This document shows, one piece after another, positions 1 through 64,000 of a stretch of 64,000 bases of DNA. Within the stretch, counting starts at the first letter, position 1; each line of letters starts with the position of its first letter. The stretch covers positions 2,619-66,618 of the forward strand of contig CAZLGA010000003.1 in NCBI GenBank assembly GCA_964559225.1, written 5' to 3'. The notes under the pieces were generated by a model that saw nothing but the letters and a program-made list of their open reading frames with translations, searched no databases and had not been told where the DNA came from. Both the position numbers and the translations under genes were made by a program. The DNA is from an uncultured bacterium. Its GTDB lineage: Bacteria > Hydrothermota > Tepidihabitantia > SM23-42 > JAOAFX01.

Positions 1-2
1 AT

Positions 3-722
3 ACTGGGTCAAAGATATTCTTAAATCTTGATGATAATGTCGTAGGAAATCCTAAATACGCTAAAGAATTATTCCAGGCGCTTGCACCTTTGAAGATTGA
101 ATGGGGCGGGCAGAGCACAATAAATATTGCCAGAGATGACGAGTTGTTGGAATTGTGTTCGCGGTCGGGTTGTAAAGGCTTATTCATTGGGGTTGAATCA
201 ATATCAACAAAGGGCTCTGCGGGTTTTCAAAAAACCTTAAAGACAATCAAGGAAAATCTTGATGCGGTAAAAAAGATTCAGGATGCAGGCATATTGTTCC
301 ATCCTTCTTTCGTGTTCGGCCTAGATGATGATACAAAAGATATATTTGAGAAAACCCTTGATTTCTTATACAAGGCGAGAATAACAACTGCAACCTTTAA
401 CATTCTGACACCATATCCTGGCACACGGCTCTATCATCGGCTTAAAAACGAAGGCAGACTTCTCACCGAGGACTGGAGTAAGTATAATCATTCAACAGTG
501 GTATTCAAACCAAAAAATATGACGGTTGATGAACTGATTGAGGGCTACCATTTTTTGAAAAAAGAATTTTACACAATATCAAATATATGTAAAAGAATTT
601 GTAGATTAGGAGACATTTCAAATGCGGGGTTGGTTCAATTCTTTTATGCAGTTTTTAACAATATTGCTGGAAGAAAGATAACGGCAGAATCTGCACAAAG
701 TAATTACACAGGTCGGGCATAG
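3..722 (+). CDS. B12-binding-type radical SAM protein, C-terminal part (5' end outside window)
   Basis: Frame open from position 3 (TGSKIFLNLDDNVVGNPKYAKELF...) into the listed ORF; DDN, LFIGVES, SFVFGLDDD, TPYPGT motifs typical of this class. Confidence 0.75.
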   Translation, partial: TGSKIFLNLDDNVVGNPKYAKELFQALAPLKIEWGGQSTINIARDDELLELCSRSGCKGLFIGVESISTKGSAGFQKTLKTIKENLDAVKKIQDAGILFHPSFVFGLDDDTKDIFEKTLDFLYKARITTATFNILTPYPGTRLYHRLKNEGRLLTEDWSKYNHSTVVFKPKNMTVDELIEGYHFLKKEFYTISNICKRICRLGDISNAGLVQFFYAVFNNIAGRKITAESAQSNYTGRA

Positions 723-3457
723 AAAAAATCATCTTTTAAATAACCTTTTATTTGAAGAATCGGCATTATTAACTCTTCGCTCGGTTTTTCAAACATAATC
801 ACTTCAAGGTGACCGGTCTCATCATCCACTGTGTAGAATGACATATACTTTTTGGTTCGGGTAAGAATCGTTCTTTTTGCTATCACCAGACAGGTCAAAC
901 GGGTCTGGTTTTGCATAGATTGTATATCGGAAATCCTTATCTGTCGCTCAGGATGTAAAAATTCTAAGATGTGCATCATAGGAAAAAATCCCAATACATT
1001 AAATTGAGATTGTAATTTCAATTGCTGGTTAAAATCATTAAATTCTTTGTCAGACAATTCCTCCTTTATAAAAACTTCCTGCCCTGCTGACTTTTTCCGA
1101 TTATTTTGATAAAGAGATCTCAAAAGTATAAAATATAGCTCGGTCCATGATTTACCAAATAAATCCATTGCCCCGGATTTTATCAGGTTTGTCCCTTCTT
1201 CAATATCTAATTTTACAAGTGAATAGAACTGTTCCGGATTATGAAAAGGTCTAAACTTTAATATTTTCTTAATCGTTGTATGAGATAAATTTCTTATTCT
1301 ACAAAGTCCAACGACCAGTGAGCCATCTTTTATAGAAAATCCATATTCACTTCTATTTATATCCGGACCGATAAGCTTTATCCCCCATCTCCTGAGTTCA
1401 TTTATATAGGCATATAGCGGATAATAACCACCTTCGTTATTCAACAGTCTGCAAAAAAATTCCAGTGGATTATAAAATTTCTGGTATGCAGAGAGATAGG
1501 CAAGTGTAGCATAGGTAATACTGTGTGCTTTATTGAAGCCGAAAGAAGAAAAAGCAGAAATTCTTTGCCATACCTTATCAATTTCTTTCTCGGTATATCC
1601 CAGTTTTTTTGCTTGATTAAAAAATCTGTCCGATATATTGTTCATTAAATTTGAGTCTCGTTCTTTAGTCATTGCCCTTCGTAGAAGGTCGGCATCCTCT
1701 AAATTGAATCCGGCGAAGCGATTTGACATATTAAGAATCTGCTCCTGATATACAGGTATACCCAGAGTCTCTTCCAGAATATCTTTGAGGTCTGAATGTG
1801 GATAATCTATTCTTTCTTTCTTGCCCAAACGCCTTAAAAATTTTTCTTTCATTCCGCCCCGTGCTGGTCCTGGTCTTATAATAGCAATCGCATTAGCAAT
1901 ATCCATTAAACTTTTGGGTTTTATTTTTTTTAGAACCTGCCTTACCATTGGACTTTCAATTTGAAAACAACCAAGGGTCTTTCCTTCAGAAATAAATTTG
2001 TATATATCATTGTCATTAAAATCTATTCCTTCTCTCTTGAGATAAAGTGCAGGAAAACCCCGTACCCCGAGAATATCAATTTTTACAAGCCCGGCAATAC
2101 CAATACCATCTTTGTCAAAATGGGTTATTGGACCAAGAGGGCTGTTATAAAGTGGAGCATATTTAAAGACAGGTTCAGGGGTGATAACGATGCCACTTGG
2201 ATGAGATGCAAAATATCTTGGATAACCATCAATTCTTTTCACAAATTCCATTATTTGATTAATCAATTTTTCACCGAAGTGGTCTTTGATTCTTTTCAAT
2301 TCTGCTGGTGCTACACCACAGGCACGCGCTGAATCCCTGAAACCAGATCTGGTCTGGAATCGGTTTATCATAGAAATCCGTGCTACATAATCGTTGCCGA
2401 ATTTTTTATATATTTCACTTATCAAATATTCGCGCTGATTGAATTCCACATCAAGGTCTATATCTGGTGGTTCATTTCTTTTTTGATTCAAAAATCTTTC
2501 AAAAGGCAGATTATATTTTAATGGATTAACAATCGAAAGGCTGAGCAGATATAAAATAAAAGAAGATGCCGCAGAGCCCCGCACATTCATACCAATTCCT
2601 TTCTCTTTTGCAAATTCTTTTAGTTCATAAATTAAAACAAAATATGGTTCAAAACCCGTTTCTCTTATAATTCTGTATTCAAATTCTACCCTTCTCTTCT
2701 CATTTATGGTCAATCTATTATAAAATGGTTTGATAATTTCAATCAATCCCTGCTTTGTTTCCGGAAAAATCCAGGATTCTGCCATGGGAATATATGTGCA
2801 CTGCTCGGCAATTTTAAAAAGATTTTTGACCGCCTCAGGATTTGCATCATAAATTTTGATAAATTTATCGGGTTTAATCAAATAAGAAATTTTTGTATCT
2901 CCGTCTTCGGTTTTAAATTTTTTTATTATGGACAAAAGTCTATAAATAATCCTGTCTTGAGGGTTGACATAAAATATTTCATTGGCACCAATAATAGGAA
3001 TTTTTTTATCTGGGATAAAACAGACACCCGGGGATAAAAGAAAATAAATATCTGCAAATGCTGATGACAAATTATCAATGATATTTAAAGAATTGGATGT
3101 AAGAATCAAACCAGATGAGTGTTCTTTTATAAAATTTGTATCAAGTTTTCTGAAGGCAAGATGAGTAAGAATCTGACATAAATTAATATAACCAGTTTTG
3201 TTCTTTATGAAAAGATAGAAATTAACTTTGTTTACGGAACTAAAGGCACTACTCCGGATTGGTATGGATATCCTTGCACCAATAATCGGTTTTATTTTAT
3301 AATCAGCAGCAAGTTTTAAAAATTCATTTAATCCAAAAAATGTATCATCCACAATACCACAGGCAGGAATTTGATATGCTTTCAGCGTTTCAAACAAGGT
3401 TATAAAATCAGAACCACCTAAACCGTAGTTGCTGTGATAAAGAAGGGGGAAATACAT
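704..3457 (-). CDS. dnaE2: Error-prone DNA polymerase III alpha subunit (DnaE2/ImuC type), short 917 aa
   Basis: PHP-like N-terminus, GMNVRGSAASS, RNEPPDIDLDVE, HPSGIVI, KIDILG, GCFQIESP, FGFNKAHS; downstream of lexA-dinB. Confidence 0.85.
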   Translation of the reverse strand: MYFPLLYHSNYGLGGSDFITLFETLKAYQIPACGIVDDTFFGLNEFLKLAADYKIKPIIGARISIPIRSSAFSSVNKVNFYLFIKNKTGYINLCQILTHLAFRKLDTNFIKEHSSGLILTSNSLNIIDNLSSAFADIYFLLSPGVCFIPDKKIPIIGANEIFYVNPQDRIIYRLLSIIKKFKTEDGDTKISYLIKPDKFIKIYDANPEAVKNLFKIAEQCTYIPMAESWIFPETKQGLIEIIKPFYNRLTINEKRRVEFEYRIIRETGFEPYFVLIYELKEFAKEKGIGMNVRGSAASSFILYLLSLSIVNPLKYNLPFERFLNQKRNEPPDIDLDVEFNQREYLISEIYKKFGNDYVARISMINRFQTRSGFRDSARACGVAPAELKRIKDHFGEKLINQIMEFVKRIDGYPRYFASHPSGIVITPEPVFKYAPLYNSPLGPITHFDKDGIGIAGLVKIDILGVRGFPALYLKREGIDFNDNDIYKFISEGKTLGCFQIESPMVRQVLKKIKPKSLMDIANAIAIIRPGPARGGMKEKFLRRLGKKERIDYPHSDLKDILEETLGIPVYQEQILNMSNRFAGFNLEDADLLRRAMTKERDSNLMNNISDRFFNQAKKLGYTEKEIDKVWQRISAFSSFGFNKAHSITYATLAYLSAYQKFYNPLEFFCRLLNNEGGYYPLYAYINELRRWGIKLIGPDINRSEYGFSIKDGSLVVGLCRIRNLSHTTIKKILKFRPFHNPEQFYSLVKLDIEEGTNLIKSGAMDLFGKSWTELYFILLRSLYQNNRKKSAGQEVFIKEELSDKEFNDFNQQLKLQSQFNVLGFFPMMHILEFLHPERQIRISDIQSMQNQTRLTCLVIAKRTILTRTKKYMSFYTVDDETGHLEVIMFEKPSEELIMPILQIKGYLKDDFFYARPV

Positions 3458-3550
3458 AGTAAAATGCCTAAATGCCTAAAGTTAGTAGATATTAAATTTA
3501 GCCGATAAAAGATACCATAGAACGATACGGGCCGCGATACCGTATAACAA

Positions 3551-4768
3551 TTAACCATAAAACCCTTTTTGAAATTTCGAATTCAGACATTTGAGATTGT
3601 CCGGAGTTTGAGTTGGGATGCTGGATTTGACAGAAAATATCTTTGCGGGCAATATTGAATTAAAGCCGAACCTTGCGCGTGCCTTATCCAAAGCGTAGTT
3701 AAAGCAATTCAATCGGTTTTCATTAGAAAAAAATATTGAAAGTTGGTGTCCATTGTATTCAAAAAGTGAGAGGGAAGCGCCGATAAGTCTTACCCGCTTG
3801 TTTTCTTTTAATAATATATTCTGTAATACAGGCAGACAAATTCTATAAATAACCTGCTGGGAATTAGTGCTTGAAGGCAATCTTACCCTGCGCGTAGTCG
3901 TTTTAAAGTCTGAAAACCTTATCTTCAAGGTGCATAATCTGGTACCAAACCCATTTTCTCTCAATCTCTGGCAGAGAGATTCAAGCAGTTCATAAAACAC
4001 AGAGGTTATCAATTCTAAATTTTTAGTATCTTCTATAAGGGTTGTTTCCTGACTCATTGACTTCATACCATGCAAAATTTTGTAATCCCCACCTGAGACG
4101 AATGATTTGATAGCAAGACAATGTTTACCCATCGCGGTCTTCAGGATCCAGTCTGGTGCGCTAAAAAATTCTCCGACCGTATTTATATTCAAATTTTTTA
4201 ACACCTCAAATGTCTTTGGTCCAATACCCAGCAGGACATCAACAGGCAGAAGAAAGAGAAAATTCTTTTCTTGTTCGGGTGTTATCATTAGTAAACCATC
4301 GGGTTTTGACCGATCACACACTATCTTTGCAATTACCTTTGTTCGGGCAATCCCTATAGAACAGGGAAGTTTCAGGCAGCTCCTGATCTCCTGCTTTAAT
4401 TTTTTTGCCAATTCCAGGGGTGTTCCCAACAATCTTTCTGTGCCCTTTATATTAATGAATGCTTCGTCAATAGATGCTATTTCTACAATGGGTGAATAAT
4501 GGTAAAGTAATTGTTTAAATTTTTGAGAAACTTCTTCATAATAAGTAAATTTTGGCCTCAAAAAAATTGCACCCGGACATAGTTTGTATGCCTTAGATAT
4601 TGGCATTCCAGACCTTATTCCAAATTTCCTTGCCTCGTAAGATACAGAAGCGACAACCCCCCGTTCACCAGGAAGGGCGCCAACAATTACAGGTTTGCCA
4701 TTTAGTTCTGGATTCAATGCCCGCTCTACCGAGACGAAGAAAGCATCAAGGTCAATACATAGATACAT
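3551..4768 (-). CDS. dinB: DNA polymerase IV (Y family)
   Basis: CIDLDAFFVSVE, SYEARKFGIRSGMP, SIDEAF catalytic motifs intact; little-finger LKIRFSDFKT. Confidence 0.9.
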   Translation of the reverse strand: MYLCIDLDAFFVSVERALNPELNGKPVIVGALPGERGVVASVSYEARKFGIRSGMPISKAYKLCPGAIFLRPKFTYYEEVSQKFKQLLYHYSPIVEIASIDEAFINIKGTERLLGTPLELAKKLKQEIRSCLKLPCSIGIARTKVIAKIVCDRSKPDGLLMITPEQEKNFLFLLPVDVLLGIGPKTFEVLKNLNINTVGEFFSAPDWILKTAMGKHCLAIKSFVSGGDYKILHGMKSMSQETTLIEDTKNLELITSVFYELLESLCQRLRENGFGTRLCTLKIRFSDFKTTTRRVRLPSSTNSQQVIYRICLPVLQNILLKENKRVRLIGASLSLFEYNGHQLSIFFSNENRLNCFNYALDKARARFGFNSILPAKIFSVKSSIPTQTPDNLKCLNSKFQKGFYG

Positions 4769-4866
4769 ATATTAAATCCCAAACAAGTTCCAACTTCTGA
4801 ATCCCAAAACCCAAAACTCAATCAACAACAAACCAATAAGTTTAGGTATTTAGGCATTTTGGATTT

Positions 4867-5430
4867 TTAGGTATTAATTTTTCTTACCACCCCAATCACC
4901 TTCCCAATTACCTCAAACTGTCTTTCTATCACAGGATAGGTATCATTTTCAGGTCGCAAAATAAAAATTCCATTAATCTTTTTCAATCTTTTTATCGTTG
5001 TCTCGCCCTCAACAATTGCCACGATTATATCTCCATCCTCAGCAATCTTATCAGGGCGGACAACCACAAGGTCTCCATCATATATATGGGCATTTACCAT
5101 ACTATCGCCCTTTACCTTTAATAAAAAGCAATCCTGCCAGGAAAGTGGATTAAAATAACCCTCAATCTCTTCAAATGCGAGTTCAGGTGTTCCTGCAGCC
5201 ACCCTGCCAACTATTGGTATCTTCTTGGGTTCTATTCTCAACCCCCTTGCCTTTGTTTCGTTTTTTATTATCAATCCATCTTTTGCGAGATTATCTATAT
5301 GGACCTTCACTGCCTTGGTACTTTTCAATCCTACCATTTTGGCAATCTCCCGGATTGTTGGAGGATAACCATAATCCCTTAAAAAATCCTGGATAGCCTT
5401 GAGAACCTGTTTTCTTCTATTTAACCTCAT
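4867..5430 (-). CDS. lexA: LexA repressor
   Basis: wHTH GYPPTIREIA, cleavage site VAAG, VKGDSM (Ser), TIKR (Lys); SD GAGGAGG upstream. Confidence 0.93.
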   Translation of the reverse strand: MRLNRRKQVLKAIQDFLRDYGYPPTIREIAKMVGLKSTKAVKVHIDNLAKDGLIIKNETKARGLRIEPKKIPIVGRVAAGTPELAFEEIEGYFNPLSWQDCFLLKVKGDSMVNAHIYDGDLVVVRPDKIAEDGDIIVAIVEGETTIKRLKKINGIFILRPENDTYPVIERQFEVIGKVIGVVRKINT

Positions 5431-5511
5431 AAAAACCTCCTCAGATAAATCAAATACCTATTTAAATTCATATTGAGCCATTTTAAGCCTTTTATCCCAT
5501 TTTCTCTTATT

Positions 5512-5529
5512 TGTAAACATTTGTTTACA
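5512..5529. promoter_or_regulatory. Putative LexA operator TGTAAACA-TT-TGTTTACA
   Basis: Perfect 8-bp inverted repeat 6 nt downstream of the lexA -10 hexamer, over the expected start site. Confidence 0.65.
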
Positions 5530-5534
5530 TATAC

Positions 5535-5562
5535 ATTATAATCAAAATTTTGAAAACGTCAA
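5535..5562 (-). promoter_or_regulatory. sigma70-type promoter of lexA operon
   Basis: TTGACG(5562-5557)-N16-TATAAT(5540-5535). Confidence 0.75.
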
Positions 5563-5583
5563 GGGGTAAAATGCATTTTACCC

Positions 5584-5611
5584 TTGACAAAGTGCAATTT
5601 TTCAATATAAT
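5584..5611 (+). promoter_or_regulatory. sigma70-type promoter for island / rpsU operon
   Basis: TTGACA(5584-5589)-N16-TATAAT(5606-5611). Confidence 0.75.
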
Positions 5612-5727
5612 ATATTTAGAATGGCTAAAATCCTTAGGCCATCGCCCATAATTTTAATATCAAGGCGATTTTTTTGTTTTTATGTCATTGTTACACGGAA
5701 CGATGAGACAAAATTTGAAAAAGAGAT

Positions 5728-7218
5728 ATGATGGCTATGAAAAGAGAAAATTTTAACCTGTTTCACCTTGTGCCTTGTGTTTTGGTTTTGTTTATTTTTA
5801 TCAACACAAGCTTTTCACAGATAACCTGGCAGCGGACATACGGAGGAATAGATTTTGAGTTAGGTTATTGTGTTGACCAAACTGCTGATAACGGATATAT
5901 AGGAGTAGGAATATCTAATTCTTTTGGAAATTATATACAGGTTTATCTCGTAAAAACCGATTCTTTAGGGGATACTTTGTGGACAAGAACTTACGGCGGC
6001 TCAGGGGGGGATTATGGTTATTCTGTTTGTCAAACCACTGATGGTGGTTATATAATTACTGGATCCACTAGTAGTTTTGGAAATGGAAACCAGATTTATC
6101 TCATTAAGACTGATTCTATAGGTGATACACTTTGGACAAAAACCTATGGGGGGCCGGGTAGTGAGATGGGATACTCGCTTCAACAGACTACTGATGGTGG
6201 ATATATCATTGTTGGGTATACTAATTCATTTGGAAACGGGGCTCAGGTATATTTACTTAAAACCGACTCTCTTGGCGATACATTATGGACTAAAATTTAT
6301 GGAAGCCCAGGACACGATAAAGGTTTTTCTGTGCAACAAACTCGTGATGGAGGATATATCATTGGCGGATATTGGAATTCACCGGTTGATAAGGATCCAG
6401 TTTGTCTTATTAAAACTGATTCCCTGGGTGATACTCTTTGGGTAAAAACCTACGGTTCAGATTGGTGTTTTGGCTATTCAGCTAAAGAAACCTTTGATGG
6501 CGGATATGTTATTGTGGGAGTGCATTCGAATGCATATGTGGTAAAGACTGATTCTATTGGAGATACGCTTTGGACTCGAGTATATAGGTGGAAAGATGGC
6601 GCAAGAGGTTATTTTGTTCAGCAAACGCAAGACAGCTGTTATATCATCGCGGGGTGGGCGATGGAACTCGTACAATATGAAGAACATTATTATTGTTACC
6701 TTCTAAAAATCGATTCAAATGGTGATACGCTCTGGAGCAAAGTCTATGGAATGGGAATGAGCGACGACGGGTTTCGTTGTGTTAATCAGACTAACGATGG
6801 TGGTTACATCGCTGTGGGTGCCACCGCCGCCTTTGGAGATAACTACCAACTGTATTTGGTCAAGACCGACCAGGATGGGAATGTGGCAGGGATAGAAGAA
6901 AGAGGTTGTGCGCAGCGGTTATCTACCCAACCGCGACTGTTGGTTTACTCAAATCCCTTTTCTGGAAAGACAACCATCAAATTCCAAATTCTAAATCCGA
7001 AATCCGAAGTAAATTCTAAATCACAAACTTCACTAAAAATTTATGATGCACAAGGAAGATTGGTTAGACAATGGGGCTATAAGACAATTAGACAATCAGA
7101 CAAAATTACTTGGGATGGAACCGATGATAGTGGGAATCTGCTTTCACCTGGAGTCTATTTCTGTCGATTGGAAACCAATGAATCTGCAGTAACGACAAAA
7201 GTCATAAAGTTGGAATAA
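5728..7218 (+). CDS. Secreted beta-propeller-type repeat protein with FlgD/T9SS-like C-terminal domain (paralog 1)
   Basis: Signal peptide (TSFS/QITW), about seven repeats QTxDGGYIIxG...YLxKTDSxGDTLWTxTYG, C-terminal KIYDAQGRLVR...WDGTDDSG...PGVYF. Confidence 0.75.
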   Translation: MMAMKRENFNLFHLVPCVLVLFIFINTSFSQITWQRTYGGIDFELGYCVDQTADNGYIGVGISNSFGNYIQVYLVKTDSLGDTLWTRTYGGSGGDYGYSVCQTTDGGYIITGSTSSFGNGNQIYLIKTDSIGDTLWTKTYGGPGSEMGYSLQQTTDGGYIIVGYTNSFGNGAQVYLLKTDSLGDTLWTKIYGSPGHDKGFSVQQTRDGGYIIGGYWNSPVDKDPVCLIKTDSLGDTLWVKTYGSDWCFGYSAKETFDGGYVIVGVHSNAYVVKTDSIGDTLWTRVYRWKDGARGYFVQQTQDSCYIIAGWAMELVQYEEHYYCYLLKIDSNGDTLWSKVYGMGMSDDGFRCVNQTNDGGYIAVGATAAFGDNYQLYLVKTDQDGNVAGIEERGCAQRLSTQPRLLVYSNPFSGKTTIKFQILNPKSEVNSKSQTSLKIYDAQGRLVRQWGYKTIRQSDKITWDGTDDSGNLLSPGVYFCRLETNESAVTTKVIKLE

Positions 7219-10200
7219 ATCAGAAGATAAAATGGCTATACAACGAAGTTTTTTGATGTTTATTGTAGTCTTGCTCTGCTCAGGTATTGTGCGATTTGCA
7301 CAATCTGCGACACTCTGTTATGGGTTTACCAGGGTAGAGGGTGTCCGGACCAATGGAGTCCAAATCAAGGCAGTTTATCAGAATGACACAAGCATTGTGC
7401 TGGATACGGTGAGTTATCACCATCCAGCTTATGGTGATGGATATTTTCATATGTCTCGGTCTGGTGTGCTTCCTGCCGGTAAATATAATGTTCACTTTGA
7501 GTATGGCAATTATCTTAGAAACAAAGTCATTTTCTATGACCCTGAAATAGGTCCGGTGAATATGGGTGATGTGGGGTTGGTGCAGGTGGAATATTATAGT
7601 GATGATACGATAATTATTCTGAGAAATATTCAGATGGAGGCAGTGTTTAAAAGACAGAATGGTATAATTCGGGGATTAACAGTTAAAGGCCATAGTGGTC
7701 TATTATCTTTAACTCAACCCGGGCAGATAATCTTGCGCGATACATTGATTTCTACCGAATTCCAGCAGACCAATGGCACAGTTACGCATATTGATACGAA
7801 CATAATTTCTCCAAACCGGGTGCAGGTTGTCTTTGAAGTTAATTTCCCATATCACAGAGCAACAATAAACTACACAATGGATACATTATCTTTAAGGTGG
7901 GACAGTGAGGTCTGGCTACAGAATGTGAGTCCTTCTAATGACCGGGCATTGCGCCTTGATTTTTCCCTGCCCTTGCTTGATAAGATGAACTATGCATTCT
8001 GGGCTGATGAGAATGCACCATACAAAATAGAAGATTATTTTTATAAAGAAATTAGATATCGGCAAAACTGGTGTGTTTTACCTGCGGTAATCCTTTATGA
8101 TACGATATTGGATTACGGTATTTCTTTTGTCTGTCCGTTTGAGGGAAAGAAGCCGGCGTTGGCGTTCAGGTTAAAGAAGAGTCCAAGCGTGGATACATTT
8201 CGGATTTCTTATAATTATTTGAGGATGGGCAGGCAGAGTGGTAAGCATGCTCAGGCATCTTTATATCTTGTGCCGCAGGCAGGTGATTGGCGTCCTGGTC
8301 TTGCCTGGATGCTTGACCGCTATTCAGAATACTTCAAACCCCATCCCAATTCAAATGTTCTTGAAAATGAGGGAAGATTTTTCATGAGTGGCACCTGGAC
8401 CTGGAAAGAGATGTTTATATTTGATACCTGCGAAACCTTTAAGGTAAAATGGACCGAATACTATAGCAAGCCATTCTTTGGGCTTTATGCACCACAGGAC
8501 CGTTCCCAGTGGAGGGTGGTAGGCGATAATGAAACTGGGCTTACATACTATCAGTGGTTTATTGATTCTATGTATCATCCTAACACCAGTTATGTAGGCA
8601 CGAGGCGAATAATTGATTCCTTTTATGTCCATGGGGTTGGAACCTATCCATACTTCAATGCCAGTGAGGTATGGAGGAAGTGGGTGGCGACGAGTGGTGA
8701 TACATTCCCATTTGATAGTTGCATAGCAAAATATGCAAATGGTGATACAATTACTGGATTCAAACAATGCTGGACAATGAATCCAGATACGAATCTATGT
8801 CCTGAAAATATACCCTCCTGGTCCGCACATATTGATTCCCAGTGCGCCGCAGTTTTGGATAGTTATCCACAAGCTGCAGGCATCTTCCTTGACCGTGATG
8901 ACTACCAGGATTATGACTATGCCCATAATGATAGTGTCTCAATGATAAATACTACCCCGGTCTATATGCTTGGATTTGCCCTGGAAGAGATAAATGAAAA
9001 GATCTGCCGGAGGGTGCATAATAAAAATAAGAGTATAATGGCCAATGGTCCTTCTGGTATTGAGGTCTGTAAAAATATGGATGCAATAATGAGCGAGGAG
9101 TACTTTCCACCCTTGGGTTCTGCCCAGTATCTTGGTCTTGCCAGACCGATGGTCTTGATGGTTGCGGATACACTGGCAAGACAGACTGAGTTGAAAGACA
9201 AATCTGCATTGTATTCAGGTTATTTCCCGAGTCTTGAGCATCGGGTAAAAGAGTCTATGAGTCGGGTGATTGACCGAAAGTATAATCCACTCTTTGAGTT
9301 ATATAAAGGGAGGTCCTGGGTGCTACATCCCCATGCACTTCGGTTGCCTTCAGGAACCAAGGGCAATATTTTTAAGGCCTTAAATAATGACTTACTCATT
9401 CCGATGGTGAGTATGGAAAAGTCGCAGTTATTGCCTGACCCATTTTTTTATGATCTCAAAGTAAAGGTCTCAGTTCCTGATTTGAATGAATATGACCATT
9501 GTTATATCTTATCCGGTGATTATATTGGTCCAAGGTGGGTTTATTATTCTCCTTCTAATCAGGGGTTTCTTACTGTGCCCGAGCATATGGTATCGTCTCT
9601 AATTCAATTATCCAGAGACCCGCGGTATGAATATTCACTAATGAGTTTACCGGTGCTTGTCCGGGGTAGACCAGGAAGATTTAAAATAAGGGTGCAGAAC
9701 CTTGAGTCTGGGATTAAGACTTATACTCTATCAATCATCACGCCGTTTAGGAGTTATAATGTGCGCACCTTCCGGTTGCGGCAATATGAATATCGGGATG
9801 TCCAGTATGATTTTACCATTCCTGAGACCCATCCTTTAGGTGAAGATTCGTTTCTGGTTATAAATACTGCCCCGACCCCTGATGATACAGCATTATTTAC
9901 CAATTGGATTGTTGACCAGGTTAGTTTTGGTTTGCCGGAGAGATTATTTATAAAGTTTCCTTTGGGTGATTCCTTTAATTTAACTCTGGTGAATAATACT
10001 GCAGATACAATGCATCAGATGCGATTGGGTTATACATTTACCCAGGGTCATGGTAGAATAGAATGGGGACCAAAGTCATTTTCTTTAAATCCCTTTGAGA
10101 AAAAGGAGTTGCCTGTAGAGATTGATGTTAGAGACACCTGCGGTGTGATTAAAATTATCGCCACGAGTGCTGGTGATACAGTAGGGAGTATTACAAGACC

Positions 10201-10229
10201 GGTTAAACGGGCAATGCGACCAACACCCG
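6880..10229 (+). repeat. 3350-bp direct repeat, copy 1
   Basis: Matches 11485-14834 (offset 4605); translations identical, no mismatch noticed by eye. Confidence 0.9.
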
Positions 10230-10276
10230 AGGATAAATTTTATGATGATTTTAACTTGACCAATCAGAAATTTTGA
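7232..10276 (+). CDS. Large secreted protein with putative glycoside-hydrolase-like core, C-terminally truncated copy (1014 aa)
   Basis: Signal peptide; GIFLDRDD, MANG, DAIMSEE suggest a TIM-barrel GH-like core; identical to 11837-15934 up to ...MRPTP. Confidence 0.55.
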   Translation: MAIQRSFLMFIVVLLCSGIVRFAQSATLCYGFTRVEGVRTNGVQIKAVYQNDTSIVLDTVSYHHPAYGDGYFHMSRSGVLPAGKYNVHFEYGNYLRNKVIFYDPEIGPVNMGDVGLVQVEYYSDDTIIILRNIQMEAVFKRQNGIIRGLTVKGHSGLLSLTQPGQIILRDTLISTEFQQTNGTVTHIDTNIISPNRVQVVFEVNFPYHRATINYTMDTLSLRWDSEVWLQNVSPSNDRALRLDFSLPLLDKMNYAFWADENAPYKIEDYFYKEIRYRQNWCVLPAVILYDTILDYGISFVCPFEGKKPALAFRLKKSPSVDTFRISYNYLRMGRQSGKHAQASLYLVPQAGDWRPGLAWMLDRYSEYFKPHPNSNVLENEGRFFMSGTWTWKEMFIFDTCETFKVKWTEYYSKPFFGLYAPQDRSQWRVVGDNETGLTYYQWFIDSMYHPNTSYVGTRRIIDSFYVHGVGTYPYFNASEVWRKWVATSGDTFPFDSCIAKYANGDTITGFKQCWTMNPDTNLCPENIPSWSAHIDSQCAAVLDSYPQAAGIFLDRDDYQDYDYAHNDSVSMINTTPVYMLGFALEEINEKICRRVHNKNKSIMANGPSGIEVCKNMDAIMSEEYFPPLGSAQYLGLARPMVLMVADTLARQTELKDKSALYSGYFPSLEHRVKESMSRVIDRKYNPLFELYKGRSWVLHPHALRLPSGTKGNIFKALNNDLLIPMVSMEKSQLLPDPFFYDLKVKVSVPDLNEYDHCYILSGDYIGPRWVYYSPSNQGFLTVPEHMVSSLIQLSRDPRYEYSLMSLPVLVRGRPGRFKIRVQNLESGIKTYTLSIITPFRSYNVRTFRLRQYEYRDVQYDFTIPETHPLGEDSFLVINTAPTPDDTALFTNWIVDQVSFGLPERLFIKFPLGDSFNLTLVNNTADTMHQMRLGYTFTQGHGRIEWGPKSFSLNPFEKKELPVEIDVRDTCGVIKIIATSAGDTVGSITRPVKRAMRPTPEDKFYDDFNLTNQKF

Positions 10277-10283
10277 TTAGGAT
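10256..10283 (+). promoter_or_regulatory. sigma70-type promoter at the duplication junction
   Basis: TTGACC(10256-10261)-N16-TAGGAT(10278-10283). Confidence 0.5.
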
Positions 10284-10341
10284 TATTATGAAGATTTTGA
10301 AGAAGATTTGTTGGTGCAACAAATTTAACAAGAAGGTTAAA

Positions 10342-11823
10342 ATGCCTATAAAAAAACAGGATTTTAATCTGTTTCGCCTTGTGCCGTATGTATTAGTTTT
10401 AATATTCTTCCTCAGCACAGGCTTTTCACAGATAACCTGGATGAGAACGTATGGAGGCCCACTTGGCAATTTTGGTTATTCTGTGCAGCAGACTGCTGAT
10501 GGCGGTTATATCGTCACAGGATATACTTATATTTCCGGAAACAATACTCAGGTCTATCTCATCAAGACCGATTCCTTAGGAGATACCCTCTGGACAAAGA
10601 CTTATGGTGGAGATGCCCATGACCGAGGAATGTGTGTTCAACAAACCACCGACGGCGGTTATATCATTACAGGATATACCAATTCCTTTGGAGATAGCTT
10701 CCAGATCTATCTTATTAAGACCGACTCCTTTGGTGATACCCTGTGGACTAAGGTCTATGGGGACAGTTCAACTGATTATGGTTATTCTGTCCAACAGACC
10801 CTTGATGGTGGTTTTATTATCGCTGCTGCCCGTGTTTTTGGGTGGGGTTTTGATCCAGTATATCTTATTAAAACTGACTCTCAGGGAAATGTCCATTGGT
10901 CTAAAACTTATGGTGATACAATAGAAGCAATTGCTGGTAGGTCAGTTCAACAGACTAACGACGGCGGTTATATAATTGGAGGTGGCTGTAATGACCATAT
11001 GTTATTAATAAAAACCGACTCCCTTGGTGAGTGTCAATGGTTTAAGATGTATAGAGCAAGTGGATGGTACATCGATGGTTATTCAGTTCAGCAAGTAAAC
11101 AATGGGTATATTCTTGCAGGGTGTTCGTATCCCTACATTTACCTTGTAAGAACCGATTCTCTTGGTGATACACTTTGGACCAGAACTTTTAGCAGACTTG
11201 GTGATACCTGGGGTGTAATGTGTTATTCAATTGATCAGACAACCGATGGTGGATACATTCTGTGTGGGTATCACTACTATGAGGATCTCAGAAAAACGCT
11301 TTTGGTAAGAACCGATTCTCTTGGTGATACCTTGTGGACAAAGATCTATGCTCTGCCGGGTCAACAAAGCTACAGCAAGGGGTATTCTGTTCAGCAGACG
11401 TCTGATGGTGGCTACATTGTTACTGGCTACATAAGTAGTTCTGAGGGCTGGAAAGTCTATCTCATCAAGACTGACCAGGATGGAAATGTGGCAGGGATAG
11501 AAGAAAGAGGTTGTGCGCAGCGGTTATCTACCCAACCGCGACTGTTGGTTTACTCAAATCCCTTTTCTGGAAAGACAACCATCAAATTCCAAATTCTAAA
11601 TCCGAAATCCGAAGTAAATTCTAAATCACAAACTTCACTAAAAATTTATGATGCACAAGGAAGATTGGTTAGACAATGGGGCTATAAGACAATTAGACAA
11701 TCAGACAAAATTACTTGGGATGGAACCGATGATAGTGGGAATCTGCTTTCACCTGGAGTCTATTTCTGTCGATTGGAAACCAATGAATCTGCAGTAACGA
11801 CAAAAGTCATAAAGTTGGAATAA
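10342..11823 (+). CDS. Secreted beta-propeller-type repeat protein with FlgD/T9SS-like C-terminal domain (paralog 2)
   Basis: Start placed at ATG 10342 (MPIKKQDFNLF, homologous to paralog 1 MAMKRENFNLF); same repeats; C-terminal about 112 aa identical to paralog 1. Confidence 0.75.
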   Translation: MPIKKQDFNLFRLVPYVLVLIFFLSTGFSQITWMRTYGGPLGNFGYSVQQTADGGYIVTGYTYISGNNTQVYLIKTDSLGDTLWTKTYGGDAHDRGMCVQQTTDGGYIITGYTNSFGDSFQIYLIKTDSFGDTLWTKVYGDSSTDYGYSVQQTLDGGFIIAAARVFGWGFDPVYLIKTDSQGNVHWSKTYGDTIEAIAGRSVQQTNDGGYIIGGGCNDHMLLIKTDSLGECQWFKMYRASGWYIDGYSVQQVNNGYILAGCSYPYIYLVRTDSLGDTLWTRTFSRLGDTWGVMCYSIDQTTDGGYILCGYHYYEDLRKTLLVRTDSLGDTLWTKIYALPGQQSYSKGYSVQQTSDGGYIVTGYISSSEGWKVYLIKTDQDGNVAGIEERGCAQRLSTQPRLLVYSNPFSGKTTIKFQILNPKSEVNSKSQTSLKIYDAQGRLVRQWGYKTIRQSDKITWDGTDDSGNLLSPGVYFCRLETNESAVTTKVIKLE

Positions 11824-14800
11824 ATCAGAAGATAAAATGGCTATACAACGAAGTTTTTTGATGTTTATTGTAGTCTTGCTCTGCTCAGGTATTGTGCGAT
11901 TTGCACAATCTGCGACACTCTGTTATGGGTTTACCAGGGTAGAGGGTGTCCGGACCAATGGAGTCCAAATCAAGGCAGTTTATCAGAATGACACAAGCAT
12001 TGTGCTGGATACGGTGAGTTATCACCATCCAGCTTATGGTGATGGATATTTTCATATGTCTCGGTCTGGTGTGCTTCCTGCCGGTAAATATAATGTTCAC
12101 TTTGAGTATGGCAATTATCTTAGAAACAAAGTCATTTTCTATGACCCTGAAATAGGTCCGGTGAATATGGGTGATGTGGGGTTGGTGCAGGTGGAATATT
12201 ATAGTGATGATACGATAATTATTCTGAGAAATATTCAGATGGAGGCAGTGTTTAAAAGACAGAATGGTATAATTCGGGGATTAACAGTTAAAGGCCATAG
12301 TGGTCTATTATCTTTAACTCAACCCGGGCAGATAATCTTGCGCGATACATTGATTTCTACCGAATTCCAGCAGACCAATGGCACAGTTACGCATATTGAT
12401 ACGAACATAATTTCTCCAAACCGGGTGCAGGTTGTCTTTGAAGTTAATTTCCCATATCACAGAGCAACAATAAACTACACAATGGATACATTATCTTTAA
12501 GGTGGGACAGTGAGGTCTGGCTACAGAATGTGAGTCCTTCTAATGACCGGGCATTGCGCCTTGATTTTTCCCTGCCCTTGCTTGATAAGATGAACTATGC
12601 ATTCTGGGCTGATGAGAATGCACCATACAAAATAGAAGATTATTTTTATAAAGAAATTAGATATCGGCAAAACTGGTGTGTTTTACCTGCGGTAATCCTT
12701 TATGATACGATATTGGATTACGGTATTTCTTTTGTCTGTCCGTTTGAGGGAAAGAAGCCGGCGTTGGCGTTCAGGTTAAAGAAGAGTCCAAGCGTGGATA
12801 CATTTCGGATTTCTTATAATTATTTGAGGATGGGCAGGCAGAGTGGTAAGCATGCTCAGGCATCTTTATATCTTGTGCCGCAGGCAGGTGATTGGCGTCC
12901 TGGTCTTGCCTGGATGCTTGACCGCTATTCAGAATACTTCAAACCCCATCCCAATTCAAATGTTCTTGAAAATGAGGGAAGATTTTTCATGAGTGGCACC
13001 TGGACCTGGAAAGAGATGTTTATATTTGATACCTGCGAAACCTTTAAGGTAAAATGGACCGAATACTATAGCAAGCCATTCTTTGGGCTTTATGCACCAC
13101 AGGACCGTTCCCAGTGGAGGGTGGTAGGCGATAATGAAACTGGGCTTACATACTATCAGTGGTTTATTGATTCTATGTATCATCCTAACACCAGTTATGT
13201 AGGCACGAGGCGAATAATTGATTCCTTTTATGTCCATGGGGTTGGAACCTATCCATACTTCAATGCCAGTGAGGTATGGAGGAAGTGGGTGGCGACGAGT
13301 GGTGATACATTCCCATTTGATAGTTGCATAGCAAAATATGCAAATGGTGATACAATTACTGGATTCAAACAATGCTGGACAATGAATCCAGATACGAATC
13401 TATGTCCTGAAAATATACCCTCCTGGTCCGCACATATTGATTCCCAGTGCGCCGCAGTTTTGGATAGTTATCCACAAGCTGCAGGCATCTTCCTTGACCG
13501 TGATGACTACCAGGATTATGACTATGCCCATAATGATAGTGTCTCAATGATAAATACTACCCCGGTCTATATGCTTGGATTTGCCCTGGAAGAGATAAAT
13601 GAAAAGATCTGCCGGAGGGTGCATAATAAAAATAAGAGTATAATGGCCAATGGTCCTTCTGGTATTGAGGTCTGTAAAAATATGGATGCAATAATGAGCG
13701 AGGAGTACTTTCCACCCTTGGGTTCTGCCCAGTATCTTGGTCTTGCCAGACCGATGGTCTTGATGGTTGCGGATACACTGGCAAGACAGACTGAGTTGAA
13801 AGACAAATCTGCATTGTATTCAGGTTATTTCCCGAGTCTTGAGCATCGGGTAAAAGAGTCTATGAGTCGGGTGATTGACCGAAAGTATAATCCACTCTTT
13901 GAGTTATATAAAGGGAGGTCCTGGGTGCTACATCCCCATGCACTTCGGTTGCCTTCAGGAACCAAGGGCAATATTTTTAAGGCCTTAAATAATGACTTAC
14001 TCATTCCGATGGTGAGTATGGAAAAGTCGCAGTTATTGCCTGACCCATTTTTTTATGATCTCAAAGTAAAGGTCTCAGTTCCTGATTTGAATGAATATGA
14101 CCATTGTTATATCTTATCCGGTGATTATATTGGTCCAAGGTGGGTTTATTATTCTCCTTCTAATCAGGGGTTTCTTACTGTGCCCGAGCATATGGTATCG
14201 TCTCTAATTCAATTATCCAGAGACCCGCGGTATGAATATTCACTAATGAGTTTACCGGTGCTTGTCCGGGGTAGACCAGGAAGATTTAAAATAAGGGTGC
14301 AGAACCTTGAGTCTGGGATTAAGACTTATACTCTATCAATCATCACGCCGTTTAGGAGTTATAATGTGCGCACCTTCCGGTTGCGGCAATATGAATATCG
14401 GGATGTCCAGTATGATTTTACCATTCCTGAGACCCATCCTTTAGGTGAAGATTCGTTTCTGGTTATAAATACTGCCCCGACCCCTGATGATACAGCATTA
14501 TTTACCAATTGGATTGTTGACCAGGTTAGTTTTGGTTTGCCGGAGAGATTATTTATAAAGTTTCCTTTGGGTGATTCCTTTAATTTAACTCTGGTGAATA
14601 ATACTGCAGATACAATGCATCAGATGCGATTGGGTTATACATTTACCCAGGGTCATGGTAGAATAGAATGGGGACCAAAGTCATTTTCTTTAAATCCCTT
14701 TGAGAAAAAGGAGTTGCCTGTAGAGATTGATGTTAGAGACACCTGCGGTGTGATTAAAATTATCGCCACGAGTGCTGGTGATACAGTAGGGAGTATTACA

Positions 14801-14834
14801 AGACCGGTTAAACGGGCAATGCGACCAACACCCG
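11485..14834 (+). repeat. 3350-bp direct repeat, copy 2
   Basis: Matches 6880-10229. Confidence 0.9.
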
Positions 14835-15934
14835 GGGATAAATTTTTTGACGATTTTAACGCAGGGAAGATGAGTGAACAATGGCATTTATGGGAGCCAC
14901 CTGCAGCCTGGTCTGTTGAGAACAGCAGTGCAAAAGGTAATGGCAATTATTCCCGCCACTTTGCTACAGTTGGTGCCGGTAATACAAATTGGACAAACTA
15001 CCGCCTTCAGATGAATACTAAACTTGAAGGTAGCACCAATCCTTTTATTCAGTATCTTAAGTCCTATCTCTATTTTCGGATTCCAAATAATGCGGATACG
15101 ATGTATTACCGATTTGGTATAAAGGGTGATGAAGCAAATCTTGTTCTTTTTAGGCGAGACGGGATGGATAACTGGACAAGGCTCGGTGATTATAGATTCC
15201 AAGCCCAGAAAGATGTCTGGTATAGCCTTGGAATAAGAATTCAGGGTAGCAATATTCGTTGCTATCTAAATGGTGAAGAAATAATCAACAGAAATGATGC
15301 AACATACACCAGTGGTGGTATTGGAATAGGCACTAACGAAGATTATATGACCAATTACTATGATGATATTGTAGTTCGTCCTTTGGTCTTGCCCGATACT
15401 CTCTTTGCAGATAACTTTAATAGTGGTCAGATGTCTCCTTTATGGGTTAGACATCTTGGAAACTGGGATATACCCCAGGATTCAGGATTTGTTAGAGGCA
15501 GTGGCACTGCGCACTTTGCCACGGTGGCTGAGGGTTGTGACTGGACAAACTTTAAATTTTCGGTTAAAATAAGGATAAAAGGAAGTGAGATTATGCCTGC
15601 TTTAAGAGGATATATGTTTTTCCGGGTGCAGGATACACATAATTACTATCGTTTTGGGATTTACGACCGCACCGGACTTGAGCTTCACAAAAGGGAAAAT
15701 GGAGAGTGGACAAATCTTGGCACCTATTCCTTCAAACCTGATAAAGATATCTGGTATAACCTTAAAATAGAAATTCAGGGTGCTCAGATTAAGGGTTATT
15801 TGAACGACACATTACGAATCACATATACTGATAATGTCAATCCCTTTATCAATGGTGGTATTGGGATTGGTGTTTTGGAACAAGAGGAGATGGTCGTTGA
15901 TTATGATGATGTTATTGTGCAACGATTATTGTAG
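11837..15934 (+). CDS. Large secreted putative glycoside-hydrolase-like protein with two C-terminal DUF1080/concanavalin-like domains (1365 aa)
   Basis: As 7232-10276 plus two tandem repeats FxDxFNxG...WTNY/F...YYRFGI...WYxLxIxIQGxxIxxYLN...GGIGIG...YDDxxV. Confidence 0.6.
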   Translation: MAIQRSFLMFIVVLLCSGIVRFAQSATLCYGFTRVEGVRTNGVQIKAVYQNDTSIVLDTVSYHHPAYGDGYFHMSRSGVLPAGKYNVHFEYGNYLRNKVIFYDPEIGPVNMGDVGLVQVEYYSDDTIIILRNIQMEAVFKRQNGIIRGLTVKGHSGLLSLTQPGQIILRDTLISTEFQQTNGTVTHIDTNIISPNRVQVVFEVNFPYHRATINYTMDTLSLRWDSEVWLQNVSPSNDRALRLDFSLPLLDKMNYAFWADENAPYKIEDYFYKEIRYRQNWCVLPAVILYDTILDYGISFVCPFEGKKPALAFRLKKSPSVDTFRISYNYLRMGRQSGKHAQASLYLVPQAGDWRPGLAWMLDRYSEYFKPHPNSNVLENEGRFFMSGTWTWKEMFIFDTCETFKVKWTEYYSKPFFGLYAPQDRSQWRVVGDNETGLTYYQWFIDSMYHPNTSYVGTRRIIDSFYVHGVGTYPYFNASEVWRKWVATSGDTFPFDSCIAKYANGDTITGFKQCWTMNPDTNLCPENIPSWSAHIDSQCAAVLDSYPQAAGIFLDRDDYQDYDYAHNDSVSMINTTPVYMLGFALEEINEKICRRVHNKNKSIMANGPSGIEVCKNMDAIMSEEYFPPLGSAQYLGLARPMVLMVADTLARQTELKDKSALYSGYFPSLEHRVKESMSRVIDRKYNPLFELYKGRSWVLHPHALRLPSGTKGNIFKALNNDLLIPMVSMEKSQLLPDPFFYDLKVKVSVPDLNEYDHCYILSGDYIGPRWVYYSPSNQGFLTVPEHMVSSLIQLSRDPRYEYSLMSLPVLVRGRPGRFKIRVQNLESGIKTYTLSIITPFRSYNVRTFRLRQYEYRDVQYDFTIPETHPLGEDSFLVINTAPTPDDTALFTNWIVDQVSFGLPERLFIKFPLGDSFNLTLVNNTADTMHQMRLGYTFTQGHGRIEWGPKSFSLNPFEKKELPVEIDVRDTCGVIKIIATSAGDTVGSITRPVKRAMRPTPGDKFFDDFNAGKMSEQWHLWEPPAAWSVENSSAKGNGNYSRHFATVGAGNTNWTNYRLQMNTKLEGSTNPFIQYLKSYLYFRIPNNADTMYYRFGIKGDEANLVLFRRDGMDNWTRLGDYRFQAQKDVWYSLGIRIQGSNIRCYLNGEEIINRNDATYTSGGIGIGTNEDYMTNYYDDIVVRPLVLPDTLFADNFNSGQMSPLWVRHLGNWDIPQDSGFVRGSGTAHFATVAEGCDWTNFKFSVKIRIKGSEIMPALRGYMFFRVQDTHNYYRFGIYDRTGLELHKRENGEWTNLGTYSFKPDKDIWYNLKIEIQGAQIKGYLNDTLRITYTDNVNPFINGGIGIGVLEQEEMVVDYDDVIVQRLL

Positions 15935-15983
15935 CAAATCTAATATGTTTTTTATGTCATCATTGAAAGGAGGTGTATCTTAG

Positions 15984-16178
15984 ATGACGAAGATTACGGT
16001 TTATGAAGGTGAATCCTTTGATAATGCGATGCGCCGGTTCCGCAAGTCAGTGGAGCGCGCTGGCATTCTTCGTGCAATCAAAAAACACGAAGTTTATGAA
16101 AAACCGAGTGAAAGAAAAAAACGGCGCTTGCTCACAGCAAGAAAAAAAGAACTTAAAAGACAACGGGAGGAATTATAG
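15984..16178 (+). CDS. rpsU: 30S ribosomal protein S21
   Basis: ESFDNAMRRFRK...YEKPSERKKR; SD AGGAGGTG. Confidence 0.95.
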   Translation: MTKITVYEGESFDNAMRRFRKSVERAGILRAIKKHEVYEKPSERKKRRLLTARKKELKRQREEL

Positions 16179-18127
16179 AAAGAAGCCACGCTGAACAGGT
16201 TCTTGAACTTTCCAAATTGCTAAACATTCTTGCTGATTATTGCCAGACCCAACCAGGTAAATTAAAGGCGCTCAATATACGGGAATTTAAAAGCCAGGAA
16301 CTTGCTGAATCTGAGTTAAGAAAGATTGATGAAATTAGAAAATCAGGTGAAAGGGTTGATTTCTACATCCCATTTATGCCGGGTGAACTAAAAACGTTAA
16401 TTACTGCACAATCATATTTGCCAATTGATATCTTCCACACCTTGCGCCTCTTCCTCACCCATCTAAGAACCCTTAGGAATAGATATGAAAAAGGAAAATT
16501 GAAAAATTATTTTAATAAATTTCATATCTATGATAATATAATTGAAGAGATAAATGCGAAGATAGATGATAATAAAGAGATAAAAAATGACGCCTCACCA
16601 TCCCTTTATAAAATAAGAATGAGAAAAAAAACGCTTTATAACCAGATAAAAAATGAATTGAAAGAATTACTCACTTCTGCACCACATCTATTTACTGAAT
16701 TAAATATCGTTGAAAGAAATGGCAGGTATGTATTGCCAGTGAAGGCAAATCTTAAACATAATCTACCGGGCATTGTTCACGCATATTCAAATTCTGGAGA
16801 GACCATATTCATTGAACCGATGCAAATCGTTGAATTCGGGGCTGAACTCGTTGCACTTGAAAAAGAAGAGCAGGATGAAATAGTGAACATCCTCAGGAAA
16901 CTGACATCAAAAATAAAACTAATTATTGATAATATTGAGTCTGACATTGATTATGCAGCAAACCTTGATTTGCTTTTCGCAAAGGTAAACTACGCATCGG
17001 ATTATAACTGTTCAATGCCTATTTTTGGCGACCATCTGGATATAAGAAATGGATTCCATCCACTATTAAAACACTTAAAAAAAGATACCGTGCCATTAAA
17101 TCTTAATATCCCTATTGATAAAAAAGTTCTACTAATATCAGGACCAAATGCAGGCGGGAAGACAGTCGTCTTGAAAACCGTAGGTTTACTATGCCTCATG
17201 GCAAAATTTGGCATGTTTATACCTTCAGAGGAAGGAACGGTCTTACCATTCTTTGATAAGGTCTATGCAGATATAGGAGATGAACAGAGTCTTGAATCGG
17301 CTCTCTCAACTTTTGCTGCCCACCTTTTACAGATAAAATATGCACTTGAATCAAAAAATGGAAATAACCTTGTGCTACTTGATGAATTGATGAATCAAAC
17401 ATCGGTTGAAGAGGGTTCGGCACTTGCCTCAGCAATAATGGAAGAACTGGCAAAAAGAAATAACATTGTTTTGGCAACAACCCACAACGAAAGTCTTAAA
17501 ATTTATGTAAGCAAGAAGGAAGATATGTTAAATGCGGGTATGGAATTTACTGATAGACCAACCTACCGGCTCATACTTGGAATCCCTCAACCAAGTAATG
17601 CCTTGAAACTTGCCGAGCAAATGGGACTGGAAAAGATTGTTATTGAAAAAGCAAAGTCATATTTAGATAGAGAAAAAGAATCATTAAACGAACTATTTGA
17701 AAGTTTGTCTAAAGAGTTGACGAGCGTTCAGGAAGAAAAGAATAGACTCAATAAATTGATTTCTGAATATGAAATTAGGCTAACTGAATTCGAGTCTAAA
17801 AAGAAGAAAGAACTGATGGAATTGAAAGAAAAGTATCAGAAAGAATTGCTAAAGGCTAAACATCGGATTGAAGAACTTGTAAGAACATTAAGAAAAGAAG
17901 GTCCCAAACCTGAACTGGTAAAAGCAACAAAAGAGTTTTTCAACGCAGAGTTAAAAAAGGAAGCATCAAAAATACCCTATTATCCACAGATTGGTGAAAT
18001 GGTCAAAATAAAAGGGTCAAACAGGGCAGGAGTCGTCCTTGCTCAGCATCAGGGAAGATTCAAAATCGGCTTTGATAACTTATTTTTCTGGGCAAAACCT
18101 GAAGAGATTGAACCAGAGACGAAATAA
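16175..18127 (+). CDS. mutS2: MutS2-family ATPase lacking the Smr domain
   Basis: ISGPNAGGKT Walker A, DIGDEQSLESALSTF, LLDEL, ATTH, coiled coil, terminal KOW-like segment; start proposed at ATA 16175 (ORF track gives TTG 16217). Confidence 0.85.
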   Translation: MERSHAEQVLELSKLLNILADYCQTQPGKLKALNIREFKSQELAESELRKIDEIRKSGERVDFYIPFMPGELKTLITAQSYLPIDIFHTLRLFLTHLRTLRNRYEKGKLKNYFNKFHIYDNIIEEINAKIDDNKEIKNDASPSLYKIRMRKKTLYNQIKNELKELLTSAPHLFTELNIVERNGRYVLPVKANLKHNLPGIVHAYSNSGETIFIEPMQIVEFGAELVALEKEEQDEIVNILRKLTSKIKLIIDNIESDIDYAANLDLLFAKVNYASDYNCSMPIFGDHLDIRNGFHPLLKHLKKDTVPLNLNIPIDKKVLLISGPNAGGKTVVLKTVGLLCLMAKFGMFIPSEEGTVLPFFDKVYADIGDEQSLESALSTFAAHLLQIKYALESKNGNNLVLLDELMNQTSVEEGSALASAIMEELAKRNNIVLATTHNESLKIYVSKKEDMLNAGMEFTDRPTYRLILGIPQPSNALKLAEQMGLEKIVIEKAKSYLDREKESLNELFESLSKELTSVQEEKNRLNKLISEYEIRLTEFESKKKKELMELKEKYQKELLKAKHRIEELVRTLRKEGPKPELVKATKEFFNAELKKEASKIPYYPQIGEMVKIKGSNRAGVVLAQHQGRFKIGFDNLFFWAKPEEIEPETK

Positions 18128-19776
18128 TGGTTGAAAGAAATAAAATAGAGGAAATAGTAAGACAAACTGACATAGTGGATTTGATATCTCAATATATCCA
18201 CTTAAAGAAGGTAGGCAAGAATTATCGTGCTCTTTGCCCTTTCCATTCCGAAAAAACCCCCTCTTTCTATATCAGTCCTGAAAAAGGTATTTATTATTGT
18301 TTTGGATGTAAAAAAGGTGGCAATGCAATCAGTTTTTTAATGGAATACGAACATCTTGATTTTCCTGATGCCCTGAGAAAACTTGCAAAAAATCTCGGGA
18401 TTGAAATTGATACAACAAAAAATTTGAAATATAAAGATTTATATGAAGTTAACGAACTTGCCACACAGTTTTACACACTCGCTTTAACCAAAGAAATCGG
18501 CAGAAGGGGGCAAAATTATCTTAAAGAAAGAAAGATTGACCCGGAAAAATTGAAAGAATTTCTCATTGGTTATGCACCGAGCTCTGGTGGCTTGATTACC
18601 TTTATGAGACAAAAAGGCATCAACATAGAAAAACTTATAAATGCCGGCCTTGTTTCGCAGAATAGAGATACATTCCACGACAGAATAATCTTTCCGATAT
18701 TCAATCTTGCAGGAAGGGTTATTGGATTTGGTGGGAGGGGGATTGATGACTATATTCAGCCAAAATATTTGAATTCTCCTGAGACACCTATTTTCAAAAA
18801 AGGTGAAATTCTGTATGGTTTATTTCAGGCAAAAGAAGCGATGAAATCAAAGTCTGAAGTGAACCTTGTTGAAGGCTATTTTGACCTTTTAAGTCTTTAT
18901 CAATCTAATATCAAAAACATTTGTGCACCGCTTGGAACTGCCCTGACTGAGCATCAATCGTTATTAATATCCAGATATGCAAAAAAAGTAAATATACTTT
19001 TTGATAGTGATGTTTCGGGAATTAAGGCAACGCTCCGCGCAATAGGAATATTGATAAATGCCCAGGTTGATGTTCACATTGTGGTAATGCCTAAAGATTA
19101 TGACCCTGACGAATTTATAAAAGAAAAAGGGGTAGATGCCCTTAATAATCTTATCAATTCTGCACCTGACTTTTTCACATTCTACAAAAACATATCAAAA
19201 ATAAAGAGTGTTGAAGATGAAGCAAATTTAATAAAAGACTTGATTGAAATCATAAGTAAAATACAGGATCCAATAAGGCTTGATCGCTACTTAAAACATA
19301 CTGCTACGATTTTTGATATTCCAATCGATCTTTTAAGGAAAAAAGTCGGAATGGATTTCAGTTCTAAAAAGTTAAGGCAAAAGGATAAGCCCGTAATTAT
19401 TAAAAAAAATAATCCCGACGAAAAATTGATTATTTTAATTCTAAATAATTTAAAATATTTCAACCGTGCAAAAGAAATTGTATCAACCGATGATTTTAAT
19501 GATGTTAGAATGAAAAATATTTTTGAAACTTTATTAAAAAGCGAAGATTTTTCAGTCCGGGAAATCGTTGATTTAAAGATTGACGAAGATTTGAAAAACC
19601 GGCTCCTTGCCTCACTCATCGAATCTGAAAGGTTAAATGAAGATGATTTTGTTAAGTCATTGAATCTTTATAAAAAAAACATTTTGAGGTCAAAATTAAG
19701 AACAAAAATCAGTGAGGCAATAAAAACCGGTGATGATGAAGCTTTAAAGAAATATCAAGAATTACTTAAAAAATAA
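18127..19776 (+). CDS. dnaG: DNA primase
   Basis: CPFHSEKTPSF...CFGC zinc finger, KYLNSPET, VEGYFD, LFDSD TOPRIM. Confidence 0.95.
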   Translation: MVERNKIEEIVRQTDIVDLISQYIHLKKVGKNYRALCPFHSEKTPSFYISPEKGIYYCFGCKKGGNAISFLMEYEHLDFPDALRKLAKNLGIEIDTTKNLKYKDLYEVNELATQFYTLALTKEIGRRGQNYLKERKIDPEKLKEFLIGYAPSSGGLITFMRQKGINIEKLINAGLVSQNRDTFHDRIIFPIFNLAGRVIGFGGRGIDDYIQPKYLNSPETPIFKKGEILYGLFQAKEAMKSKSEVNLVEGYFDLLSLYQSNIKNICAPLGTALTEHQSLLISRYAKKVNILFDSDVSGIKATLRAIGILINAQVDVHIVVMPKDYDPDEFIKEKGVDALNNLINSAPDFFTFYKNISKIKSVEDEANLIKDLIEIISKIQDPIRLDRYLKHTATIFDIPIDLLRKKVGMDFSSKKLRQKDKPVIIKKNNPDEKLIILILNNLKYFNRAKEIVSTDDFNDVRMKNIFETLLKSEDFSVREIVDLKIDEDLKNRLLASLIESERLNEDDFVKSLNLYKKNILRSKLRTKISEAIKTGDDEALKKYQELLKK

Positions 19777-19785
19777 AGGAGCGAA

Positions 19786-21351
19786 ATGGTAAAATATTCT
19801 CAAAAAATATTTGAAAAAGCTAAAGAAGCTGGAAAAATTACGATAAATGAGATAAATAATCTTATCCCTGAAAATGTAACACCTGAAGAGATTGACGAAG
19901 TTCTTGATTTGCTCGCACGTAATAATATTGTCATTGTTCAAAGTGAAGAAGAAGTATCCAAATCTGGTGCTCCAAAGACTGTCCAGAAAGCTGAGGAACC
20001 AATACGGGCTTATTTCCGTGAACTGGCACGGTACGACCTTCTTACCAAAGATGAAGAATATGAATTCTCGGTGAAAACCGAAGAAGGGTATAAAATGATT
20101 GTAAAAGAATTCCTTCGTTATCCCTGTGCATTATATGAACTAATTTCAATATGTAAACAGGTAGAATTGGGCAAAAAGAGCCTCGATCAGATTTCACGCG
20201 TTGAAATTGAGGCAATAATGGATAAACATACCTTCTGGGCAGAAAGGCAGAAATTCATCCGTCGTGTGAAATCACTTGAAAAAGACTACAATGTTTTATT
20301 AAAATACTACAAAAAGGCAGAAAAGGATCGCTCAAAATTACTGAGAGGAATTATCTTTCATAAAGAAGAACGCGTTAGAAAGGCAATTGAAAAACTTGCA
20401 TTACAACACAGTGTGTTGAATTGTGCAATTCAAAAGTTTAAAGAAAATCTTGAACGACTGGAGAAAATTGAAAAGACACTGCTAAGATTGCGCAACCAAG
20501 AAGGAATAAACGCATTTACAAAGGAAAAGCGAAGATTACTTACCGAACTCAGCAATAGTCCTGACCGAGCCCATATCTCGTTAAAAATAATTGAAAATCA
20601 CGAAAGTATGATCAATCGTTCGCGCCAGCGTATGATTGAAGGAAATGTAAGATTGGTTATATCCATTGCTAAAAAATATGTGAATCGTGGGCTGGAATTT
20701 GCAGACCTTGTGGGCGAAGGTAACAATGGTTTAATAAAAGCAGTAGAAAAATTTGATTATCGCAAAGGCTACAAATTTTCTACTTACGCAACCTGGTGGA
20801 TTAGACAGGCAATTACAAGGGCAATCGGCGACCAGGCAAGAACCGTTAGAGTTCCTGCCCATATACTTGACACAATGAATAAAGTAGCACGTGCCCAGAG
20901 AGATATAACTCAGAACCTTGGCCGTGAACCAACAATTGAAGAAATAGCCCAACATCTGGATTTACCGACAGATAAAGTAAGAATGGTGCAGAATATTTCA
21001 CTCATTCCTATCTCACTTGACAAACCAATCGACGATGAAGAATCAAGTTTTGTGGGAGACTTCATTAGTAATCCTATGTCCGATTCTCCATCAAGAAAAG
21101 CTGCAATTTCAATATTGAAAGATCGTTTCAATGAGATTTTAAAAGATCTGCCCAAAAGAGAAGAAAAAATTATACGACTGAGATTTGGACTTGGCAATGG
21201 AACCCCAAAGACCCTTGAGGAAGTTGGAAAAATGTTCAATATCACAAGAGAAAGGGTTAGGCAGATTGAAGCAAAGGCACTGCGTAAATTACGCCACCCT
21301 ACAAGACTGCGCAAACTCCAGGTATTTAGGGACTTGATTGAAATGGAATAA
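19786..21351 (+). CDS. rpoD: RNA polymerase primary sigma factor
   Basis: [46 protein letters not shown]. Confidence 0.95.
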
Positions 21352-21407
21352 TTTAAAATGGCTAAATGTCCAAAATTACTAAATACCTAAAGTTTTTATA
21401 GCTTAAA

Positions 21408-22796
21408 ATGAATAGATATGATGTTGCGGTAATTGGTGCGGGACCCGGTGGATATCCCTGTGCAATTAGACTCGGGCAGTTAAAGAAAAGGGTGTTAGTT
21501 ATTGAATCGGGTGAACTTGGTGGGGTATGTCTAAATCGAGGTTGTATTCCAACCAAGGCATTGGGCTTTGCGGCTGAGATATTGGAAAATTTCCAGAAGG
21601 CACAGAAGATTGGTATAAAAATTGAGAATAAAGGAATTGACCTGCAGTTACTTCGCAATCATACTGAAGGCGTAGTAAAAAGACTACGGGGTGGTATTGA
21701 ATATCTTTTTAAGAATAATAATGTTCAATGGAAGAAGGCTAAAGCAAAAATTATATCTGAACATAAGGTTGAATTAGAAAAAAATGGAACAGTTGAAGAC
21801 ATTGAAGCAGAGAACATTGTAATCGCAACCGGGACCGAAATCACTGCCCTTCCTAATTTTGAATTTGATGGAAAATTTATTACAAATACTGACGATGCTT
21901 TGACACTGAATGATATTCCAGAAAAACTCCTTGTCGTAGGTGCAGGTGCGTGTGGACTTGAACTTGCAACAATCTATGCCTCTCTCGGCAGTAAAGTAAA
22001 AATTGTAGAGATTATGGCACAGATTCTGCCCGGAATGGAGACTGAACTTTGTGAAAATCTTTATAAAATTTTGAAGAAAAAAGGGATTGAGATATTATTG
22101 AATTCAACCGTCCCGCGATATAATATTGATAATAATAAAGTTAAGGTCGAAATCAAAGGACAAAATGACAGTATCATTGAAGAATTTAATAGAATATTGA
22201 TTACTGTTGGCAGAAAACCAACCGATTTTGCATTCAGAAATTTAGATCTTGAACTTGATAAAAAGGGCTATATTATTGTTGATGATTCATATCGCACAAG
22301 CATAAAAAACATTTTCGCTATTGGTGACATTATTGGTCCGCCATTACTGGCGCATAAGGCAACAAAACAAGGGATTGAAGTCGCAGAAATCATTGCTGGA
22401 ATATATGATACAAAAAAGTCACATGCTGTGCCATCCTGTGTCTTCACTATTCCTCCTTTATCTTCGGTTGGACTCACGGAAAAAGAAGCAGTTGAGAGAG
22501 GATACAAAATAAAAATTGGTAGATTCCCCTATCGTGCATCAGGAAAGGCTTTATCAATGCTTGAAACCGAAGGAATTGTGAAAATCATTGCTGAAGAAGA
22601 GGGGAAAATTTTAGGGGTTCATATCCTTGGTGTAGAATCTCCAAGTCTGATTGGGGAAGGAATTGTTGCAGTTGATATGGAATTAAAAGTTTCTGAACTC
22701 GCGGAATTAATCCATCCTCACCCAACTCTGTGTGAAATTATTGGCGAATCCGCAGAGAATTTTTATAAAAAGGCAATACATATATTGAACACCTGA
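21408..22796 (+). CDS. lpdA: Dihydrolipoyl dehydrogenase
   Basis: GAGPGG FAD site, GGVCLNRGCIP disulfide, HPHPTLCE. Confidence 0.93.
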   Translation: MNRYDVAVIGAGPGGYPCAIRLGQLKKRVLVIESGELGGVCLNRGCIPTKALGFAAEILENFQKAQKIGIKIENKGIDLQLLRNHTEGVVKRLRGGIEYLFKNNNVQWKKAKAKIISEHKVELEKNGTVEDIEAENIVIATGTEITALPNFEFDGKFITNTDDALTLNDIPEKLLVVGAGACGLELATIYASLGSKVKIVEIMAQILPGMETELCENLYKILKKKGIEILLNSTVPRYNIDNNKVKVEIKGQNDSIIEEFNRILITVGRKPTDFAFRNLDLELDKKGYIIVDDSYRTSIKNIFAIGDIIGPPLLAHKATKQGIEVAEIIAGIYDTKKSHAVPSCVFTIPPLSSVGLTEKEAVERGYKIKIGRFPYRASGKALSMLETEGIVKIIAEEEGKILGVHILGVESPSLIGEGIVAVDMELKVSELAELIHPHPTLCEIIGESAENFYKKAIHILNT

Positions 22797-22942
22797 TTTC
22801 CTTTCCGTCGTTTACTCAAATTCTTATTTTTTTAGGTTTTTTGTCTAAATGTTTCTTTTTAAATATCTCTGCTTCTACCTGTTGAAACATCTTTAGAAAA
22901 ATTCCATCCTTGTAAACGCACAAATTTTGCCTATAATACAAT

Positions 22943-23812
22943 ATGTTTGACAAAAAAACTGCGGGTATCTTCTCTATCCTCGGTGCGAGTGTGATGTGGG
23001 CTCTGGAACCAATATTTGCAAAGTTGTCTTTCCAGTCAACCGATGTCCTAAATACCTTTGCCACAAGAATTATATTCTGCCTGTTTGTTATTACAATCTA
23101 TGCCCTGATAAAAAACCCAAAAGAGCTAATTATTAAACATCAAGAACTCAAATGGCTTGTTTATCTTTCCATTGTTGCAACTCTATTCGCTGACTTTCTT
23201 TATACCTATGCACTTACAAAGGTGATGGTAATAAACGCAGTCCTGATTGGTCATATCCAGCCAATATTTATTGTAGTATTGAGTTATTTTTTTCTAAAGA
23301 CCGATAAACTTTCAAAATTTGATTATCTGGGAATTTTGTTTATGATATTTGCCGGAATCTTTGTATCATCAAAAACGCTTGATAATTTAAAGAATCTAAG
23401 ATTCGGAACTTTAGGAGAGATTTTAGTCCTTATGGCGACCTTTGCCTGGGCAACCACGGCAATAACTACCAGGAAATACCTGAAAGAATTACCTGCGCAG
23501 GTTATTGCATTTTATCGATTTTTATTTGCTGGAATAATATTTATTATCTATCTTATCCCAAAGCATGGAATCAAAATAGCAAATATCTATCAGGTTCTTT
23601 TGGGCATCGTCATCGGCATAGGCACAGTTTTATACTATGAAGGATTGAAAAGAATTAAAGCAGCCCAGGTTTCCGCATTAGAACTCTCCACGCCATTTTT
23701 TGCCTCTTTTCTGGGATATATAGTATTAAAAGAAATGATTACCATACTACAACTTTTAGGTTTAGCATTCCTTTTTATCGGTATCTACTTTATATCAAAA
23801 AGGGAACGATAG
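22943..23812 (+). CDS. EamA/DMT family transporter
   Basis: About ten TM helices in two EamA repeats; promoter TTGTAA-N16-TATAAT ends 5 nt before ATG. Confidence 0.85.
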   Translation: MFDKKTAGIFSILGASVMWALEPIFAKLSFQSTDVLNTFATRIIFCLFVITIYALIKNPKELIIKHQELKWLVYLSIVATLFADFLYTYALTKVMVINAVLIGHIQPIFIVVLSYFFLKTDKLSKFDYLGILFMIFAGIFVSSKTLDNLKNLRFGTLGEILVLMATFAWATTAITTRKYLKELPAQVIAFYRFLFAGIIFIIYLIPKHGIKIANIYQVLLGIVIGIGTVLYYEGLKRIKAAQVSALELSTPFFASFLGYIVLKEMITILQLLGLAFLFIGIYFISKRER

Positions 23813-23814
23813 TA

Positions 23815-23970
23815 AAATCAACCTAAGTTCAACAATTACACCAATCTTGTATATGGCTTCCTCTCATTTCGTAGAATCTAATTCGTTCCATGAAATTTTC
23901 TAATTCACCCAGCACAGTCAACACCTTTTCATCTTTTAAACGCACTAGTTGTGTCTATTTCAGTCTTCAT
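23815..23970 (-). pseudogene. Possible decayed RelE/ParE-type toxin fragment
   Basis: MKTEIDTTSAFKR* then DEKVLTVLGELENF and YKIGVIVELR in shifted frames, resembling RelE N-terminus and YRIG motif. Confidence 0.25.
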
Positions 23971-24005
23971 TGACTTTTCAGGAAAATTTGATATAATATT
24001 TTATT

Positions 24006-24078
24006 GCCAGCGTAGCTCAGGTGGCAGAGCAGCGGTTTCGTAAACCGCAGGTCAGCAGTTCGAATCTGCTCGCTGGCT
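24006..24078 (+). tRNA. tRNA-Thr(CGT)
   Basis: GCCAGCG acceptor, anticodon arm GCGGT-TT-CGT-AA-ACCGC, GTTCGAATC T-loop; promoter TTGACT-N16-TATAAT. Confidence 0.93.
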
Positions 24079-24128
24079 ATCAAGTAAAGAACACATAAGT
24101 ACAAGATTACCTACTTTTTTAATCAATC

Positions 24129-26306
24129 TTAAATGGACTCTTTTTTCTTCAACAATTCTTTGCTTGCAGAAGCAAGAACCGGGTCTTTTTGATTAGCAAT
24201 ACTCTTTAAAATATCTATCGCCTTTGGAGTCCCAATTTTTGCAATGGCGTGTAAGACCGATATTTTTGTTGTTTGAATTAAATCACTTTTAAAAAAGGGC
24301 CGCTCCTCTAAAATTGGAGTTAGATAATCAAGAATTGTATCGTCACCTTTTTCACCAAGAATTTCAATGATTGACCTACGGAATTGTTCTTCTTTTTCAT
24401 CCGGAATAGATCTGCGCTGTTTTAACCAGGTAGCGGTCTCAAGCAGCTTTTCCTTAACATCTTCTTTGGGTAACGATTTCATTGATAAAATCACCACCGA
24501 ACGATGTGAACTATTTAATCCAAGTTTTATATATTGATAAATATTTTCACCATCAATCTTGTTCAAACTTTCAATAGTTGCCAGTTGCACCCTCTCATCT
24601 TCATCCTCCAACATTTTACCAAGATGTTCTATTGCTGATTGTGCTTTTAATTCACCAAGAATATATGTACCATTGCGACGGACATACCAGTCGTGCGAAT
24701 CAAGCAATTTTACTACTTCAGGGATAACTCTTTCGCCCATATGAATAAGAATATCTATAATCTTCATCCTGACTGACTTATCTTCAGCATCCTTAAGAGT
24801 ATCAATAAGCATTGGTATGGAGTAATCAGCCATCGCAATCAGGGCATCCCTCGCCTCAACATAAGAACCCTGGTCCCATAAAAGTGAAACAAGTTCGGGC
24901 AGATAATTCTGGTCTTTTATCTCAGCAATTATCCTGATAACCATATGTTTCTTATCAAGTAAAGATTTTTCTTTGCGCACGAGATGCCTGCTGAATTTCT
25001 TAGAAATAAATTGCATAATTTCTTCACGCTGGTGTTTCTGCGCAATAACATATAATTCTTTAAGGGAGGCCAGTATTTTCTTAAAAATACTCATATCTTC
25101 TTCTGTATCACTTAATGTGTCAAAACGGTCAACCAGCAACCTAACAAGTTCATAATTTTTAGTCTCAAAGATTTTATTACTCAATCGCATTAGTTTGTCA
25201 ATTGCATCAGTACGATTCTGTGCTGACGAGTCCCTTAATTGCGGAAATAAACTCCTCATTTGATGTTCTAAATTCTTTTCCATTATTTTATCCGCAACAT
25301 CCGTCCCTTTTGTTGCTTTCATTTCACTCATCAATCGTGCAACGATCTTTTCAAAATTTATCTCCGGAACATTAACTCGTATTGAAGAAAGTATATCGGG
25401 TAATCGTGTGCCCGTAATATTCTTTAAAATATCAACAATTTCATCTTCAACATTCGGTGATCTTTCTTTTGCCTTGCTCGCAATTATATCAATAATGTCT
25501 TCATCCGCCATAGTGGGAATCAAACTTTTAAAAAGCATTGCAAGTTTCTTATTTTCAGTCTTATACCGAACTATATTTTTCTTAATGGTAGGCGAAAGAA
25601 CTGCAAGTATGCGTGAAAATATTATCGCATATTCATCCCATTTTTCTTCTCCATATTGGTTTGCGACCATACCTGCGAGTTTCTCAAGCCCATTTATTAC
25701 CTTATGAGATTGAATTTCTGTTGATTCATTACCAAGAACGCCAATTCCAGCAAGAAAACTGCCGAGCTGCTTTATTCGATCTTCTTCAGTCCAGGTTTGT
25801 TGCGAAAGCACAAGCGACTCTAAAAAATTTGTCCAATCAAGTTGTTTTACTTCCTCATCCGAACTAACAACACCAACACGATATTTATTTATTTTAATAC
25901 TTAAAATACCACGTGCCCTAACCAGAGCAACAATATCTCCATAATCAGCAAGGTCCGCAGGCGTGGCCGCCATCGCCAGAAAGAAAGCGCGAATTTCATC
26001 TTCCGGGGCATTTATATCAAATGTAATGCTTTTAACACCGAGACGCATAAATTTATCAACAAGGCTTTTCACAAGTGGTAATTTTTTTGATTCAAACCTA
26101 TCTCCACCCATCATCAAAACATCTTCTATTACAACAACAGAAATCGATTCCTGTTCTATTGGTAGTTCTTTCAGCAAAATTTTTATCCGTTGAATCACTG
26201 GTTTTAGTGATGGGTGTCCCTTGGGATAAATGCGACAGATATTGATACCAAGCCCGAGTTGTTTAATAAATTCAGTTTTAAATTCAATCGTTTGCTCATC
26301 AGGCAT
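24129..26306 (-). CDS. HEAT/PBS-lyase repeat protein with N-terminal domain shared with 33868 and 35423 proteins
   Basis: C-terminal repeats (DWYVRRNGTYILGEL, DERVQLATIESL); N-terminal IYPKGHP...LGVKSITF; third gene of cyclase locus 1. Confidence 0.75.
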   Translation of the reverse strand: MPDEQTIEFKTEFIKQLGLGINICRIYPKGHPSLKPVIQRIKILLKELPIEQESISVVVIEDVLMMGGDRFESKKLPLVKSLVDKFMRLGVKSITFDINAPEDEIRAFFLAMAATPADLADYGDIVALVRARGILSIKINKYRVGVVSSDEEVKQLDWTNFLESLVLSQQTWTEEDRIKQLGSFLAGIGVLGNESTEIQSHKVINGLEKLAGMVANQYGEEKWDEYAIIFSRILAVLSPTIKKNIVRYKTENKKLAMLFKSLIPTMADEDIIDIIASKAKERSPNVEDEIVDILKNITGTRLPDILSSIRVNVPEINFEKIVARLMSEMKATKGTDVADKIMEKNLEHQMRSLFPQLRDSSAQNRTDAIDKLMRLSNKIFETKNYELVRLLVDRFDTLSDTEEDMSIFKKILASLKELYVIAQKHQREEIMQFISKKFSRHLVRKEKSLLDKKHMVIRIIAEIKDQNYLPELVSLLWDQGSYVEARDALIAMADYSIPMLIDTLKDAEDKSVRMKIIDILIHMGERVIPEVVKLLDSHDWYVRRNGTYILGELKAQSAIEHLGKMLEDEDERVQLATIESLNKIDGENIYQYIKLGLNSSHRSVVILSMKSLPKEDVKEKLLETATWLKQRRSIPDEKEEQFRRSIIEILGEKGDDTILDYLTPILEERPFFKSDLIQTTKISVLHAIAKIGTPKAIDILKSIANQKDPVLASASKELLKKKESI

Positions 26307-26308
26307 AA

Positions 26309-26950
26309 CTACCTCATTTTCAATTTATATGCGCGCACCGAAATATAATTATCTATTAATTCACCATATTCTTCATATTCAAAGAAAGAACGAGTTGCCT
26401 GATAGAGTGATTCTCCAACCAGAACTACATCATTTTCTGCATTTTTTTGCAAAACAAGACTTTTGGCAAAACCTTCAGTAACAATGATTGCATTATGTAA
26501 ATCGCCTTTTATATTATAGATGGATGCGGATGCCATTTCTAACCCACATTTTATTTTACATTCTTTTATAAGTGGGAAAAACTTATTGTATTCTTTAACT
26601 TTTTTAATTATCTCTTCAATTGCCATAATTGAGAGATGCGGTGTATAACCGCCTTTCATGCTAATACCAAAGATACCAACAATTTCATCACCAATTACCT
26701 GATATAGTATACCTTTATATTTCTCAATAATTGCATAGAAACTACCGAAGAGATTATTCAAAAAATTCATTACATCTTCCGCGGTCATACTCTCACTTAT
26801 CCCTGTAAAGTCTGACAAATCAGCACGCAAAAAAGTCAGTGTTAACTCCTCAAGGGGTAATGTTTTTTCTAAAGAAAGTATCTTACCACAATATGGACAA
26901 AAATTTGCCTTTTCGGGTAATATATTTTTACATACAGGGCAATTTGTCAT
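26309..26950 (-). CDS. Zinc ribbon plus class III nucleotide cyclase domain, C1-like
   Basis: CPVC...CPYC; RADLSDFT and VIGDE keep both Asp; GFAKSLVLQ replaces TVNxAxRL. Confidence 0.8.
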   Translation of the reverse strand: MTNCPVCKNILPEKANFCPYCGKILSLEKTLPLEELTLTFLRADLSDFTGISESMTAEDVMNFLNNLFGSFYAIIEKYKGILYQVIGDEIVGIFGISMKGGYTPHLSIMAIEEIIKKVKEYNKFFPLIKECKIKCGLEMASASIYNIKGDLHNAIIVTEGFAKSLVLQKNAENDVVLVGESLYQATRSFFEYEEYGELIDNYISVRAYKLKMR

Positions 26951-29900
26951 TTAAATCTCCAGTAATCTGGTATATTCTTGCTTTTTAGTAAAATACGCAC
27001 GATTCTCCGGTTTCAATCTTGACTTGATGTCATCAAGAACATAAAGTGCCTTACAGCCATAATAATGTGCCTGTTCAATCTCATTATGTTCATAATAAAA
27101 TAGTGCAAGTTTACACAATGCCTGCCCAATCAATGGTGGATATTTTAATGTCTCACTGATAGTAAGTGCCGTTTTAAGATAATCAATCGCCTTTATCTCA
27201 TCAATGTCAGAAAGTAATATATAACAATAAAATTCAATTTCTTTATTGTTCAATTTTTGCGCCAGATTTAATGCACTATTAACAAATTCCCTTGCCCTTT
27301 CAACCTGATTCAGATTTATCAGGCTTATAGATTTTTTTAGATTAATCTCTGCCAGTAAATTATCACGCACCAGTAAGGAAATCTTATTATCAACAATATT
27401 TAAATAACGATTGACTTCAGTCTCATTTTTTTGCATCGCCTCAATTATCGCTAAATTAAGCGCAGATTTTAAACTGATTTCAAAGCCAATTTGCTCGGTC
27501 AGACTGAATGCCTCCTGAAAATATCGTTTTGCATTTTGTCCATTACCCACCTGATAATAATTTTCTCCAATTAAATATTTCAATTCTGCAAGATTGAGTA
27601 TTTCATTATCTTTTATTAAATCACTTTGTGCGTAGTTTAGGTACTCAAAACTTAGTTCATAATTTCCGAGGTTTTGATGCATTTTTGAAAGATTCAACAA
27701 ACACGGTAATTCGCCTTCTTTATAATCCTTATTGCGTGCGGTGGCCCAAGCAAGATTATAGTTCAATAAACTCTTCTCAGGTTCATTTTTCGCCTGATAA
27801 AGCTTACCCAAACCAGTATAAAGTAATGTAAGAATATCAACCATCTCTTCATTACACTTCTCAATTGCACCGATATATAGATCTTCCGCCTTTTTAAATT
27901 CGCTAAGTAAATAACAGGCAACGGCCAAGCGCTCGGTAAAAAGAAGGTTCCATTTCAATAAATTCAATTGGTGGGTATTTTCTCTGCCCTGTTCGGCTAT
28001 TGCCTTCATTCGCTGGATATCGCCTTTCAATTCATAAAGGTCACTAAGATTTAATTGACAGTCAATTATTTTCTCAACATCAATTACCCCGATATGTTCT
28101 TCTTCAATTCTTAAAACAGTATTGTAAAAATTCATTGCAGGTTCAATTGCATATAAAGTTTTTGCTTTATCACCCGCCAACTTGAAATAATAACCCGCCC
28201 TTTCAAATCTTTCACAGGATAGAAACTGTTGAGCAAGAACTTCATAATACTCAGAAAGGCAATTGGCATAAATATTTTCGAGTAATTCTGCAATCCTTTT
28301 GTGAATATCCTTTCTTTTTTTAATTGGCAGAGTTGTATATACCGCATCCCTTAATAGATTATGCCTGAAGATATATACCGGGTCTTCGCTGTCGCGAAAC
28401 TGGACAATATAATCTTCTTTTATTAAATAATCAAGTCGCTCCTGTATGTCGGGCACATTACCCAAAAGGTTTGTAATAATCTTTCGCGTAAAGCTGTATC
28501 CTATGACCGATGCATAATCAATCAATAAGCGATGAGCAGAAGAAAGAGCATCTATACCCGACATCACAACACCGTACAGATCATCAAGGAAAGGTAACCG
28601 TCTTTCTTTTTCCAAATGCCATTTACCCTCTTCATTTTGTTTGATAAGCTGGATTCTCTTCACATGCCTTATCGTTTCAATAACGAATAATGGATTGCCT
28701 CCGGATATACGAAATATGAACTCTGTAAGCGTTTCATCCACATCACAATTTAAAACATACTTAGTCAAATCTTTAACTGTATCAAAAGAGAGAGGAGTTA
28801 AATTAATGGACTCAAAGGGTTGATTAATTTTACCACTTATGTCATCTATAAAATTAACCATTAATAAAAAAATCGGGAAATCCGAGAGTTCATTAACAAA
28901 ATAATTGACCAACATTTTACTCAAATTGTCTGCTCGATTGAATTCTTCAAAAATCAAAATTAATGGTTTTTTATTACAAATTACCCTGAGAATATTTTTT
29001 ACCGCGCTAAATATTTCTTCTTGAATCTTCTGTAATTTATCACCCCAAACCCGTCGCATATCCGTTATAAAAAGATGCTTTAGACCTTGTGCATCCTGTA
29101 ATGTCAGATTATTGTTTAGCACAAATTTATCGATTTTTTCATCAATTTTTTTTATATCATCATATTCACTCAGGTTTAAAAGTTCCCTAAAGAACAATTT
29201 AAATGGATAATATGGACTATGAATCTCTACCGCACAATAACTTTCAAAAACATTAAAATTTCTGTCCCGTTTAATAAACTCGATAAATTCTTCTTTAAGT
29301 CTGGTCTTACCAATACCCATCTTACCTGTTATTGCACAAATTTTAAGAGTTTTTGTTTCATTCACCATTCTAACAGTATTTACCAATTTTTCAAATTCCT
29401 TTTCTCTTCCCAACAATGGAAATTTAGATGTCACTTTTTTTCTTTTTTCTTTTAATAACCCTTTAAGCCTATAGATTTTAACAGAACCAGTTCTGCCCTT
29501 AACCTTTCGTTCTCCGACGAAATCAACATCTACAATATTAGAAACTCCATCATAAACAGAACTACTTAAGTATATCTCATCAGGTGGGCAAATTTGAGTC
29601 AGCCGTGCTGCTACATTAACCGTATCGCCAATAATGGTTAAATAAGAGAGATTCTCTATGACATAACCAAAAAATATCCAGCCGGTATTCACCCCGAATG
29701 ATATACGCCAATCACCTAATTCCTTTTTTGTAACTTTATGCTGATAATAATCCTTTATCGCTAAAATGCACTCTATTGCCCTCTCGGGGTCATCACGATG
29801 TGACCTCGGAATACCAAAAGCAGCAAGGATACGATTATCAGGAAAAATTTTATTAGTAGCACCCGCGTATTTTTTTATAATATTCTCACAATCTTCCATT

Positions 29901-30133
29901 GCTTCAGCAAGATAAATTGCATTCTGACGGATTTTTGACTTATCTACAATCGTCGCTGTATTAATAAAATTAACAAAAAATAAAGTAACAACACGAGATT
30001 CACCACCCCATAATTTAACATGCTCGCTATCGATTTGAGATTCTTCGGAATAAACGAGTTTTGCCCCGCAATTAGGGCAAAATTTGTATAACTCTAAAAT
30101 TTTTGAAAAGTCGCAGAAATTACACTCCCCCAT
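26951..30133 (-). CDS. Zinc ribbon - class III cyclase (C2-like) - STAND NTPase - TPR protein
   Basis: CNFC...CPNC; LTIIGDTVNVAARL intact, first Asp lost (FFVNF); GKMGIGKT; YIFRHNLLRDAVY; TPRs; start moved to ATG 30133 behind TTGACA-N16-TATACT. Confidence 0.85.
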   Translation of the reverse strand: MGECNFCDFSKILELYKFCPNCGAKLVYSEESQIDSEHVKLWGGESRVVTLFFVNFINTATIVDKSKIRQNAIYLAEAMEDCENIIKKYAGATNKIFPDNRILAAFGIPRSHRDDPERAIECILAIKDYYQHKVTKKELGDWRISFGVNTGWIFFGYVIENLSYLTIIGDTVNVAARLTQICPPDEIYLSSSVYDGVSNIVDVDFVGERKVKGRTGSVKIYRLKGLLKEKRKKVTSKFPLLGREKEFEKLVNTVRMVNETKTLKICAITGKMGIGKTRLKEEFIEFIKRDRNFNVFESYCAVEIHSPYYPFKLFFRELLNLSEYDDIKKIDEKIDKFVLNNNLTLQDAQGLKHLFITDMRRVWGDKLQKIQEEIFSAVKNILRVICNKKPLILIFEEFNRADNLSKMLVNYFVNELSDFPIFLLMVNFIDDISGKINQPFESINLTPLSFDTVKDLTKYVLNCDVDETLTEFIFRISGGNPLFVIETIRHVKRIQLIKQNEEGKWHLEKERRLPFLDDLYGVVMSGIDALSSAHRLLIDYASVIGYSFTRKIITNLLGNVPDIQERLDYLIKEDYIVQFRDSEDPVYIFRHNLLRDAVYTTLPIKKRKDIHKRIAELLENIYANCLSEYYEVLAQQFLSCERFERAGYYFKLAGDKAKTLYAIEPAMNFYNTVLRIEEEHIGVIDVEKIIDCQLNLSDLYELKGDIQRMKAIAEQGRENTHQLNLLKWNLLFTERLAVACYLLSEFKKAEDLYIGAIEKCNEEMVDILTLLYTGLGKLYQAKNEPEKSLLNYNLAWATARNKDYKEGELPCLLNLSKMHQNLGNYELSFEYLNYAQSDLIKDNEILNLAELKYLIGENYYQVGNGQNAKRYFQEAFSLTEQIGFEISLKSALNLAIIEAMQKNETEVNRYLNIVDNKISLLVRDNLLAEINLKKSISLINLNQVERAREFVNSALNLAQKLNNKEIEFYCYILLSDIDEIKAIDYLKTALTISETLKYPPLIGQALCKLALFYYEHNEIEQAHYYGCKALYVLDDIKSRLKPENRAYFTKKQEYTRLLEI

Positions 30134-30320
30134 GCTAAAATAGTATATACAAAATTTATAAAGTGTCAATAGTGATGGTTAGTAGGTGCCGGGTTTATTA
30201 GTTCAGGATGATTCGTCATAAGAACAGTTTATTCCTGAAGATGAGCGATATTATGTTGATACGGCATGGTGAAAAATTCAAAAAATTTGAACAAATGTCG
30301 TGTTAAATGTCTTCAATTAT

Positions 30321-31121
30321 TCAATTTTGGGTCAATAATTTTTCAATATCATAATATTTTCCATCCTCGGCTGCAAGGACTAATATGCCGGTTCTCTCTC
30401 TCAATTGCCTTGCAATATTCGATGGACCCTCACGGATAATAGTCATACCAAAATGGGTGATAATAGCAACCTTTGGTTTAATACCTAAAATTATCTTTTC
30501 ACAATCTGAAACTGATAGATGGTCAATTTCAGAAGATTCGAGTTTCAAAAGACTCAATATGATAATATCACCTTTATAAGCATTTATCAATTGTGGGAAA
30601 AATTTCGTATCCACAATATATGAAATTGAATAATTATTATAACTTAATGTAAAACCATAAGTCTCAACACGATGTTCGTGCTTGATGGGAAATTTAATTT
30701 TTAATCCGTTTAATTCAACTTCAAATCCGGGCATAATTATTTTTATTTCTTTTAAAAACTCTAATAAATAATCAAATATTACCCCTCCTTTACCAAATGC
30801 ATCACTCGGTGCCAATAAGACTCCATTCTTTTTAAATCCACCCTGGGTTAACACATCAAGGTAAACATTTATATCTGCTGAGTGGTCAATATGTTTATGA
30901 GTCAAAATTATAGCATCAATCTTTTCAGGATTAAATTTGGGCAAATATGTTAAGAAGCGATAATATGACTCCGGACCAGGGTCAACAAGAATATTCTTTC
31001 CCCCTATTCTAAAAAAAATCCCACCGGTTGCTCGTAGCTGTCTGGCAATAACAAACCGTGCCCCACCCGTACCTAAAAAAATGATTTTGTCTTTCTTCGA
31101 TTCTTTAGTTTTTCTCGGCAT
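30321..31121 (-). CDS. Metallo-beta-lactamase-fold hydrolase
   Basis: FLGTGG, ILVDPGP, THKHIDH (HxHxDH), HLS and THFG metal motifs. Confidence 0.85.
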   Translation of the reverse strand: MPRKTKESKKDKIIFLGTGGARFVIARQLRATGGIFFRIGGKNILVDPGPESYYRFLTYLPKFNPEKIDAIILTHKHIDHSADINVYLDVLTQGGFKKNGVLLAPSDAFGKGGVIFDYLLEFLKEIKIIMPGFEVELNGLKIKFPIKHEHRVETYGFTLSYNNYSISYIVDTKFFPQLINAYKGDIIILSLLKLESSEIDHLSVSDCEKIILGIKPKVAIITHFGMTIIREGPSNIARQLRERTGILVLAAEDGKYYDIEKLLTQN

Positions 31122-31175
31122 TTAAATAGTTTTGCACGAATTGTTATAAAAATAGATAAAAAGTACAATCATAAT

Positions 31176-31739
31176 CTATGTCGTCTCCCTGTCAATGATT
31201 TTCAAAATCTCTGCGATGGTCTCCTCAAGGTTTATATTTTTCACGACATATTTGTAATCTTTCATATACTTTAATTCCTCATTCGCAGTTTTAAGACGGT
31301 TCTCAATCTCCTTTTCATTATCGGTATTCCTTTTTATCAATCTGTTTTTAAGCTCTTCAAAATCAGGGGGCAAGACAAATATATAAATTCCGTCCGGGTA
31401 AAGGGACATTAATTGCTTTGCACCCTGGACATCAATATCCATTAAAACATGAAAACCGTTTTCTAATTTATTTTCCAAAAAATCTCTGGGCGTTCCATAA
31501 TAATGTCCGTGCACAATTGCATACTCGGCGAACTTACCCTCAGCAATCCAGCGTTTAAATTCGTTTTCAGTAAGAAAAAAATATTCTCTTCCGTTTACTT
31601 CGTCTTTTCTCCTTGCCCTTGAGGTTGCAGAAATGGAATATACTATATCTTTACGCCTTGCTACTATTCCATTACAGATGGTGGTCTTACCAACACCGGA
31701 TGGACCGGAAATAACTATCAATTTTGTTTTTTTACTCAA
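31176..31739 (-). CDS. gmk: Guanylate kinase
   Basis: SGPSGVGKTT, EVNGREYFF, HGHYYGT, LMDIDVQGA. Confidence 0.95.
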   Translation of the reverse strand: MSKKTKLIVISGPSGVGKTTICNGIVARRKDIVYSISATSRARRKDEVNGREYFFLTENEFKRWIAEGKFAEYAIVHGHYYGTPRDFLENKLENGFHVLMDIDVQGAKQLMSLYPDGIYIFVLPPDFEELKNRLIKRNTDNEKEIENRLKTANEELKYMKDYKYVVKNINLEETIAEILKIIDRETT

Positions 31740-32613
31740 TGTTCTGAACCTGCTCTCTGATTTTTTCTATCGCCTCTTTAATATTAACTACCGATTCGCT
31801 GATGCTGAGATAATTGGCCTTAACACTTAAAGTATTTGCCTCTCTCTGCATCTCCTGTAGTAAAAAATTGAGACGTCGTCCGGGATATTTTTCATTGTCA
31901 AGGGCATCTTTAAATGCCCTGATATGTCCTGATAATCTTGAATATTCTTCTGCGACATCGGTTCTATCTGCAATATAAAGCATCTCCTGATATAATCTTG
32001 AGCGATCTATATTTTCGTTTATTTCTTTTATCAAATCATTTAAATGTTTTTTGTAGTATTCATTCCTCTTTGGTATCATTATTTTAATCTTTTCAACCTC
32101 CTGTTCTATATCACCGAGGATTTTCAAAATTTCCTGTTTAGTATGTTCCCCCTCCCTTTTCTTTGCCATTAACAGTTCATTCAATGCCCGATTAAAAATA
32201 GGTTTAAAATTTTTGAATATCAATTTTGTATCCGTCTGATTCTGACTTATTCTTATCAAACCCGGTATAGCAAGTAGCGTATTTATATTTAGTGAACCAG
32301 TTACTTTATGCTTCTTCTTAATTTCTCGCGCAACAGCTAAATATGCATCAAGTAATTCTTTATCAACCTCAAATCTGTTACCTAAGATTTCACGATCCTG
32401 TTGAACCACGACAACTATATGCCCACGACAAATGTTTTCCTGCAAAATTTTCTTTATCTCCTCTTCAAACGGGTTGAAAGAACTCGGCAACTTAAGGGAT
32501 ATATCAAGAAACCGATGGTTATACGACCTTATCTCCACATCAAATCTTATTGGTGGATTTTTTATTTCACCGCTTGCCCTGCCTATCCCGGTCATGCTAT
32601 AAGGCATAATCAA
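31732..32613 (-). CDS. yicC: YicC/YloC family endoribonuclease
   Basis: SMTGIG, IRSYNHRFLD, DVAEEYSRL, GRRLNFLLQEMQREANT, IREQVQNIE; ATG 32607 may be the real start. Confidence 0.9.
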   Translation of the reverse strand: MIMPYSMTGIGRASGEIKNPPIRFDVEIRSYNHRFLDISLKLPSSFNPFEEEIKKILQENICRGHIVVVVQQDREILGNRFEVDKELLDAYLAVAREIKKKHKVTGSLNINTLLAIPGLIRISQNQTDTKLIFKNFKPIFNRALNELLMAKKREGEHTKQEILKILGDIEQEVEKIKIMIPKRNEYYKKHLNDLIKEINENIDRSRLYQEMLYIADRTDVAEEYSRLSGHIRAFKDALDNEKYPGRRLNFLLQEMQREANTLSVKANYLSISESVVNIKEAIEKIREQVQNIE

Positions 32614-33047
32614 ACCTCCAGAATGATTGTAACAGGACCATTATTTTCAAGACTCACAAGCATCCTCTCACCGAAAACACCCGATTTTGTTGTAATACCA
32701 TTAGTTTTCAACCGCTCAATAAAAAACTCATATAATCTCTTCGCACGCTCTGGCTCTTCAGCATTGGTAAAAGATGGCCTCCTGCCCCTGCTTGTGTCAG
32801 CGAGCAAAGTAAATTGAGATACAACTAATGCCTCACCATTGATGTCTTTTAGTGAAAGATTAAATTTTCCATTACTATCCTCAAAAATTCTCAAATTCAC
32901 ACAGGTTTGTGCCAAATCCTCTGCGGTTTCTTCCGCATCGCCTTTTTTCACACCAAGCAATATCAACAGCCCCTCCCCGATTCTGGAAATTGTCTTATCT
33001 CCTATTATGACTTCTGCTCTTTTTACTCTTTGTAAAACCGCCTTCAC
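32610..33047 (-). CDS. dtd: D-aminoacyl-tRNA deacylase
   Basis: MKAVLQRV, VSQFTL, GRRPSF, NNGPVT. Confidence 0.95.
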   Translation of the reverse strand: MKAVLQRVKRAEVIIGDKTISRIGEGLLILLGVKKGDAEETAEDLAQTCVNLRIFEDSNGKFNLSLKDINGEALVVSQFTLLADTSRGRRPSFTNAEEPERAKRLYEFFIERLKTNGITTKSGVFGERMLVSLENNGPVTIILEV

Positions 33048-33655
33048 TTTGAAATTACCTCAACAATTGACTTCGCAAAATCCTTTGCTGCTTGTGGTCC
33101 TGAACCAGTAATAACATTATCACTGATTTCTATATCTGAACCTGTATATTCTCCACAATGCGGTCGGATCTCATCTGCTACTCCGGGATAAACAGTTACC
33201 TTTTTATCTCTAAGAATCCCGGCCCTTGCCAGAGCAACCGGAGCAATACAGATCGCAGCAACAGTCTTGTTTTTTTCATAAAAATTATTGATAACCGAGT
33301 GCAGTATTTTATCATCCCAGAGTTCTTTACAACCAGTTCCACCTACAATAATCAACGCAACAAAACTGTCAGGAATTACTTGAGATATTAGAATTTCGGG
33401 TTTTACTATCATACCCAGCATACCCCTTGAGGGCGTGGTATCAGTAGAGGCAACGATAACCCTAAATCCTGAATTTTTTAAAAGTTCGAAGGGTTCCTTA
33501 AATTCTTCATCTCGAAAATCATTGTGAGCGATGACAATCAACACGGACTTTTTTTGAAAAACTTTATCCTCGGTCTTATGCAATGTTGTTATTTGTTCTT
33601 TGCCACCTCCACAAAACAAAATAAATAGTAACCCGAGAATAAAATTCCTTTTCAT
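33044..33655 (-). CDS. DJ-1/PfpI family protein with lipoprotein-like signal
   Basis: MKRNFILGLLFILFC-GGG; FRDEE, IIVGGTG, AAICIAP; SD AGGAGG before ATG 33655. Confidence 0.8.
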   Translation of the reverse strand: MKRNFILGLLFILFCGGGKEQITTLHKTEDKVFQKKSVLIVIAHNDFRDEEFKEPFELLKNSGFRVIVASTDTTPSRGMLGMIVKPEILISQVIPDSFVALIIVGGTGCKELWDDKILHSVINNFYEKNKTVAAICIAPVALARAGILRDKKVTVYPGVADEIRPHCGEYTGSDIEISDNVITGSGPQAAKDFAKSIVEVISK

Positions 33656-33680
33656 AGAGCCTCCTAATTTCAATTTAGAA

Positions 33681-33752
33681 AGCGGGAGACGGGATTCGAA
33701 CCCGCAACCAACGGCTTGGAAGGCCGTGACTCTACCATTGAGCTACTCCCGC
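33681..33752 (-). tRNA. tRNA-Gly(TCC)
   Basis: GCGGGAG acceptor, anticodon arm ACGGC-CT-TCC-AA-GCCGT, GGTTCGAATCC; promoter TTGACT-N16-TATAAT. Confidence 0.93.
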
Positions 33753-33867
33753 ATAACACGTTCCCAAAATTTTGAAGCTTGTAATAATTATACCTGTTTG
33801 GAAGAAAAAGTCAACAATCAAAAAACAAATCCTTGACAATTTTCTATACATCATTATACTAATTGTG

Positions 33868-35430
33868 ATGGCTGTAAATATACAGGAAGTCGCGATAGAC
33901 CTCATTAAAACAATAAAAGCAGCACAAATCTATCAAACAAGTCATCCAAGTTTCAAAAATTTTTTTACCCAGTTTTACAAAGATATCACCCAGTATCTAA
34001 AAACCAGTTATGAACTCATTCTCAAAATAGAAAGATTTTCAATACGATACGAAGAAAGAATTATCTATGAAGAAACTGAAAAAGATATCAGTGTTGCCTT
34101 CAGACTCTTCAAAGATGGAATAAGGGAAATTAAATTTACTGAAGGTATCACAGAAGATGAACTATTGGTCTTTGTAGAAATCATAAGCCGTTCTGACCGT
34201 GACCAGGATATTGCTTTAAATCTTTGGGAATGCGATTTTTCACATATAACTTTCTATGTTGTAGAAGAAGAGGAAGAAGAGACACTCGTATATACCATAC
34301 CCGAATTACCAAAACTTGAAATAAATTATGATGATACGGTGCGAGGAATTCTAACCAAAGAAAAGATTGACTTTGCCGATAAAATCTCTACGGAAATAAC
34401 CCCCGAGGAATTAAGAACTTTAAAATCGGAAATCGGTGAAATAGAAAGTCAAACCGAACTTGGTATTGTAATCACGACATTGATTGATGTGTTAAAAAAT
34501 ACAAAATCGCCAGAAGTCATTGAGGCACTTGCTGAAATCCTTGAACTCTGTATCAATAGTAATGATTTCAAAAATGCAATTTTAATTGTAAATTACCTGT
34601 GGAATTATGCAGATATAAACCTCATCCCAAGAATAGAAAACGAAGGAATGATTGCAAGTTTTGCCGAACTACCGGATGCTCTTGATAACCAATCATTCAG
34701 CGACTTTGTTGCCCTGATTGGCTTTTTCTCAAAAAAAACAATTCCCTGGTTTATCCGCATTCTAAAAAATGTAAAAAATGATGAGCGCTTGCGGGTTCTA
34801 CAGGAACGACTGGCTTATATCTGTCAGGGTGATGTTGAACCAATTTTAATTTTTTTAAAAGAAAGGGACATTAGAGTTCTAACAAGTGCAATTGTAATCC
34901 TGGGAATTATAAAAAACCCTTCTGGTATTTCACACTTAAAAGCCTTAGCTCTGCATCCTTCTCCTCTGGTACGAAAGTCAATAGTAGACGCCCTAACTGA
35001 ATTTGGTGATACCAAAATGATTTCTGATTTCCTTGAAGATACGGATGTAAATGTAAGGATAAGGGCACTCCAGGCTCTGGAAAAATTAGGAGGGTACAGT
35101 CCTATTTATCAAAAGTTGATTAAAACAATAAAGCACCGTGAATTTCTTAATTTAAATTACAATGAACAGAAGGCATATTTTAATTGTCTGGTTGCTAATG
35201 GGAATAAAAAGCTCATAAAAGACCTGGAAAAAATTTTATTTAAATGGGTTTTATTCGGTAAACAGAAATATTTAGTAAAAAGACAATTATCAGCGCAAGC
35301 CCTTGCGAAAGTCGGTAATGAAACCGCCATTTCAATTCTCAGAAAGGGAATGCAGAAAAGGAATGAAGATATAAGGGCGGTGTGTGAAACTGCCTTGAGA
35401 TTTACAGAAAGGAAAAATAAAAATGAGTAA
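33868..35430 (+). CDS. HEAT repeat protein (partner of HD-GYP gene)
   Basis: IYQTSHP...FKDGIREIKF N-domain; HEAT repeats (PLVRKSIVDAL, VNVRIRALQAL); ATG 33868 lies 7 nt after TTGACA-N16-TATACT. Confidence 0.75.
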   Translation: MAVNIQEVAIDLIKTIKAAQIYQTSHPSFKNFFTQFYKDITQYLKTSYELILKIERFSIRYEERIIYEETEKDISVAFRLFKDGIREIKFTEGITEDELLVFVEIISRSDRDQDIALNLWECDFSHITFYVVEEEEEETLVYTIPELPKLEINYDDTVRGILTKEKIDFADKISTEITPEELRTLKSEIGEIESQTELGIVITTLIDVLKNTKSPEVIEALAEILELCINSNDFKNAILIVNYLWNYADINLIPRIENEGMIASFAELPDALDNQSFSDFVALIGFFSKKTIPWFIRILKNVKNDERLRVLQERLAYICQGDVEPILIFLKERDIRVLTSAIVILGIIKNPSGISHLKALALHPSPLVRKSIVDALTEFGDTKMISDFLEDTDVNVRIRALQALEKLGGYSPIYQKLIKTIKHREFLNLNYNEQKAYFNCLVANGNKKLIKDLEKILFKWVLFGKQKYLVKRQLSAQALAKVGNETAISILRKGMQKRNEDIRAVCETALRFTERKNKNE

Positions 35431-36790
35431 GCACGATAAAGATTTTATTACCAACCTTTATGCCCTTATAAAAGCGACTTTTGTCTATGATTTTAACAAC
35501 GATGTTGTGGTAAATCTTGTAAATAAGATTATGAGTCAGGCAACAGCTTTACTCCAAACAAGCAATCAGATTGAAATTATGAGATATCGCGATTATATAT
35601 TTTTTAATAAAATAAGAATGCGCTTTGAAATCGAAGGTTATGCGAGTTTACAATTCATAGAGGACAATTTAAAAAAACTTGGAATAAAATCAATTATCTT
35701 ATTACCAGGTTTAAAAGCCCAGGAAATACTGAAATTTGCATCCCTCTTTAAACTTAACCGAGAGGGATTTATTCAAAAATATAATGAAATCAAATTTAGC
35801 TCAATTAATGTTGAATTTTATACCGAGCAGGAAGAGACAATTCCTGAATTTCTTAAAGATGGAGAACAAATAAAAAAGACATATTTTAAGGCGTTAAAAG
35901 TAACAAAAAATTTAATACAGAACCTCTGGAATCGTCAACCTGTCGATACTAAAAGTTTTCGCAGGGTAATCTATACATTGATTGATAGTTTGAGTCAGGA
36001 TGAATTTGGATTAACTGCCCTCACTGCTATAAAAAATTTTGATGAATATACATATAACCATTCATTGAATGTCGGTGTCCTTTCTCTGGCTGTTGGTCAG
36101 CGCCTTAACCTGGAACGGAAAAATCTTGTAAAACTTGGAACTAGTGGATTACTCCATGATATTGGGAAAGTAGCAATTCCAAAAACTTTGATTGATAAAA
36201 ACGAACCACTGACGAAAGAAGAATGGGAAATTATGAAAAAACATTCGGTTTTTGGAGTAAGTGAAATAATAAAAACAAGGGGGCTGGACGATATTGCCTT
36301 TGCTTCACTTCTGGCAGCTTATCAGCACCACTGGAATTATGATGGAAGCGGTTATCCAGAAAAACTAAATCCCAAAATGCAACCCAATCTCTTTGCCCGG
36401 ATAATTCGCATCTGTGATGCCTATGATGCGATGACCACATCAAGGCCCTATCAGATTCTGGCCTACCTCCCTGCTGTAGCAATCCGAGTTATCTGGGTGC
36501 ATGCCGGGACTTATTTTGACCGACTCCTTACTAAAGTTTTCATCCAGATTTTAGGAATTTATCCGGTGAGCAGCTGTGTTGAGCTTAATAATGAAGAAAT
36601 CGCGATTGTTTTACGTCAGAACCCTGCTCATATTGATAGACCGATTATCAAAATTGTTTTGAATAGTAAAAAAGAAAAAACAAATGGACCTATTGTCGAC
36701 CTTGGTTTAGAGAAAAATCTAAATATTCTGAGGGCAATTTATCCACAAAAATATGATATAAATCCTGCTGAACATCTTATTACAATATAA
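35423..36790 (+). CDS. HD-GYP domain phosphodiesterase
   Basis: YTYNHSLNV, LLHDIGK, HHWNYDGSGYP, ICDAYDAMTTSRPY. Confidence 0.88.
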   Translation: MSKHDKDFITNLYALIKATFVYDFNNDVVVNLVNKIMSQATALLQTSNQIEIMRYRDYIFFNKIRMRFEIEGYASLQFIEDNLKKLGIKSIILLPGLKAQEILKFASLFKLNREGFIQKYNEIKFSSINVEFYTEQEETIPEFLKDGEQIKKTYFKALKVTKNLIQNLWNRQPVDTKSFRRVIYTLIDSLSQDEFGLTALTAIKNFDEYTYNHSLNVGVLSLAVGQRLNLERKNLVKLGTSGLLHDIGKVAIPKTLIDKNEPLTKEEWEIMKKHSVFGVSEIIKTRGLDDIAFASLLAAYQHHWNYDGSGYPEKLNPKMQPNLFARIIRICDAYDAMTTSRPYQILAYLPAVAIRVIWVHAGTYFDRLLTKVFIQILGIYPVSSCVELNNEEIAIVLRQNPAHIDRPIIKIVLNSKKEKTNGPIVDLGLEKNLNILRAIYPQKYDINPAEHLITI

Positions 36791-36838
36791 CAAAACTTTT
36801 CTATTGACTTTTGAATATCTATGGATAAAATTGAACTT

Positions 36839-37456
36839 ATGAATAGGAACATTGCGGTTTTGGCTTCAGGCCGTGGTTCAAATCTTGAGGCGATTATAAA
36901 AAATATTGAGAATGGAACCTGTATTGCCAACCTTGTGCTCGTTATCAGTGACAATCCTGGTGCAGGAGCATTGCAAATCGCCCGCGACCACAATATAAAA
37001 GCATTGTATCTTGACCCCGGACCAAAAAAGACCTGGCTTTTACCGGAATATGAAGAAAACTATGTAAAGGTATTAAAAGAGCATAATGTCTATCTTGTGT
37101 GTCTTGCAGGATTTATGAGAATAATCAAACAACCGTTATTGAGTGCCTTTCCGAATAGAATTTTGAATATTCATCCATCACTTCTGCCTGCGTTCCCCGG
37201 GCTTGATGTTCAAAGAAAAGCACTTGAATATGGTGTTAAATATTCTGGATGTACTGTTCATTTTGTTGATGAGTCAGTTGATGGAGGGCCCATCATCACG
37301 CAGGCGGTAGTTCCTATTTACGACAATGATACTCCAGAGATACTGGCGGAGAGAATTCTGAGAGAAGAACACAGGATATATACCGAAGCAATAAATCTTA
37401 TTTTATCAGGCAAATTTAGAATAATTGGAAGAAGGGTCATTCGGGAAGAATCTTGA
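36839..37456 (+). CDS. purN: Phosphoribosylglycinamide formyltransferase
   Basis: LASGRGSNL, LAGFMRI, NIHPSLLP, GCTVHFV, DGGPII; start ATG 36839, 7 nt after TTGACT-N16-TAAAAT. Confidence 0.95.
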   Translation: MNRNIAVLASGRGSNLEAIIKNIENGTCIANLVLVISDNPGAGALQIARDHNIKALYLDPGPKKTWLLPEYEENYVKVLKEHNVYLVCLAGFMRIIKQPLLSAFPNRILNIHPSLLPAFPGLDVQRKALEYGVKYSGCTVHFVDESVDGGPIITQAVVPIYDNDTPEILAERILREEHRIYTEAINLILSGKFRIIGRRVIREES

Positions 37457-38367
37457 TAAAATATTTTGCGATTTGTAACAATAAAATCACTGAAAGTAAC
37501 AAAGACTCAGCAACCATATATTATTTTATAAATCCGGACGACAATGAAAAAAAATTCCTCATCGAAAATTATAGAATTGATGACCATACACTAAATTCTG
37601 CACTTGATCCTAATGAACTTGCTCGTATGGAATTTGAGCCAGAACATATCGCCATAATTTTAAAGAGGCCCAAAAAATATGAAGCGCGAGACCAATTGTT
37701 ATTTAGAGTTCCTACTGTCGGCATTTTCTTTTTTAAACACACCTTAATTATTGTTTCGGCAGAAGATATTACATTATTTGATGGTAAGCTTTTTGCAAAT
37801 GTTTCTTCATTAACCGAATTACTACTTAAAATAATCTATCGTTCGATACATCACTTTGTTGACCATTTAAAAGTTATAAATTTGATCACTGATGAACTGG
37901 AACAGAAGATCAATCGTTCCATGGAAAATCGCTATTTAATAAGTATGTTCTCATTGGAAAAGAGTCTGGTCTACTACCTTGATGCCATCCATTCTAATGG
38001 TGCACTCATTGAAAAACTTAAACACAATGCAACAAAATTTGAATTAGACCAGGAACTTCTCGAATTACTTGACGACATTACGATTGAAAATAATCAGTGT
38101 TATGAGCAGGCTCAAAATTATTCAGAAATTCTTGCAAGTTTAATGGATGCCCGTGCTTCTATTGTGAGCAACAACTTAAATATTTTGATAAAAGTATTAA
38201 ACATTATTACTATTCTTCTAATGGTGCCAACAATGGTTGTTTCTATATTTTCAATGAATGTTTCCTTACCTATACAGGGACATCCCTATGCATTCTGGAT
38301 TATCCTTGGAATAGCTGGATTTTGTGTCTTAATAGTTATCTTTATTTGGTGGAGATTGAGACTGTGA
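37453..38367 (+). CDS. corA: CorA family Mg/Co transporter
   Basis: LDPNELARME, SIVSNNLN, FSMNV (GMN-like) signature, two C-terminal TM helices. Confidence 0.85.
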   Translation: MIKYFAICNNKITESNKDSATIYYFINPDDNEKKFLIENYRIDDHTLNSALDPNELARMEFEPEHIAIILKRPKKYEARDQLLFRVPTVGIFFFKHTLIIVSAEDITLFDGKLFANVSSLTELLLKIIYRSIHHFVDHLKVINLITDELEQKINRSMENRYLISMFSLEKSLVYYLDAIHSNGALIEKLKHNATKFELDQELLELLDDITIENNQCYEQAQNYSEILASLMDARASIVSNNLNILIKVLNIITILLMVPTMVVSIFSMNVSLPIQGHPYAFWIILGIAGFCVLIVIFIWWRLRL

Positions 38368-38484
38368 GAAAATTGGTACTCGTTTGATGATTGCAAAAAG
38401 CGAAACGGTTTCTTATATTTACTTGGGAACAACGACTGACGAAACGCTCTTCGAAATCGTTTACCGATAAACGATCTGTTAGTA

Positions 38485-38825
38485 GGGAACCCTCCCCAAT
38501 AATCTGGTGGTTTGCCTGATGAGAAATTTTTTTCTGGTAGCGCAAACCTGATAGATTAAGGGATGATGTGCAAGAACAGGTTAACGAGGGGGATTAAAGG
38601 TTTCCACGAACTTTTCGGGTTTGTTTAGAAAAGTGAGTGGAAAAAAGGGGGAACCCTCCCCAATAATCTGGTGGTTTGCCTGATGAGAAATTTTTTTCTG
38701 GTAGCGCAAACCTGATAGATTAAGGGATGATGTGCAAGAACAGGTTAACGAGGGGGATTAAAGGTTTCCACGAACTTTTCGGGTTTGTTTAGAAAAGTGA
38801 GTGGAAAAAAGGGGGAACCCTCCCC
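38485..38825. repeat. 164-bp tandem repeat (2 copies plus 13 bp) bounded by GGGAACCCTCCCC
   Basis: Boundary 13-mer at 38485, 38649 and 38813; the two units read identically. Confidence 0.9.
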
Positions 38826-38830
38826 CTTTA

Positions 38831-38904
38831 GGGCGGTTAGCTCAGCTGGTTAGAGCGTCGGTCTCACATACCGAAGGTCACTGGTTCAAGTCCAGTACCG
38901 CCCA
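38831..38904 (+). tRNA. tRNA-Val(CAC)
   Basis: GGGCGGT acceptor, anticodon arm TCGGT-CT-CAC-AT-ACCGA, GGTTCAAGTCC. Confidence 0.93.
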
Positions 38905-39285
38905 TACAAAATTTTCCCAAATCTTGTTTTTGGTTTGGTCAAAAATATCAATATCTTGCATTGCGAATAGATGTAAAAAATTGGAGATAAAATAACAATT
39001 CTGAAGACCCGATTCTTCCAATCAAAATGATAAATGCCCAGCCATTTTTTTGCTGAACCCTTCGGGGGTTAGTTTGGTTGTGGTGTCTTATGATTTTACC
39101 ACTTGTCCAATCGGAAAATTTAAAACCCTGCTTGCGATAGAATAGATCCATCTTAACCTGGTAACGGTGTGTGTATCCATTTACATTCGGGAATTGACAG
39201 GTATTAAATTATGAATATACTTATTATAGGAATTTCGCTGCCGAGGAATTTTTTGAAAGAGTTGAGCCCATACAAGGAGGTTATT

Positions 39286-41364
39286 ATGTGTTATAAGACA
39301 AAGATTAGTATAACTATATTGGCAGTAGCCCTATTATGGGGCGCTGAAAACATCCCGGTATTGACAAATGGAAATAGCATGTCGAATGATTTACTCATTG
39401 ATACACCTTTAGAATTAAAAACTCCGCTGACGAGTTCCCAGCAAACGCTGCCTTCTATCCTTGCAATTCCTTACTCCATTGAGTGGCGAATATCACTTCC
39501 AGATACCTATCATGTGGGTTTGACAACAGTCTGGGACACAATTCTCTGGGTATCTGAAGGTTCTGCCACTACTGGTGCTGATGTACCAGAGATCTATGTA
39601 TACAACCTGAGAACCCTGGCACTCATTGATTCGTTCAATCAACCAGGGGTTCCTATGGGTTGGGGCTGGCGTGATATGACAACAAGAGGTGATTCGGTTT
39701 TTGCTTCTTATAGTGCTTCAATTCAGGTAATCCATGCGCCAACCCGCACTGTGGCACGGTCATTTACTCCGGGTACTGGATTAAATCCCCACCGGGGATT
39801 GGCATGGAATCCGGGTGATTCTATCTATGCTACTAATTTTGCCTCGCCAATATGGCAGTTTTATAAAGCCGCGCCTTTTAGCCCGCGTTCTGTTGCCAAC
39901 ATTGATACCTCTTACGGCCTTGGCTATGATGCCAACGGCTTTTTATGGATGTCGGTTCAGACTGGTCTCTCCCAGGGTAAGATTGCAAAGTTCAGCTATC
40001 CTGCCCTTATAAAACTTGACGAGCAGTTGATACCAGAGATTTTAGGTATTGCTGGTGGCTGTGAGATGTGGCGTGATACATTCTTGCTTTATCTCAATCA
40101 GGGAACACCTGATGAGGTTGTCTGTATCAGGCTTTATTTCCCGGCAAATGATGTTGGCGCAGATGCAGTAAGGAGCCCTGCAAGGGCGGTTAATCCCGGT
40201 TCTTCTATCGCACCGATTGCAAGGATTAGAAATTTTGGGGCGAACCCAATTTCTAATATCCCGGTAACTTGCTGGATTGATTCTGCTGGTGTCAGAATTT
40301 ATAACCAGAGCCTTACTTATCCTGGTCCACTTGCGGGTGGTGATACAGCCAGAGTAACATTTAGCCCTAATTGGCAAGTTGGTCCTGCAGGAACAAATTA
40401 CCAGGTAAAAATGTTCACGAGTCTAACAGACGATGCCAACCGTGCAAATGATACTACTAGTCAAACAACCATATCTTTTAATATTAGAGATACACTGGTT
40501 GCACCCTGGCGTCTGGTTATTCCCACCATTGACGGAAACATTCAACCTGCAGAATGGGCCGATGCTCTGATTTGGGATATCTCAGATGTTTTGGGACAAA
40601 ATGGCGTTGCCCGACCCGCAGGTAGTGCTATATTCTACTGCAAACATGATTCGCAGAATGTCTATTATGCCGTGGCAATGCCACCGGCATTAGCACGCAA
40701 TGATTATGACCAATTTGGCGCCTATGTTGATGAAAACTATAACCGCGCCTGGGCTGGAGATTCCTCTGAAGGTAATCACTGGTTTACTTTTATTGGTGTC
40801 GATACAACAATTTATCGTTCTCTACCCAGTGGTTGGATACGATGGGCAAGTGGGAATGGATTATCGCGTGTAAGCACGGTATCAGGACATCTTCAATTTG
40901 AGTCAGTAGTAGCAAAAGGTGCATTGAAATGGAATTACACTATTTCACCAAGAGATGATACGGTTGCCTTCTACATCTATTCTTTAGACCAACCTGGAGA
41001 CAATTATTATGGTATGTGGCCCACGACAATGCCGGCTGCTCAATGGAACAATCCTGTATATTATGGAACTCTAATCTTTTCATCGAGCCCGGTCACGGTT
41101 GAAGAAAGGGAGGCTATAACTCATAAGGACATACAAATCTGCAATCCATTGAGAATGCCTTTAGTCCTTGATAACATCTCAAGACTGGAAATTTATGATG
41201 TGACTGGTAAGAAGATTACAGAAATAAAGAAATCGGGAAACCATGATAAATTAGTATGGAATGGCAAGGACAGATATGGCAAAGCAGTACCATCCGGAAT
41301 CTACTTCTTGCGTATGAAAACCGAACAAGGAACTTTCACCAGAAAAGCAGTCTACCTAAAGTAG
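39286..41364 (+). CDS. Secreted multidomain protein (beta-rich N-terminus, CARDB-like Ig, DOMON/CBM9-like, FlgD/T9SS-like CTD)
   Basis: SD AAGGAGG before ATG 39286; signal peptide; NDVG...VNPGSSIAPIARIRNFG...DANRANDT; PTIDGNIQPAEWADA; WNGKDRYG...SGIYF. Confidence 0.65.
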   Translation: MCYKTKISITILAVALLWGAENIPVLTNGNSMSNDLLIDTPLELKTPLTSSQQTLPSILAIPYSIEWRISLPDTYHVGLTTVWDTILWVSEGSATTGADVPEIYVYNLRTLALIDSFNQPGVPMGWGWRDMTTRGDSVFASYSASIQVIHAPTRTVARSFTPGTGLNPHRGLAWNPGDSIYATNFASPIWQFYKAAPFSPRSVANIDTSYGLGYDANGFLWMSVQTGLSQGKIAKFSYPALIKLDEQLIPEILGIAGGCEMWRDTFLLYLNQGTPDEVVCIRLYFPANDVGADAVRSPARAVNPGSSIAPIARIRNFGANPISNIPVTCWIDSAGVRIYNQSLTYPGPLAGGDTARVTFSPNWQVGPAGTNYQVKMFTSLTDDANRANDTTSQTTISFNIRDTLVAPWRLVIPTIDGNIQPAEWADALIWDISDVLGQNGVARPAGSAIFYCKHDSQNVYYAVAMPPALARNDYDQFGAYVDENYNRAWAGDSSEGNHWFTFIGVDTTIYRSLPSGWIRWASGNGLSRVSTVSGHLQFESVVAKGALKWNYTISPRDDTVAFYIYSLDQPGDNYYGMWPTTMPAAQWNNPVYYGTLIFSSSPVTVEEREAITHKDIQICNPLRMPLVLDNISRLEIYDVTGKKITEIKKSGNHDKLVWNGKDRYGKAVPSGIYFLRMKTEQGTFTRKAVYLK

Positions 41365-41589
41365 TAAATCCAATGAACTGTAGGCAATTACAAAAACAAC
41401 TGATTAAATAGGTAAAAAAAATAGAGTACGTTAACCACTTAATTTCCAAATGTTGACGTACTCTATTTTTAATTTTAATTATCCCACTGCGAACGAGGCG
41501 TAATAATGACTGATACAGGAATCTTTGCAAAGGAACAGGACGTCTTTCACCAAAATAAAATCTTACCCAGATTAAATTAAGATTATTAT

Positions 41590-41720
41590 GATAAACTGGA
41601 TTATCATTCTTTACAATAAGCCCGAGAACGAACACAACACATATGATGTTGCTGGGTATAATCCATAATCGCGCTATTGATGAACTCCACCCCATCATTG
41701 GGATGTCGAGTATAAGGGGA
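41590..41720 (-). pseudogene. Decayed DDE (rve integrase-core) transposase fragment
   Basis: NDGVEFINSAIMDYTQQHHMCCVRSRAY then frameshift to KNDNP, resembling DNGSEFIN...TRSRPYxKNDN. Confidence 0.5.
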
Positions 41721-42181
41721 TTATACCAAGTTTATACCTAAACACCACCCTTAGAAAAATAAAATATTAGTTTTGAAACAATGAAAAGCACTTTTCCTTG
41801 GTGTCCCGTACTATATATATATAAATTTTTACTCATTTCTATAGACTATGTCTTCATAAATATTGCTTCAAGCCTTCACTTTATAGTGCAGGGACAGGCA
41901 AATAAGCCACCAACCCCATCGTCTTTGTGATGGGAGCTGTGCCATTTTTACCAAAAATAGCATAGAATAGCATCATCCTTCAGAACGGTCAGAATAATGC
42001 AAGCCTACGGACAGACTTCTTCAATGCGATTTCATTCAGAATTTCAAACCCCTGCCAAAATGCCATTTCCGGTCTCGCATACCAAAGGTCGGGTGTTCAA
42101 TGCACTCACCCGCCAGTTCTCGTTATTGGTGCATACATCAAAACAAAGCGTGTATCTAATTTCTAACGAAGTGAGGATAAG

Positions 42182-45100
42182 TTAAATTTGTAATAAATTT
42201 TTGAAATTTTTGAATTCGCTGTATATCTTTTTATTTAGATAAATATTGCGCGGTTCTCCCGCAGGTATTTTACTTAAGATTTCCTGGAGTATCTTATCGG
42301 CAACGGATAAATGATTCTTTGTTTCAGTTATCTTCGTTAAATAATAATAAACCTGAGCCAAATAAAAATTTATTATAAATTTAGTCTCGTTATCCTGCTC
42401 AACCTTTTCATATCCAAGGGCGGTTTTTAACAAATCAAGGGCAGTTAAAAGATGTGTAACGAGCAATTTCTTTTCAATAGTTGCTTGTTTTATCTTCGCC
42501 TTTACCCTGCCAATTATACAACTCAGTTTACTTTCAGGAACAAATAATTCTTCACACTTTTTTTCTAATTCTTCGAACATATTAAATCCCTGTTCATAAT
42601 TGCCTTTTTCTATCTCTACTTGAGCAAGACTTATCATTACTTCATTTGCCATCCTTACACTTCCTAATTTAATAAATATCTCATAAGCCTTTTTAAGATA
42701 ATATTCTGCATTCTGTATATCACCCTTCTCAAGATAAATATAACCAAGCCCCATATTTCCGTAACCATTACCGAGTTGATTATTTATCTGGGCATTTATA
42801 TGTAGATATTCATTAAATTTTTCTTCTGCTTTTTCTAATGCACCAAGTTGGTAGTATGTGTCGCCGATATTGTAAGTTGCAATCGCACGGGCAAGAAGAT
42901 TACCTGTTTTTAAATCAATTTCAAGTGATTTGTAAAGATATTCAAGTGCTTTATAATAGTCAGCTTTTCGCATATAATAGCCACAAATATTATTGTAAAT
43001 AACTGCTATGCCAGGTATATCATCTAACATTTCATATATCTTTAATGCCTTATTATACGCCTCAAAAGATTTTTCATATTCCCCTGTATGAGAATAGACT
43101 GAACCCAGCTGATTATAAACCCTCGCAATTTTTTTCCTGGTTTGAATATCAGGAGCATCTTTAACATTTGTTAATATCTGTTCGAGGACACTGCGTGCCT
43201 CTCTTAATTCGCCTTTAAGATAGTATATCCAGGCAATACCAAGCCAGGTATCAAATTTTTCTTCCTCCGAAAAATTTATAAGTAATTTTAATGATTCGTT
43301 ATAAATTTCCAGCGCCTTTCCATAATCACTAATTCTCTGATATGTATCTGCCATTTCATTAAGTATTTTGACCTTATCAAGTGTTGTGTGCGCTATCTTA
43401 AATGCCCTTTCATAAAGTTCAATTGCATCATCACTATACCCTATTCTGCTATATATTCCCCCTAACTTGCGCATTGTGTCAAAAATGGTTTTACTATTTT
43501 CATCGGTATCGGGTTTTAATTCTTTAAGCACATACACATAATACGAAATTGCCTCCATATTCGCGTAGCACTTTTGTGCATTTTCACCCGCTTTCAGAGC
43601 ATAATAAATTGCCTTATCTTTACAATCCGTCTTTGCATAATGTTCAAAAAGAATATCATAAAACTCAGCAAGCCGCTCCGAAAATAATGACTCAATAGTC
43701 TTTGCAACTAAAAGGTGTAACTCCTTCAGTTTTTTCTCAGGAATAGTTTTATAGATTGATTCACGAACCAGTGCATGATTGAATGTATAATCCTGGTTAT
43801 TATTTGTATATATGTAACCAATTTCTAAGAGTGGGCTTATTAGATTATCAAGATTATCCCAGAACCGCGTAAATCCCTGTAATACTTTTTTATTAAATGT
43901 CCTTCCCAAAACCGCCATTTCAGAAAGTAAATCTTTCAACTCAAAATTCAATGTATCATATGATGCCTGAATTATACCTTCAATTGTATAAGGAATATCA
44001 AATTGAATTTCTCTTTCGCTCGCCAACCACTCATTACCGCGTCGATAAATTATACCTCTCGAAATTAACAACTTGATTAATTCTTCAAGGAAGAATGGAT
44101 TGCCGCCAGCATCATTTACTATCTTTGCAATTAATTCTTCAGGCAGTTTTGATATCTTAAGTAAATTTCTTGATAATTCCAGAGTTTCTTCTTTGGTTAA
44201 GGGTTTAAGATAAATTTCATCTAATCTAATTTCATTCTTTAATTGTTCTTTTATCTGCCAGAATGGTTTATTTTTTTCAGGGCGCGAAATTAAAATTATA
44301 AGTGCTTTAATTCCACTATGTGTCTGTAATAAAAATCGCAACAACTCAAGAGTGGATTCGTCGGCAAGATAGAGGTCGTCAATACAATAAACAGTAGGGT
44401 TTTTTTCTACATAATTTTCAAGAATCTGACTTACGGCATTAAAAATCTGCAATTTTATTTCCTCAGGTTTTAAATACTTAACTTTTTCTTCGTATTTGGC
44501 GACAATTTTAATATTAAAAAGTTCTGCAATATACGGAAATATATCTTCTGCCTTCTCACCCATAAGTTTTTCAATGGAAGTTAAAAGTTTTGCCATTATT
44601 AACATTTCACTATCTTCGGTTCTTATTTCACAAATTTGTTTAAAAATTTCCACAAAGGGATGATAGAGTGTTTCACGATAAGGTGAACATCTACCAATAC
44701 ACCAGTTTATATTCTTTACCCGCTCCAGTGCCATACTCAATGATTGTGTGAACAGTTCTTCAATTAGCCGCGACTTTCCGACCCCTGCCTCTCCAAGTAT
44801 AAGAACAATATTACCTTTTCCCGAAAATAATTCTTGAACAAGGCTTGAAAGAAGTATTAATTCCTGTTTCCTATCCACAAGCGGTGAACTTAAACCCTCA
44901 ATTCCTCTTCTCTTTATAAATCCGGTCTTCTGTCTATAGACATTATACATGACCATTTCCTGTTTTGAGCCTTGAGGTAAAAATCGCAAAGGTTCAGAAA
45001 ATTCAAAAACCGGTTGAGTGATTTGATAGACTTCGTCGCCCACCAGCAATTCGTTTTCCTTTGCATATTCCATTATCCTTGCTGCAAAATTTACCGCATC

Positions 45101-45493
45101 GCCCATTACTGTATATTCGGATTTAATCTTTGAACCAACAGATGCAGCATAGACCCGTCCCAGGTTTACACCAATCCTTAAACCGAGAGGCTTTTTGATT
45201 TTTTGTTTTAATTTTAAAATCTGATTGAGCATTAATAAACCTGATTTGATCGCCCTTTCCGGGTCGTCTTCATGGGCAGATGGCACACCAAATGTCGCCA
45301 TTAAAATCTTACCCTCATGTTTGTCAATATTTCCTTCATACAATTTAACTGCCCCATTCAACTCATTAAATACTATCTTGATAAATTCAACATATTCTTC
45401 AGTATCCAATTCCTGCTCCCAGGAATCTATCTGTGTAACTTCAGCAAACAGAATTACACAGGGTTTTACCCTGGCTTCTCTATTTTTCTCCAT
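42182..45493 (-). CDS. Class III cyclase (C2-like) - STAND NTPase - TPR protein
   Basis: FAEV and KHEGK (second Asp lost), YTVMGDAVNFAARI intact; GEAGVGKS, IDDLYLAD, GGNPFFLEE, YTFNHALVRESIY, many TPRs. Confidence 0.88.
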   Translation of the reverse strand: MEKNREARVKPCVILFAEVTQIDSWEQELDTEEYVEFIKIVFNELNGAVKLYEGNIDKHEGKILMATFGVPSAHEDDPERAIKSGLLMLNQILKLKQKIKKPLGLRIGVNLGRVYAASVGSKIKSEYTVMGDAVNFAARIMEYAKENELLVGDEVYQITQPVFEFSEPLRFLPQGSKQEMVMYNVYRQKTGFIKRRGIEGLSSPLVDRKQELILLSSLVQELFSGKGNIVLILGEAGVGKSRLIEELFTQSLSMALERVKNINWCIGRCSPYRETLYHPFVEIFKQICEIRTEDSEMLIMAKLLTSIEKLMGEKAEDIFPYIAELFNIKIVAKYEEKVKYLKPEEIKLQIFNAVSQILENYVEKNPTVYCIDDLYLADESTLELLRFLLQTHSGIKALIILISRPEKNKPFWQIKEQLKNEIRLDEIYLKPLTKEETLELSRNLLKISKLPEELIAKIVNDAGGNPFFLEELIKLLISRGIIYRRGNEWLASEREIQFDIPYTIEGIIQASYDTLNFELKDLLSEMAVLGRTFNKKVLQGFTRFWDNLDNLISPLLEIGYIYTNNNQDYTFNHALVRESIYKTIPEKKLKELHLLVAKTIESLFSERLAEFYDILFEHYAKTDCKDKAIYYALKAGENAQKCYANMEAISYYVYVLKELKPDTDENSKTIFDTMRKLGGIYSRIGYSDDAIELYERAFKIAHTTLDKVKILNEMADTYQRISDYGKALEIYNESLKLLINFSEEEKFDTWLGIAWIYYLKGELREARSVLEQILTNVKDAPDIQTRKKIARVYNQLGSVYSHTGEYEKSFEAYNKALKIYEMLDDIPGIAVIYNNICGYYMRKADYYKALEYLYKSLEIDLKTGNLLARAIATYNIGDTYYQLGALEKAEEKFNEYLHINAQINNQLGNGYGNMGLGYIYLEKGDIQNAEYYLKKAYEIFIKLGSVRMANEVMISLAQVEIEKGNYEQGFNMFEELEKKCEELFVPESKLSCIIGRVKAKIKQATIEKKLLVTHLLTALDLLKTALGYEKVEQDNETKFIINFYLAQVYYYLTKITETKNHLSVADKILQEILSKIPAGEPRNIYLNKKIYSEFKNFKNLLQI

Positions 45494-48400
45494 TCTTCAA
45501 TAATCTCCCTGTTGTGTGGTAAATTCAGAAATTTATTTTGATATTCAAGATTTCTTATTTTCTGGGCGCGAGAAATAACGATGTCATAAGCAAATTGCAA
45601 AAATTTATATGCCTCGCTCGGTCTTTTAGTTTTATTGAGTATTTTATAATGGATATAGTAAATTTGCTCTTTATTGCCTTCAATCTCATGAAGACTTAAA
45701 AGTTTCTCAACCGCCCAGGTTGAGTATTGAAATGCCTTTTTTATATCATCTCTTTCTAACCATAAAAGCGCGTAATATGCTTGTGCATATATCTCATACG
45801 ACGGATTCTTTACAGCCCGTGCCGAAGAAAGCGCTATTTTAAACTCATCCTCAGCATAATCTAACTGCCCCATCTTCAAATACACCAACCCAAGTAAGTT
45901 ATGATAATATGCCAGATATTCTTTTGAGCCAATCTCTTTTGATATTGCAATTGTATTCTTCAGATATCTTACGGCTTCGTCATATTTACCAGTTTGAAGA
46001 AAAGAGGTTGCAATATTTCCATAACGGATTGCCATTCCTGATTTATTCTTTATTGACTCATCAATTTGTAAAGCCTTAATAAAGCATTCAAGTGCCTTAT
46101 CAATATCGCCTAACACTCCATAAAAGTGGCCTATATTTGATAATCTTATCGCCTCTCCTTTTCGGTTTAAGTTTCTCTGATCAATTTCTAACGCCTCTTG
46201 AAAATTTTTTAATGCCTCTTCATAATCGCCATATTGAATATACACTCCCCCCATATTAGAAAGTATCTGGGCGACGAAAAGTGAATCTTTAATCTTACGG
46301 GCAATATTGAGGGCGTCTTTGTAATAAATCAGGGACTGTTCAAAGTTATTTAGGTAATAATAAACATTAGCAATGTTTACATTCAATCTGCTCAATGCAA
46401 TTCTATCCTCTACTTTTTCATACATTGTCTTTGCTTTTGTGTAATAAATAAGCGCTTGGTCTTTATCTCCAAGTTTCCAGTAACAGAGCCCAATGCCTTT
46501 AAAGATGTTTCCTTTGAGTAAATAATTGTCGCTTTCCTCCATAGAATCTAAAGCCAAATTATAAATTTTTAAAGCCTGAGAAATTTCATTCTTATTATAA
46601 TAATTAATGCCGATCTTTTCAAGTATCAATGTTTCTTGTTTTTCTTTATTCAATATATTTAAAATTTCTAATGCACTATCATAATCTGCAATTGCTTCAA
46701 AGTATTCAGCCCGTGCAAGCATTGCCTTCCGCTGATAATCAAAATTATTTGTTTTTACCGTAAGTTCATACAATTCATCTATTGTTTTTGATTCCTCCAT
46801 CCTCTCACCAACCAAATGAAGTAACCTTATTTTTTTAATATATATATCACATCTTTCATCTTCTTTTGTGGTTATCAGGTCTAAAAGTTCGTTGTAAACT
46901 GATAAACATTTCTCATAAGAGAATTCTTTTTCAAGATAATCTGCCCACTTTCGTAAGAAGATACATGCCTCGTTTATATCGCCTGCTTCTTTTAAGTGAA
47001 ATGCAATAAGCCCATAATTTTCCAATTGACCCGAATTATTTTTTAATGTATTTGCAATCTTTAAATGAAGTTCCTGTCGGATTTTTTTGTTAACCGGCCT
47101 CTTATACATTCACGTAAGGTATTATGGTTAAAGTATAATTTTGAATCTTTGTGATATAGTAATCCTCTACCAAAACAGTAATTTAAAAATTCTTTTGCAT
47201 CTGATAACAACTGTGGGATTATTTGATAATTTATTTCATCATTTATGAGGCTAAGAATGTATAATCCATTTAAATACTCTCTTGGTATTGTATCAACAAG
47301 CGCTTCACTAATTTCTTTTAGTTTCAGGGAATCGGGTAATTCTCGTAATTCCCTTCCTAAAGGAAATGAATTTTTAATTAAAATACTGATTTCCACTGCA
47401 TAATATGGAATACCACGGCACAAATTTATAATTTCTTTTTTAAATTCATCGGTTACAACATAATCCTGAAGGTGATAAGTAACAATGTCTAAAATAGCAC
47501 AATCAGGTAATGGCTTAAGTTCTATAAATTCAACATCTTTTTTAACATCTCCTATTATTTTCTCCATAATCTGACAATTTTTATCACGCACCTCAATAAT
47601 TATAGTAATTCTGTTATTTTGAATATTCCCCTTGAAATATTCAAGAAAACTCAGTGATTGCTCATCAATAACTTCTATATTTTTTAAAATGATTATTAAT
47701 GATTTTGTCCTTGATGATTGCAAAAACACACTGGACATTTCCCTAAATAATTTAGACCTATAATTTTCTTCACTGGGTGGAAGAATAAAATCTGGGGCAA
47801 TCTGATATACAATTTTCATAAAAGATGAACAAGGAGTAAAATAATCCTGTTCGTTAAAAGTGGTTTCATATACACTAAATCTATTTTCTTTGTTAATTTT
47901 CTTTAAAGATTCATTTATAAAGTCAGTTTTTCCAATTCCCATCTCGCCCGAAATGATTATAAATTGTGGCATCTTTAGAAGTGCGTTGTAAAGAATTTTA
48001 AATTCTTCATTTCGATATTCAAAGAAAAAAGGAAAAGCAACATCCGGAATAATTTTCTCCTTAACCTGAAAAGCATCCTTGGATTTCTCAAACAAGAAGC
48101 AATCTTTATTAGTATTATAACACTCTTCATTAACAAGAATCTGTCCTTTTTCGGCAATTTCTTCAAGATGGGAGACTTCCTCAAATAGATGTCCGTATAT
48201 TTCTTCTCCTAATATCAAAATCTCTCCTGTCCCAACACCTATATGAACATCAACTTTATAACGCATTTTTTTTATTGCCTCCCGAATCTTCAAAGCACTC
48301 CATAATGCATTACTTGAATCATTTCCATATGAGCGTGGAAAACCAAATATGGCAACCACCCTGTCCCCCTCGTGTCTGATTATCGTTCCATAATGACTAT

Positions 48401-48533
48401 GAATAATTAAATCAATAGTATTAAAACATTCATTTATAAAATCAGTTGTTTTCTCCGCCCCAATCTTATTGGTTAACTCAGTAAAGCCAGAAAGGTCAGC
48501 ATAAAGAATCGTTGCCAATTTCTTTTCATTCAC
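45466..48533 (-). CDS. Class III cyclase (C1-like) - STAND NTPase - TPR protein split by a frameshift at an A7 run
   Basis: 47061-48533: YADLSGFT, RHEGD, GEMGIGKT; 45466-47109: TPRs; joined by -1 shift at ACA AAA AAA (plus-strand T7 at 47082-47088). Confidence 0.75.
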
Positions 48534-48619
48534 ATTATGATTATATAAAAATTACTTAAAAATGCAAGTAATATCTAAAAATTCTTCTTGACTTTCTAAA
48601 TATATTTTATATAATATAA

Positions 48620-49981
48620 ATGATGGAAGCAAAAACCATCAAAAAATCCCCGATAATGGAAGATTATTTTACCCCTGAAGAAATTGTTGCCCGGCTTGAC
48701 CGTTATATCATCGGTCAATTAGAAGCCAAAAAGGCAGTTGCAATTGCTTTAAGAAACCGCTGGCGTCGGCAGAGAGTCAAAGGTAAAATTAAAGAGGAAA
48801 TATATCCCAATAATATCATACTCATTGGACCAACCGGCGTTGGTAAAACCGAAATCGCAAGACGACTTGCAGATCTGGCAAATGCTCCTTTTGTCAAAGT
48901 AGAAGCATCACGCTATACCGAAGTAGGTTATGTAGGAAGAGATGTTGAATCAATGGTTCGTGATCTCGTTGAAATTGCGGTGAACATGGTTCGTCAGGAA
49001 AAATACCGCACAGTTGAAGAAAAGGCACGTCAGTATGCCGAAGAAAGAATACTTGATATAATCTTACCCGGATTGGTCCGTAATGACAAAAACGGAACCA
49101 GCAACCAAACCCGTGAAAAAATAAAAACGCTTTTACGAGCAAATAAACTTGACGACCGGATTGTTGAAATAGAAGTAACGCGCAAAACAACCCCATTTAT
49201 TGAAATCTTCAGTCAGACAGGGATTGAAGATTTCAGCATTGCTATTGAAGAGGCTTTAGGCAACAAATTACCCAAAAAGAAGAAGAAAAAGAAAATGACG
49301 GTTAAAGAAGCAATGAAATATCTACAAATGGAAGAAACAGATCGGCTTATTGATATGGATGAAGTCATAAGTGAAGCACGGGAACGCGCCGAACAAACGG
49401 GCATCATATTTATCGACGAGATTGACAAGATCGCTGGCGGTGGCATCACAAGCGGACCTGATGTATCCCGTGAAGGTGTTCAGAGAGATCTCTTACCTAT
49501 CGTGGAAGGCTCAAGTGTAATGACAAAGTATGGAATGGTAAAAACTGACCATATCCTATTCATTGCGGCTGGTGCATTTCATAATAAAAAGCCTTCGGAC
49601 TTAATACCCGAATTGCAGGGCAGGTTCCCAATCCGAGTTGAATTATCACCATTAACAAAAGACGACTTTTGTAGAATTCTTGTTGAACCTGAAAATTCTC
49701 TTATAAAGCAATACAATGCCCTTTTTAAAACCGAAGGTATTGAATTAGAATTCACCGATGACGCCATCAATGCGATTGCAGAAACAGCAGCAAAGGTAAA
49801 TGAATCTACCGAAAATATTGGTGCACGAAGATTGCACACGGTGATGTCCAAATTACTTGAAGAACTTTTATACACTGCACCCAATATTAATATGAAAAGT
49901 ATAAAAATTACTGGGGATTACGTACACAGGAAACTTGCTGAAATCGTGAAAAATGTTGATGTATCAAGGTATATCCTTTAG
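48620..49981 (+). CDS. hslU: ATP-dependent protease ATPase subunit HslU
   Basis: [48 protein letters not shown]; hslV not in window. Confidence 0.95.
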
Positions 49982-49989
49982 TCTCTGAG

Positions 49990-50409
49990 ATGATAACCAA
50001 AGAATTCACTGCTATAGAATTTCCCAGGGTACTTTTATATATTGTTGATAATACTGACCAGGAAATATTCACACCCGCAATTCAATTTTGTAAATTATTC
50101 AAAAGTCAACTCTTTGTCCTATTTGTTCTTGAAGAACACCGAATCTCAAAATTGGCTTCCATAACTCACGAGAATATTGAATCGATAAAACAAAGGATTG
50201 AAGAAGAAGGTTGGGAAATGCTTTATCTTGTTGAGGATGAAGCTGTAGAAAATGGAGTACGAACATCTCTCCATATGGAAAATGGGCAGGTCCCCAAGGT
50301 GATTAAAAAATATCTAGAAAATTATAAGATTAATTTAATACTGGTTAAAAAACGCGAAGAGACAAAAAAAATTTTTGTCTCAGCAACCGTGCCAGTATTT
50401 GGGTTGTAA
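49990..50409 (+). CDS. Universal stress protein (UspA-like)
   Basis: RVLLYIVD...LFVLFVLE...GQVPKVI...INLILV...VPVFGL fits the USP alpha/beta pattern. Confidence 0.6.
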   Translation: MITKEFTAIEFPRVLLYIVDNTDQEIFTPAIQFCKLFKSQLFVLFVLEEHRISKLASITHENIESIKQRIEEEGWEMLYLVEDEAVENGVRTSLHMENGQVPKVIKKYLENYKINLILVKKREETKKIFVSATVPVFGL

Positions 50410-50425
50410 ACTAAAAGGAGGTGTA

Positions 50426-50887
50426 ATGGAATTAAAAATTTCAAACTTTCTCAAACCCGAGGCAGTTATTATGGAAATGAACGCCACAGAAAAATTGGCA
50501 GCGATAAAAGAACTGGTTGAATTTATGGTTGATAAAAATATCGCCCGCAACCGAGAGCAATTATTTGAAGCACTGGCAAAAAGAGAAAATCTTGAATCCA
50601 CCGGAATTGGAGATGGTATCGCAATTCCTCATGCCCGTACTGATTCAGTAGACGACCTTGTTCTTGTCTTTGCGCGTTCTTCAGCGGGTATTGATTTTTC
50701 ATCTATTGATGGGAAACCATCCCATATAATTTTTTTGATTGCCTCGCCGGAGAATAAAAAATCTGAATACATAATTGCACTGGCAAAACTTTCAAGACTT
50801 TTAAGGAAACTACCAGTCAGAGAACAATTGAAGAAAGCCAGCAATCCCCAGGAGGTTCTTGGTATAATCAAAAATAACGAAGAATAG
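50426..50887 (+). CDS. PTS IIA-Ntr/fructose-type domain protein
   Basis: RENLESTGIGDGIAIPHAR phospho-His motif; SD AGGAGGTG before ATG 50426. Confidence 0.88.
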   Translation: MELKISNFLKPEAVIMEMNATEKLAAIKELVEFMVDKNIARNREQLFEALAKRENLESTGIGDGIAIPHARTDSVDDLVLVFARSSAGIDFSSIDGKPSHIIFLIASPENKKSEYIIALAKLSRLLRKLPVREQLKKASNPQEVLGIIKNNEE

Positions 50888-50894
50888 AAGTTCT

Positions 50895-52175
50895 ATGCAT
50901 TTGGAATTAATCGTAAAAAGAACACTATGGTTATATGTTATTATAAGCAGTTTATTATTTTTTATTATACAGTCATTCGCAGATAAAATCCTGATTCCCA
51001 TGGATCTATCTCAGACCGACCACCTTAAAGCCTATGGCATTACCTACCACGCCCTGCAATATGGTATTACTGTGGAATGGTTACTCAATTATCGAGGTGG
51101 TTCTTTTCTTATGGATTATAGCTCGCGGATTGAAAAAGAATGTGCTTTTGAAGGTATTAGAATGGAAATAGTTAAACCGTCTCGCGTTTTGGAAATTTAT
51201 CAGACGATAGAAGAGAATAACATGGAATCAATCCTTTTGGAAAAAGCACCAAAGATAGCAGTCTATATTCCTGAAAATTTTGAACCCTGGGATGATGCAG
51301 TCACCCTCGCCCTCGAATATGCCAAGATTCCCTATGACCAGATTTGGGATGAAGATGTACTGAGGGGAAAACTTACAAAATACGATTGGCTACATTTGCA
51401 CCATGAAGACTTCACCGGGCAATATGGAAAATTTTACGCGGGATACCATAATACTGAATGGTATCAGGAAGAGGTGGAAAAAAACGAAACTCTGGCAAAA
51501 AAACTTGGATTCAAAAAAGTTTCTAAACTTAAACTTGCTGTAACACTTGCAATAAAAGAATACATAAATCAAGGAGGTTTTGTATTTTCGATGTGTTCTG
51601 CCTGTGATACTTGGGAGATAGCACTCGCCGCACAATTTACCGATATATGTCATAATGTTTTTGATGGGGACCCATTTGACTACAATGCCAATAATAAACT
51701 TGATTTTTCACAATGTCTCGCATTTGAAAATTTTCAGGTCATTCTTGACCCGCTTATATATGAACATTCGACAATAGATGTCACTATAGAAGCAGCCCGG
51801 CGAGGACCAAATACATATTTTTCGCTTTTTGATTTCAGTGCCAAGTTTGACCCTGTCCCGTGTATGCTCGTTCAAAATCATACTTCCTTAGTTAAAGAAT
51901 TCTTAGGGCAATGTTCAGGATTCCGAAGAAACACGCTTAAATCATCAGTCCTTGTGCTCGGCGAAGTTATAGGAACTGAGGGAGTCAAGTATATTCACGG
52001 AAATTTTGGTAAAGGAACATTCACTTATCTTGCAGGACATGATCCTGAAGATTACCAGCATTTTGTTGGTGACCCCCCAACAGATTTAAGAAATTATAAA
52101 AACTCACCAGGATATCGTTTAATTCTCAATAATGTTCTCTTTCCGGCAGCGCGAAAAAAGGAGTTAAAAACATAA
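50895..52175 (+). CDS. Conserved secreted protein of unknown function (FCB-type family)
   Basis: Signal peptide; LIPMD...HLKAYG, WLLNYRGGSF, WDDAV, WLHLHHEDFTGQYGKF, GHDPEDYQH, NSPGYRLILNN. Confidence 0.6.
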   Translation: MHLELIVKRTLWLYVIISSLLFFIIQSFADKILIPMDLSQTDHLKAYGITYHALQYGITVEWLLNYRGGSFLMDYSSRIEKECAFEGIRMEIVKPSRVLEIYQTIEENNMESILLEKAPKIAVYIPENFEPWDDAVTLALEYAKIPYDQIWDEDVLRGKLTKYDWLHLHHEDFTGQYGKFYAGYHNTEWYQEEVEKNETLAKKLGFKKVSKLKLAVTLAIKEYINQGGFVFSMCSACDTWEIALAAQFTDICHNVFDGDPFDYNANNKLDFSQCLAFENFQVILDPLIYEHSTIDVTIEAARRGPNTYFSLFDFSAKFDPVPCMLVQNHTSLVKEFLGQCSGFRRNTLKSSVLVLGEVIGTEGVKYIHGNFGKGTFTYLAGHDPEDYQHFVGDPPTDLRNYKNSPGYRLILNNVLFPAARKKELKT

Positions 52176-52702
52176 ATAAATCACGATTATCAATCCCTTT
52201 GATTGAAATCAAAGAAAAGGAAATATTGGTATTTGATAATTTAGCGGAAAGAGAATTAGATTTTGCTGCGAATCGATACTTTGGCAATTTAAATATCATA
52301 AATGCCCGGATAGTTCTTACCAGAAAGGCCCTTGGTGTGAGTGCGGATTTCAGTGTTCAATTCAGTGCTGAACTTGTCTGCTCAAGATGTCTCATTACCT
52401 TCAGGCAGAAATTTAATGAATCTTTACATCTTGATTATATTGCTGGCAGGGACCCTCTTTTATCATCAGAAAAAGTTGAATTAAAATCCGGCGACATAGA
52501 TAAAGTATATTATAACGGTCCAGATATTGACCTCAGCATTGGAATTAGAGAAACAATCATTCTTGCTATTCCATCCGCACCTTTATGTGATAAAAAGTGT
52601 AAAGGCATTTGTCCAATCTGCGGGAAGAATTTGAATAATGAAAAATGCAACTGTAAAATTATCAATTCTGGTTTGTTCACACCAAAAACAAAGAATGTTT
52701 AG
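52172..52702 (+). CDS. yceD: YceD/DUF177 metal-binding protein
   Basis: CSRCL and CDKKCKGICPICGKNLN...CNC; start proposed at ATA 52172 (ORF track gives TTG 52199). Confidence 0.85.
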   Translation: MNKSRLSIPLIEIKEKEILVFDNLAERELDFAANRYFGNLNIINARIVLTRKALGVSADFSVQFSAELVCSRCLITFRQKFNESLHLDYIAGRDPLLSSEKVELKSGDIDKVYYNGPDIDLSIGIRETIILAIPSAPLCDKKCKGICPICGKNLNNEKCNCKIINSGLFTPKTKNV

Positions 52703-54107
52703 TCTTCTTATATTCAGCATTCTTTCGTTTGACACAATACTCAATGTTTCGGAACTAAAAAATGCCCATTATGGAATCTTGATTTTAGATTTAAAGAAAG
52801 ATAGCATTATTTACAATCACAATGGAGAAAAGTTATTGGTGCCCGCCTCAAATATGAAAATTATTACGACTGCAGCATCGCTATATTTTCTTGGCAGAGA
52901 ATTCCGATACAAAACGAGTCTTTATATGAGGGGCACAATAAAAGAAAAGAAATTGTATGGAGATATTATTGTGCAAGGGGGTGGTGACCCTTATTTCAAT
53001 CTTGAAAATCTGGAAAGGTTTGTGAATAAAATAAAATCTCTGGGAATCAATCAAATAAGTGGTGCGATACTTGTCATTGATGATTATTTCACTGATGAAA
53101 GACTACCGGCGGGTTGGTCCTGGCATTATCTTGATGCAAAATACGCACCTGAAATAAGTGCCCTCTCATTTAACAAAAATGTCGTATCAGTAAGGATACG
53201 TCCAACAAATGTTGGGGAATTAGCAAATGTTTATTTATATCCAACCACAGGTTATGTGAATTTGATCAATCGTATGATGACAACGGCTAATTCAGAAAAC
53301 ATAATCATTTACCGAAAACCCGAGGAAAATACTATTATAGTTGATGGGTTGATACATATTAAAAATGCAATGGACATCAATGTGGCGGTTAAAAATCCAG
53401 CAATGTTTGCCGGCGAATATCTAAAAGAAAGGCTGACTGCCAGTAGTATAAAGGTCTCAAATCCTGTCTCAAGAATAAGAACTTATGAATTATTCATAAA
53501 TCCCACACCGCCGATTTTGATTGATTCAATCCTTTCCCCGGTTCTAACAGAATTAATAAAAGAAACAAATACGGAAAGCGAAAATCTTTATGCAGAAATT
53601 TTATTAAAAACACTGGGTGCACATAGATACAAAGAAGGAAGTTTTAATGCTGGTCTAAAGGCAGTAAAAGAATTTCTAAATATTTGTGGGGTAGATACAC
53701 AGAACATCTCTATTTGGGATGGTTCAGGACTTTCAAAGAATAACCTTATATCACCTGCAACATTGATTGCGGTTCTCAAATTTATGTATAATAGTGACCT
53801 TTTTGAAGATTTTTACAATTCACTACCAGGACCTGGTAAAGGAACACTGAAAGCACGTTTTAATGGCTTTTCTGATACGCTGAAAGCAAAGACCGGAGCA
53901 ATCCAGTCAAGTTCCTGTTTAAGCGGTTATCTTAATATCAACCAACAGGATTATGCGTTTTCAATGCTATTCAACAATTTTACCTGTCCAACAAGAAAAA
54001 TTTCACAAATTCAAGAAAAGATTATTCGTTCATTTGTTGAAGAAGTGCACAAATTAAATGAACATAATACAAGTTTGTTAGACCCGGTGGAGGTTATAAG
54101 ACAATGA
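52695..54107 (+). CDS. dacB: D-Ala-D-Ala carboxypeptidase/endopeptidase (PBP4, S13)
   Basis: PASNMK (SxxK), SENLYAE (SxN), DGSGLS, AKTG; signal peptide from ATG 52695. Confidence 0.9.
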   Translation: MFSLLIFSILSFDTILNVSELKNAHYGILILDLKKDSIIYNHNGEKLLVPASNMKIITTAASLYFLGREFRYKTSLYMRGTIKEKKLYGDIIVQGGGDPYFNLENLERFVNKIKSLGINQISGAILVIDDYFTDERLPAGWSWHYLDAKYAPEISALSFNKNVVSVRIRPTNVGELANVYLYPTTGYVNLINRMMTTANSENIIIYRKPEENTIIVDGLIHIKNAMDINVAVKNPAMFAGEYLKERLTASSIKVSNPVSRIRTYELFINPTPPILIDSILSPVLTELIKETNTESENLYAEILLKTLGAHRYKEGSFNAGLKAVKEFLNICGVDTQNISIWDGSGLSKNNLISPATLIAVLKFMYNSDLFEDFYNSLPGPGKGTLKARFNGFSDTLKAKTGAIQSSSCLSGYLNINQQDYAFSMLFNNFTCPTRKISQIQEKIIRSFVEEVHKLNEHNTSLLDPVEVIRQ

Positions 54108-54235
54108 TAGACTTCAAAAGAAAGCATCGCATCATTCCTCCGCGGAAACATTACCAGCCGATGAGATTTGTGGGGTTGGGCTTAATACTGATGCTGGTGA
54201 TAATATTTATTCTCTTTAAACTTATTGTTAAATAA
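54104..54235 (+). CDS. Small 43-aa single-TM protein (below ORF-track cutoff)
   Basis: MIDFKRKHRIIPPRKHYQPMRFVGLGLILMLVIIFILFKLIVK; GGAGG SD and ATGA overlap with dacB stop. Confidence 0.55.
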   Translation: MIDFKRKHRIIPPRKHYQPMRFVGLGLILMLVIIFILFKLIVK

Positions 54236-54271
54236 ACAATTCGCCACTGCCTTTTTTGACTGAAAAGAGAA

Positions 54272-54436
54272 CTACCTGCGCCGACGCAGGAACCTCAGAA
54301 GAACTATAAGTCCAATGGCTACAAATATTATGGGCCAGTCACGATAAAAGGAAAAACGAAAGCCATAATTAGAAGCCCATATCCAGACTCCAATGATAAT
54401 CAAAAATACTGCCCAAAATAGACCACAACCCATCAT
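54272..54436 (-). CDS. Small LiaI/LiaF-TM-like (DUF5668-like) membrane protein, 54 aa
   Basis: MMGCGLFWAVFLIIIGVWIWASNYG...RDWPIIFVAIGL; SD GGAGGT. Confidence 0.7.
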   Translation of the reverse strand: MMGCGLFWAVFLIIIGVWIWASNYGFRFSFYRDWPIIFVAIGLIVLLRFLRRRR

Positions 54437-54452
54437 ACCTCCACTTTGGTTT

Positions 54453-55241
54453 TTAAGACTTTTTTTCTACGCTTACATCACCATAACGATTATTTATCGT
54501 TATCTTGGATTTTGGAGCATTTAAAATCCCTTTTAGATAATTTGCTTTCTTGATTTCGTCTTTCAAGGGAAAATCACAATCTATATCTCCGCTCATACTT
54601 GATATTTCAATTTCTGCCTCAATTTTGTCGCTTAGTATCAAAACTACATCTCCAGACCGCGCCTTTATCTCTATCACATCTACTCTTTGATATTCCAGTT
54701 CAACATCACCTGAAACAAGTTCACCAACGAAACTTCCACTTAATCTTTTGCCCGTGATATCCCCTGATACCGAGAGAATTTCAATTTTACCATCTATATT
54801 ATCCAGCGTTAGGTCTCCCGACACGCCTTTTATTTCAATATCAATATTCTTTGGAACATCTATTTTTATATCTCCGCTGATTGTTTTAATCAATAATGTA
54901 TTATTGTCTTCGAAAATTCTGGCTATTCCGTTTTTTTCTATAGTAAATTCATTAACATCCTTACCATTTATTACAAGATTACCGCTTATCCCTTTGAACT
55001 CGAGTTTTTTCTTACCCGGGAGATTCATCTTTTCAGCTGTGGTATGGTCTTTAAAGGAAGTACTGAAAACTGCACCCATCATATCTGAGATTATATCAAA
55101 GAACGATCCCATTCCCTGCCCCAAAAAACCGCGTCTTTTCTTTGATTCAGAATCCCTGAGCGCCTCCAAGAGCCTTGCTGCTTCTTCCGCTGTTATTTTA
55201 CCCTCTTCAAGGAGTTTCAATATCTTCATTTGCTCACTCAA
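54453..55241 (-). CDS. SHOCT-like plus DUF4097 beta-strand-repeat protein
   Basis: KILKLLEEGKITAEEAARLLEAL; repeated xSGDx strands; start TTG 55241 after GGAGGTG. Confidence 0.8.
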   Translation of the reverse strand: MSEQMKILKLLEEGKITAEEAARLLEALRDSESKKRRGFLGQGMGSFFDIISDMMGAVFSTSFKDHTTAEKMNLPGKKKLEFKGISGNLVINGKDVNEFTIEKNGIARIFEDNNTLLIKTISGDIKIDVPKNIDIEIKGVSGDLTLDNIDGKIEILSVSGDITGKRLSGSFVGELVSGDVELEYQRVDVIEIKARSGDVVLILSDKIEAEIEISSMSGDIDCDFPLKDEIKKANYLKGILNAPKSKITINNRYGDVSVEKKS

Positions 55242-55629
55242 TATACACCTCCACCCTTTCATGTTTTTCCGAATCATCAACCTCAACAAGGGTGAATTTT
55301 CCATCTTCACCAATTTCACTGAGAATCTTATCAATCAACTCTGGAGTAAATTCATCAATTTTGAATTCCTTGCCCTTTATGTTCATCTTAAACCCTTCTG
55401 GAGCAAATCCCTGTATTGTAGCCCCGAGTTTTAGAAATAGTTTCAAGGCACCGATTGGAATATCTACCTTCACTTTTGGCTTTTCTTTATCCTTCTCAAA
55501 GACGCGCACCTTTAAAAATCGTGTCTTTTCTGAAACATCTTTTAAGGCACTGATAAGCCTTTCAGCCTCTTCTGGTTTTATCTTACCTTCAGCAACCATA
55601 TTTAAAATCTTTATTCTTTCTTCAGACAT
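55234..55629 (-). CDS. SHOCT-like domain protein (YvlB-like N-terminus)
   Basis: MSEERIKILNMVAEGKIKPEEAERLISAL...KVKVDIP. Confidence 0.7.
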   Translation of the reverse strand: MSEERIKILNMVAEGKIKPEEAERLISALKDVSEKTRFLKVRVFEKDKEKPKVKVDIPIGALKLFLKLGATIQGFAPEGFKMNIKGKEFKIDEFTPELIDKILSEIGEDGKFTLVEVDDSEKHERVEVYIE

Positions 55630-55643
55630 TATAACCTCCTATT

Positions 55644-55823
55644 TTATTTTCTTCTTTTTTTTATTAATATCTTAATCAACCGGAATATTCCAAACAAAAC
55701 AATTATCAAAGGCCAATCCTTACGCCAGTTCATATGAAACAAGCCGAGATTTGAAAGCCATAACAATAACCCTATACTAATCATAAAAATAGCATCTAAG
55801 GCTGGCAGTATAAAAGATTTTAT
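55644..55823 (-). CDS. Small DUF5668-like membrane protein, 59 aa, proposed ATA start
   Basis: (M)KSFILPALDAIFMISIGLLLWLSNLG...RKDWPLIIVLFG; aligns with 54272-54436. Confidence 0.65.
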   Translation of the reverse strand: MKSFILPALDAIFMISIGLLLWLSNLGLFHMNWRKDWPLIIVLFGIFRLIKILIKKRRK

Positions 55824-56188
55824 TTTACACCTCCTTTTCTTCTACTTTTCAAAATGGCGATTGCTTCATCAACTGTCAATTTTCCTTCTGCAATACCGTC
55901 TATCGGATCAATGGTTGCTTCATAGGATTTTAGATTTAGACTATTCAACAATTTCTCAATCTTTGATTTGATGGTGGGATATGAAATATCTAATATCTTC
56001 TCAATATCCGTTATCTTTCCTTCGGTCATTAAAAATATTTTTAAGAATTCGTAGTCTTCCTCAGGTAATTGGCAGAATTCGCAAGGCGGTAAATCTTTTT
56101 TAACCCTTAAATCACAGTTTTTACATCTGAGTTCACTTATGACCATTTTTCCGCCACATAGTGGGCAATTTTTAATTTTTTTAATCAT
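55820..56188 (-). CDS. DUF2089 family zinc-ribbon/HTH protein
   Basis: CPLCGG...LRCKNC...FCQL...ISYPTIKSKI; promoter TTGACA-N16-TATAAT ends 7 nt before ATG. Confidence 0.85.
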   Translation of the reverse strand: MIKKIKNCPLCGGKMVISELRCKNCDLRVKKDLPPCEFCQLPEEDYEFLKIFLMTEGKITDIEKILDISYPTIKSKIEKLLNSLNLKSYEATIDPIDGIAEGKLTVDEAIAILKSRRKGGVK

Positions 56189-56306
56189 ACAATATATTAT
56201 AATTAAATTTTTTAATTTGTCAAGGGGTAAAATGAATAAAATTTAAATTATGATTATTTTGCAATCAAATATATCTGTGCTATCGCTTGATGGTTTTGAG
56301 CAAAAT

Positions 56307-56662
56307 TGGTGGAGGCGGCGGGCATCGAACCCGCGTCCAGAGTGCTTCAGTGAAGAAGACTACATACTTAGTCCCTTTATGAATCTCCCCTGACCTTTAC
56401 CAAGAGACAGGTTGGTCAGGGCAAGCCTTTTAGAAAGACCCTTATCACACCCAAAGGCTAAGGAGTGACAGGGCTTTGCCCTTTATGACGCCTGTTCCAG
56501 GTCGGGCACATCCTGGACAGACGTGGCTACAATATTTTATGCAGCCAGTGCGTATCCTGTATTTGCAGGATGTTTTTTTCTCATGGTCGGATTAACGAGG
56601 TGGCCAGGACCCTCGGTATGCCCTCTTTCACCCCATTCACCCTGTCAAAACCATTCGCCCCC
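56307..56662 (-). ncRNA. ssrA: tmRNA; tag peptide (A)ANTGYALAA
   Basis: 5' GGGGGCGAATGGTTTTGAC, 3' GGTTCGATGCCCGCCGCCTCCACCA; tag frame 56566-56537; promoter TTGACA-N16-TATAAT. Confidence 0.93.
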
Positions 56663-56734
56663 AATTGTTTAGACAATCTTTCTTTTTAATTATATTATAT
56701 CTTGATTTTCAGCGCTGTCAAGAGGGGCACTGAA

Positions 56735-57679
56735 TCATTTGCCCATTTGTAATAGTGGTATAAAATTTTTATCATATGGGGCAATGACAATGGTATTATT
56801 AGGAGAAGTATAAAGGTGCTGGAGATTCTCAAGATATTTCCAGGAAAGATATGCCCTGCCCCGGTCTCCAACGAGTGACTGTGCAATAATCTGCTGTGCC
56901 TCAGATATTCCGCTTGCCTCTATCTTTTTCCTCTCTGCCTCTTTCTTTTCTTTCAGTAAAACAAACTCCATCTTCTGGGCTTCCTGCTCAGCCTCAAGTT
57001 TTGCCTCAATTGCATTTTTAACCTTTGCTGGAAGACTGATATTCCTCAATAGCACCCGCTCAAGGACGATTCCCCTTTTATTAAAATCTTCGGCGAGTTG
57101 TTTTTCAATCTCTTCTTCCAGTTCCTTTCTCCTCTCTGCATATATCTCAATTGCCTGATAATTTGAAGTCGTATTCCTTATTGCAGTGCGTGCAGCAGGA
57201 CGGACAATCTTTTCTATATAATCAGGCCCAATTTTCTGAAACACAATTGCTGCCTCCTCAGGATTTAAATGATACCAGACCGTTAAATCCATCTTCACCT
57301 CAAGGCCATCCTTTGTTAGTGCTGTAATTGCATCATCACCCTTTACCTGTCCTTCTTCATATGCAATTGACATCGTGTAAGCCTGAGTTCTGATACTCAT
57401 AATGTGTAGGTCAACAAAGGGATTTACAATATTTAGACCCTCAGCAAGGGTTGCCTTTGTTAAAACTCTACCGAATAATATCTGAATACCCACTGAACCC
57501 GGTGGCACAATCCTAAGCAATGAAAAAAATACCAACAAACCACCAATGATACCTAAACCCAAAGTTACATAGTTCCGTATCTTCAATTTATTATCGATCC
57601 TCCGATCCTCACCTGTTACTTTATATAAAGACCGAAAAACAAAGAGACCGATGATGAGTAATAATCCAAGAATGAACAT
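56735..57679 (-). CDS. SPFH/prohibitin family membrane protein
   Basis: Two N-terminal TMs, VPPGSVG, EGLNIVNPF, LTKDGL, VLLRNISLP, coiled coil AIEAKLEAEQEA. Confidence 0.88.
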   Translation of the reverse strand: MFILGLLLIIGLFVFRSLYKVTGEDRRIDNKLKIRNYVTLGLGIIGGLLVFFSLLRIVPPGSVGIQILFGRVLTKATLAEGLNIVNPFVDLHIMSIRTQAYTMSIAYEEGQVKGDDAITALTKDGLEVKMDLTVWYHLNPEEAAIVFQKIGPDYIEKIVRPAARTAIRNTTSNYQAIEIYAERRKELEEEIEKQLAEDFNKRGIVLERVLLRNISLPAKVKNAIEAKLEAEQEAQKMEFVLLKEKKEAERKKIEASGISEAQQIIAQSLVGDRGRAYLSWKYLENLQHLYTSPNNTIVIAPYDKNFIPLLQMGK

Positions 57680-57774
57680 AAAACCTCCTTTCTAAAGATT
57701 ATACACACTATTCCAACATAATCAAGGTAGAGCGTGTACTTGCTTTTTTTAATATAATTAGGTATACTGATTAT

Positions 57775-58342
57775 ATGAGCAACGAAAACGAGTTGATTAA
57801 AGGGGTTATAGATGGCGATGAAAAATTTTGTGAGAAAATCTTGAATCTTTATAAAGGGCGGATATTCAGTTATGTATTAAGGCTCGTTAAAAATTACGAT
57901 GATGCTGAAGAAATAACATTTGAAGCCTTTATTAAATTTTTTAAAAGTATCAAAACATTTGATATCAATAAACCTATTGGAACCTATCTTTTTACCATCG
58001 CCCATAATCTTGTGATCGATTTTTTTAGAAAAAAATAAAGTTGATTATGAATATCTTGATGAAAGGCATTCAATTCGTGAAGATTTTATTGAAAAATATG
58101 AAAAAGAAAGAATTATGCATGCCATTGAAGAAGCAATACAAAAATTAGCACCTTTAGACCGTGAGATAGTTGTTCTTTTTCATAAAGAAAATTTATCCTA
58201 TCAGGAAATGAGTAAAATTTTAGATTTACCAATCACCACAATAAAAACAAGATTACATCGTGCACGAATTAAATTGAAAGAAATATTAAAGAACAAATAT
58301 AGCCGTAATAAAATATCAGATATTGACGAGAATAAATTTTGA
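57775..58342 (+). pseudogene. ECF sigma factor interrupted by a frameshift at an A7 run (58029-58035)
   Basis: Region 2 (DAEEITFEAF, YLFTIAHNLVIDFFRK) in 57775-58038; region 4 (LSYQEMSKIL...TIKTRLHRAR) in the +1 frame. Confidence 0.8.
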
Positions 58343-58355
58343 GTTATAATAAACT

Positions 58356-59852
58356 ATGGAAAATATCATAAGAAAAATTGGTAGAGAGCAACTTGAGATT
58401 CTTTTTGAAATGACCAGTTCTCTCAGTTCTACCCTGGAACTCTCAAAAATTCTTGATATCATCATTGAAAGTGCCAAAAACCTTCTTAAGGCAGAAGCAA
58501 GTTCTCTTTTATTGCTTGATGAAACAACAAATGAATTATATTTTGCAAGTGTTACCGGCGAAGTATCTGAAAGGTTGAAGAATCTAACTGTTCCACTTGA
58601 CAAAGGTATTGCCGGTGCCTGTGTGCGTGAAGGTAGACCAAAGATAGTAAATGATACAACTAAAGATAAAGATTTCTATTCAAAGATTGATAAATCAACC
58701 GGCTTTGTTACGCGTTCAATAATTGCCGCGCCATTAAAGATTACGGGAAAAACAATCGGTGTAATTGAAGTATTAAATAAAAAAGACCATCAGGAATGGA
58801 CAGAAGAAGATAAAGATTTAATAATGCTCATTGCTTATCAGGCAGCACAGGTCATTCAAAATGCACAAAACCATTTAAGAATCCATGAATATAAGGAGTT
58901 ACTCAAAGATGAAATTGATTCAAGATATGCACTCATTGGGAGAAGTGAACAGTTTAAAAATGTGCTAAATCTTGCGGAAAAGGTTGCTTCTGCCAACACA
59001 TCGGTTTTGATTTTGGGTGAAAATGGCACTGGGAAAGAATTGATTGCGCGCTATATTCACCGTTTAAGTCCGAGACGGGACAAACCATTCATTGCGGTCA
59101 GTTGTGCTGCAATACCATCCACGCTCTTGGAAAGCGAACTGTTCGGTTATGAAAAAGGCGCATTTACTGGAGCATTAACCCTACACAAGGGCAGGTTTGA
59201 ACTCGCAAATCAGGGCACGATATTCCTCGATGAAATCGGTGATATGCTTCCTGAAACACAGAGTAAACTCTTAAGAGTATTACAGGAAAAAGAGTTTGAA
59301 CGACTTGGTGGAACAAAGACAATAAAGGTTGATGTACGGGTCATTGCGGCAACAAATCAAAATCTTGAAGAAAAGATTAAACAAAAGTTATTTAGAGAAG
59401 ATCTATTTTATCGTTTAAATGTTTTTCCTATATATATTCCACCTTTGAGAGACCGAAAAGATGATATTATAATAATTGCCGAACATTATCTAAGTTATTA
59501 TTCAAAACAAATGAATAAAGATATAAAAAAATTCTCAGATGAAGTTATTGAAAGAATGATAAATTATCCCTGGCCCGGCAATGTTCGTGAACTCCAGAAT
59601 GTAATTGAAAGGGCAGTAGTGCTGACTAACAGCGATACGATAAAATCTGATGCATTAATGCTTCCCTCAGAACCAATTGAACTACCACTAACCTATGACA
59701 AAAGTCTGAAAGAAGCTATAGATGAGTTCAAGATGAAGTATATAAAAGAAACGATCAAAAAATGTGGTGGCAATCAAAGAAAAGCAAGCAAAATTTTAAA
59801 GATTCAGCCAACATATCTATCAAGATTACTCCATAAAAAAACACAGCCATAA
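58356..59852 (+). CDS. GAF - sigma54 enhancer-binding AAA+ - HTH protein
   Basis: GAF domain, [41 protein letters not shown], Fis-type HTH. Confidence 0.92.
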
Positions 59853-59961
59853 TTTGCACTACAAAAAAACTGATGTCACTTCATTTACTGAGGTTTTACG
59901 CGGTAGCACAAGCCGAAATTCTGCATGGCAGTTTACCCTTGCATTTTTGAAAAATACTACT

Positions 59962-59984
59962 GGGACAGGGATAAACCCTGTCCC
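59962..59984. terminator. Hairpin between convergent genes
   Basis: GGGACAGGG-ATAAA-CCCTGTCCC. Confidence 0.65.
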
Positions 59985-59999
59985 TTGATATTTCTTATC

Positions 60000-61934
60000 C
60001 TAATCTTTTATTAAGATGAACTTCCCTGTCTTTGATTCTCCTTTGTTCTGATAGACATAGAAATAAACTCCTGATTCCACTCTCATATTTGCATCATTGG
60101 TTCCGTTCCATACAACTTTCTTTGCCAGTCTATCAAAACTCCTTATCAATCTGCCGCTTGCATCATACAATCTTAAAGATGCACCCAATTCTGGAATTGA
60201 AGTAAAATCAAACTCAATCAGACCTTTTGCTGGATTCTGTAGTAGCTTTACCGCAGATTGAATCTGCTTTTCTTTTTCTACCTCTGAGATTCCTACAGGG
60301 TTATTGCCAATGGTAAGCGTGAAATTGATTCCCTGGGTGATGGTGCAGGTATCATCTTTAAATGTCAGTATCAATTTTAATGGCTTTACTGAACCAGATG
60401 TTGCATTGCGACTACACTTTACAACAAATCTGGAAGCGCTGTTATTACCGATGCTCTTCCGGTATATCTTCGGGAATGTGGCAGTACCGGTCTGGACAAC
60501 GATTTGTGTATCAAGGGAAACAAGCTGGGCAGTAATATTATATGCGGAATCAAGCGGATGGATTGCGCGATTTCTAATTCTCATCCATAAATGAGATGTC
60601 TCATTAGGGTCAAGCTGACCTGTGCTATTTCCCAAGGCAGTATCTGCAACCACAGGTTGCAGATTATCAAAGAACACACCCGCAATCTTGGTGAAATAGA
60701 TATTCACTGGTCGGCATTGATTGATATTGTTCTGGATTACTGTATAGTTATTATATCCTTCCCAAAAATCGGTTTGATTGGTCTCTATACAGTATGCATA
60801 GGTTACAAACTTCGGTACCCCGTTATGCAGAGTGTCCTTCATTTCCCATTCTATGCTTGTCCCATTCGCTGTGTATAAAACTCTGGCGACCGGTCCTGTG
60901 CGTGATGCAGGATATCCATTCTTTGCCCGCATTGAATCAAGAATCTCCCATTGTGTGACTGAATCAGGAATTGGTTCCGCACTACTTGAATATCCCCACA
61001 CACAAAGATTATACGAACCGTAAGAATGGTAATCAATCTGTGTTCTTATTTTTTTAGGCAAAAATACATCTCTTGCTATCTGGGTCTCAAGTTCAGAAAA
61101 GCGTGATGGTCCACGATAGGTCTCGCTTGTCACTAGAGGGCTCGAACCAGAATTATCATATCCCCATTTATAGCCATAATTACGGTTCAAATCCACACCA
61201 GCGGTCGTAGAACTTTGCCCAGAGTATAAATGACGACTTTTGCGATAATTCGCAGTTGCTCCACCCGAATCTGAATTATATCTATAACCATCCGGGTTCA
61301 TTACTGGCATAAAATAAATTTCACGATTGTTCACAAACCAGGTCACGAGTGAATCTGTCCCATAATTCGTTAATAGATATTTGATATAATCAATACACAG
61401 TGTCGTTCCCATTGGCTCCCGCGCATGTGTTGCGCCATTAAAACAGACTGCTGGTTCTCGTTCTTCTACAGCTGGATTATCAGAAATCTTGAAGACATAC
61501 ATATCTAAGTTCTGATATGATTTGCCCGCGCTGTAGAATCGGCTTATATTGGGGAATGAATTTGCAAGGGTCTGTAAAGTGTCCCTCATCTCCCAGTAGG
61601 TATAGAAATAGCCAAAATCCCTCAAAATTTGTGGGTCCCTTGAACCAGCCATCAGATAGAATTTTTCAGCAATATCTTCATATGTAATTACCGTCTTAAA
61701 TCCAAGTGCCTTTATCTGTTCATATTGATCTTTTGTCGTATTTATAATCAAATAATACTCACCGTCTTTTGCTTCTTGAACCGTGCAGATATCCAGCTCA
61801 CCAAAAAGCGTTCCCATCCGTGAAATCAATTCATCGGCATCTTTGAAATACACCCATACCTCCATCTTGTTCGCTGAAAAACCCAGCGAAATTAAGACTA
61901 ATATGAGACTTAAGCTTCGTATTATATAGTTCAT
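60000..61934 (-). CDS. Secreted M14 zinc carboxypeptidase with FlgD/T9SS-like CTD
   Basis: Signal peptide, HAREP (HxxE), DLNRNY, DYHSY; WNGTNDA...SGVYFY. Confidence 0.88.
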   Translation of the reverse strand: MNYIIRSLSLILVLISLGFSANKMEVWVYFKDADELISRMGTLFGELDICTVQEAKDGEYYLIINTTKDQYEQIKALGFKTVITYEDIAEKFYLMAGSRDPQILRDFGYFYTYWEMRDTLQTLANSFPNISRFYSAGKSYQNLDMYVFKISDNPAVEEREPAVCFNGATHAREPMGTTLCIDYIKYLLTNYGTDSLVTWFVNNREIYFMPVMNPDGYRYNSDSGGATANYRKSRHLYSGQSSTTAGVDLNRNYGYKWGYDNSGSSPLVTSETYRGPSRFSELETQIARDVFLPKKIRTQIDYHSYGSYNLCVWGYSSSAEPIPDSVTQWEILDSMRAKNGYPASRTGPVARVLYTANGTSIEWEMKDTLHNGVPKFVTYAYCIETNQTDFWEGYNNYTVIQNNINQCRPVNIYFTKIAGVFFDNLQPVVADTALGNSTGQLDPNETSHLWMRIRNRAIHPLDSAYNITAQLVSLDTQIVVQTGTATFPKIYRKSIGNNSASRFVVKCSRNATSGSVKPLKLILTFKDDTCTITQGINFTLTIGNNPVGISEVEKEKQIQSAVKLLQNPAKGLIEFDFTSIPELGASLRLYDASGRLIRSFDRLAKKVVWNGTNDANMRVESGVYFYVYQNKGESKTGKFILIKD

Positions 61935-61982
61935 AAACCCCCTTTGCTATTGTTATATTATAATAATAATGTAAAAAAAATC

Positions 61983-62006
61983 AAGGGGGAGAATGCTCTC
62001 CCCCTT
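61983..62006. terminator. GC-rich hairpin downstream of S8 gene, overlapping the -35 of the M14 gene
   Basis: AAGGGGGAGA-ATGC-TCTCCCCCTT with flanking A/T runs. Confidence 0.65.
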
Positions 62007-62014
62007 TTTATTTT

Positions 62015-64000
62015 TTACTTCAACAGAATGCCGCGCGTATTGTAGAATTTATCTTCAATCTGGAGACTGAAGAAATAGACACCAGATGGAACTTCCCGTC
62101 CGAGTTCATCCTCACCCGTCCATTTTGCAATATAAACACCAGGGGTCTTGGTTTCATCAACAAGTGTCCGCACAACCTGACCGATGGTATTATAAACATT
62201 AACCTTTATCTTTGATTTTTTATCAACCGTATAGAAGACATTCACTATATTCCTTGCTGGGTTAGGTGCCAGACTTATCCGTTTCATTCCCGGATCTACA
62301 TAATTTGTAAATTCCTGTATTCCAATCCAACTTCTCATCCTTGGCTGTTTGGTTGTAAATTTGATTGCCCTGCCAGCAACAAGGGGCGGTGCCCCGGTAT
62401 CATAGACCTTGTTGAAAAGATAACTCATTCCGTATTTCTTCAGTGAATCCTGCTGTCCCACAGTACAACTCGTTGGTTCTGTTACACGCCTGTATTGAAT
62501 CACAATATCATTCCTCATCCCCGGACCAGCGGTAGTGGAATCATAGATTATATACTGGAATGACTGGAACATATTTGTCAGCGTTATAAACGAATCACAC
62601 TGAATTATAAGACGCCGATTGGCCGCGTCGTTGTAATACCACCAGGTGGCGGGTGAAGTTCCATTAAGGTCATCCCAGAATGCAGCGACCATATTTGGAA
62701 CCGATGACTGAGAACCATAGTCCATCATTTTCGGAAGTATGCTATTATATTGGACAGTGCTCGTCTGCCTGCCGAATGCAATCCAACCATTTGAACAAAC
62801 AGAAATACTATCCGTAGTCGCTCCTCCAAGCCTCTTTGCATAGTGTCTGATTGTGAAGGGCGAACGAATTCTCAATGTGACATCGTTTCCACCGGCTCCA
62901 ATGCTTGTTCCAGGACCACCCTGATTTGCGTTGATGTTAATCCAGTTGTATATTGGCGCCTCGGTATAAAACGAATCGGTATTATCAATCATGAAATAAC
63001 CAAAACTATCTGGGCCACAAACCGAACCAATTCTCAATTGATAATTTAACTTTTTTGTGTATGCGCCAGAAGTAAGTTCTAATTCAAAGGGAACAAGTGT
63101 TCCCAACTGAATTAAGGTATCTGCTTGTAGAACGAATGGGTCTCCACCATTATTCCCCTTTGCTTTAGGATTGATTGTTCCGAAAGTTGCAGTTGAATCA
63201 ATAATCGTGATACGTGGACTGGTGGTTCGTAATCTGCCGGTTACATTAGTCGCCGTTGCCGTTCCTAAATTAACAATTGTATCTACCAATGTAATCCTCT
63301 CTGATGGGTCAATGAATCTGTTTGCATTGCCATTGGGTGCGGGGTCAAGGACAACCGTGCCAAATTCTGCAACGCGCAAATCAGGCAATGAACCAGTGGC
63401 AGGTGTATTATCTATCGCTCGCTTACACCTTATCCTTCCAGCACCGAACATCGTATCTTTTCCAGCAGTCCCTAAGTCAAGGGCAGTGAACTGCATAATA
63501 CTATCAATCTGGGCAACTGTGAGATTGGGGTTCTTTGATAGCAAAAGTGCGGCAAGTCCTGCACAGTGAGGTGTTGCCATTGAAGTACCACTCATTAAGG
63601 TGTAACCCGTGTTACTACTATATAAACAAGACCTTATATTAACTCCAGGGGCTGCAATATCAGGTTTCAAAATTCCAGGCCCTGGTCTGAACGGGTAGTC
63701 CCAGTACCAGGGTGCATCTTCCCAGCAAGAAGGACCACAGGAAGAAAAACTGGCAAGGGCATTTAGACTGTCGGTTGCGGCTATAGAAATTGCACCAGCA
63801 AGCCTGCCTTGCGCCTCTGCTGGATGGTGCCAGGGTGGTGGAACATCACCAGGGCATCTAAGATTATAAGGCACTGGGCAGGTGCCGCCCGCTGAACCTC
63901 TTTCATTTCCCGCAGCAATGAAATAGGGAATGCCGGCGAGTGCTACATTCGTTACAGCCTTTCTCCACATACTCCTTCTTGGTGTCCAGGCAACATACCA
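62015..64000 (-). CDS. Secreted S8 subtilase with Ig-like domains and FlgD/T9SS-like CTD (5' end outside window)
   Basis: AAGNE, KPDIAAPG, SGTSMATPH; frame open to the window edge; WTGEDELG...SGVYFF. Confidence 0.88.
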   Translation of the reverse strand, partial: WYVAWTPRRSMWRKAVTNVALAGIPYFIAAGNERGSAGGTCPVPYNLRCPGDVPPPWHHPAEAQGRLAGAISIAATDSLNALASFSSCGPSCWEDAPWYWDYPFRPGPGILKPDIAAPGVNIRSCLYSSNTGYTLMSGTSMATPHCAGLAALLLSKNPNLTVAQIDSIMQFTALDLGTAGKDTMFGAGRIRCKRAIDNTPATGSLPDLRVAEFGTVVLDPAPNGNANRFIDPSERITLVDTIVNLGTATATNVTGRLRTTSPRITIIDSTATFGTINPKAKGNNGGDPFVLQADTLIQLGTLVPFELELTSGAYTKKLNYQLRIGSVCGPDSFGYFMIDNTDSFYTEAPIYNWININANQGGPGTSIGAGGNDVTLRIRSPFTIRHYAKRLGGATTDSISVCSNGWIAFGRQTSTVQYNSILPKMMDYGSQSSVPNMVAAFWDDLNGTSPATWWYYNDAANRRLIIQCDSFITLTNMFQSFQYIIYDSTTAGPGMRNDIVIQYRRVTEPTSCTVGQQDSLKKYGMSYLFNKVYDTGAPPLVAGRAIKFTTKQPRMRSWIGIQEFTNYVDPGMKRISLAPNPARNIVNVFYTVDKKSKIKVNVYNTIGQVVRTLVDETKTPGVYIAKWTGEDELGREVPSGVYFFSLQIEDKFYNTRGILLK

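Follow-up and report, generated by a model that had tools for sequence, protein, structure and literature searches.

The locus described here encodes, in adjacent genes of an uncultured WOR-3 bacterium, two proteins with class III nucleotidyl cyclase domains, and a preliminary description had proposed that each of them keeps the catalytic residues that the other has lost. The question is whether the two proteins, CycL and CycS, make a single active site between them, or whether one or neither of them is an enzyme. In class III cyclases, one domain gives the two metal-binding Asp residues and the phosphate loop to the active site, and the other gives the transition-state Asn and Arg. Our reading, to which we assign a probability of roughly 0.6 on the basis of sequence comparison, is that CycL and CycS would form, in trans, an obligately heterodimeric cyclase that has a single active site and is governed by a STAND-TPR module. 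All positions refer to the window, i.e. the whole stretch of 64,000 nucleotides that was analysed.

Layout and domains of the cassette

Three abutting genes of the ORF list, CycL, CycS and a gene for a HEAT protein, follow one another on the minus strand (Table 1) and are flanked by housekeeping genes (gmk, yicC, dtd and tRNA-Thr). The CycL stop codon directly adjoins the CycS start codon and the HEAT gene starts 2 nt beyond the CycS stop; across loci, the junctions between the cassette genes are spacers of 0–3 nt or overlaps. A single promoter-like site is found upstream of CycL, ending 9 nt before the ATG. As the alternative start of the CycL ORF, a TTG at 30169, is the -35 hexamer of this site, translation likely starts at the ATG at 30133. 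The genes for CycL and CycS are transcribed together, and their translation is probably coupled.

Table 1. Positions of the cassette genes, their domains and the promoter-like site in the window.
Feature	Position	Strand	Description and evidence
CycL	26951..30133	(-)	1060 aa: zinc ribbon, C2-like class III cyclase domain, STAND (AAA_16) NTPase, TPR
CycL zinc ribbon, CxxC...CxxC, aa 4-24	30062..30124	(-)	Translation; Cys pairs conserved in orthologue alignment
CycL cyclase domain, aa 45-225	29459..30001	(-)	Pfam, PDB alignments, column counts
CycL STAND NTPase core, aa 240-482	28688..29416	(-)	Pfam AAA_16 and ATPase_2; Walker A GKMGIGKT, Walker B LILIFEEF
CycL C-terminal TPR / MalT-like sensor region, ~aa 650-1060	26954..28186	(-)	Pfam TPR_12, TPR_8, TPR_MalT
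CycS	26309..26950	(-)	213 aa: zinc ribbon and C1-like class III cyclase domain
CycS cyclase domain, aa 36-213	26312..26845	(-)	Alignments to solved cyclases and family alignment
HEAT protein	24129..26306	(-)	725 aa: N-terminal alpha/beta domain, disordered linker, HEAT_2 alpha-solenoid
Sigma-70-like promoter	30142..30169	(-)	TTGACA-16 nt-TATACT, 11/12 matches; consensus match only

CycL was assigned to the class III cyclases by a Pfam match to Guanylate_cyc (PF00211; 41.8 bits, aa 48-224, profile positions 8-182 of 183) and by full-length alignments of its cyclase domain to CyaB, Cya2 and RhGC. Its AAA_16 match (46 bits) together with TPR_12 and TPR_MalT places it among the STAND NTPases, and the Walker A motif GxxGxGK[ST] is present in 33/33 sequences of the CycL family, with Walker B (hhhhFE[ED]F) in 31 of the 33. 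For CycS, the Guanylate_cyc match is confined to aa 36-97, the N-terminal third of the domain, at 24.1 bits against a cut-off of 21.9. Its class III membership is given by this profile score and by the fold: the AF2 model (pLDDT 84.7) superposes on the class III cyclases CyaC, RhGC, CyaB and Rv1625c over ~185 residues with a Foldseek probability of 1.0 and TM scores of 0.7-0.84. The CycL domain was not among the matches of a CycS profile at E<1e-3.

The third protein has HEAT repeats (HEAT_2, 89 bits), and its AF2 model is a solenoid with Foldseek matches to PP2A-A, SF3B1, importin-beta and CAND1. Its N-terminal alpha/beta domain (aa 1-140), with an invariant YPxGHP motif, was not matched in Pfam (E up to 5), NCBIfam, a PDB-sequence profile search or whole-chain Foldseek. 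A BLASTP sub-alignment of this domain to a neighbouring HEAT + HD_5 gene pair (E 0.43) was not confirmed by the family HMM, and the link is no more than a lead. The preliminary description had cast the protein as a scaffold; its co-occurrence in the operon holds, and it is this co-occurrence on which a scaffolding role would be based.

Two complementary half-sites

The catalytic motifs read from the translations are FFVNF, TNKIFPDNR and LTIIGDTVNVAARL in CycL, and RADLSDFT, YQVIGDE and GFAKSLVLQ in CycS. HMMER alignments to CyaB (3r5g) and Cya2 (2w01) agree with how they had been read originally: in CycL the first metal Asp is replaced by Asn, and the Lys of TNKIF and the Thr, Asn and Arg are kept, while in CycS both metal Asp are kept, Gln stands in place of the Lys, and there is neither Asn nor Arg. 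The Thr of CycL stands at the Asp1018 position, as it does in sAC and the rest of class IIIb. The second metal Asp had been called distorted in CycL, which is right insofar as a one-residue insertion follows it, but the residue is not lost: in the alignment to CyaB, D99 of PDNR falls on metal Asp 2.

Conservation was counted in WOR-3/TA06/Stahlbacteria genomes. CycL orthologues were taken from loci found via CycS, a word-indexed search with the CycL domain having given only 8 matches. Among 29 CycL orthologues, D99, T166, N173 and R177 are invariant and the gamma-phosphate Lys (K212) is K or R in all 29. The metal-1 position (N55 here) drifts (N17, S6, D3, Q2, G1), so that Asp is absent from it in 26/29, and the phosphate (GFT) loop is degenerate. 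In the 37 CycS orthologues it is D44, F48, T49 and D88 that are invariant (37/37); the Lys position is Q84 in all except one, and the transition-state Asn and Arg are missing throughout, being absent in every alignment register that was tried (F161/L165, S164/Q168, K163/L167). Invariant columns make up only 13-14% of the cyclase-domain columns in each family, yet they include all side-specific catalytic positions, and the complementary positions fall in the variable half; against this background the pattern exceeds chance. Each domain thus conserves its own one of two complementary residue sets, as in C1/C2-type heterodimers, and neither CycS nor, in 26/29 orthologues, CycL carries both metal Asp, the base pocket and Asn/Arg on one chain.

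We infer that CycL and CycS would assemble head-to-tail as an asymmetric class III heterodimer with a single catalytic site. To this site CycS would give the metal-binding D44 and D88 and the phosphate-binding loop (xxFT), and CycL the base-pocket T166, a usually basic K95, Asn173 and Arg177 for the transition state, and Lys212 for the gamma-phosphate. The other, pseudo-symmetric site, composed of N55 and D99 of CycL and Q84, F161 and Q168 of CycS, would be catalytically dead yet conserved, and a regulator may bind there. The STAND NTPase-TPR part of CycL most likely toggles the enzyme, by a ligand- or nucleotide-dependent conformational change or by oligomerisation, and the always co-encoded HEAT protein would be a third subunit, a regulator or a target.

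The combination of Lys and Thr had been taken to suggest ATP as the substrate, which fails for the family, as the K95 position is variable among orthologues (R13, K9, Q3, then E, V, D and Y; entropy 2.05 bits). ATP is a guess only, and cAMP is the default guess for the product of a Lys/Arg plus Thr pocket.

Conservation of the gene order and competing explanations

CycL orthologues with identities of 40-84% were found in 30+ genomes, and the order CycL-CycS-HEAT is strict in ~35 loci with differing flanking genes. Starting from CycS, CycL lies directly upstream and HEAT directly downstream at all 31 genome loci and on other contigs, where the DNA reaches; the same order was found in 3/3 loci with HEAT as query. 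The co-occurrence expected of the pair in related genomes is borne out in this way, with the CycL cyclase domain disrupted in 2 of ~33 loci, by a frameshift (L002) and by an N-terminal truncation on a closed MAG chromosome (L024, CP070802.1), CycS and HEAT being intact at both. The identities of the three proteins rise and fall together across loci, as expected for vertical descent, and the cassette is found across the phylum. Because the half-sites are complementary and constantly co-occur with the HEAT gene, CycL and CycS are most likely functional only together. The proposal of one shared site is strongly corroborated by the reciprocal conservation, the synteny, the abutting codons and a fused analogue (P0170, see below), all of which are comparative evidence.

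The persistence of CycS and HEAT beside a broken CycL cyclase domain is also what would be seen if the cyclase-like domains made no cNMP and served as a heterodimerisation or NTP-sensing module coupling the STAND-TPR part to the HEAT protein. Both cyclase domains are divergent, as their low Pfam scores indicate, the Lys and metal-1 positions of CycL vary, an insertion adjoins D99, and conservation is highest in the HEAT protein, not in the cyclases. Comparison of the orthologous loci gave no cNMP receptor or dedicated phosphodiesterase in the conserved cassette; an MBL-fold gene upstream of the locus was considered as the phosphodiesterase and set aside, since it is absent from orthologous loci. 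We nevertheless regard such a pseudo-enzyme as unlikely, because a pure binding module needs no transition-state Asn/Arg together with both metal Asp, and here the full catalytic set is split exactly between the chains and is invariant over 40-88% sequence divergence.

It is less probable still that CycL is the enzyme, as a homodimer or a STAND-driven oligomer, and that CycS draws it off into heterodimers that are inactive or regulated in another way. In the current view, class III cyclases of bacteria generally homodimerise and have two equivalent active sites, the asymmetric one-site design having come about via eukaryotic gene fusion (PMC9552081), and most single-domain relatives with the zinc ribbon-cyclase-STAND-TPR architecture have a complete catalytic set. 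(Among 150 representative matches, canonical single-domain proteins of this architecture that a too strict regular expression flagged as C1-like keep Asn and Arg when inspected by eye, and they give no sign that C1-like single-domain STAND cyclases are common.) D99 is invariant, and the three CycL orthologues with Asp at metal-1 could, judging by their residues, be active on their own. With N, S, Q or G as the first metal ligand in the other orthologues and a degenerate phosphate loop, a CycL homodimer would have no two-metal site, and a mere inhibitor has no cause to hold D44, D88 and FT invariant in CycS. The earlier proposal that the homodimers are inactive is accordingly likely for most members of the family but not universal.

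A Pycsar-like anti-phage module making a pyrimidine cyclic nucleotide was rejected as highly improbable: weak PADLOC matches to PycC (best 33 bits), the variable base-specifying position of CycL and the frequency of STAND-TPR architectures in defence systems point towards it, but PycC is itself a class III homologue and its matches are weaker than those to Pfam Guanylate_cyc, none of the adjoining genes encodes an effector with a cNMP-binding domain, the viral contigs searched hold no relatives, and the cassette is phylum-wide, with the co-varying identities of vertical descent and housekeeping flanks.

Comparison with known cyclases

The proposed CycL-CycS heterodimer resembles mammalian membrane adenylyl cyclase C1/C2 and engineered Rv1625c mutants in having one interface site, the same split of residues and a degenerate second site. 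Rv1625c mutants of the metal site reportedly regain activity once mixed with complementary mutants of the transition-state residues (Guo et al. 2001, as cited in PMC9552081). In CycL and CycS, by contrast, the halves are separate polypeptides of adjacent bacterial genes, each preceded by a zinc ribbon, without membrane anchors or cyclase-transducer helices, and the base-pocket Lys is not conserved.

Full-length soluble adenylyl cyclase (sAC, ADCY10) also combines C1-like and C2-like class III domains with a STAND P-loop NTPase and TPR, its STAND domain being without an identified regulator (PMC12802110). The same kinds of domains are joined in bacterial tandem cyclase-cyclase-AAA_16-TPR proteins (P0166, P0169, P0173 and P0175), P0166 being a tandem C1-like/C2-like-AAA_16-TPR protein. 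In contrast to both, the domains at our locus are spread over two chains instead of one polypeptide in the order C1-C2-STAND-TPR; the order is C2-like-STAND-TPR and then C1-like, and a HEAT partner is present. Human sAC binds bicarbonate at its degenerate site through the basic residues Lys95 and Arg176. Such residues were not found in CycS, where the corresponding positions are Q84 (36/37) and, depending on the register, L/Q165, L167 or Q168. The description of the locus as an sAC split in trans therefore holds as an analogy, from which the gene order, the zinc ribbon in each gene and the missing basic residues depart. The order of the domains and the zinc ribbon of each gene point to duplication of a zinc-ribbon-cyclase unit, a better match to the layout than the splitting of a C1-C2-STAND gene.

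Two-gene obligate heterodimers in which one site is catalytic and the other degenerate are described for animal soluble guanylyl cyclase alpha/beta and chytrid rhodopsin-cyclases (PMC6005667, PMC8815786). These are eukaryotic, have H-NOX/PAS or rhodopsin sensors, and carry coiled-coil dimerisation elements that are absent in CycL and CycS. The mycobacterial Rv0386, Rv1358 and Rv2488c resemble CycL in that they begin with a class III cyclase and continue with an AAA_16/NB-ARC-like NTPase and TPR, but have one cyclase domain, which forms a working homodimeric site, and a C-terminal LuxR HTH, with neither a C1-like partner gene nor a HEAT gene.

The metagenomic protein P0170 (780 aa) is a single chain colinear with CycS followed by CycL: a zinc ribbon and C1-like domain in which Asn and Arg are lost, a zinc ribbon and cyclase domain with Asn and Arg, and AAA_16. 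Within it, CycS matches domain 1 best (E 9e-18), and CycL 1-500 matches domain 2 plus STAND (E 9e-31). Its second domain, unlike that of CycL, retains both metal Asp, and identity to CycS and CycL is only 23-25%. In the literature searched, with subscription journals outside its scope, no specific description of a heterodimeric class III cyclase encoded by two bacterial genes, or of the WOR-3 cassette, was found.

A second pair with the same complementarity lies in the window at 42182-48533. With two pairs present, obligate two-gene heterodimeric cyclases could be the standard design of the WOR-3 group, with a conserved regulatory pseudo-site, a STAND-TPR switch and a fixed complex with the HEAT protein, whose new N-terminal domain would be the real sensor or target; prokaryotes would then have an equivalent of full-length sAC whose parts are genetically separable. 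We consider this wider picture tentative, with the odds somewhat against it.

If CycL and CycS do share one site, the asymmetric one-site cyclase design would also have evolved, and been kept in trans, in prokaryotes, and the view of bacterial class III cyclases as homodimers with two equivalent sites would change. It would also be relevant to full-length sAC that the two halves, catalytic and regulatory, as well as the STAND-TPR switch and the partner protein, could each be expressed and mutated separately. For the uncultured phylum itself, the proposed cyclase is a first hint at the function of three genes that form a highly conserved unit.

Half-site residues and their conservation

The window carries CycL (a C2-like cyclase gene with zinc ribbon, STAND and TPR regions), CycS (a C1-like cyclase gene with its own zinc ribbon) and a gene for a HEAT protein as three tightly packed minus-strand open reading frames. 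Pfam assigned Guanylate_cyc, AAA_16 and TPR to CycL, HEAT_2 to the third protein, and to CycS a zinc ribbon together with a Guanylate_cyc match that covers only the first third of the domain; for this reason the CycS structure was modelled. The AF2 model (pLDDT 84.7) superposed in Foldseek on CyaC, rhodopsin-guanylyl cyclase, CyaB and Rv1625c over ~185 residues (probability 1.0, TM 0.7-0.84).

In alignments to solved cyclases, CycL has Asn in place of metal Asp 1 (FFVNF) and retains the Lys of TNKIFPDN, the Thr, Asn and Arg of LTIIGDTVNVAARL and the gamma-phosphate Lys of VKGR; the Asp of TNKIFPDN corresponds to metal Asp 2 of CyaB and is followed by a one-residue insertion. CycS retains both Asp and the phosphate loop (RADLSDFT, YQVIGDE), has Gln at the Lys position, and shows neither Asn nor Arg in any of the three alignment registers used. 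All motifs quoted for the two proteins in the preliminary description were found in the translations, and its residue observation, that each protein keeps what the other lacks, was confirmed by translations, Pfam, these alignments and the CycS model.

Residue columns were counted in 37 CycS and 29 CycL orthologues.

Conservation of catalytic columns in the CycS and CycL families
Position	Role	Residues observed
CycS D44	metal Asp 1	37/37
CycS F48, T49	phosphate loop	37/37
CycS Q84	Lys position	Q in 36/37
CycS D88	metal Asp 2	37/37
CycL N55	metal Asp 1 position	N17, S6, D3, Q2, G1 (n=29)
CycL 58-60	phosphate loop	degenerate (n=29)
CycL K95	Lys position	R13, K9, Q3, E, V, D, Y (n=29)
CycL D99	metal Asp 2	29/29
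CycL T166, N173, R177	base pocket and transition state	29/29
CycL K212	gamma-phosphate Lys	K26, R3 (n=29)

Invariant columns make up just 13-14% of the cyclase domain in each family, so the C1-type catalytic positions are selectively maintained in CycS and the C2-type ones in CycL, while the reciprocal CycL positions drift. This conserved complementarity, as read from the alignments, is the key result of the analysis. Three of the 29 CycL orthologues do possess the metal-1 Asp, which counts against a heterodimer. The STAND Walker A motif is kept in 33/33 CycL sequences and Walker B in 31/33, and four Cys are conserved in each zinc ribbon in the orthologue alignments of both families.

Cassette, distribution and surroundings

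Features of the window (window numbering)
Feature	Position	Strand	Remark
Short DNA polymerase III alpha-like protein, 917 aa	704-3457	-	
Y-family polymerase (IMS)	3551-4768	-	
LexA	4867-5430	-	
tRNA-Thr (CGT)	24006-24078	+	immediately past HEAT gene 3' end
HEAT protein, 725 aa	24129-26306	-	ORF call; ATG 2 nt past CycS stop
CycS	26309-26950	-	ORF call; ATG immediately after CycL stop codon
CycL	26951-30133	-	ORF call; alternative upstream TTG at 30169
Sigma-70-like site TTGACA-16-TATACT, strong	30169-30142	-	consensus match; just upstream of ATG 30133
MBL-fold hydrolase	30321-31121	-	directly upstream of cassette
Second HEAT protein, 552 aa, and HD_5 (HD-GYP-type) phosphohydrolase gene	33772-36790	+	
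C2-like cyclase, continuing into AAA_16-TPR	42182-45493	-	motifs DKHEGK, YTVMGDAVNFAARI
TPR-only ORF between second-pair cyclases	45466-47109	-	overlaps 47061-48533 by 49 nt, other frame
C1-like cyclase with AAA_16	47061-48533	-	motifs ILYADLSGFT, RHEGD
PTS EIIA-2 (PtsN-like) protein	50375-50887	+	
GAF-sigma54 activator	58356-59852	+	

Because the alternative TTG falls in the sigma-70-like site, it is read as the -35 hexamer, and the CycL start codon of the preliminary description is likely. The tRNA-Thr gene marks the operon end.

The CycS family is small: it forms 31 clusters at 90% identity, and among 1.8 billion proteins just 8 of the 50%-identity representatives fall below E 1e-30. When one genome was scanned for each species, 31 loci were recovered, all in WOR-3, TA06 or Stahlbacteria MAGs. 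BLASTP searches of the ORFs at all retrieved CycS loci placed CycL directly upstream and HEAT directly downstream of CycS in the same orientation, the genes overlapping or separated by 0-3 nt, at every locus except L033, whose contig extends only 137 nt upstream of CycS; the co-occurrence proposed earlier as a check on the C1-like/C2-like pair is thus borne out. With the HEAT protein as query, 149 clusters were obtained, all of ~725 aa, and the triad was present in 3/3 long contigs reached in this way. As the triad is constant and the flanking genes vary, the three genes are kept together as a unit. Conservation is usually highest in HEAT, intermediate in CycS and lowest in CycL. Two loci provide counter-evidence: in L024, on a closed WOR-3 MAG chromosome (CP070802.1, 3500-6000), CycL is just 655 aa long, with neither cyclase domain nor P-loop, and in L002, from another lineage, a frameshift interrupts the CycL cyclase domain (4827-5330); both loci retain intact CycS and HEAT.

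Pfam identified the MBL-fold hydrolase, gmk, yicC, dtd and a DJ-1/PfpI gene upstream of the cassette in the same orientation. The hydrolase only faintly resembles a model of phosphodiesterases that degrade cyclic nucleotides (E 0.0027), and RNase Z and PhnP give better, partial matches; it did not adjoin the cassette in the other genomes compared. A defence-system reading is unsupported, given weak PADLOC PycC matches, no viral relatives and a housekeeping context.

The same complementarity recurs in another cyclase pair, at 42182-48533 (-). Its C1-like member keeps both Asp and has lost Asn/Arg in YGHLFEEVSHLEE; the C2-like member has Asp1 replaced by Glu and Asp2 by Lys, and keeps K, T, N and R. 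The TPR-only ORF overlaps the C1-like gene in another frame, so the latter may be a frameshifted cyclase-STAND-TPR gene. GAF domains are able to bind cyclic nucleotides, which makes the GAF-sigma54 activator a possible downstream receptor. Elsewhere, an SOS-type mutagenesis cluster occupies 704-5430 (-), and Type IX secretion sorting domains, together with the named homologues, assign the organism to candidate division WOR-3. Two short out-of-frame ORFs at 8781-8945 and 13386-13550 (+) score identically against a profile and share the same aligned 35-residue peptide, implying that the large genes 7232-10276 and 11837-15934 contain a repeated stretch of DNA.

Relatives and origin

Outside the CycS family, the next matches of the CycS profile were zinc-ribbon-cyclase-AAA_16-TPR and tandem cyclase-cyclase-AAA_16(-TPR) proteins; in each tandem protein examined (P0166, P0169, P0170, P0173, P0175) CycS best matched the first domain. 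P0166 is a clear instance of C1/C2 in cis: its first domain carries D, D and K with Trp replacing Arg, and its second carries Asn and Ser as metal-position residues with the later Asn and Arg retained. P0170 ([ZnR-C1-like]-[ZnR-cyclase]-AAA_16, ZnR denoting the zinc ribbon) is a fusion analogue of CycS plus CycL, its first module aligning with CycS without gaps (E 9e-18) and its second module plus STAND with CycL 1-500 (E 9e-31). Most single-domain zinc-ribbon-cyclase-STAND-TPR relatives keep the full catalytic set.

The layouts of these relatives, the separate zinc ribbon of each gene and the C2-like gene lying first point to a ZnR-cyclase unit that was duplicated and whose copies then subfunctionalised. 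These features agree less well with simple fission of a C1-C2-STAND gene, and the 'split sAC' origin suggested previously is not established.

Proposed heterodimer and HEAT partner

Textbook accounts describe bacterial class III cyclases as homodimers with two productive centres (PMC9552081), and full-length sAC contains C1, C2 and a STAND P-loop, with no regulator identified so far (PMC12802110). A literature search, incomplete in coverage, returned no description of a natural two-gene bacterial heterodimeric class III cyclase or of the CycL-CycS-HEAT cassette. The domain inventory of CycL plus CycS resembles full-length sAC, but the pair does not belong to that one-chain architecture. Basic residues at the sAC bicarbonate positions are absent in CycS.

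CycL carries Thr at the Asp1018 position, and 22/29 orthologues have Lys or Arg at the Lys position, a combination that fits bicarbonate-type (class IIIb) adenylyl cyclases. As this Lys position is among the more variable CycL columns, cAMP is only a default guess for the product, and the earlier assignment to ATP is not established.

In the AF2 model of the HEAT protein (pLDDT 82), aa 1-140 form a compact alpha/beta domain, which a disordered linker (~aa 143-170) joins to a long alpha-solenoid. Within the N-terminal domain the YPxGHP motif and several charged residues are invariant, and the domain has no match in Pfam or PDB sequences; Foldseek returned generic HEAT/ARM scaffolds only (PP2A-A, SF3B1, importin-beta, CAND1). 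The scaffold role suggested previously is not established. The second HEAT gene overlaps the start of the HD_5 gene, and the N-terminus of this second HEAT protein weakly resembles that of the cassette protein (IYxxxHPS motif, BLASTP E 0.43), a similarity that a family HMM did not confirm.

The proposed catalytic CycL:CycS heterodimer is well supported by comparative evidence. It would be asymmetric, with one active site and one conserved, dead pseudo-site, working as in mammalian C1/C2 and sGC alpha/beta, and would be controlled by the STAND-TPR switch of CycL. The high conservation of the HEAT protein argues for a core rather than accessory component, which would act as a third subunit, regulator or target.

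Follow-up and report, generated by a model that had tools for sequence, protein, structure and literature searches.

Here, we propose that the second cyclase locus of the window (the whole stretch of 64,000 nucleotides that was analysed) is an operon of two genes, the products of which form an obligately heterodimeric class III adenylyl cyclase with a single active site and a second, degenerate one, and that candidate division WOR-3 and 'Stahlbacteria' have conserved this arrangement. Judging from the sequences, the probability of this reading is roughly 0.7. Because each gene encodes half of the catalytic residues, the enzyme is probably functional only in the paired proteins. In locus 2, both genes code for a single cyclase domain followed by a STAND-TPR module of their own, and the locus has the following features:

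47061..48533, reverse strand: 5' part of the C1-like gene, a 490-aa ORF with a GTG start, with the cyclase and a degenerate STAND/AAA_16 NTPase (ORF list)
48054-48530, reverse strand: C1-like class III cyclase domain, about residues 2-160 (Pfam Guanylate_cyc, PDB alignment, AF2)
48363..48497, reverse strand: metal Asp residues kept in the C1-like domain, D13 (48495-48497) and D57 (48363-48365), with R53 in place of the substrate Lys (alignment to CyaB, 3r5g)
48168..48182, reverse strand: transition-state residues lost in the C1-like domain, E118 for Asn (48180-48182) and H122 for Arg (48168-48170)
47664..47948, reverse strand: C1-like NTPase, Walker A GEMGIGKT (47925-47948) and Walker B region LIIILKNIEVID (47664-47699), with K-N for the expected D-D
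47082..47088, reverse strand: A7 homopolymer, one base missing relative to the intact orthologues, which shifts the reading into the -1 frame
45466..47109, reverse strand: 3' part of the C1-like gene, a 547-aa ORF, TPR sensor region
45466..45493, reverse strand: 28-nt overlap of the C1-like end (...EEWRKIEKPG*) and the C2-like ATG
42182..45493, reverse strand: C2-like gene, 1103 aa, intact
44909-45493, reverse strand: C2-like cyclase domain, residues 1-195
Within 45077..45442, reverse strand: C2-like signature, E18 for the first Asp (45440-45442) and K62 for the second (45308-45310)
Same domain, reverse strand: C2-like residues kept, K58 (45320-45322), T128 (45110-45112), N135 (45089-45091) and R139 (45077-45079)
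About residues 200-575 of the C2-like protein, reverse strand: competent STAND NTPase
44360..44794, reverse strand: C2-like Walker A GEAGVGKS (44771-44794) and Walker B VYCIDDLYLAD (44360-44392), both canonical
About residues 576-1103 of the C2-like protein, reverse strand: TPR sensor

All of the motifs that the initial annotation had quoted were found in the translations: ILYADLSGFT, IIRHEGDRVVAIFG, IYGHLFEEVSHLEE and LIIILKNIEVID in the upstream ORF (start 48533), and ILFAEVTQID, IDKHEGKILMATFG, EYTVMGDAVNFAARIME and VYCIDDLYLAD in the ORF at 42182-45493. Both domains are true class III cyclase domains. Their matches to Pfam PF00211 (Guanylate_cyc; cut-off 21.9 bits) had E-values of 5.4e-14 upstream (52.6 bits) and 4.8e-17 downstream (62.6 bits), the PDB E-values to CyaB were 1e-13 and 3e-18, respectively, and the AF2 model of the upstream domain showed a complete cyclase fold (pLDDT 91, TM 0.82-0.88 to solved cyclases). 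The best PDB stretches for the upstream domain were C1 of ADCY10 (42-214), C1 of AC8 and VC1, and those for the downstream domain were C2 of ADCY10 (290-421) and C2 of AC5, AC8 and AC9. When aligned residue by residue to P. aeruginosa CyaB (3r5g), the two chains confirmed the C1/C2 catalytic complementarity that had been claimed for this locus: the signature is D, R, D, -, E, H upstream and E, K, K, T, N, R downstream, and the single-chain catalytic set is incomplete in both. In the family, D, R, D was present in 15/15 C1-like genes surveyed, in which the Asn position was always Asp or Glu and the Arg position retained Arg only once (1/15). Among the 41 members of the C2-like family, the second Asp was found in none and the first in one, while Asn and Arg were each kept in 40, Thr in 37 and Lys in 35. 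A Glu at the position of the first Asp, as in the C2-like domain, could in principle still bind metal. Neither chain carries the full set of two Asp, Lys, Asp/Thr, Asn and Arg that an active homodimer would need. Jointly, the set is complete in 15 pairs, one chain bringing both Asp and its partner the Lys, Thr, Asn and Arg, subject to one caveat that concerns the gamma-phosphate Lys. Of the 23 locus-2 C2-like domains, 19 have Gln in place of this KG-motif residue, and no equivalent could be recognised in the C1-like domain, so that the composite site departs in part from the canonical one.

In the proposed enzyme, the upstream C1-like subunit would give the two metal-binding aspartates, and the downstream C2-like subunit would give the adenine-selecting Lys and Thr as well as the transition-state Asn and Arg. 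Because the residues are split in this manner, a head-to-tail dimer would hold one complete active site. In the second pocket, the Glu and Lys/Arg of the C2-like subunit would face the Arg and Asp/Glu of the C1-like subunit, and this pocket may act as a latch or regulatory site. From the Lys and Thr in the C2-like subunit, ATP is predicted as the substrate, and the predicted product is cAMP.

The order of a C1-like gene and then a C2-like gene was found in 14 further intact pairs in WOR-3/'Stahlbacteria' loci. The overlap was exactly 28 nt in all of these, and their signatures were D-R-D-x-D/E-x for C1 and E/Q-K-K/R-T-N-R for C2. Repeated in 14 further loci, the complementarity is far beyond chance. 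The dN/dS values were 0.05-0.13 for the C1-like and 0.02-0.10 for the C2-like cyclase domain. The initial annotation had argued against random decay, and this view is strongly supported by the fixed gene order, the 28-nt overlap, the invariance of the retained residues, the low dN/dS, the additional catalytic losses in C2-like genes that lack a partner and the recurrence of the pattern in other pairs. Relaxed selection at the retained catalytic residues, which had been named as the sign that would speak against complementarity, was not seen in the pairs; these residues are invariant there and the dN/dS of the two cyclase domains is 0.02-0.13. The overlap points to coupled translation, with both proteins made in equal amounts, and an AGGGAG lies 11 nt upstream of the C2-like ATG.

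The asymmetry of the two proteins extends to their NTPases. The C2-like protein has the features of a MalT-type STAND protein, i.e., AAA_16 (E 1.1e-19), TPR_MalT, GEAGVGKS, IDDLYLAD and SRPEK. The C1-like protein falls outside this motif definition, since its Walker A is present and both the acidic pair of Walker B and the sensor-1 Arg are lost; its AAA_16 match (E 7e-7, 30.3 bits) is under the cut-off of 32.6. The degenerate Walker B that had been noticed in the C1-like partner is real and holds family-wide: in 13/13 aligned C1-like proteins, KN, RN or QY takes the place of D-D, and there is no conserved sensor-1 Arg. By its motifs, the C1-like NTPase is probably a diverged STAND relative in which nucleotide is bound without hydrolysis. 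The TPR parts of both proteins match TPR_MalT and Pfam TPR_12 (E 1e-47 in the C1-like and 1.8e-37 in the C2-like protein), and the STAND NTPase/TPR sensors of the two subunits share only about 20% identity. Paired NLRs and heteromeric STAND/AAA+ assemblies similarly comprise two adjacent paralogous STAND genes, one of which has an NTPase without hydrolysis motifs; the resemblance to locus 2 is one of design only, and the degenerate NTPase of the C1-like partner is the sole basis of the paired-NLR analogy. As in other STAND proteins, the binding of a ligand to the TPR region could lead to nucleotide-dependent co-assembly, in which the N-terminal half-cyclases would meet. A more specific version of the heterodimer is offered tentatively, at well below even odds. 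It would be a natural prokaryotic two-gene heterodimeric cyclase whose site forms only inside an asymmetric STAND hetero-oligomer, where the hydrolysis-dead C1-like and the switch-competent C2-like subunits would read different ligands via unrelated TPR sensors as an AND gate, and the charge-complementary degenerate pocket would set partner specificity.

The protein that starts at 48533 had been described as one STAND-TPR fusion, but in this genome it is split into the ORFs 47061-48533 and 45466-47109. Intact C1-like orthologues are single ORFs of 1020-1051 aa. DNA alignment with two relatives revealed a single gap in the poly-A run, which is A7 here compared with A9 in L001 and A8 in L003, and the gene spans 3068 nt here compared with 3069 and 3066 nt in the intact genes. 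The frameshift may mean that the system is off in this genome or that its function depends on slippage, and the deletion may also be a sequencing error; no stable RNA structure was found after the A7 run (z -0.33). The alternative that survives best is that the locus is being lost here, i.e., that the frameshift is real and inactivating, leaves a truncated cyclase-NTPase fragment and marks a recent pseudogene-in-the-making. We give this a substantial but clearly less than even chance, and it is compatible with the heterodimer explanation at the level of the family. The 1-nt deletion does divide the C1-like gene, and the identical truncated 490-aa product is recorded in both NCBI and Logan (3 contigs), although the two assemblies were possibly built from the same reads. 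Moreover, both genes of the pair are reduced together to remnants in two relatives, L098, a close relative with identical flanks in which the pair has shrunk to about 1.1 kb, and L094, which has a 262-aa fusion remnant; this joint reduction is equally in line with the heterodimer. However, the dN/dS of the 3' (TPR) part past the frameshift is 0.13 against L001, equal to that of the intact lineages, and no further stops or indels were found across the 3068 nt of the C1-like gene in the alignment with the two relatives. The deletion also sits in a homopolymer, the classic place for sequencing error and reversible slippage, and the window contains 72 A or T runs of at least 7.

Another reading is that both proteins are dead pseudo-cyclases, the domains of which serve for dimerisation or nucleotide binding in STAND regulators, so that the complementarity would be incidental. 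The lack of a full catalytic set in either chain and the missing gamma-phosphate Lys are in line with it. Three C2-like genes with the same downstream synteny and without a C1-like neighbour bear on this reading from both sides. They have lost more of the catalytic residues (WRRANR, SRSVAR), and their cyclase-to-NTPase identity ratios are the lowest, 0.68-0.88 compared with 0.95-1.09 in the others, except for P0045 (0.85), which is a partial sequence. Their cyclase-like domains are under purifying selection (omega 0.14), which indicates that the C2-like domain is of some value without the C1-like partner; such constraint despite more catalytic loss favours the pseudo-cyclases. However, the retained residues erode only when the partner is absent, each subunit keeps exactly what the other has lost, invariantly in 15 pairs, and a structural role alone would not keep Asn and Arg in one protein and both Asp in the other. 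We therefore consider dead pseudo-cyclases improbable and retain the heterodimer.

The complementary pattern was said to occur twice in the window, and locus 1 shows it too, as a second, diverged pair:

26309..30169, reverse strand: locus 1, the diverged complementary pair
26951-30169, reverse strand: C2-like cyclase-STAND-TPR gene, 1072 aa, signature NKNTNR
26309-26950, reverse strand: zinc-ribbon C1-like cyclase, 213 aa, signature DQDIAV, directly after the C2-like gene

The same signatures were found in three close relatives (L133-L135), and a third type of complementary pair is present in another WOR-3 genome. With two C1-like and two C2-like genes in the window, the subunits could pair with other cyclase domains, e.g., the small C1-like protein of locus 1 with the C2-like protein of locus 2, or promiscuously. 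The locus-2 C1-like gene is broken here and that of locus 1 is intact, and some genomes have a second C2-like paralogue in a C1-C2-C2b arrangement, which means that one-to-one pairing is not strictly required. Nevertheless, such exchange of partners seems slightly less probable still than dead domains: the strict adjacency and the 28-nt overlap are kept in 15 loci from at least four different genomic contexts, locus 1 was found only in three close relatives in one scan of the genome collection, while the locus-2 pair is much more widespread, and the C1-like domains have diverged strongly between the two loci. The phylogeny of the cyclase domains, which the initial annotation had proposed in order to see whether C1-like and C2-like copies form separate clades, gave a weak answer. 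The C1-like domains from the two loci were placed as sisters with 47.5% bootstrap, but the two C2-like groups formed no clade (8%); C1 and C2 of one locus never grouped (0-0.5%). Among the nearest relatives, there are also single-chain proteins with a C1-like and then a C2-like domain before STAND-TPR, which shows that the same two domain types cooperate elsewhere; such proteins also occur in Oscillochloris trichoides and Chloroflexus. Most of the relatives retrieved have the full DKDTNR signature and, on that ground, presumably homodimerise.

Antiphage sensors occur among STAND-TPR proteins, and the PADLOC PycC models match both cyclase domains (E 6e-14 and 5e-12). Antiviral defence, in which an NLR-like paired sensor would raise the alarm through a cyclic nucleotide, like Pycsar or CBASS, is nevertheless very improbable, as these matches are weaker than the generic Pfam cyclase matches and reflect fold-level homology only, no effector gene lies next to the pair, the neighbours are hslU, a PTS EIIA gene, yceD, corA and purN here and rpoD, a tRNA synthetase gene and glmS in other lineages, the flanking synteny is kept in five of the closest related loci and the window is free of mobile-element genes. 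The neighbour survey thus agrees with the earlier remark that no effector gene is adjacent to locus 2. Pycsar (PycC with an effector) was rejected because the PADLOC matches are generic, cover the cyclase core only and have no effector beside them, and an Avs/bNACHT-type antiphage STAND was rejected because PADLOC gave no STAND matches, only TPR and PycC, and the context is housekeeping and syntenic. The inheritance of locus 2 looks vertical.

The order of cyclase, AAA_16/STAND NTPase and TPR is that of the bacterial homodimeric cyclases with the AC-ATPase-TPR architecture of the Rv0386 type (Rv0386, Rv1358 and Rv2488c), in which, unlike in locus 2, each chain has the full catalytic set. The mycobacterial proteins of this type end in a LuxR-type HTH, and a Pfam search found no such HTH in the locus-2 proteins. 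The identity of a TOMM kinase/cyclase fusion was rejected, since TIGR03903 scored 207.6 bits against the NCBIfam cut-off of 705.75 and the kinase domain is absent. Complementary C1/C2 sites are mostly regarded as a eukaryotic feature. In the mammalian membrane adenylyl cyclases, which are C1/C2 pseudoheterodimers, the catalytic residues are split as in locus 2: one domain provides the two Asp, the other Lys, Asp or Thr, Asn and Arg. However, their C1 and C2 are parts of a single membrane protein, whereas the WOR-3 proteins are soluble, come from two genes and are STAND-coupled. The same catalytic division was obtained with engineered complementary Rv1625c mutants, as cited in a recent review (PMC9552081), according to which bacterial class III adenylyl cyclases homodimerise and no fused dimer is known from bacteria.

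Two other designs come closer. Soluble guanylyl cyclase alpha/beta and the fungal heterodimeric rhodopsin-guanylyl cyclases (RGC/NeoR) are obligate heterodimers of two separately encoded class III subunits, with one catalytic and one pseudo-site and a sensor in each subunit (PMC3591389, PMC8815786, PMC10622942). This is the two-subunit, one-site plan with a sensor per subunit that is proposed for locus 2; however, these enzymes are eukaryotic, make cGMP and have haem or rhodopsin sensors and coiled-coil linkers, whereas locus 2 is bacterial, its predicted substrate is ATP and its assembly would be driven by STAND NTPases. As proposed for locus 2, sAC/ADCY10 and the bacterial sAC-like tandem cyclases combine C1-type and C2-type domains with one active and one degenerate site. 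In sAC, a STAND-type P-loop region follows C1 and C2 (PMC12802110), and the cyclase domains of locus 2 likewise precede a STAND-type region. Nevertheless, the locus-2 halves are separate polypeptides from overlapping genes, each with its own NTPase and TPR, and one NTPase is degenerate. A tandem of the sAC/ADCY10 type was rejected, because it would require C1 and C2 within the same chain, followed by just one STAND region.

The role of the STAND region in human sAC is still unexplained (PMC12802110). If our reading is true, a conserved bacterial two-gene heterodimer would be a tractable soluble model for this role in sAC-type cyclases, for the origin of a cyclase with one active and one regulatory site, and for the way in which the co-assembly of two STAND sensors switches on an induced-proximity effector. 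If the AND-gate version is also true, locus 2 would be a living unfused counterpart of the C1-C2-STAND design of sAC. For the annotation of such genomes, it is a warning that an apparently 'inactive' cyclase domain may be one half of a functional enzyme.

Locus 2 (42182-48533, minus strand) was found to comprise three long ORFs and not two, as follows:

47061-48533, minus strand: 5' part of the C1-like gene (490 aa, GTG start), with Pfam matches to a class III cyclase domain and an AAA_16 NTPase
45466-47109, minus strand: 3' part of the C1-like gene (547 aa), with Pfam matches to TPR repeats only
42182-45493, minus strand: C2-like gene (1103 aa), with Pfam matches to a cyclase domain, AAA_16 and TPR, including a MalT-type TPR

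The locus that was described in the initial annotation is real, but a frameshift in its upstream gene, which is interrupted in the window, had been missed. All of the motifs quoted there were found in the translations, and their meaning was fixed by aligning both cyclase domains to the solved structure of P. aeruginosa CyaB, on which the residue roles are based. The upstream (C1-like) domain has both of the metal-binding Asp residues, D13 and D57, together with R53 in place of the substrate Lys, E118 in place of the transition-state Asn, H122 at the Arg position and a shortened arm region. The downstream (C2-like) domain has E18 and K62 at the Asp positions and retains K58, T128, N135 and R139. 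The best eukaryotic stretches for the upstream domain were the C1 of ADCY10 (42-214), the C1 of AC8 and VC1, and those for the downstream domain were the C2 of ADCY10 (290-421) and the C2 of AC5, AC8 and AC9. The AF2 model of the upstream domain has a complete cyclase fold (pLDDT 91; TM 0.82-0.88 to CyaB, Rv1625c and RhoGC); the suggestion from the HMM alignment that the C1-like domains are devoid of the last two strands was rejected, as the model has strands at residues 146-160. The KG motif was unrecognisable in the C1-like domain, and its gamma-phosphate Lys was replaced by Gln in 19 of the 23 C2-like domains, which is a caveat on a composite active site.

A word-indexed search for homologues of the 490-aa ORF returned 3 matches only, and it was an exhaustive search that revealed the C1-like family, which is small and fast-evolving (8 of 1.84 billion cluster representatives below 1e-30). 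Scanning a genome collection with the RHEGDRV and YAD(L/I)xGF motifs placed the C1-like gene in 15 species representatives, which belong to WOR-3 and 'Stahlbacteria'. The patterns taken from the full C2-like alignment for the genome scan, GNPFFLEE and HEEDPERA, were generic, and the matches listed were distant cyclase-STAND genes (24-34% identity). The C2-like family consists of proteins of ~1100 aa, and most of the members with a named source carry the label candidate division WOR-3. Among its 41 members (41-88% identity), Asp2 was present in none (K, R, T, S or N) and Asp1 in one, while Asn and Arg were each retained in 40, Thr in 37 and Lys in 35. Where the contig allows, the C1-like gene (1020-1051 aa) is followed by the C2-like gene (1102-1105 aa), and the two overlap by exactly 28 nt in every pair, i.e., in the window and in 14 loci of related genomes and contigs (L001, L003, L084-L088, L090-L092, L095, L096, L136 and L137). 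The C1-like signature of all 15 pairs is D-R-D at the Asp1, Lys and Asp2 positions, with Asp or Glu replacing Asn and the Arg present in 1/15, and that of the adjacent C2-like protein is E (Q once), K, K or R, T, N and R (15/15). The relaxed selection at the retained catalytic residues that had been considered earlier was not found, since the pairwise dN/dS across the four closest genomes was 0.05-0.13 for the C1-like and 0.02-0.10 for the C2-like cyclase domain (0.02-0.13 for both). Judged from the sequences, the complementarity in locus 2 is more than decay, and comparative genomics gives good support to its interpretation as a complementary C1/C2 pair. The ATG of the C2-like gene (within ...gaagaATGgag...) lies inside the 28-nt overlap with AGGGAG 11 nt 5' of it, and this arrangement is consistent with translational coupling of the two genes. 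A promoter and terminator scan gave counts close to the shuffle expectation. In one locus (L088:4134-12638), a second C2-like paralogue lies directly 3' of the pair, giving the order C1-C2-C2b, and the proteins P0025/P0032, P0027/P0038, P0023/P0041 and P0024/P0043 are possible C2/C2b pairs, the sole basis being the equal longest-contig size in their records. In the extra C2-like copy, Asp2 tends to be replaced by Thr.

The degenerate Walker B that had been noticed in the C1-like partner proved to be a family-wide feature. Every C2-like protein has a canonical Walker A (GEAGVGKS), Walker B (hhhhDD) and sensor-1 (SRPE), whereas every C1-like protein keeps Walker A, has the D-D of Walker B replaced by KN, RN or QY and is variable at sensor-1. 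The NTPase domains of the C1-like proteins also evolve faster (omega 0.13-0.21 versus 0.04-0.09 for the C2-like ones). In the window, the two proteins are 23% identical in the cyclase, 18% in the NTPase and 23% in the TPR parts, and the low identity of the latter indicates that the two sensors are quite different.

Class III cyclases are head-to-tail dimers in which one chain provides the Asp pair and the other Lys, Asp or Thr, Asn and Arg, and in STAND proteins ligand binding leads to nucleotide exchange and to a multimerisation that brings the effector domains together. The sequences themselves display the complementary residue sets and how well these are conserved, the purifying selection, the close linkage of the two genes and the asymmetry of the NTPases, and we infer the further steps of the proposed mechanism from these class III cyclase and STAND mechanisms. 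The C1-like and C2-like proteins would co-assemble, and their N-terminal domains would build one active site, in which D13 and D57 are combined with K58, T128, N135 and R139. Because of the Lys-Thr pair, cAMP is the predicted product. The second pocket would be degenerate, with Glu and Lys/Arg of the C2-like protein against Arg and Asp/Glu of the C1-like protein, residues that are so in 15/15 pairs, and one might speculate that it is an electrostatic latch or a regulatory site.

The two ORFs of the upstream gene (47061-48533 and 45466-47109) share 49 nt, which they read in different frames. At the same position and with the same flanking genes, one intact upstream gene is present in L001, a WOR-3 MAG (GCA_039802045.1; 1022 aa), and in L003, a JGI metagenome contig (1021 aa), whose downstream proteins are 88% and 83% identical to that of the window, respectively. 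In the DNA alignment of the whole upstream gene (85% identity to L001 and 77% to L003), there is a single gap in the gene of the window, which is located in a poly-A run: A7 (47082-47088) versus A9 in L001 and A8 in L003. The missing base may be a genuine recent mutation, as the truncated 490-aa product was recorded from NCBI and Logan in 3 contigs, and its occurrence in both argues against a one-assembler artefact, even though the reads are possibly shared. It may instead be a sequencing error, a reading that is favoured by the lack of relaxed selection 3' of the break (omega 0.13 versus L001) and of a second lesion anywhere in the upstream gene. Slippage may also bypass the missing base, since the poly-A run is an A_AAA_AAA heptamer with a continuation in the -1 frame, but there is no stable RNA structure 3' of the heptamer (z -0.33) and the intact relatives require no frameshift; for these reasons, programmed -1 frameshifting was rejected as a conserved mechanism, and the slippage may be occasional. 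The intact orthologues have an in-frame A8-A9 run at this site (L001:5400-5415 and its L003 equivalent). Such homopolymer runs are slippage-prone, so truncated cyclase-NTPase products might occur at some frequency from intact genes too.

Three C2-like genes were found without a C1-like gene (L138:5001-8273, L139:5001-8276 and L140:3416-6688), and an ABC transporter gene abuts them instead; their downstream synteny (glmS, galT-like, HAD hydrolase and DUF3108 genes) is common with the paired locus L136. The signatures of these orphans, read at the Asp1, Lys, Asp2, Thr, Asn and Arg positions, are WRRANR (L138), WRRLNR (P0034, the L140 protein) and SRSVAR (L139), and the L139 protein no longer has a Pfam cyclase match on record. 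Their cyclase-to-NTPase identity ratios (0.68-0.88) are the lowest of the family, the others being at 0.95-1.09 except for the partial sequence P0045 (0.85). Testing the orphans for relaxed selection gave a mixed picture: they have lost more catalytic residues and have a low identity ratio, but the omega between the cyclase domains of two of the orphans is 0.14, i.e., they are still constrained, and free decay is not claimed. This value indicates that the cyclase-like domain retains some role and suggests that the role is a second, non-catalytic one, but the protection of its catalytic residues ceases with the loss of the partner. Both genes were lost together in two relatives, L098, in which ~1.1 kb of remnants (5200-6280) lie between intact flanks, and L094, in which the 5' end of the C1-like gene and the 3' end of the C2-like gene are fused (262 aa; 7965-8753). 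Internal deletions are recurrent in the family (L094, L098, P0128, P0129 and P0130), some fusing the C1-like cyclase domain to a C1-like or a C2-like tail and some removing the NTPase. They may stem from genuine recombination of the paralogous genes or from collapsed assemblies.

Most of the cyclase-STAND-TPR proteins retrieved have the complete DKDTNR set. In a sizeable minority (P0132-P0184; L108 and L111-L128), two cyclase domains precede the STAND-TPR part in one chain, and several of these chains combine a C1-like first with a C2-like second domain, e.g., P0136 (DKDSVR + EKETNR), P0172 (DRDTTK + SKATNR) and P0184 (DQDTRT + EKNTNR). Tandem forms are present in the cultured Chloroflexales Oscillochloris trichoides DG6 (1230 aa) and Chloroflexus sp. 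(1170 aa). Family HMMs assigned the tandem first domains and the small protein of locus 1 (26309-30169) to the C1 side and the second domains to the C2 side. The phylogeny that had been proposed for the cyclase domains was weakly resolved: in a neighbour-joining tree, the C1-like domains of both loci were sisters with 47.5% bootstrap, for which long-branch attraction is possible, and the two C2-like groups were not united (8%). The C1 and C2 of one locus were never together (0-0.5%). The signatures of locus 1 (NKNTNR then DQDIAV) are identical in three close relatives. Another WOR-3 genome has an adjacent pair of TPR-cyclase genes with a 4-nt overlap (L110:6630-10405; DMDDDK + NKNDNR), whose products (633 and 625 aa) have C-terminal cyclase domains and no NTPase. 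Together, the tandem forms, the L110 pair and locus 1 indicate that split or tandem complementary cyclases recur in these sequences and are no one-off.

The window is ordinary chromosome, with a lexA/Y-family polymerase/dnaE2-like cassette, type IX-secreted proteins, dnaG, rpoD, gmk, yicC-like, purN, corA, hslU, a PTS EIIA gene and yceD. The flanks of locus 2 are common to five of the closest related loci, and in more distant lineages the pair adjoins rpoD, a class II aminoacyl-tRNA synthetase gene, or ABC transporter and glmS genes. The one mobile-element gene seen beside any pair is an IS110-family transposase gene upstream in L136, and no third gene travels with the pair across the loci compared. 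The earlier likening of the pair to paired NLRs, with a possible antiviral role, was unsupported: PADLOC gave generic PycC and TPR matches only, on which the reading as a defence system was rejected, and no recognised defence or effector genes were found among the neighbours of the pair looked at.

Other parts of the window deserve mention. Between corA and the C2-like gene (38368-42181, ~3.8 kb), a 717-aa type IX sorting-domain protein and a 120-aa ORF are encoded, whose genes are missing from the five closest related loci searched (in L001, corA comes after ~290 nt); the GC of this stretch is ~0.41 versus 0.34-0.37 on either side. HEAT-repeat and HD-GYP-like genes occur at 24129-26306 and 33772-36790: the gene for a 725-aa HEAT-repeat protein lies 2 nt 3' of the small cyclase gene of locus 1, and an HD-GYP-like (HD_5) phosphohydrolase gene overlaps by 8 nt, in the same orientation, the gene for a 552-aa HEAT protein with weak similarity to the 725-aa one (BLASTP E 4e-5). 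These proteins may be parts of a cyclic-nucleotide pathway. A sigma-54 activator with a GAF domain is encoded at 58356-59852 (best NCBIfam match NifA, below the cut-off); because GAF domains are able to bind cyclic nucleotides, it is a candidate receiver. The lexA, Y-family polymerase (ImuB-like) and DnaE2-like cassette (704-5430) is typical of SOS mutagenesis operons, and the proteins encoded in a cluster at 5728-15934 are large and secreted, with sorting domains of the FlgD_ig and Por_Secre_tail types (type IX secretion); one of them, of 1014 aa, has no Pfam match, and another, of 1365 aa, has a domain that resembles 3-keto-disaccharide hydrolase.

Bacterial sAC-like cyclases are reportedly treated by Kobayashi et al. 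2004. Keyword searches of a partial literature collection gave no description of a natural two-gene bacterial heterodimeric cyclase, which is absence of evidence and not a proof of novelty. According to a recent review, bacterial class III cyclases are homodimers, and no fused dimeric form is known from bacteria (PMC9552081). In sAC/ADCY10, two heterologous catalytic domains precede a predicted STAND P-loop region (PMC12802110), and the locus-2 pair has the same design of C1- and C2-type domains with a STAND region. Its two-gene design is that of sGC alpha/beta and of the fungal rhodopsin cyclases, both being heterodimers encoded by two genes (PMC3591389, PMC8815786, PMC10622942). Unlike sAC, sGC and the fungal cyclases, the pair is bacterial, is encoded by two overlapping genes and has a STAND-TPR part on each half, one of which is degenerate. 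As a bacterial model for heterodimeric and for STAND-controlled cyclases, the locus-2 pair would be both useful and testable.
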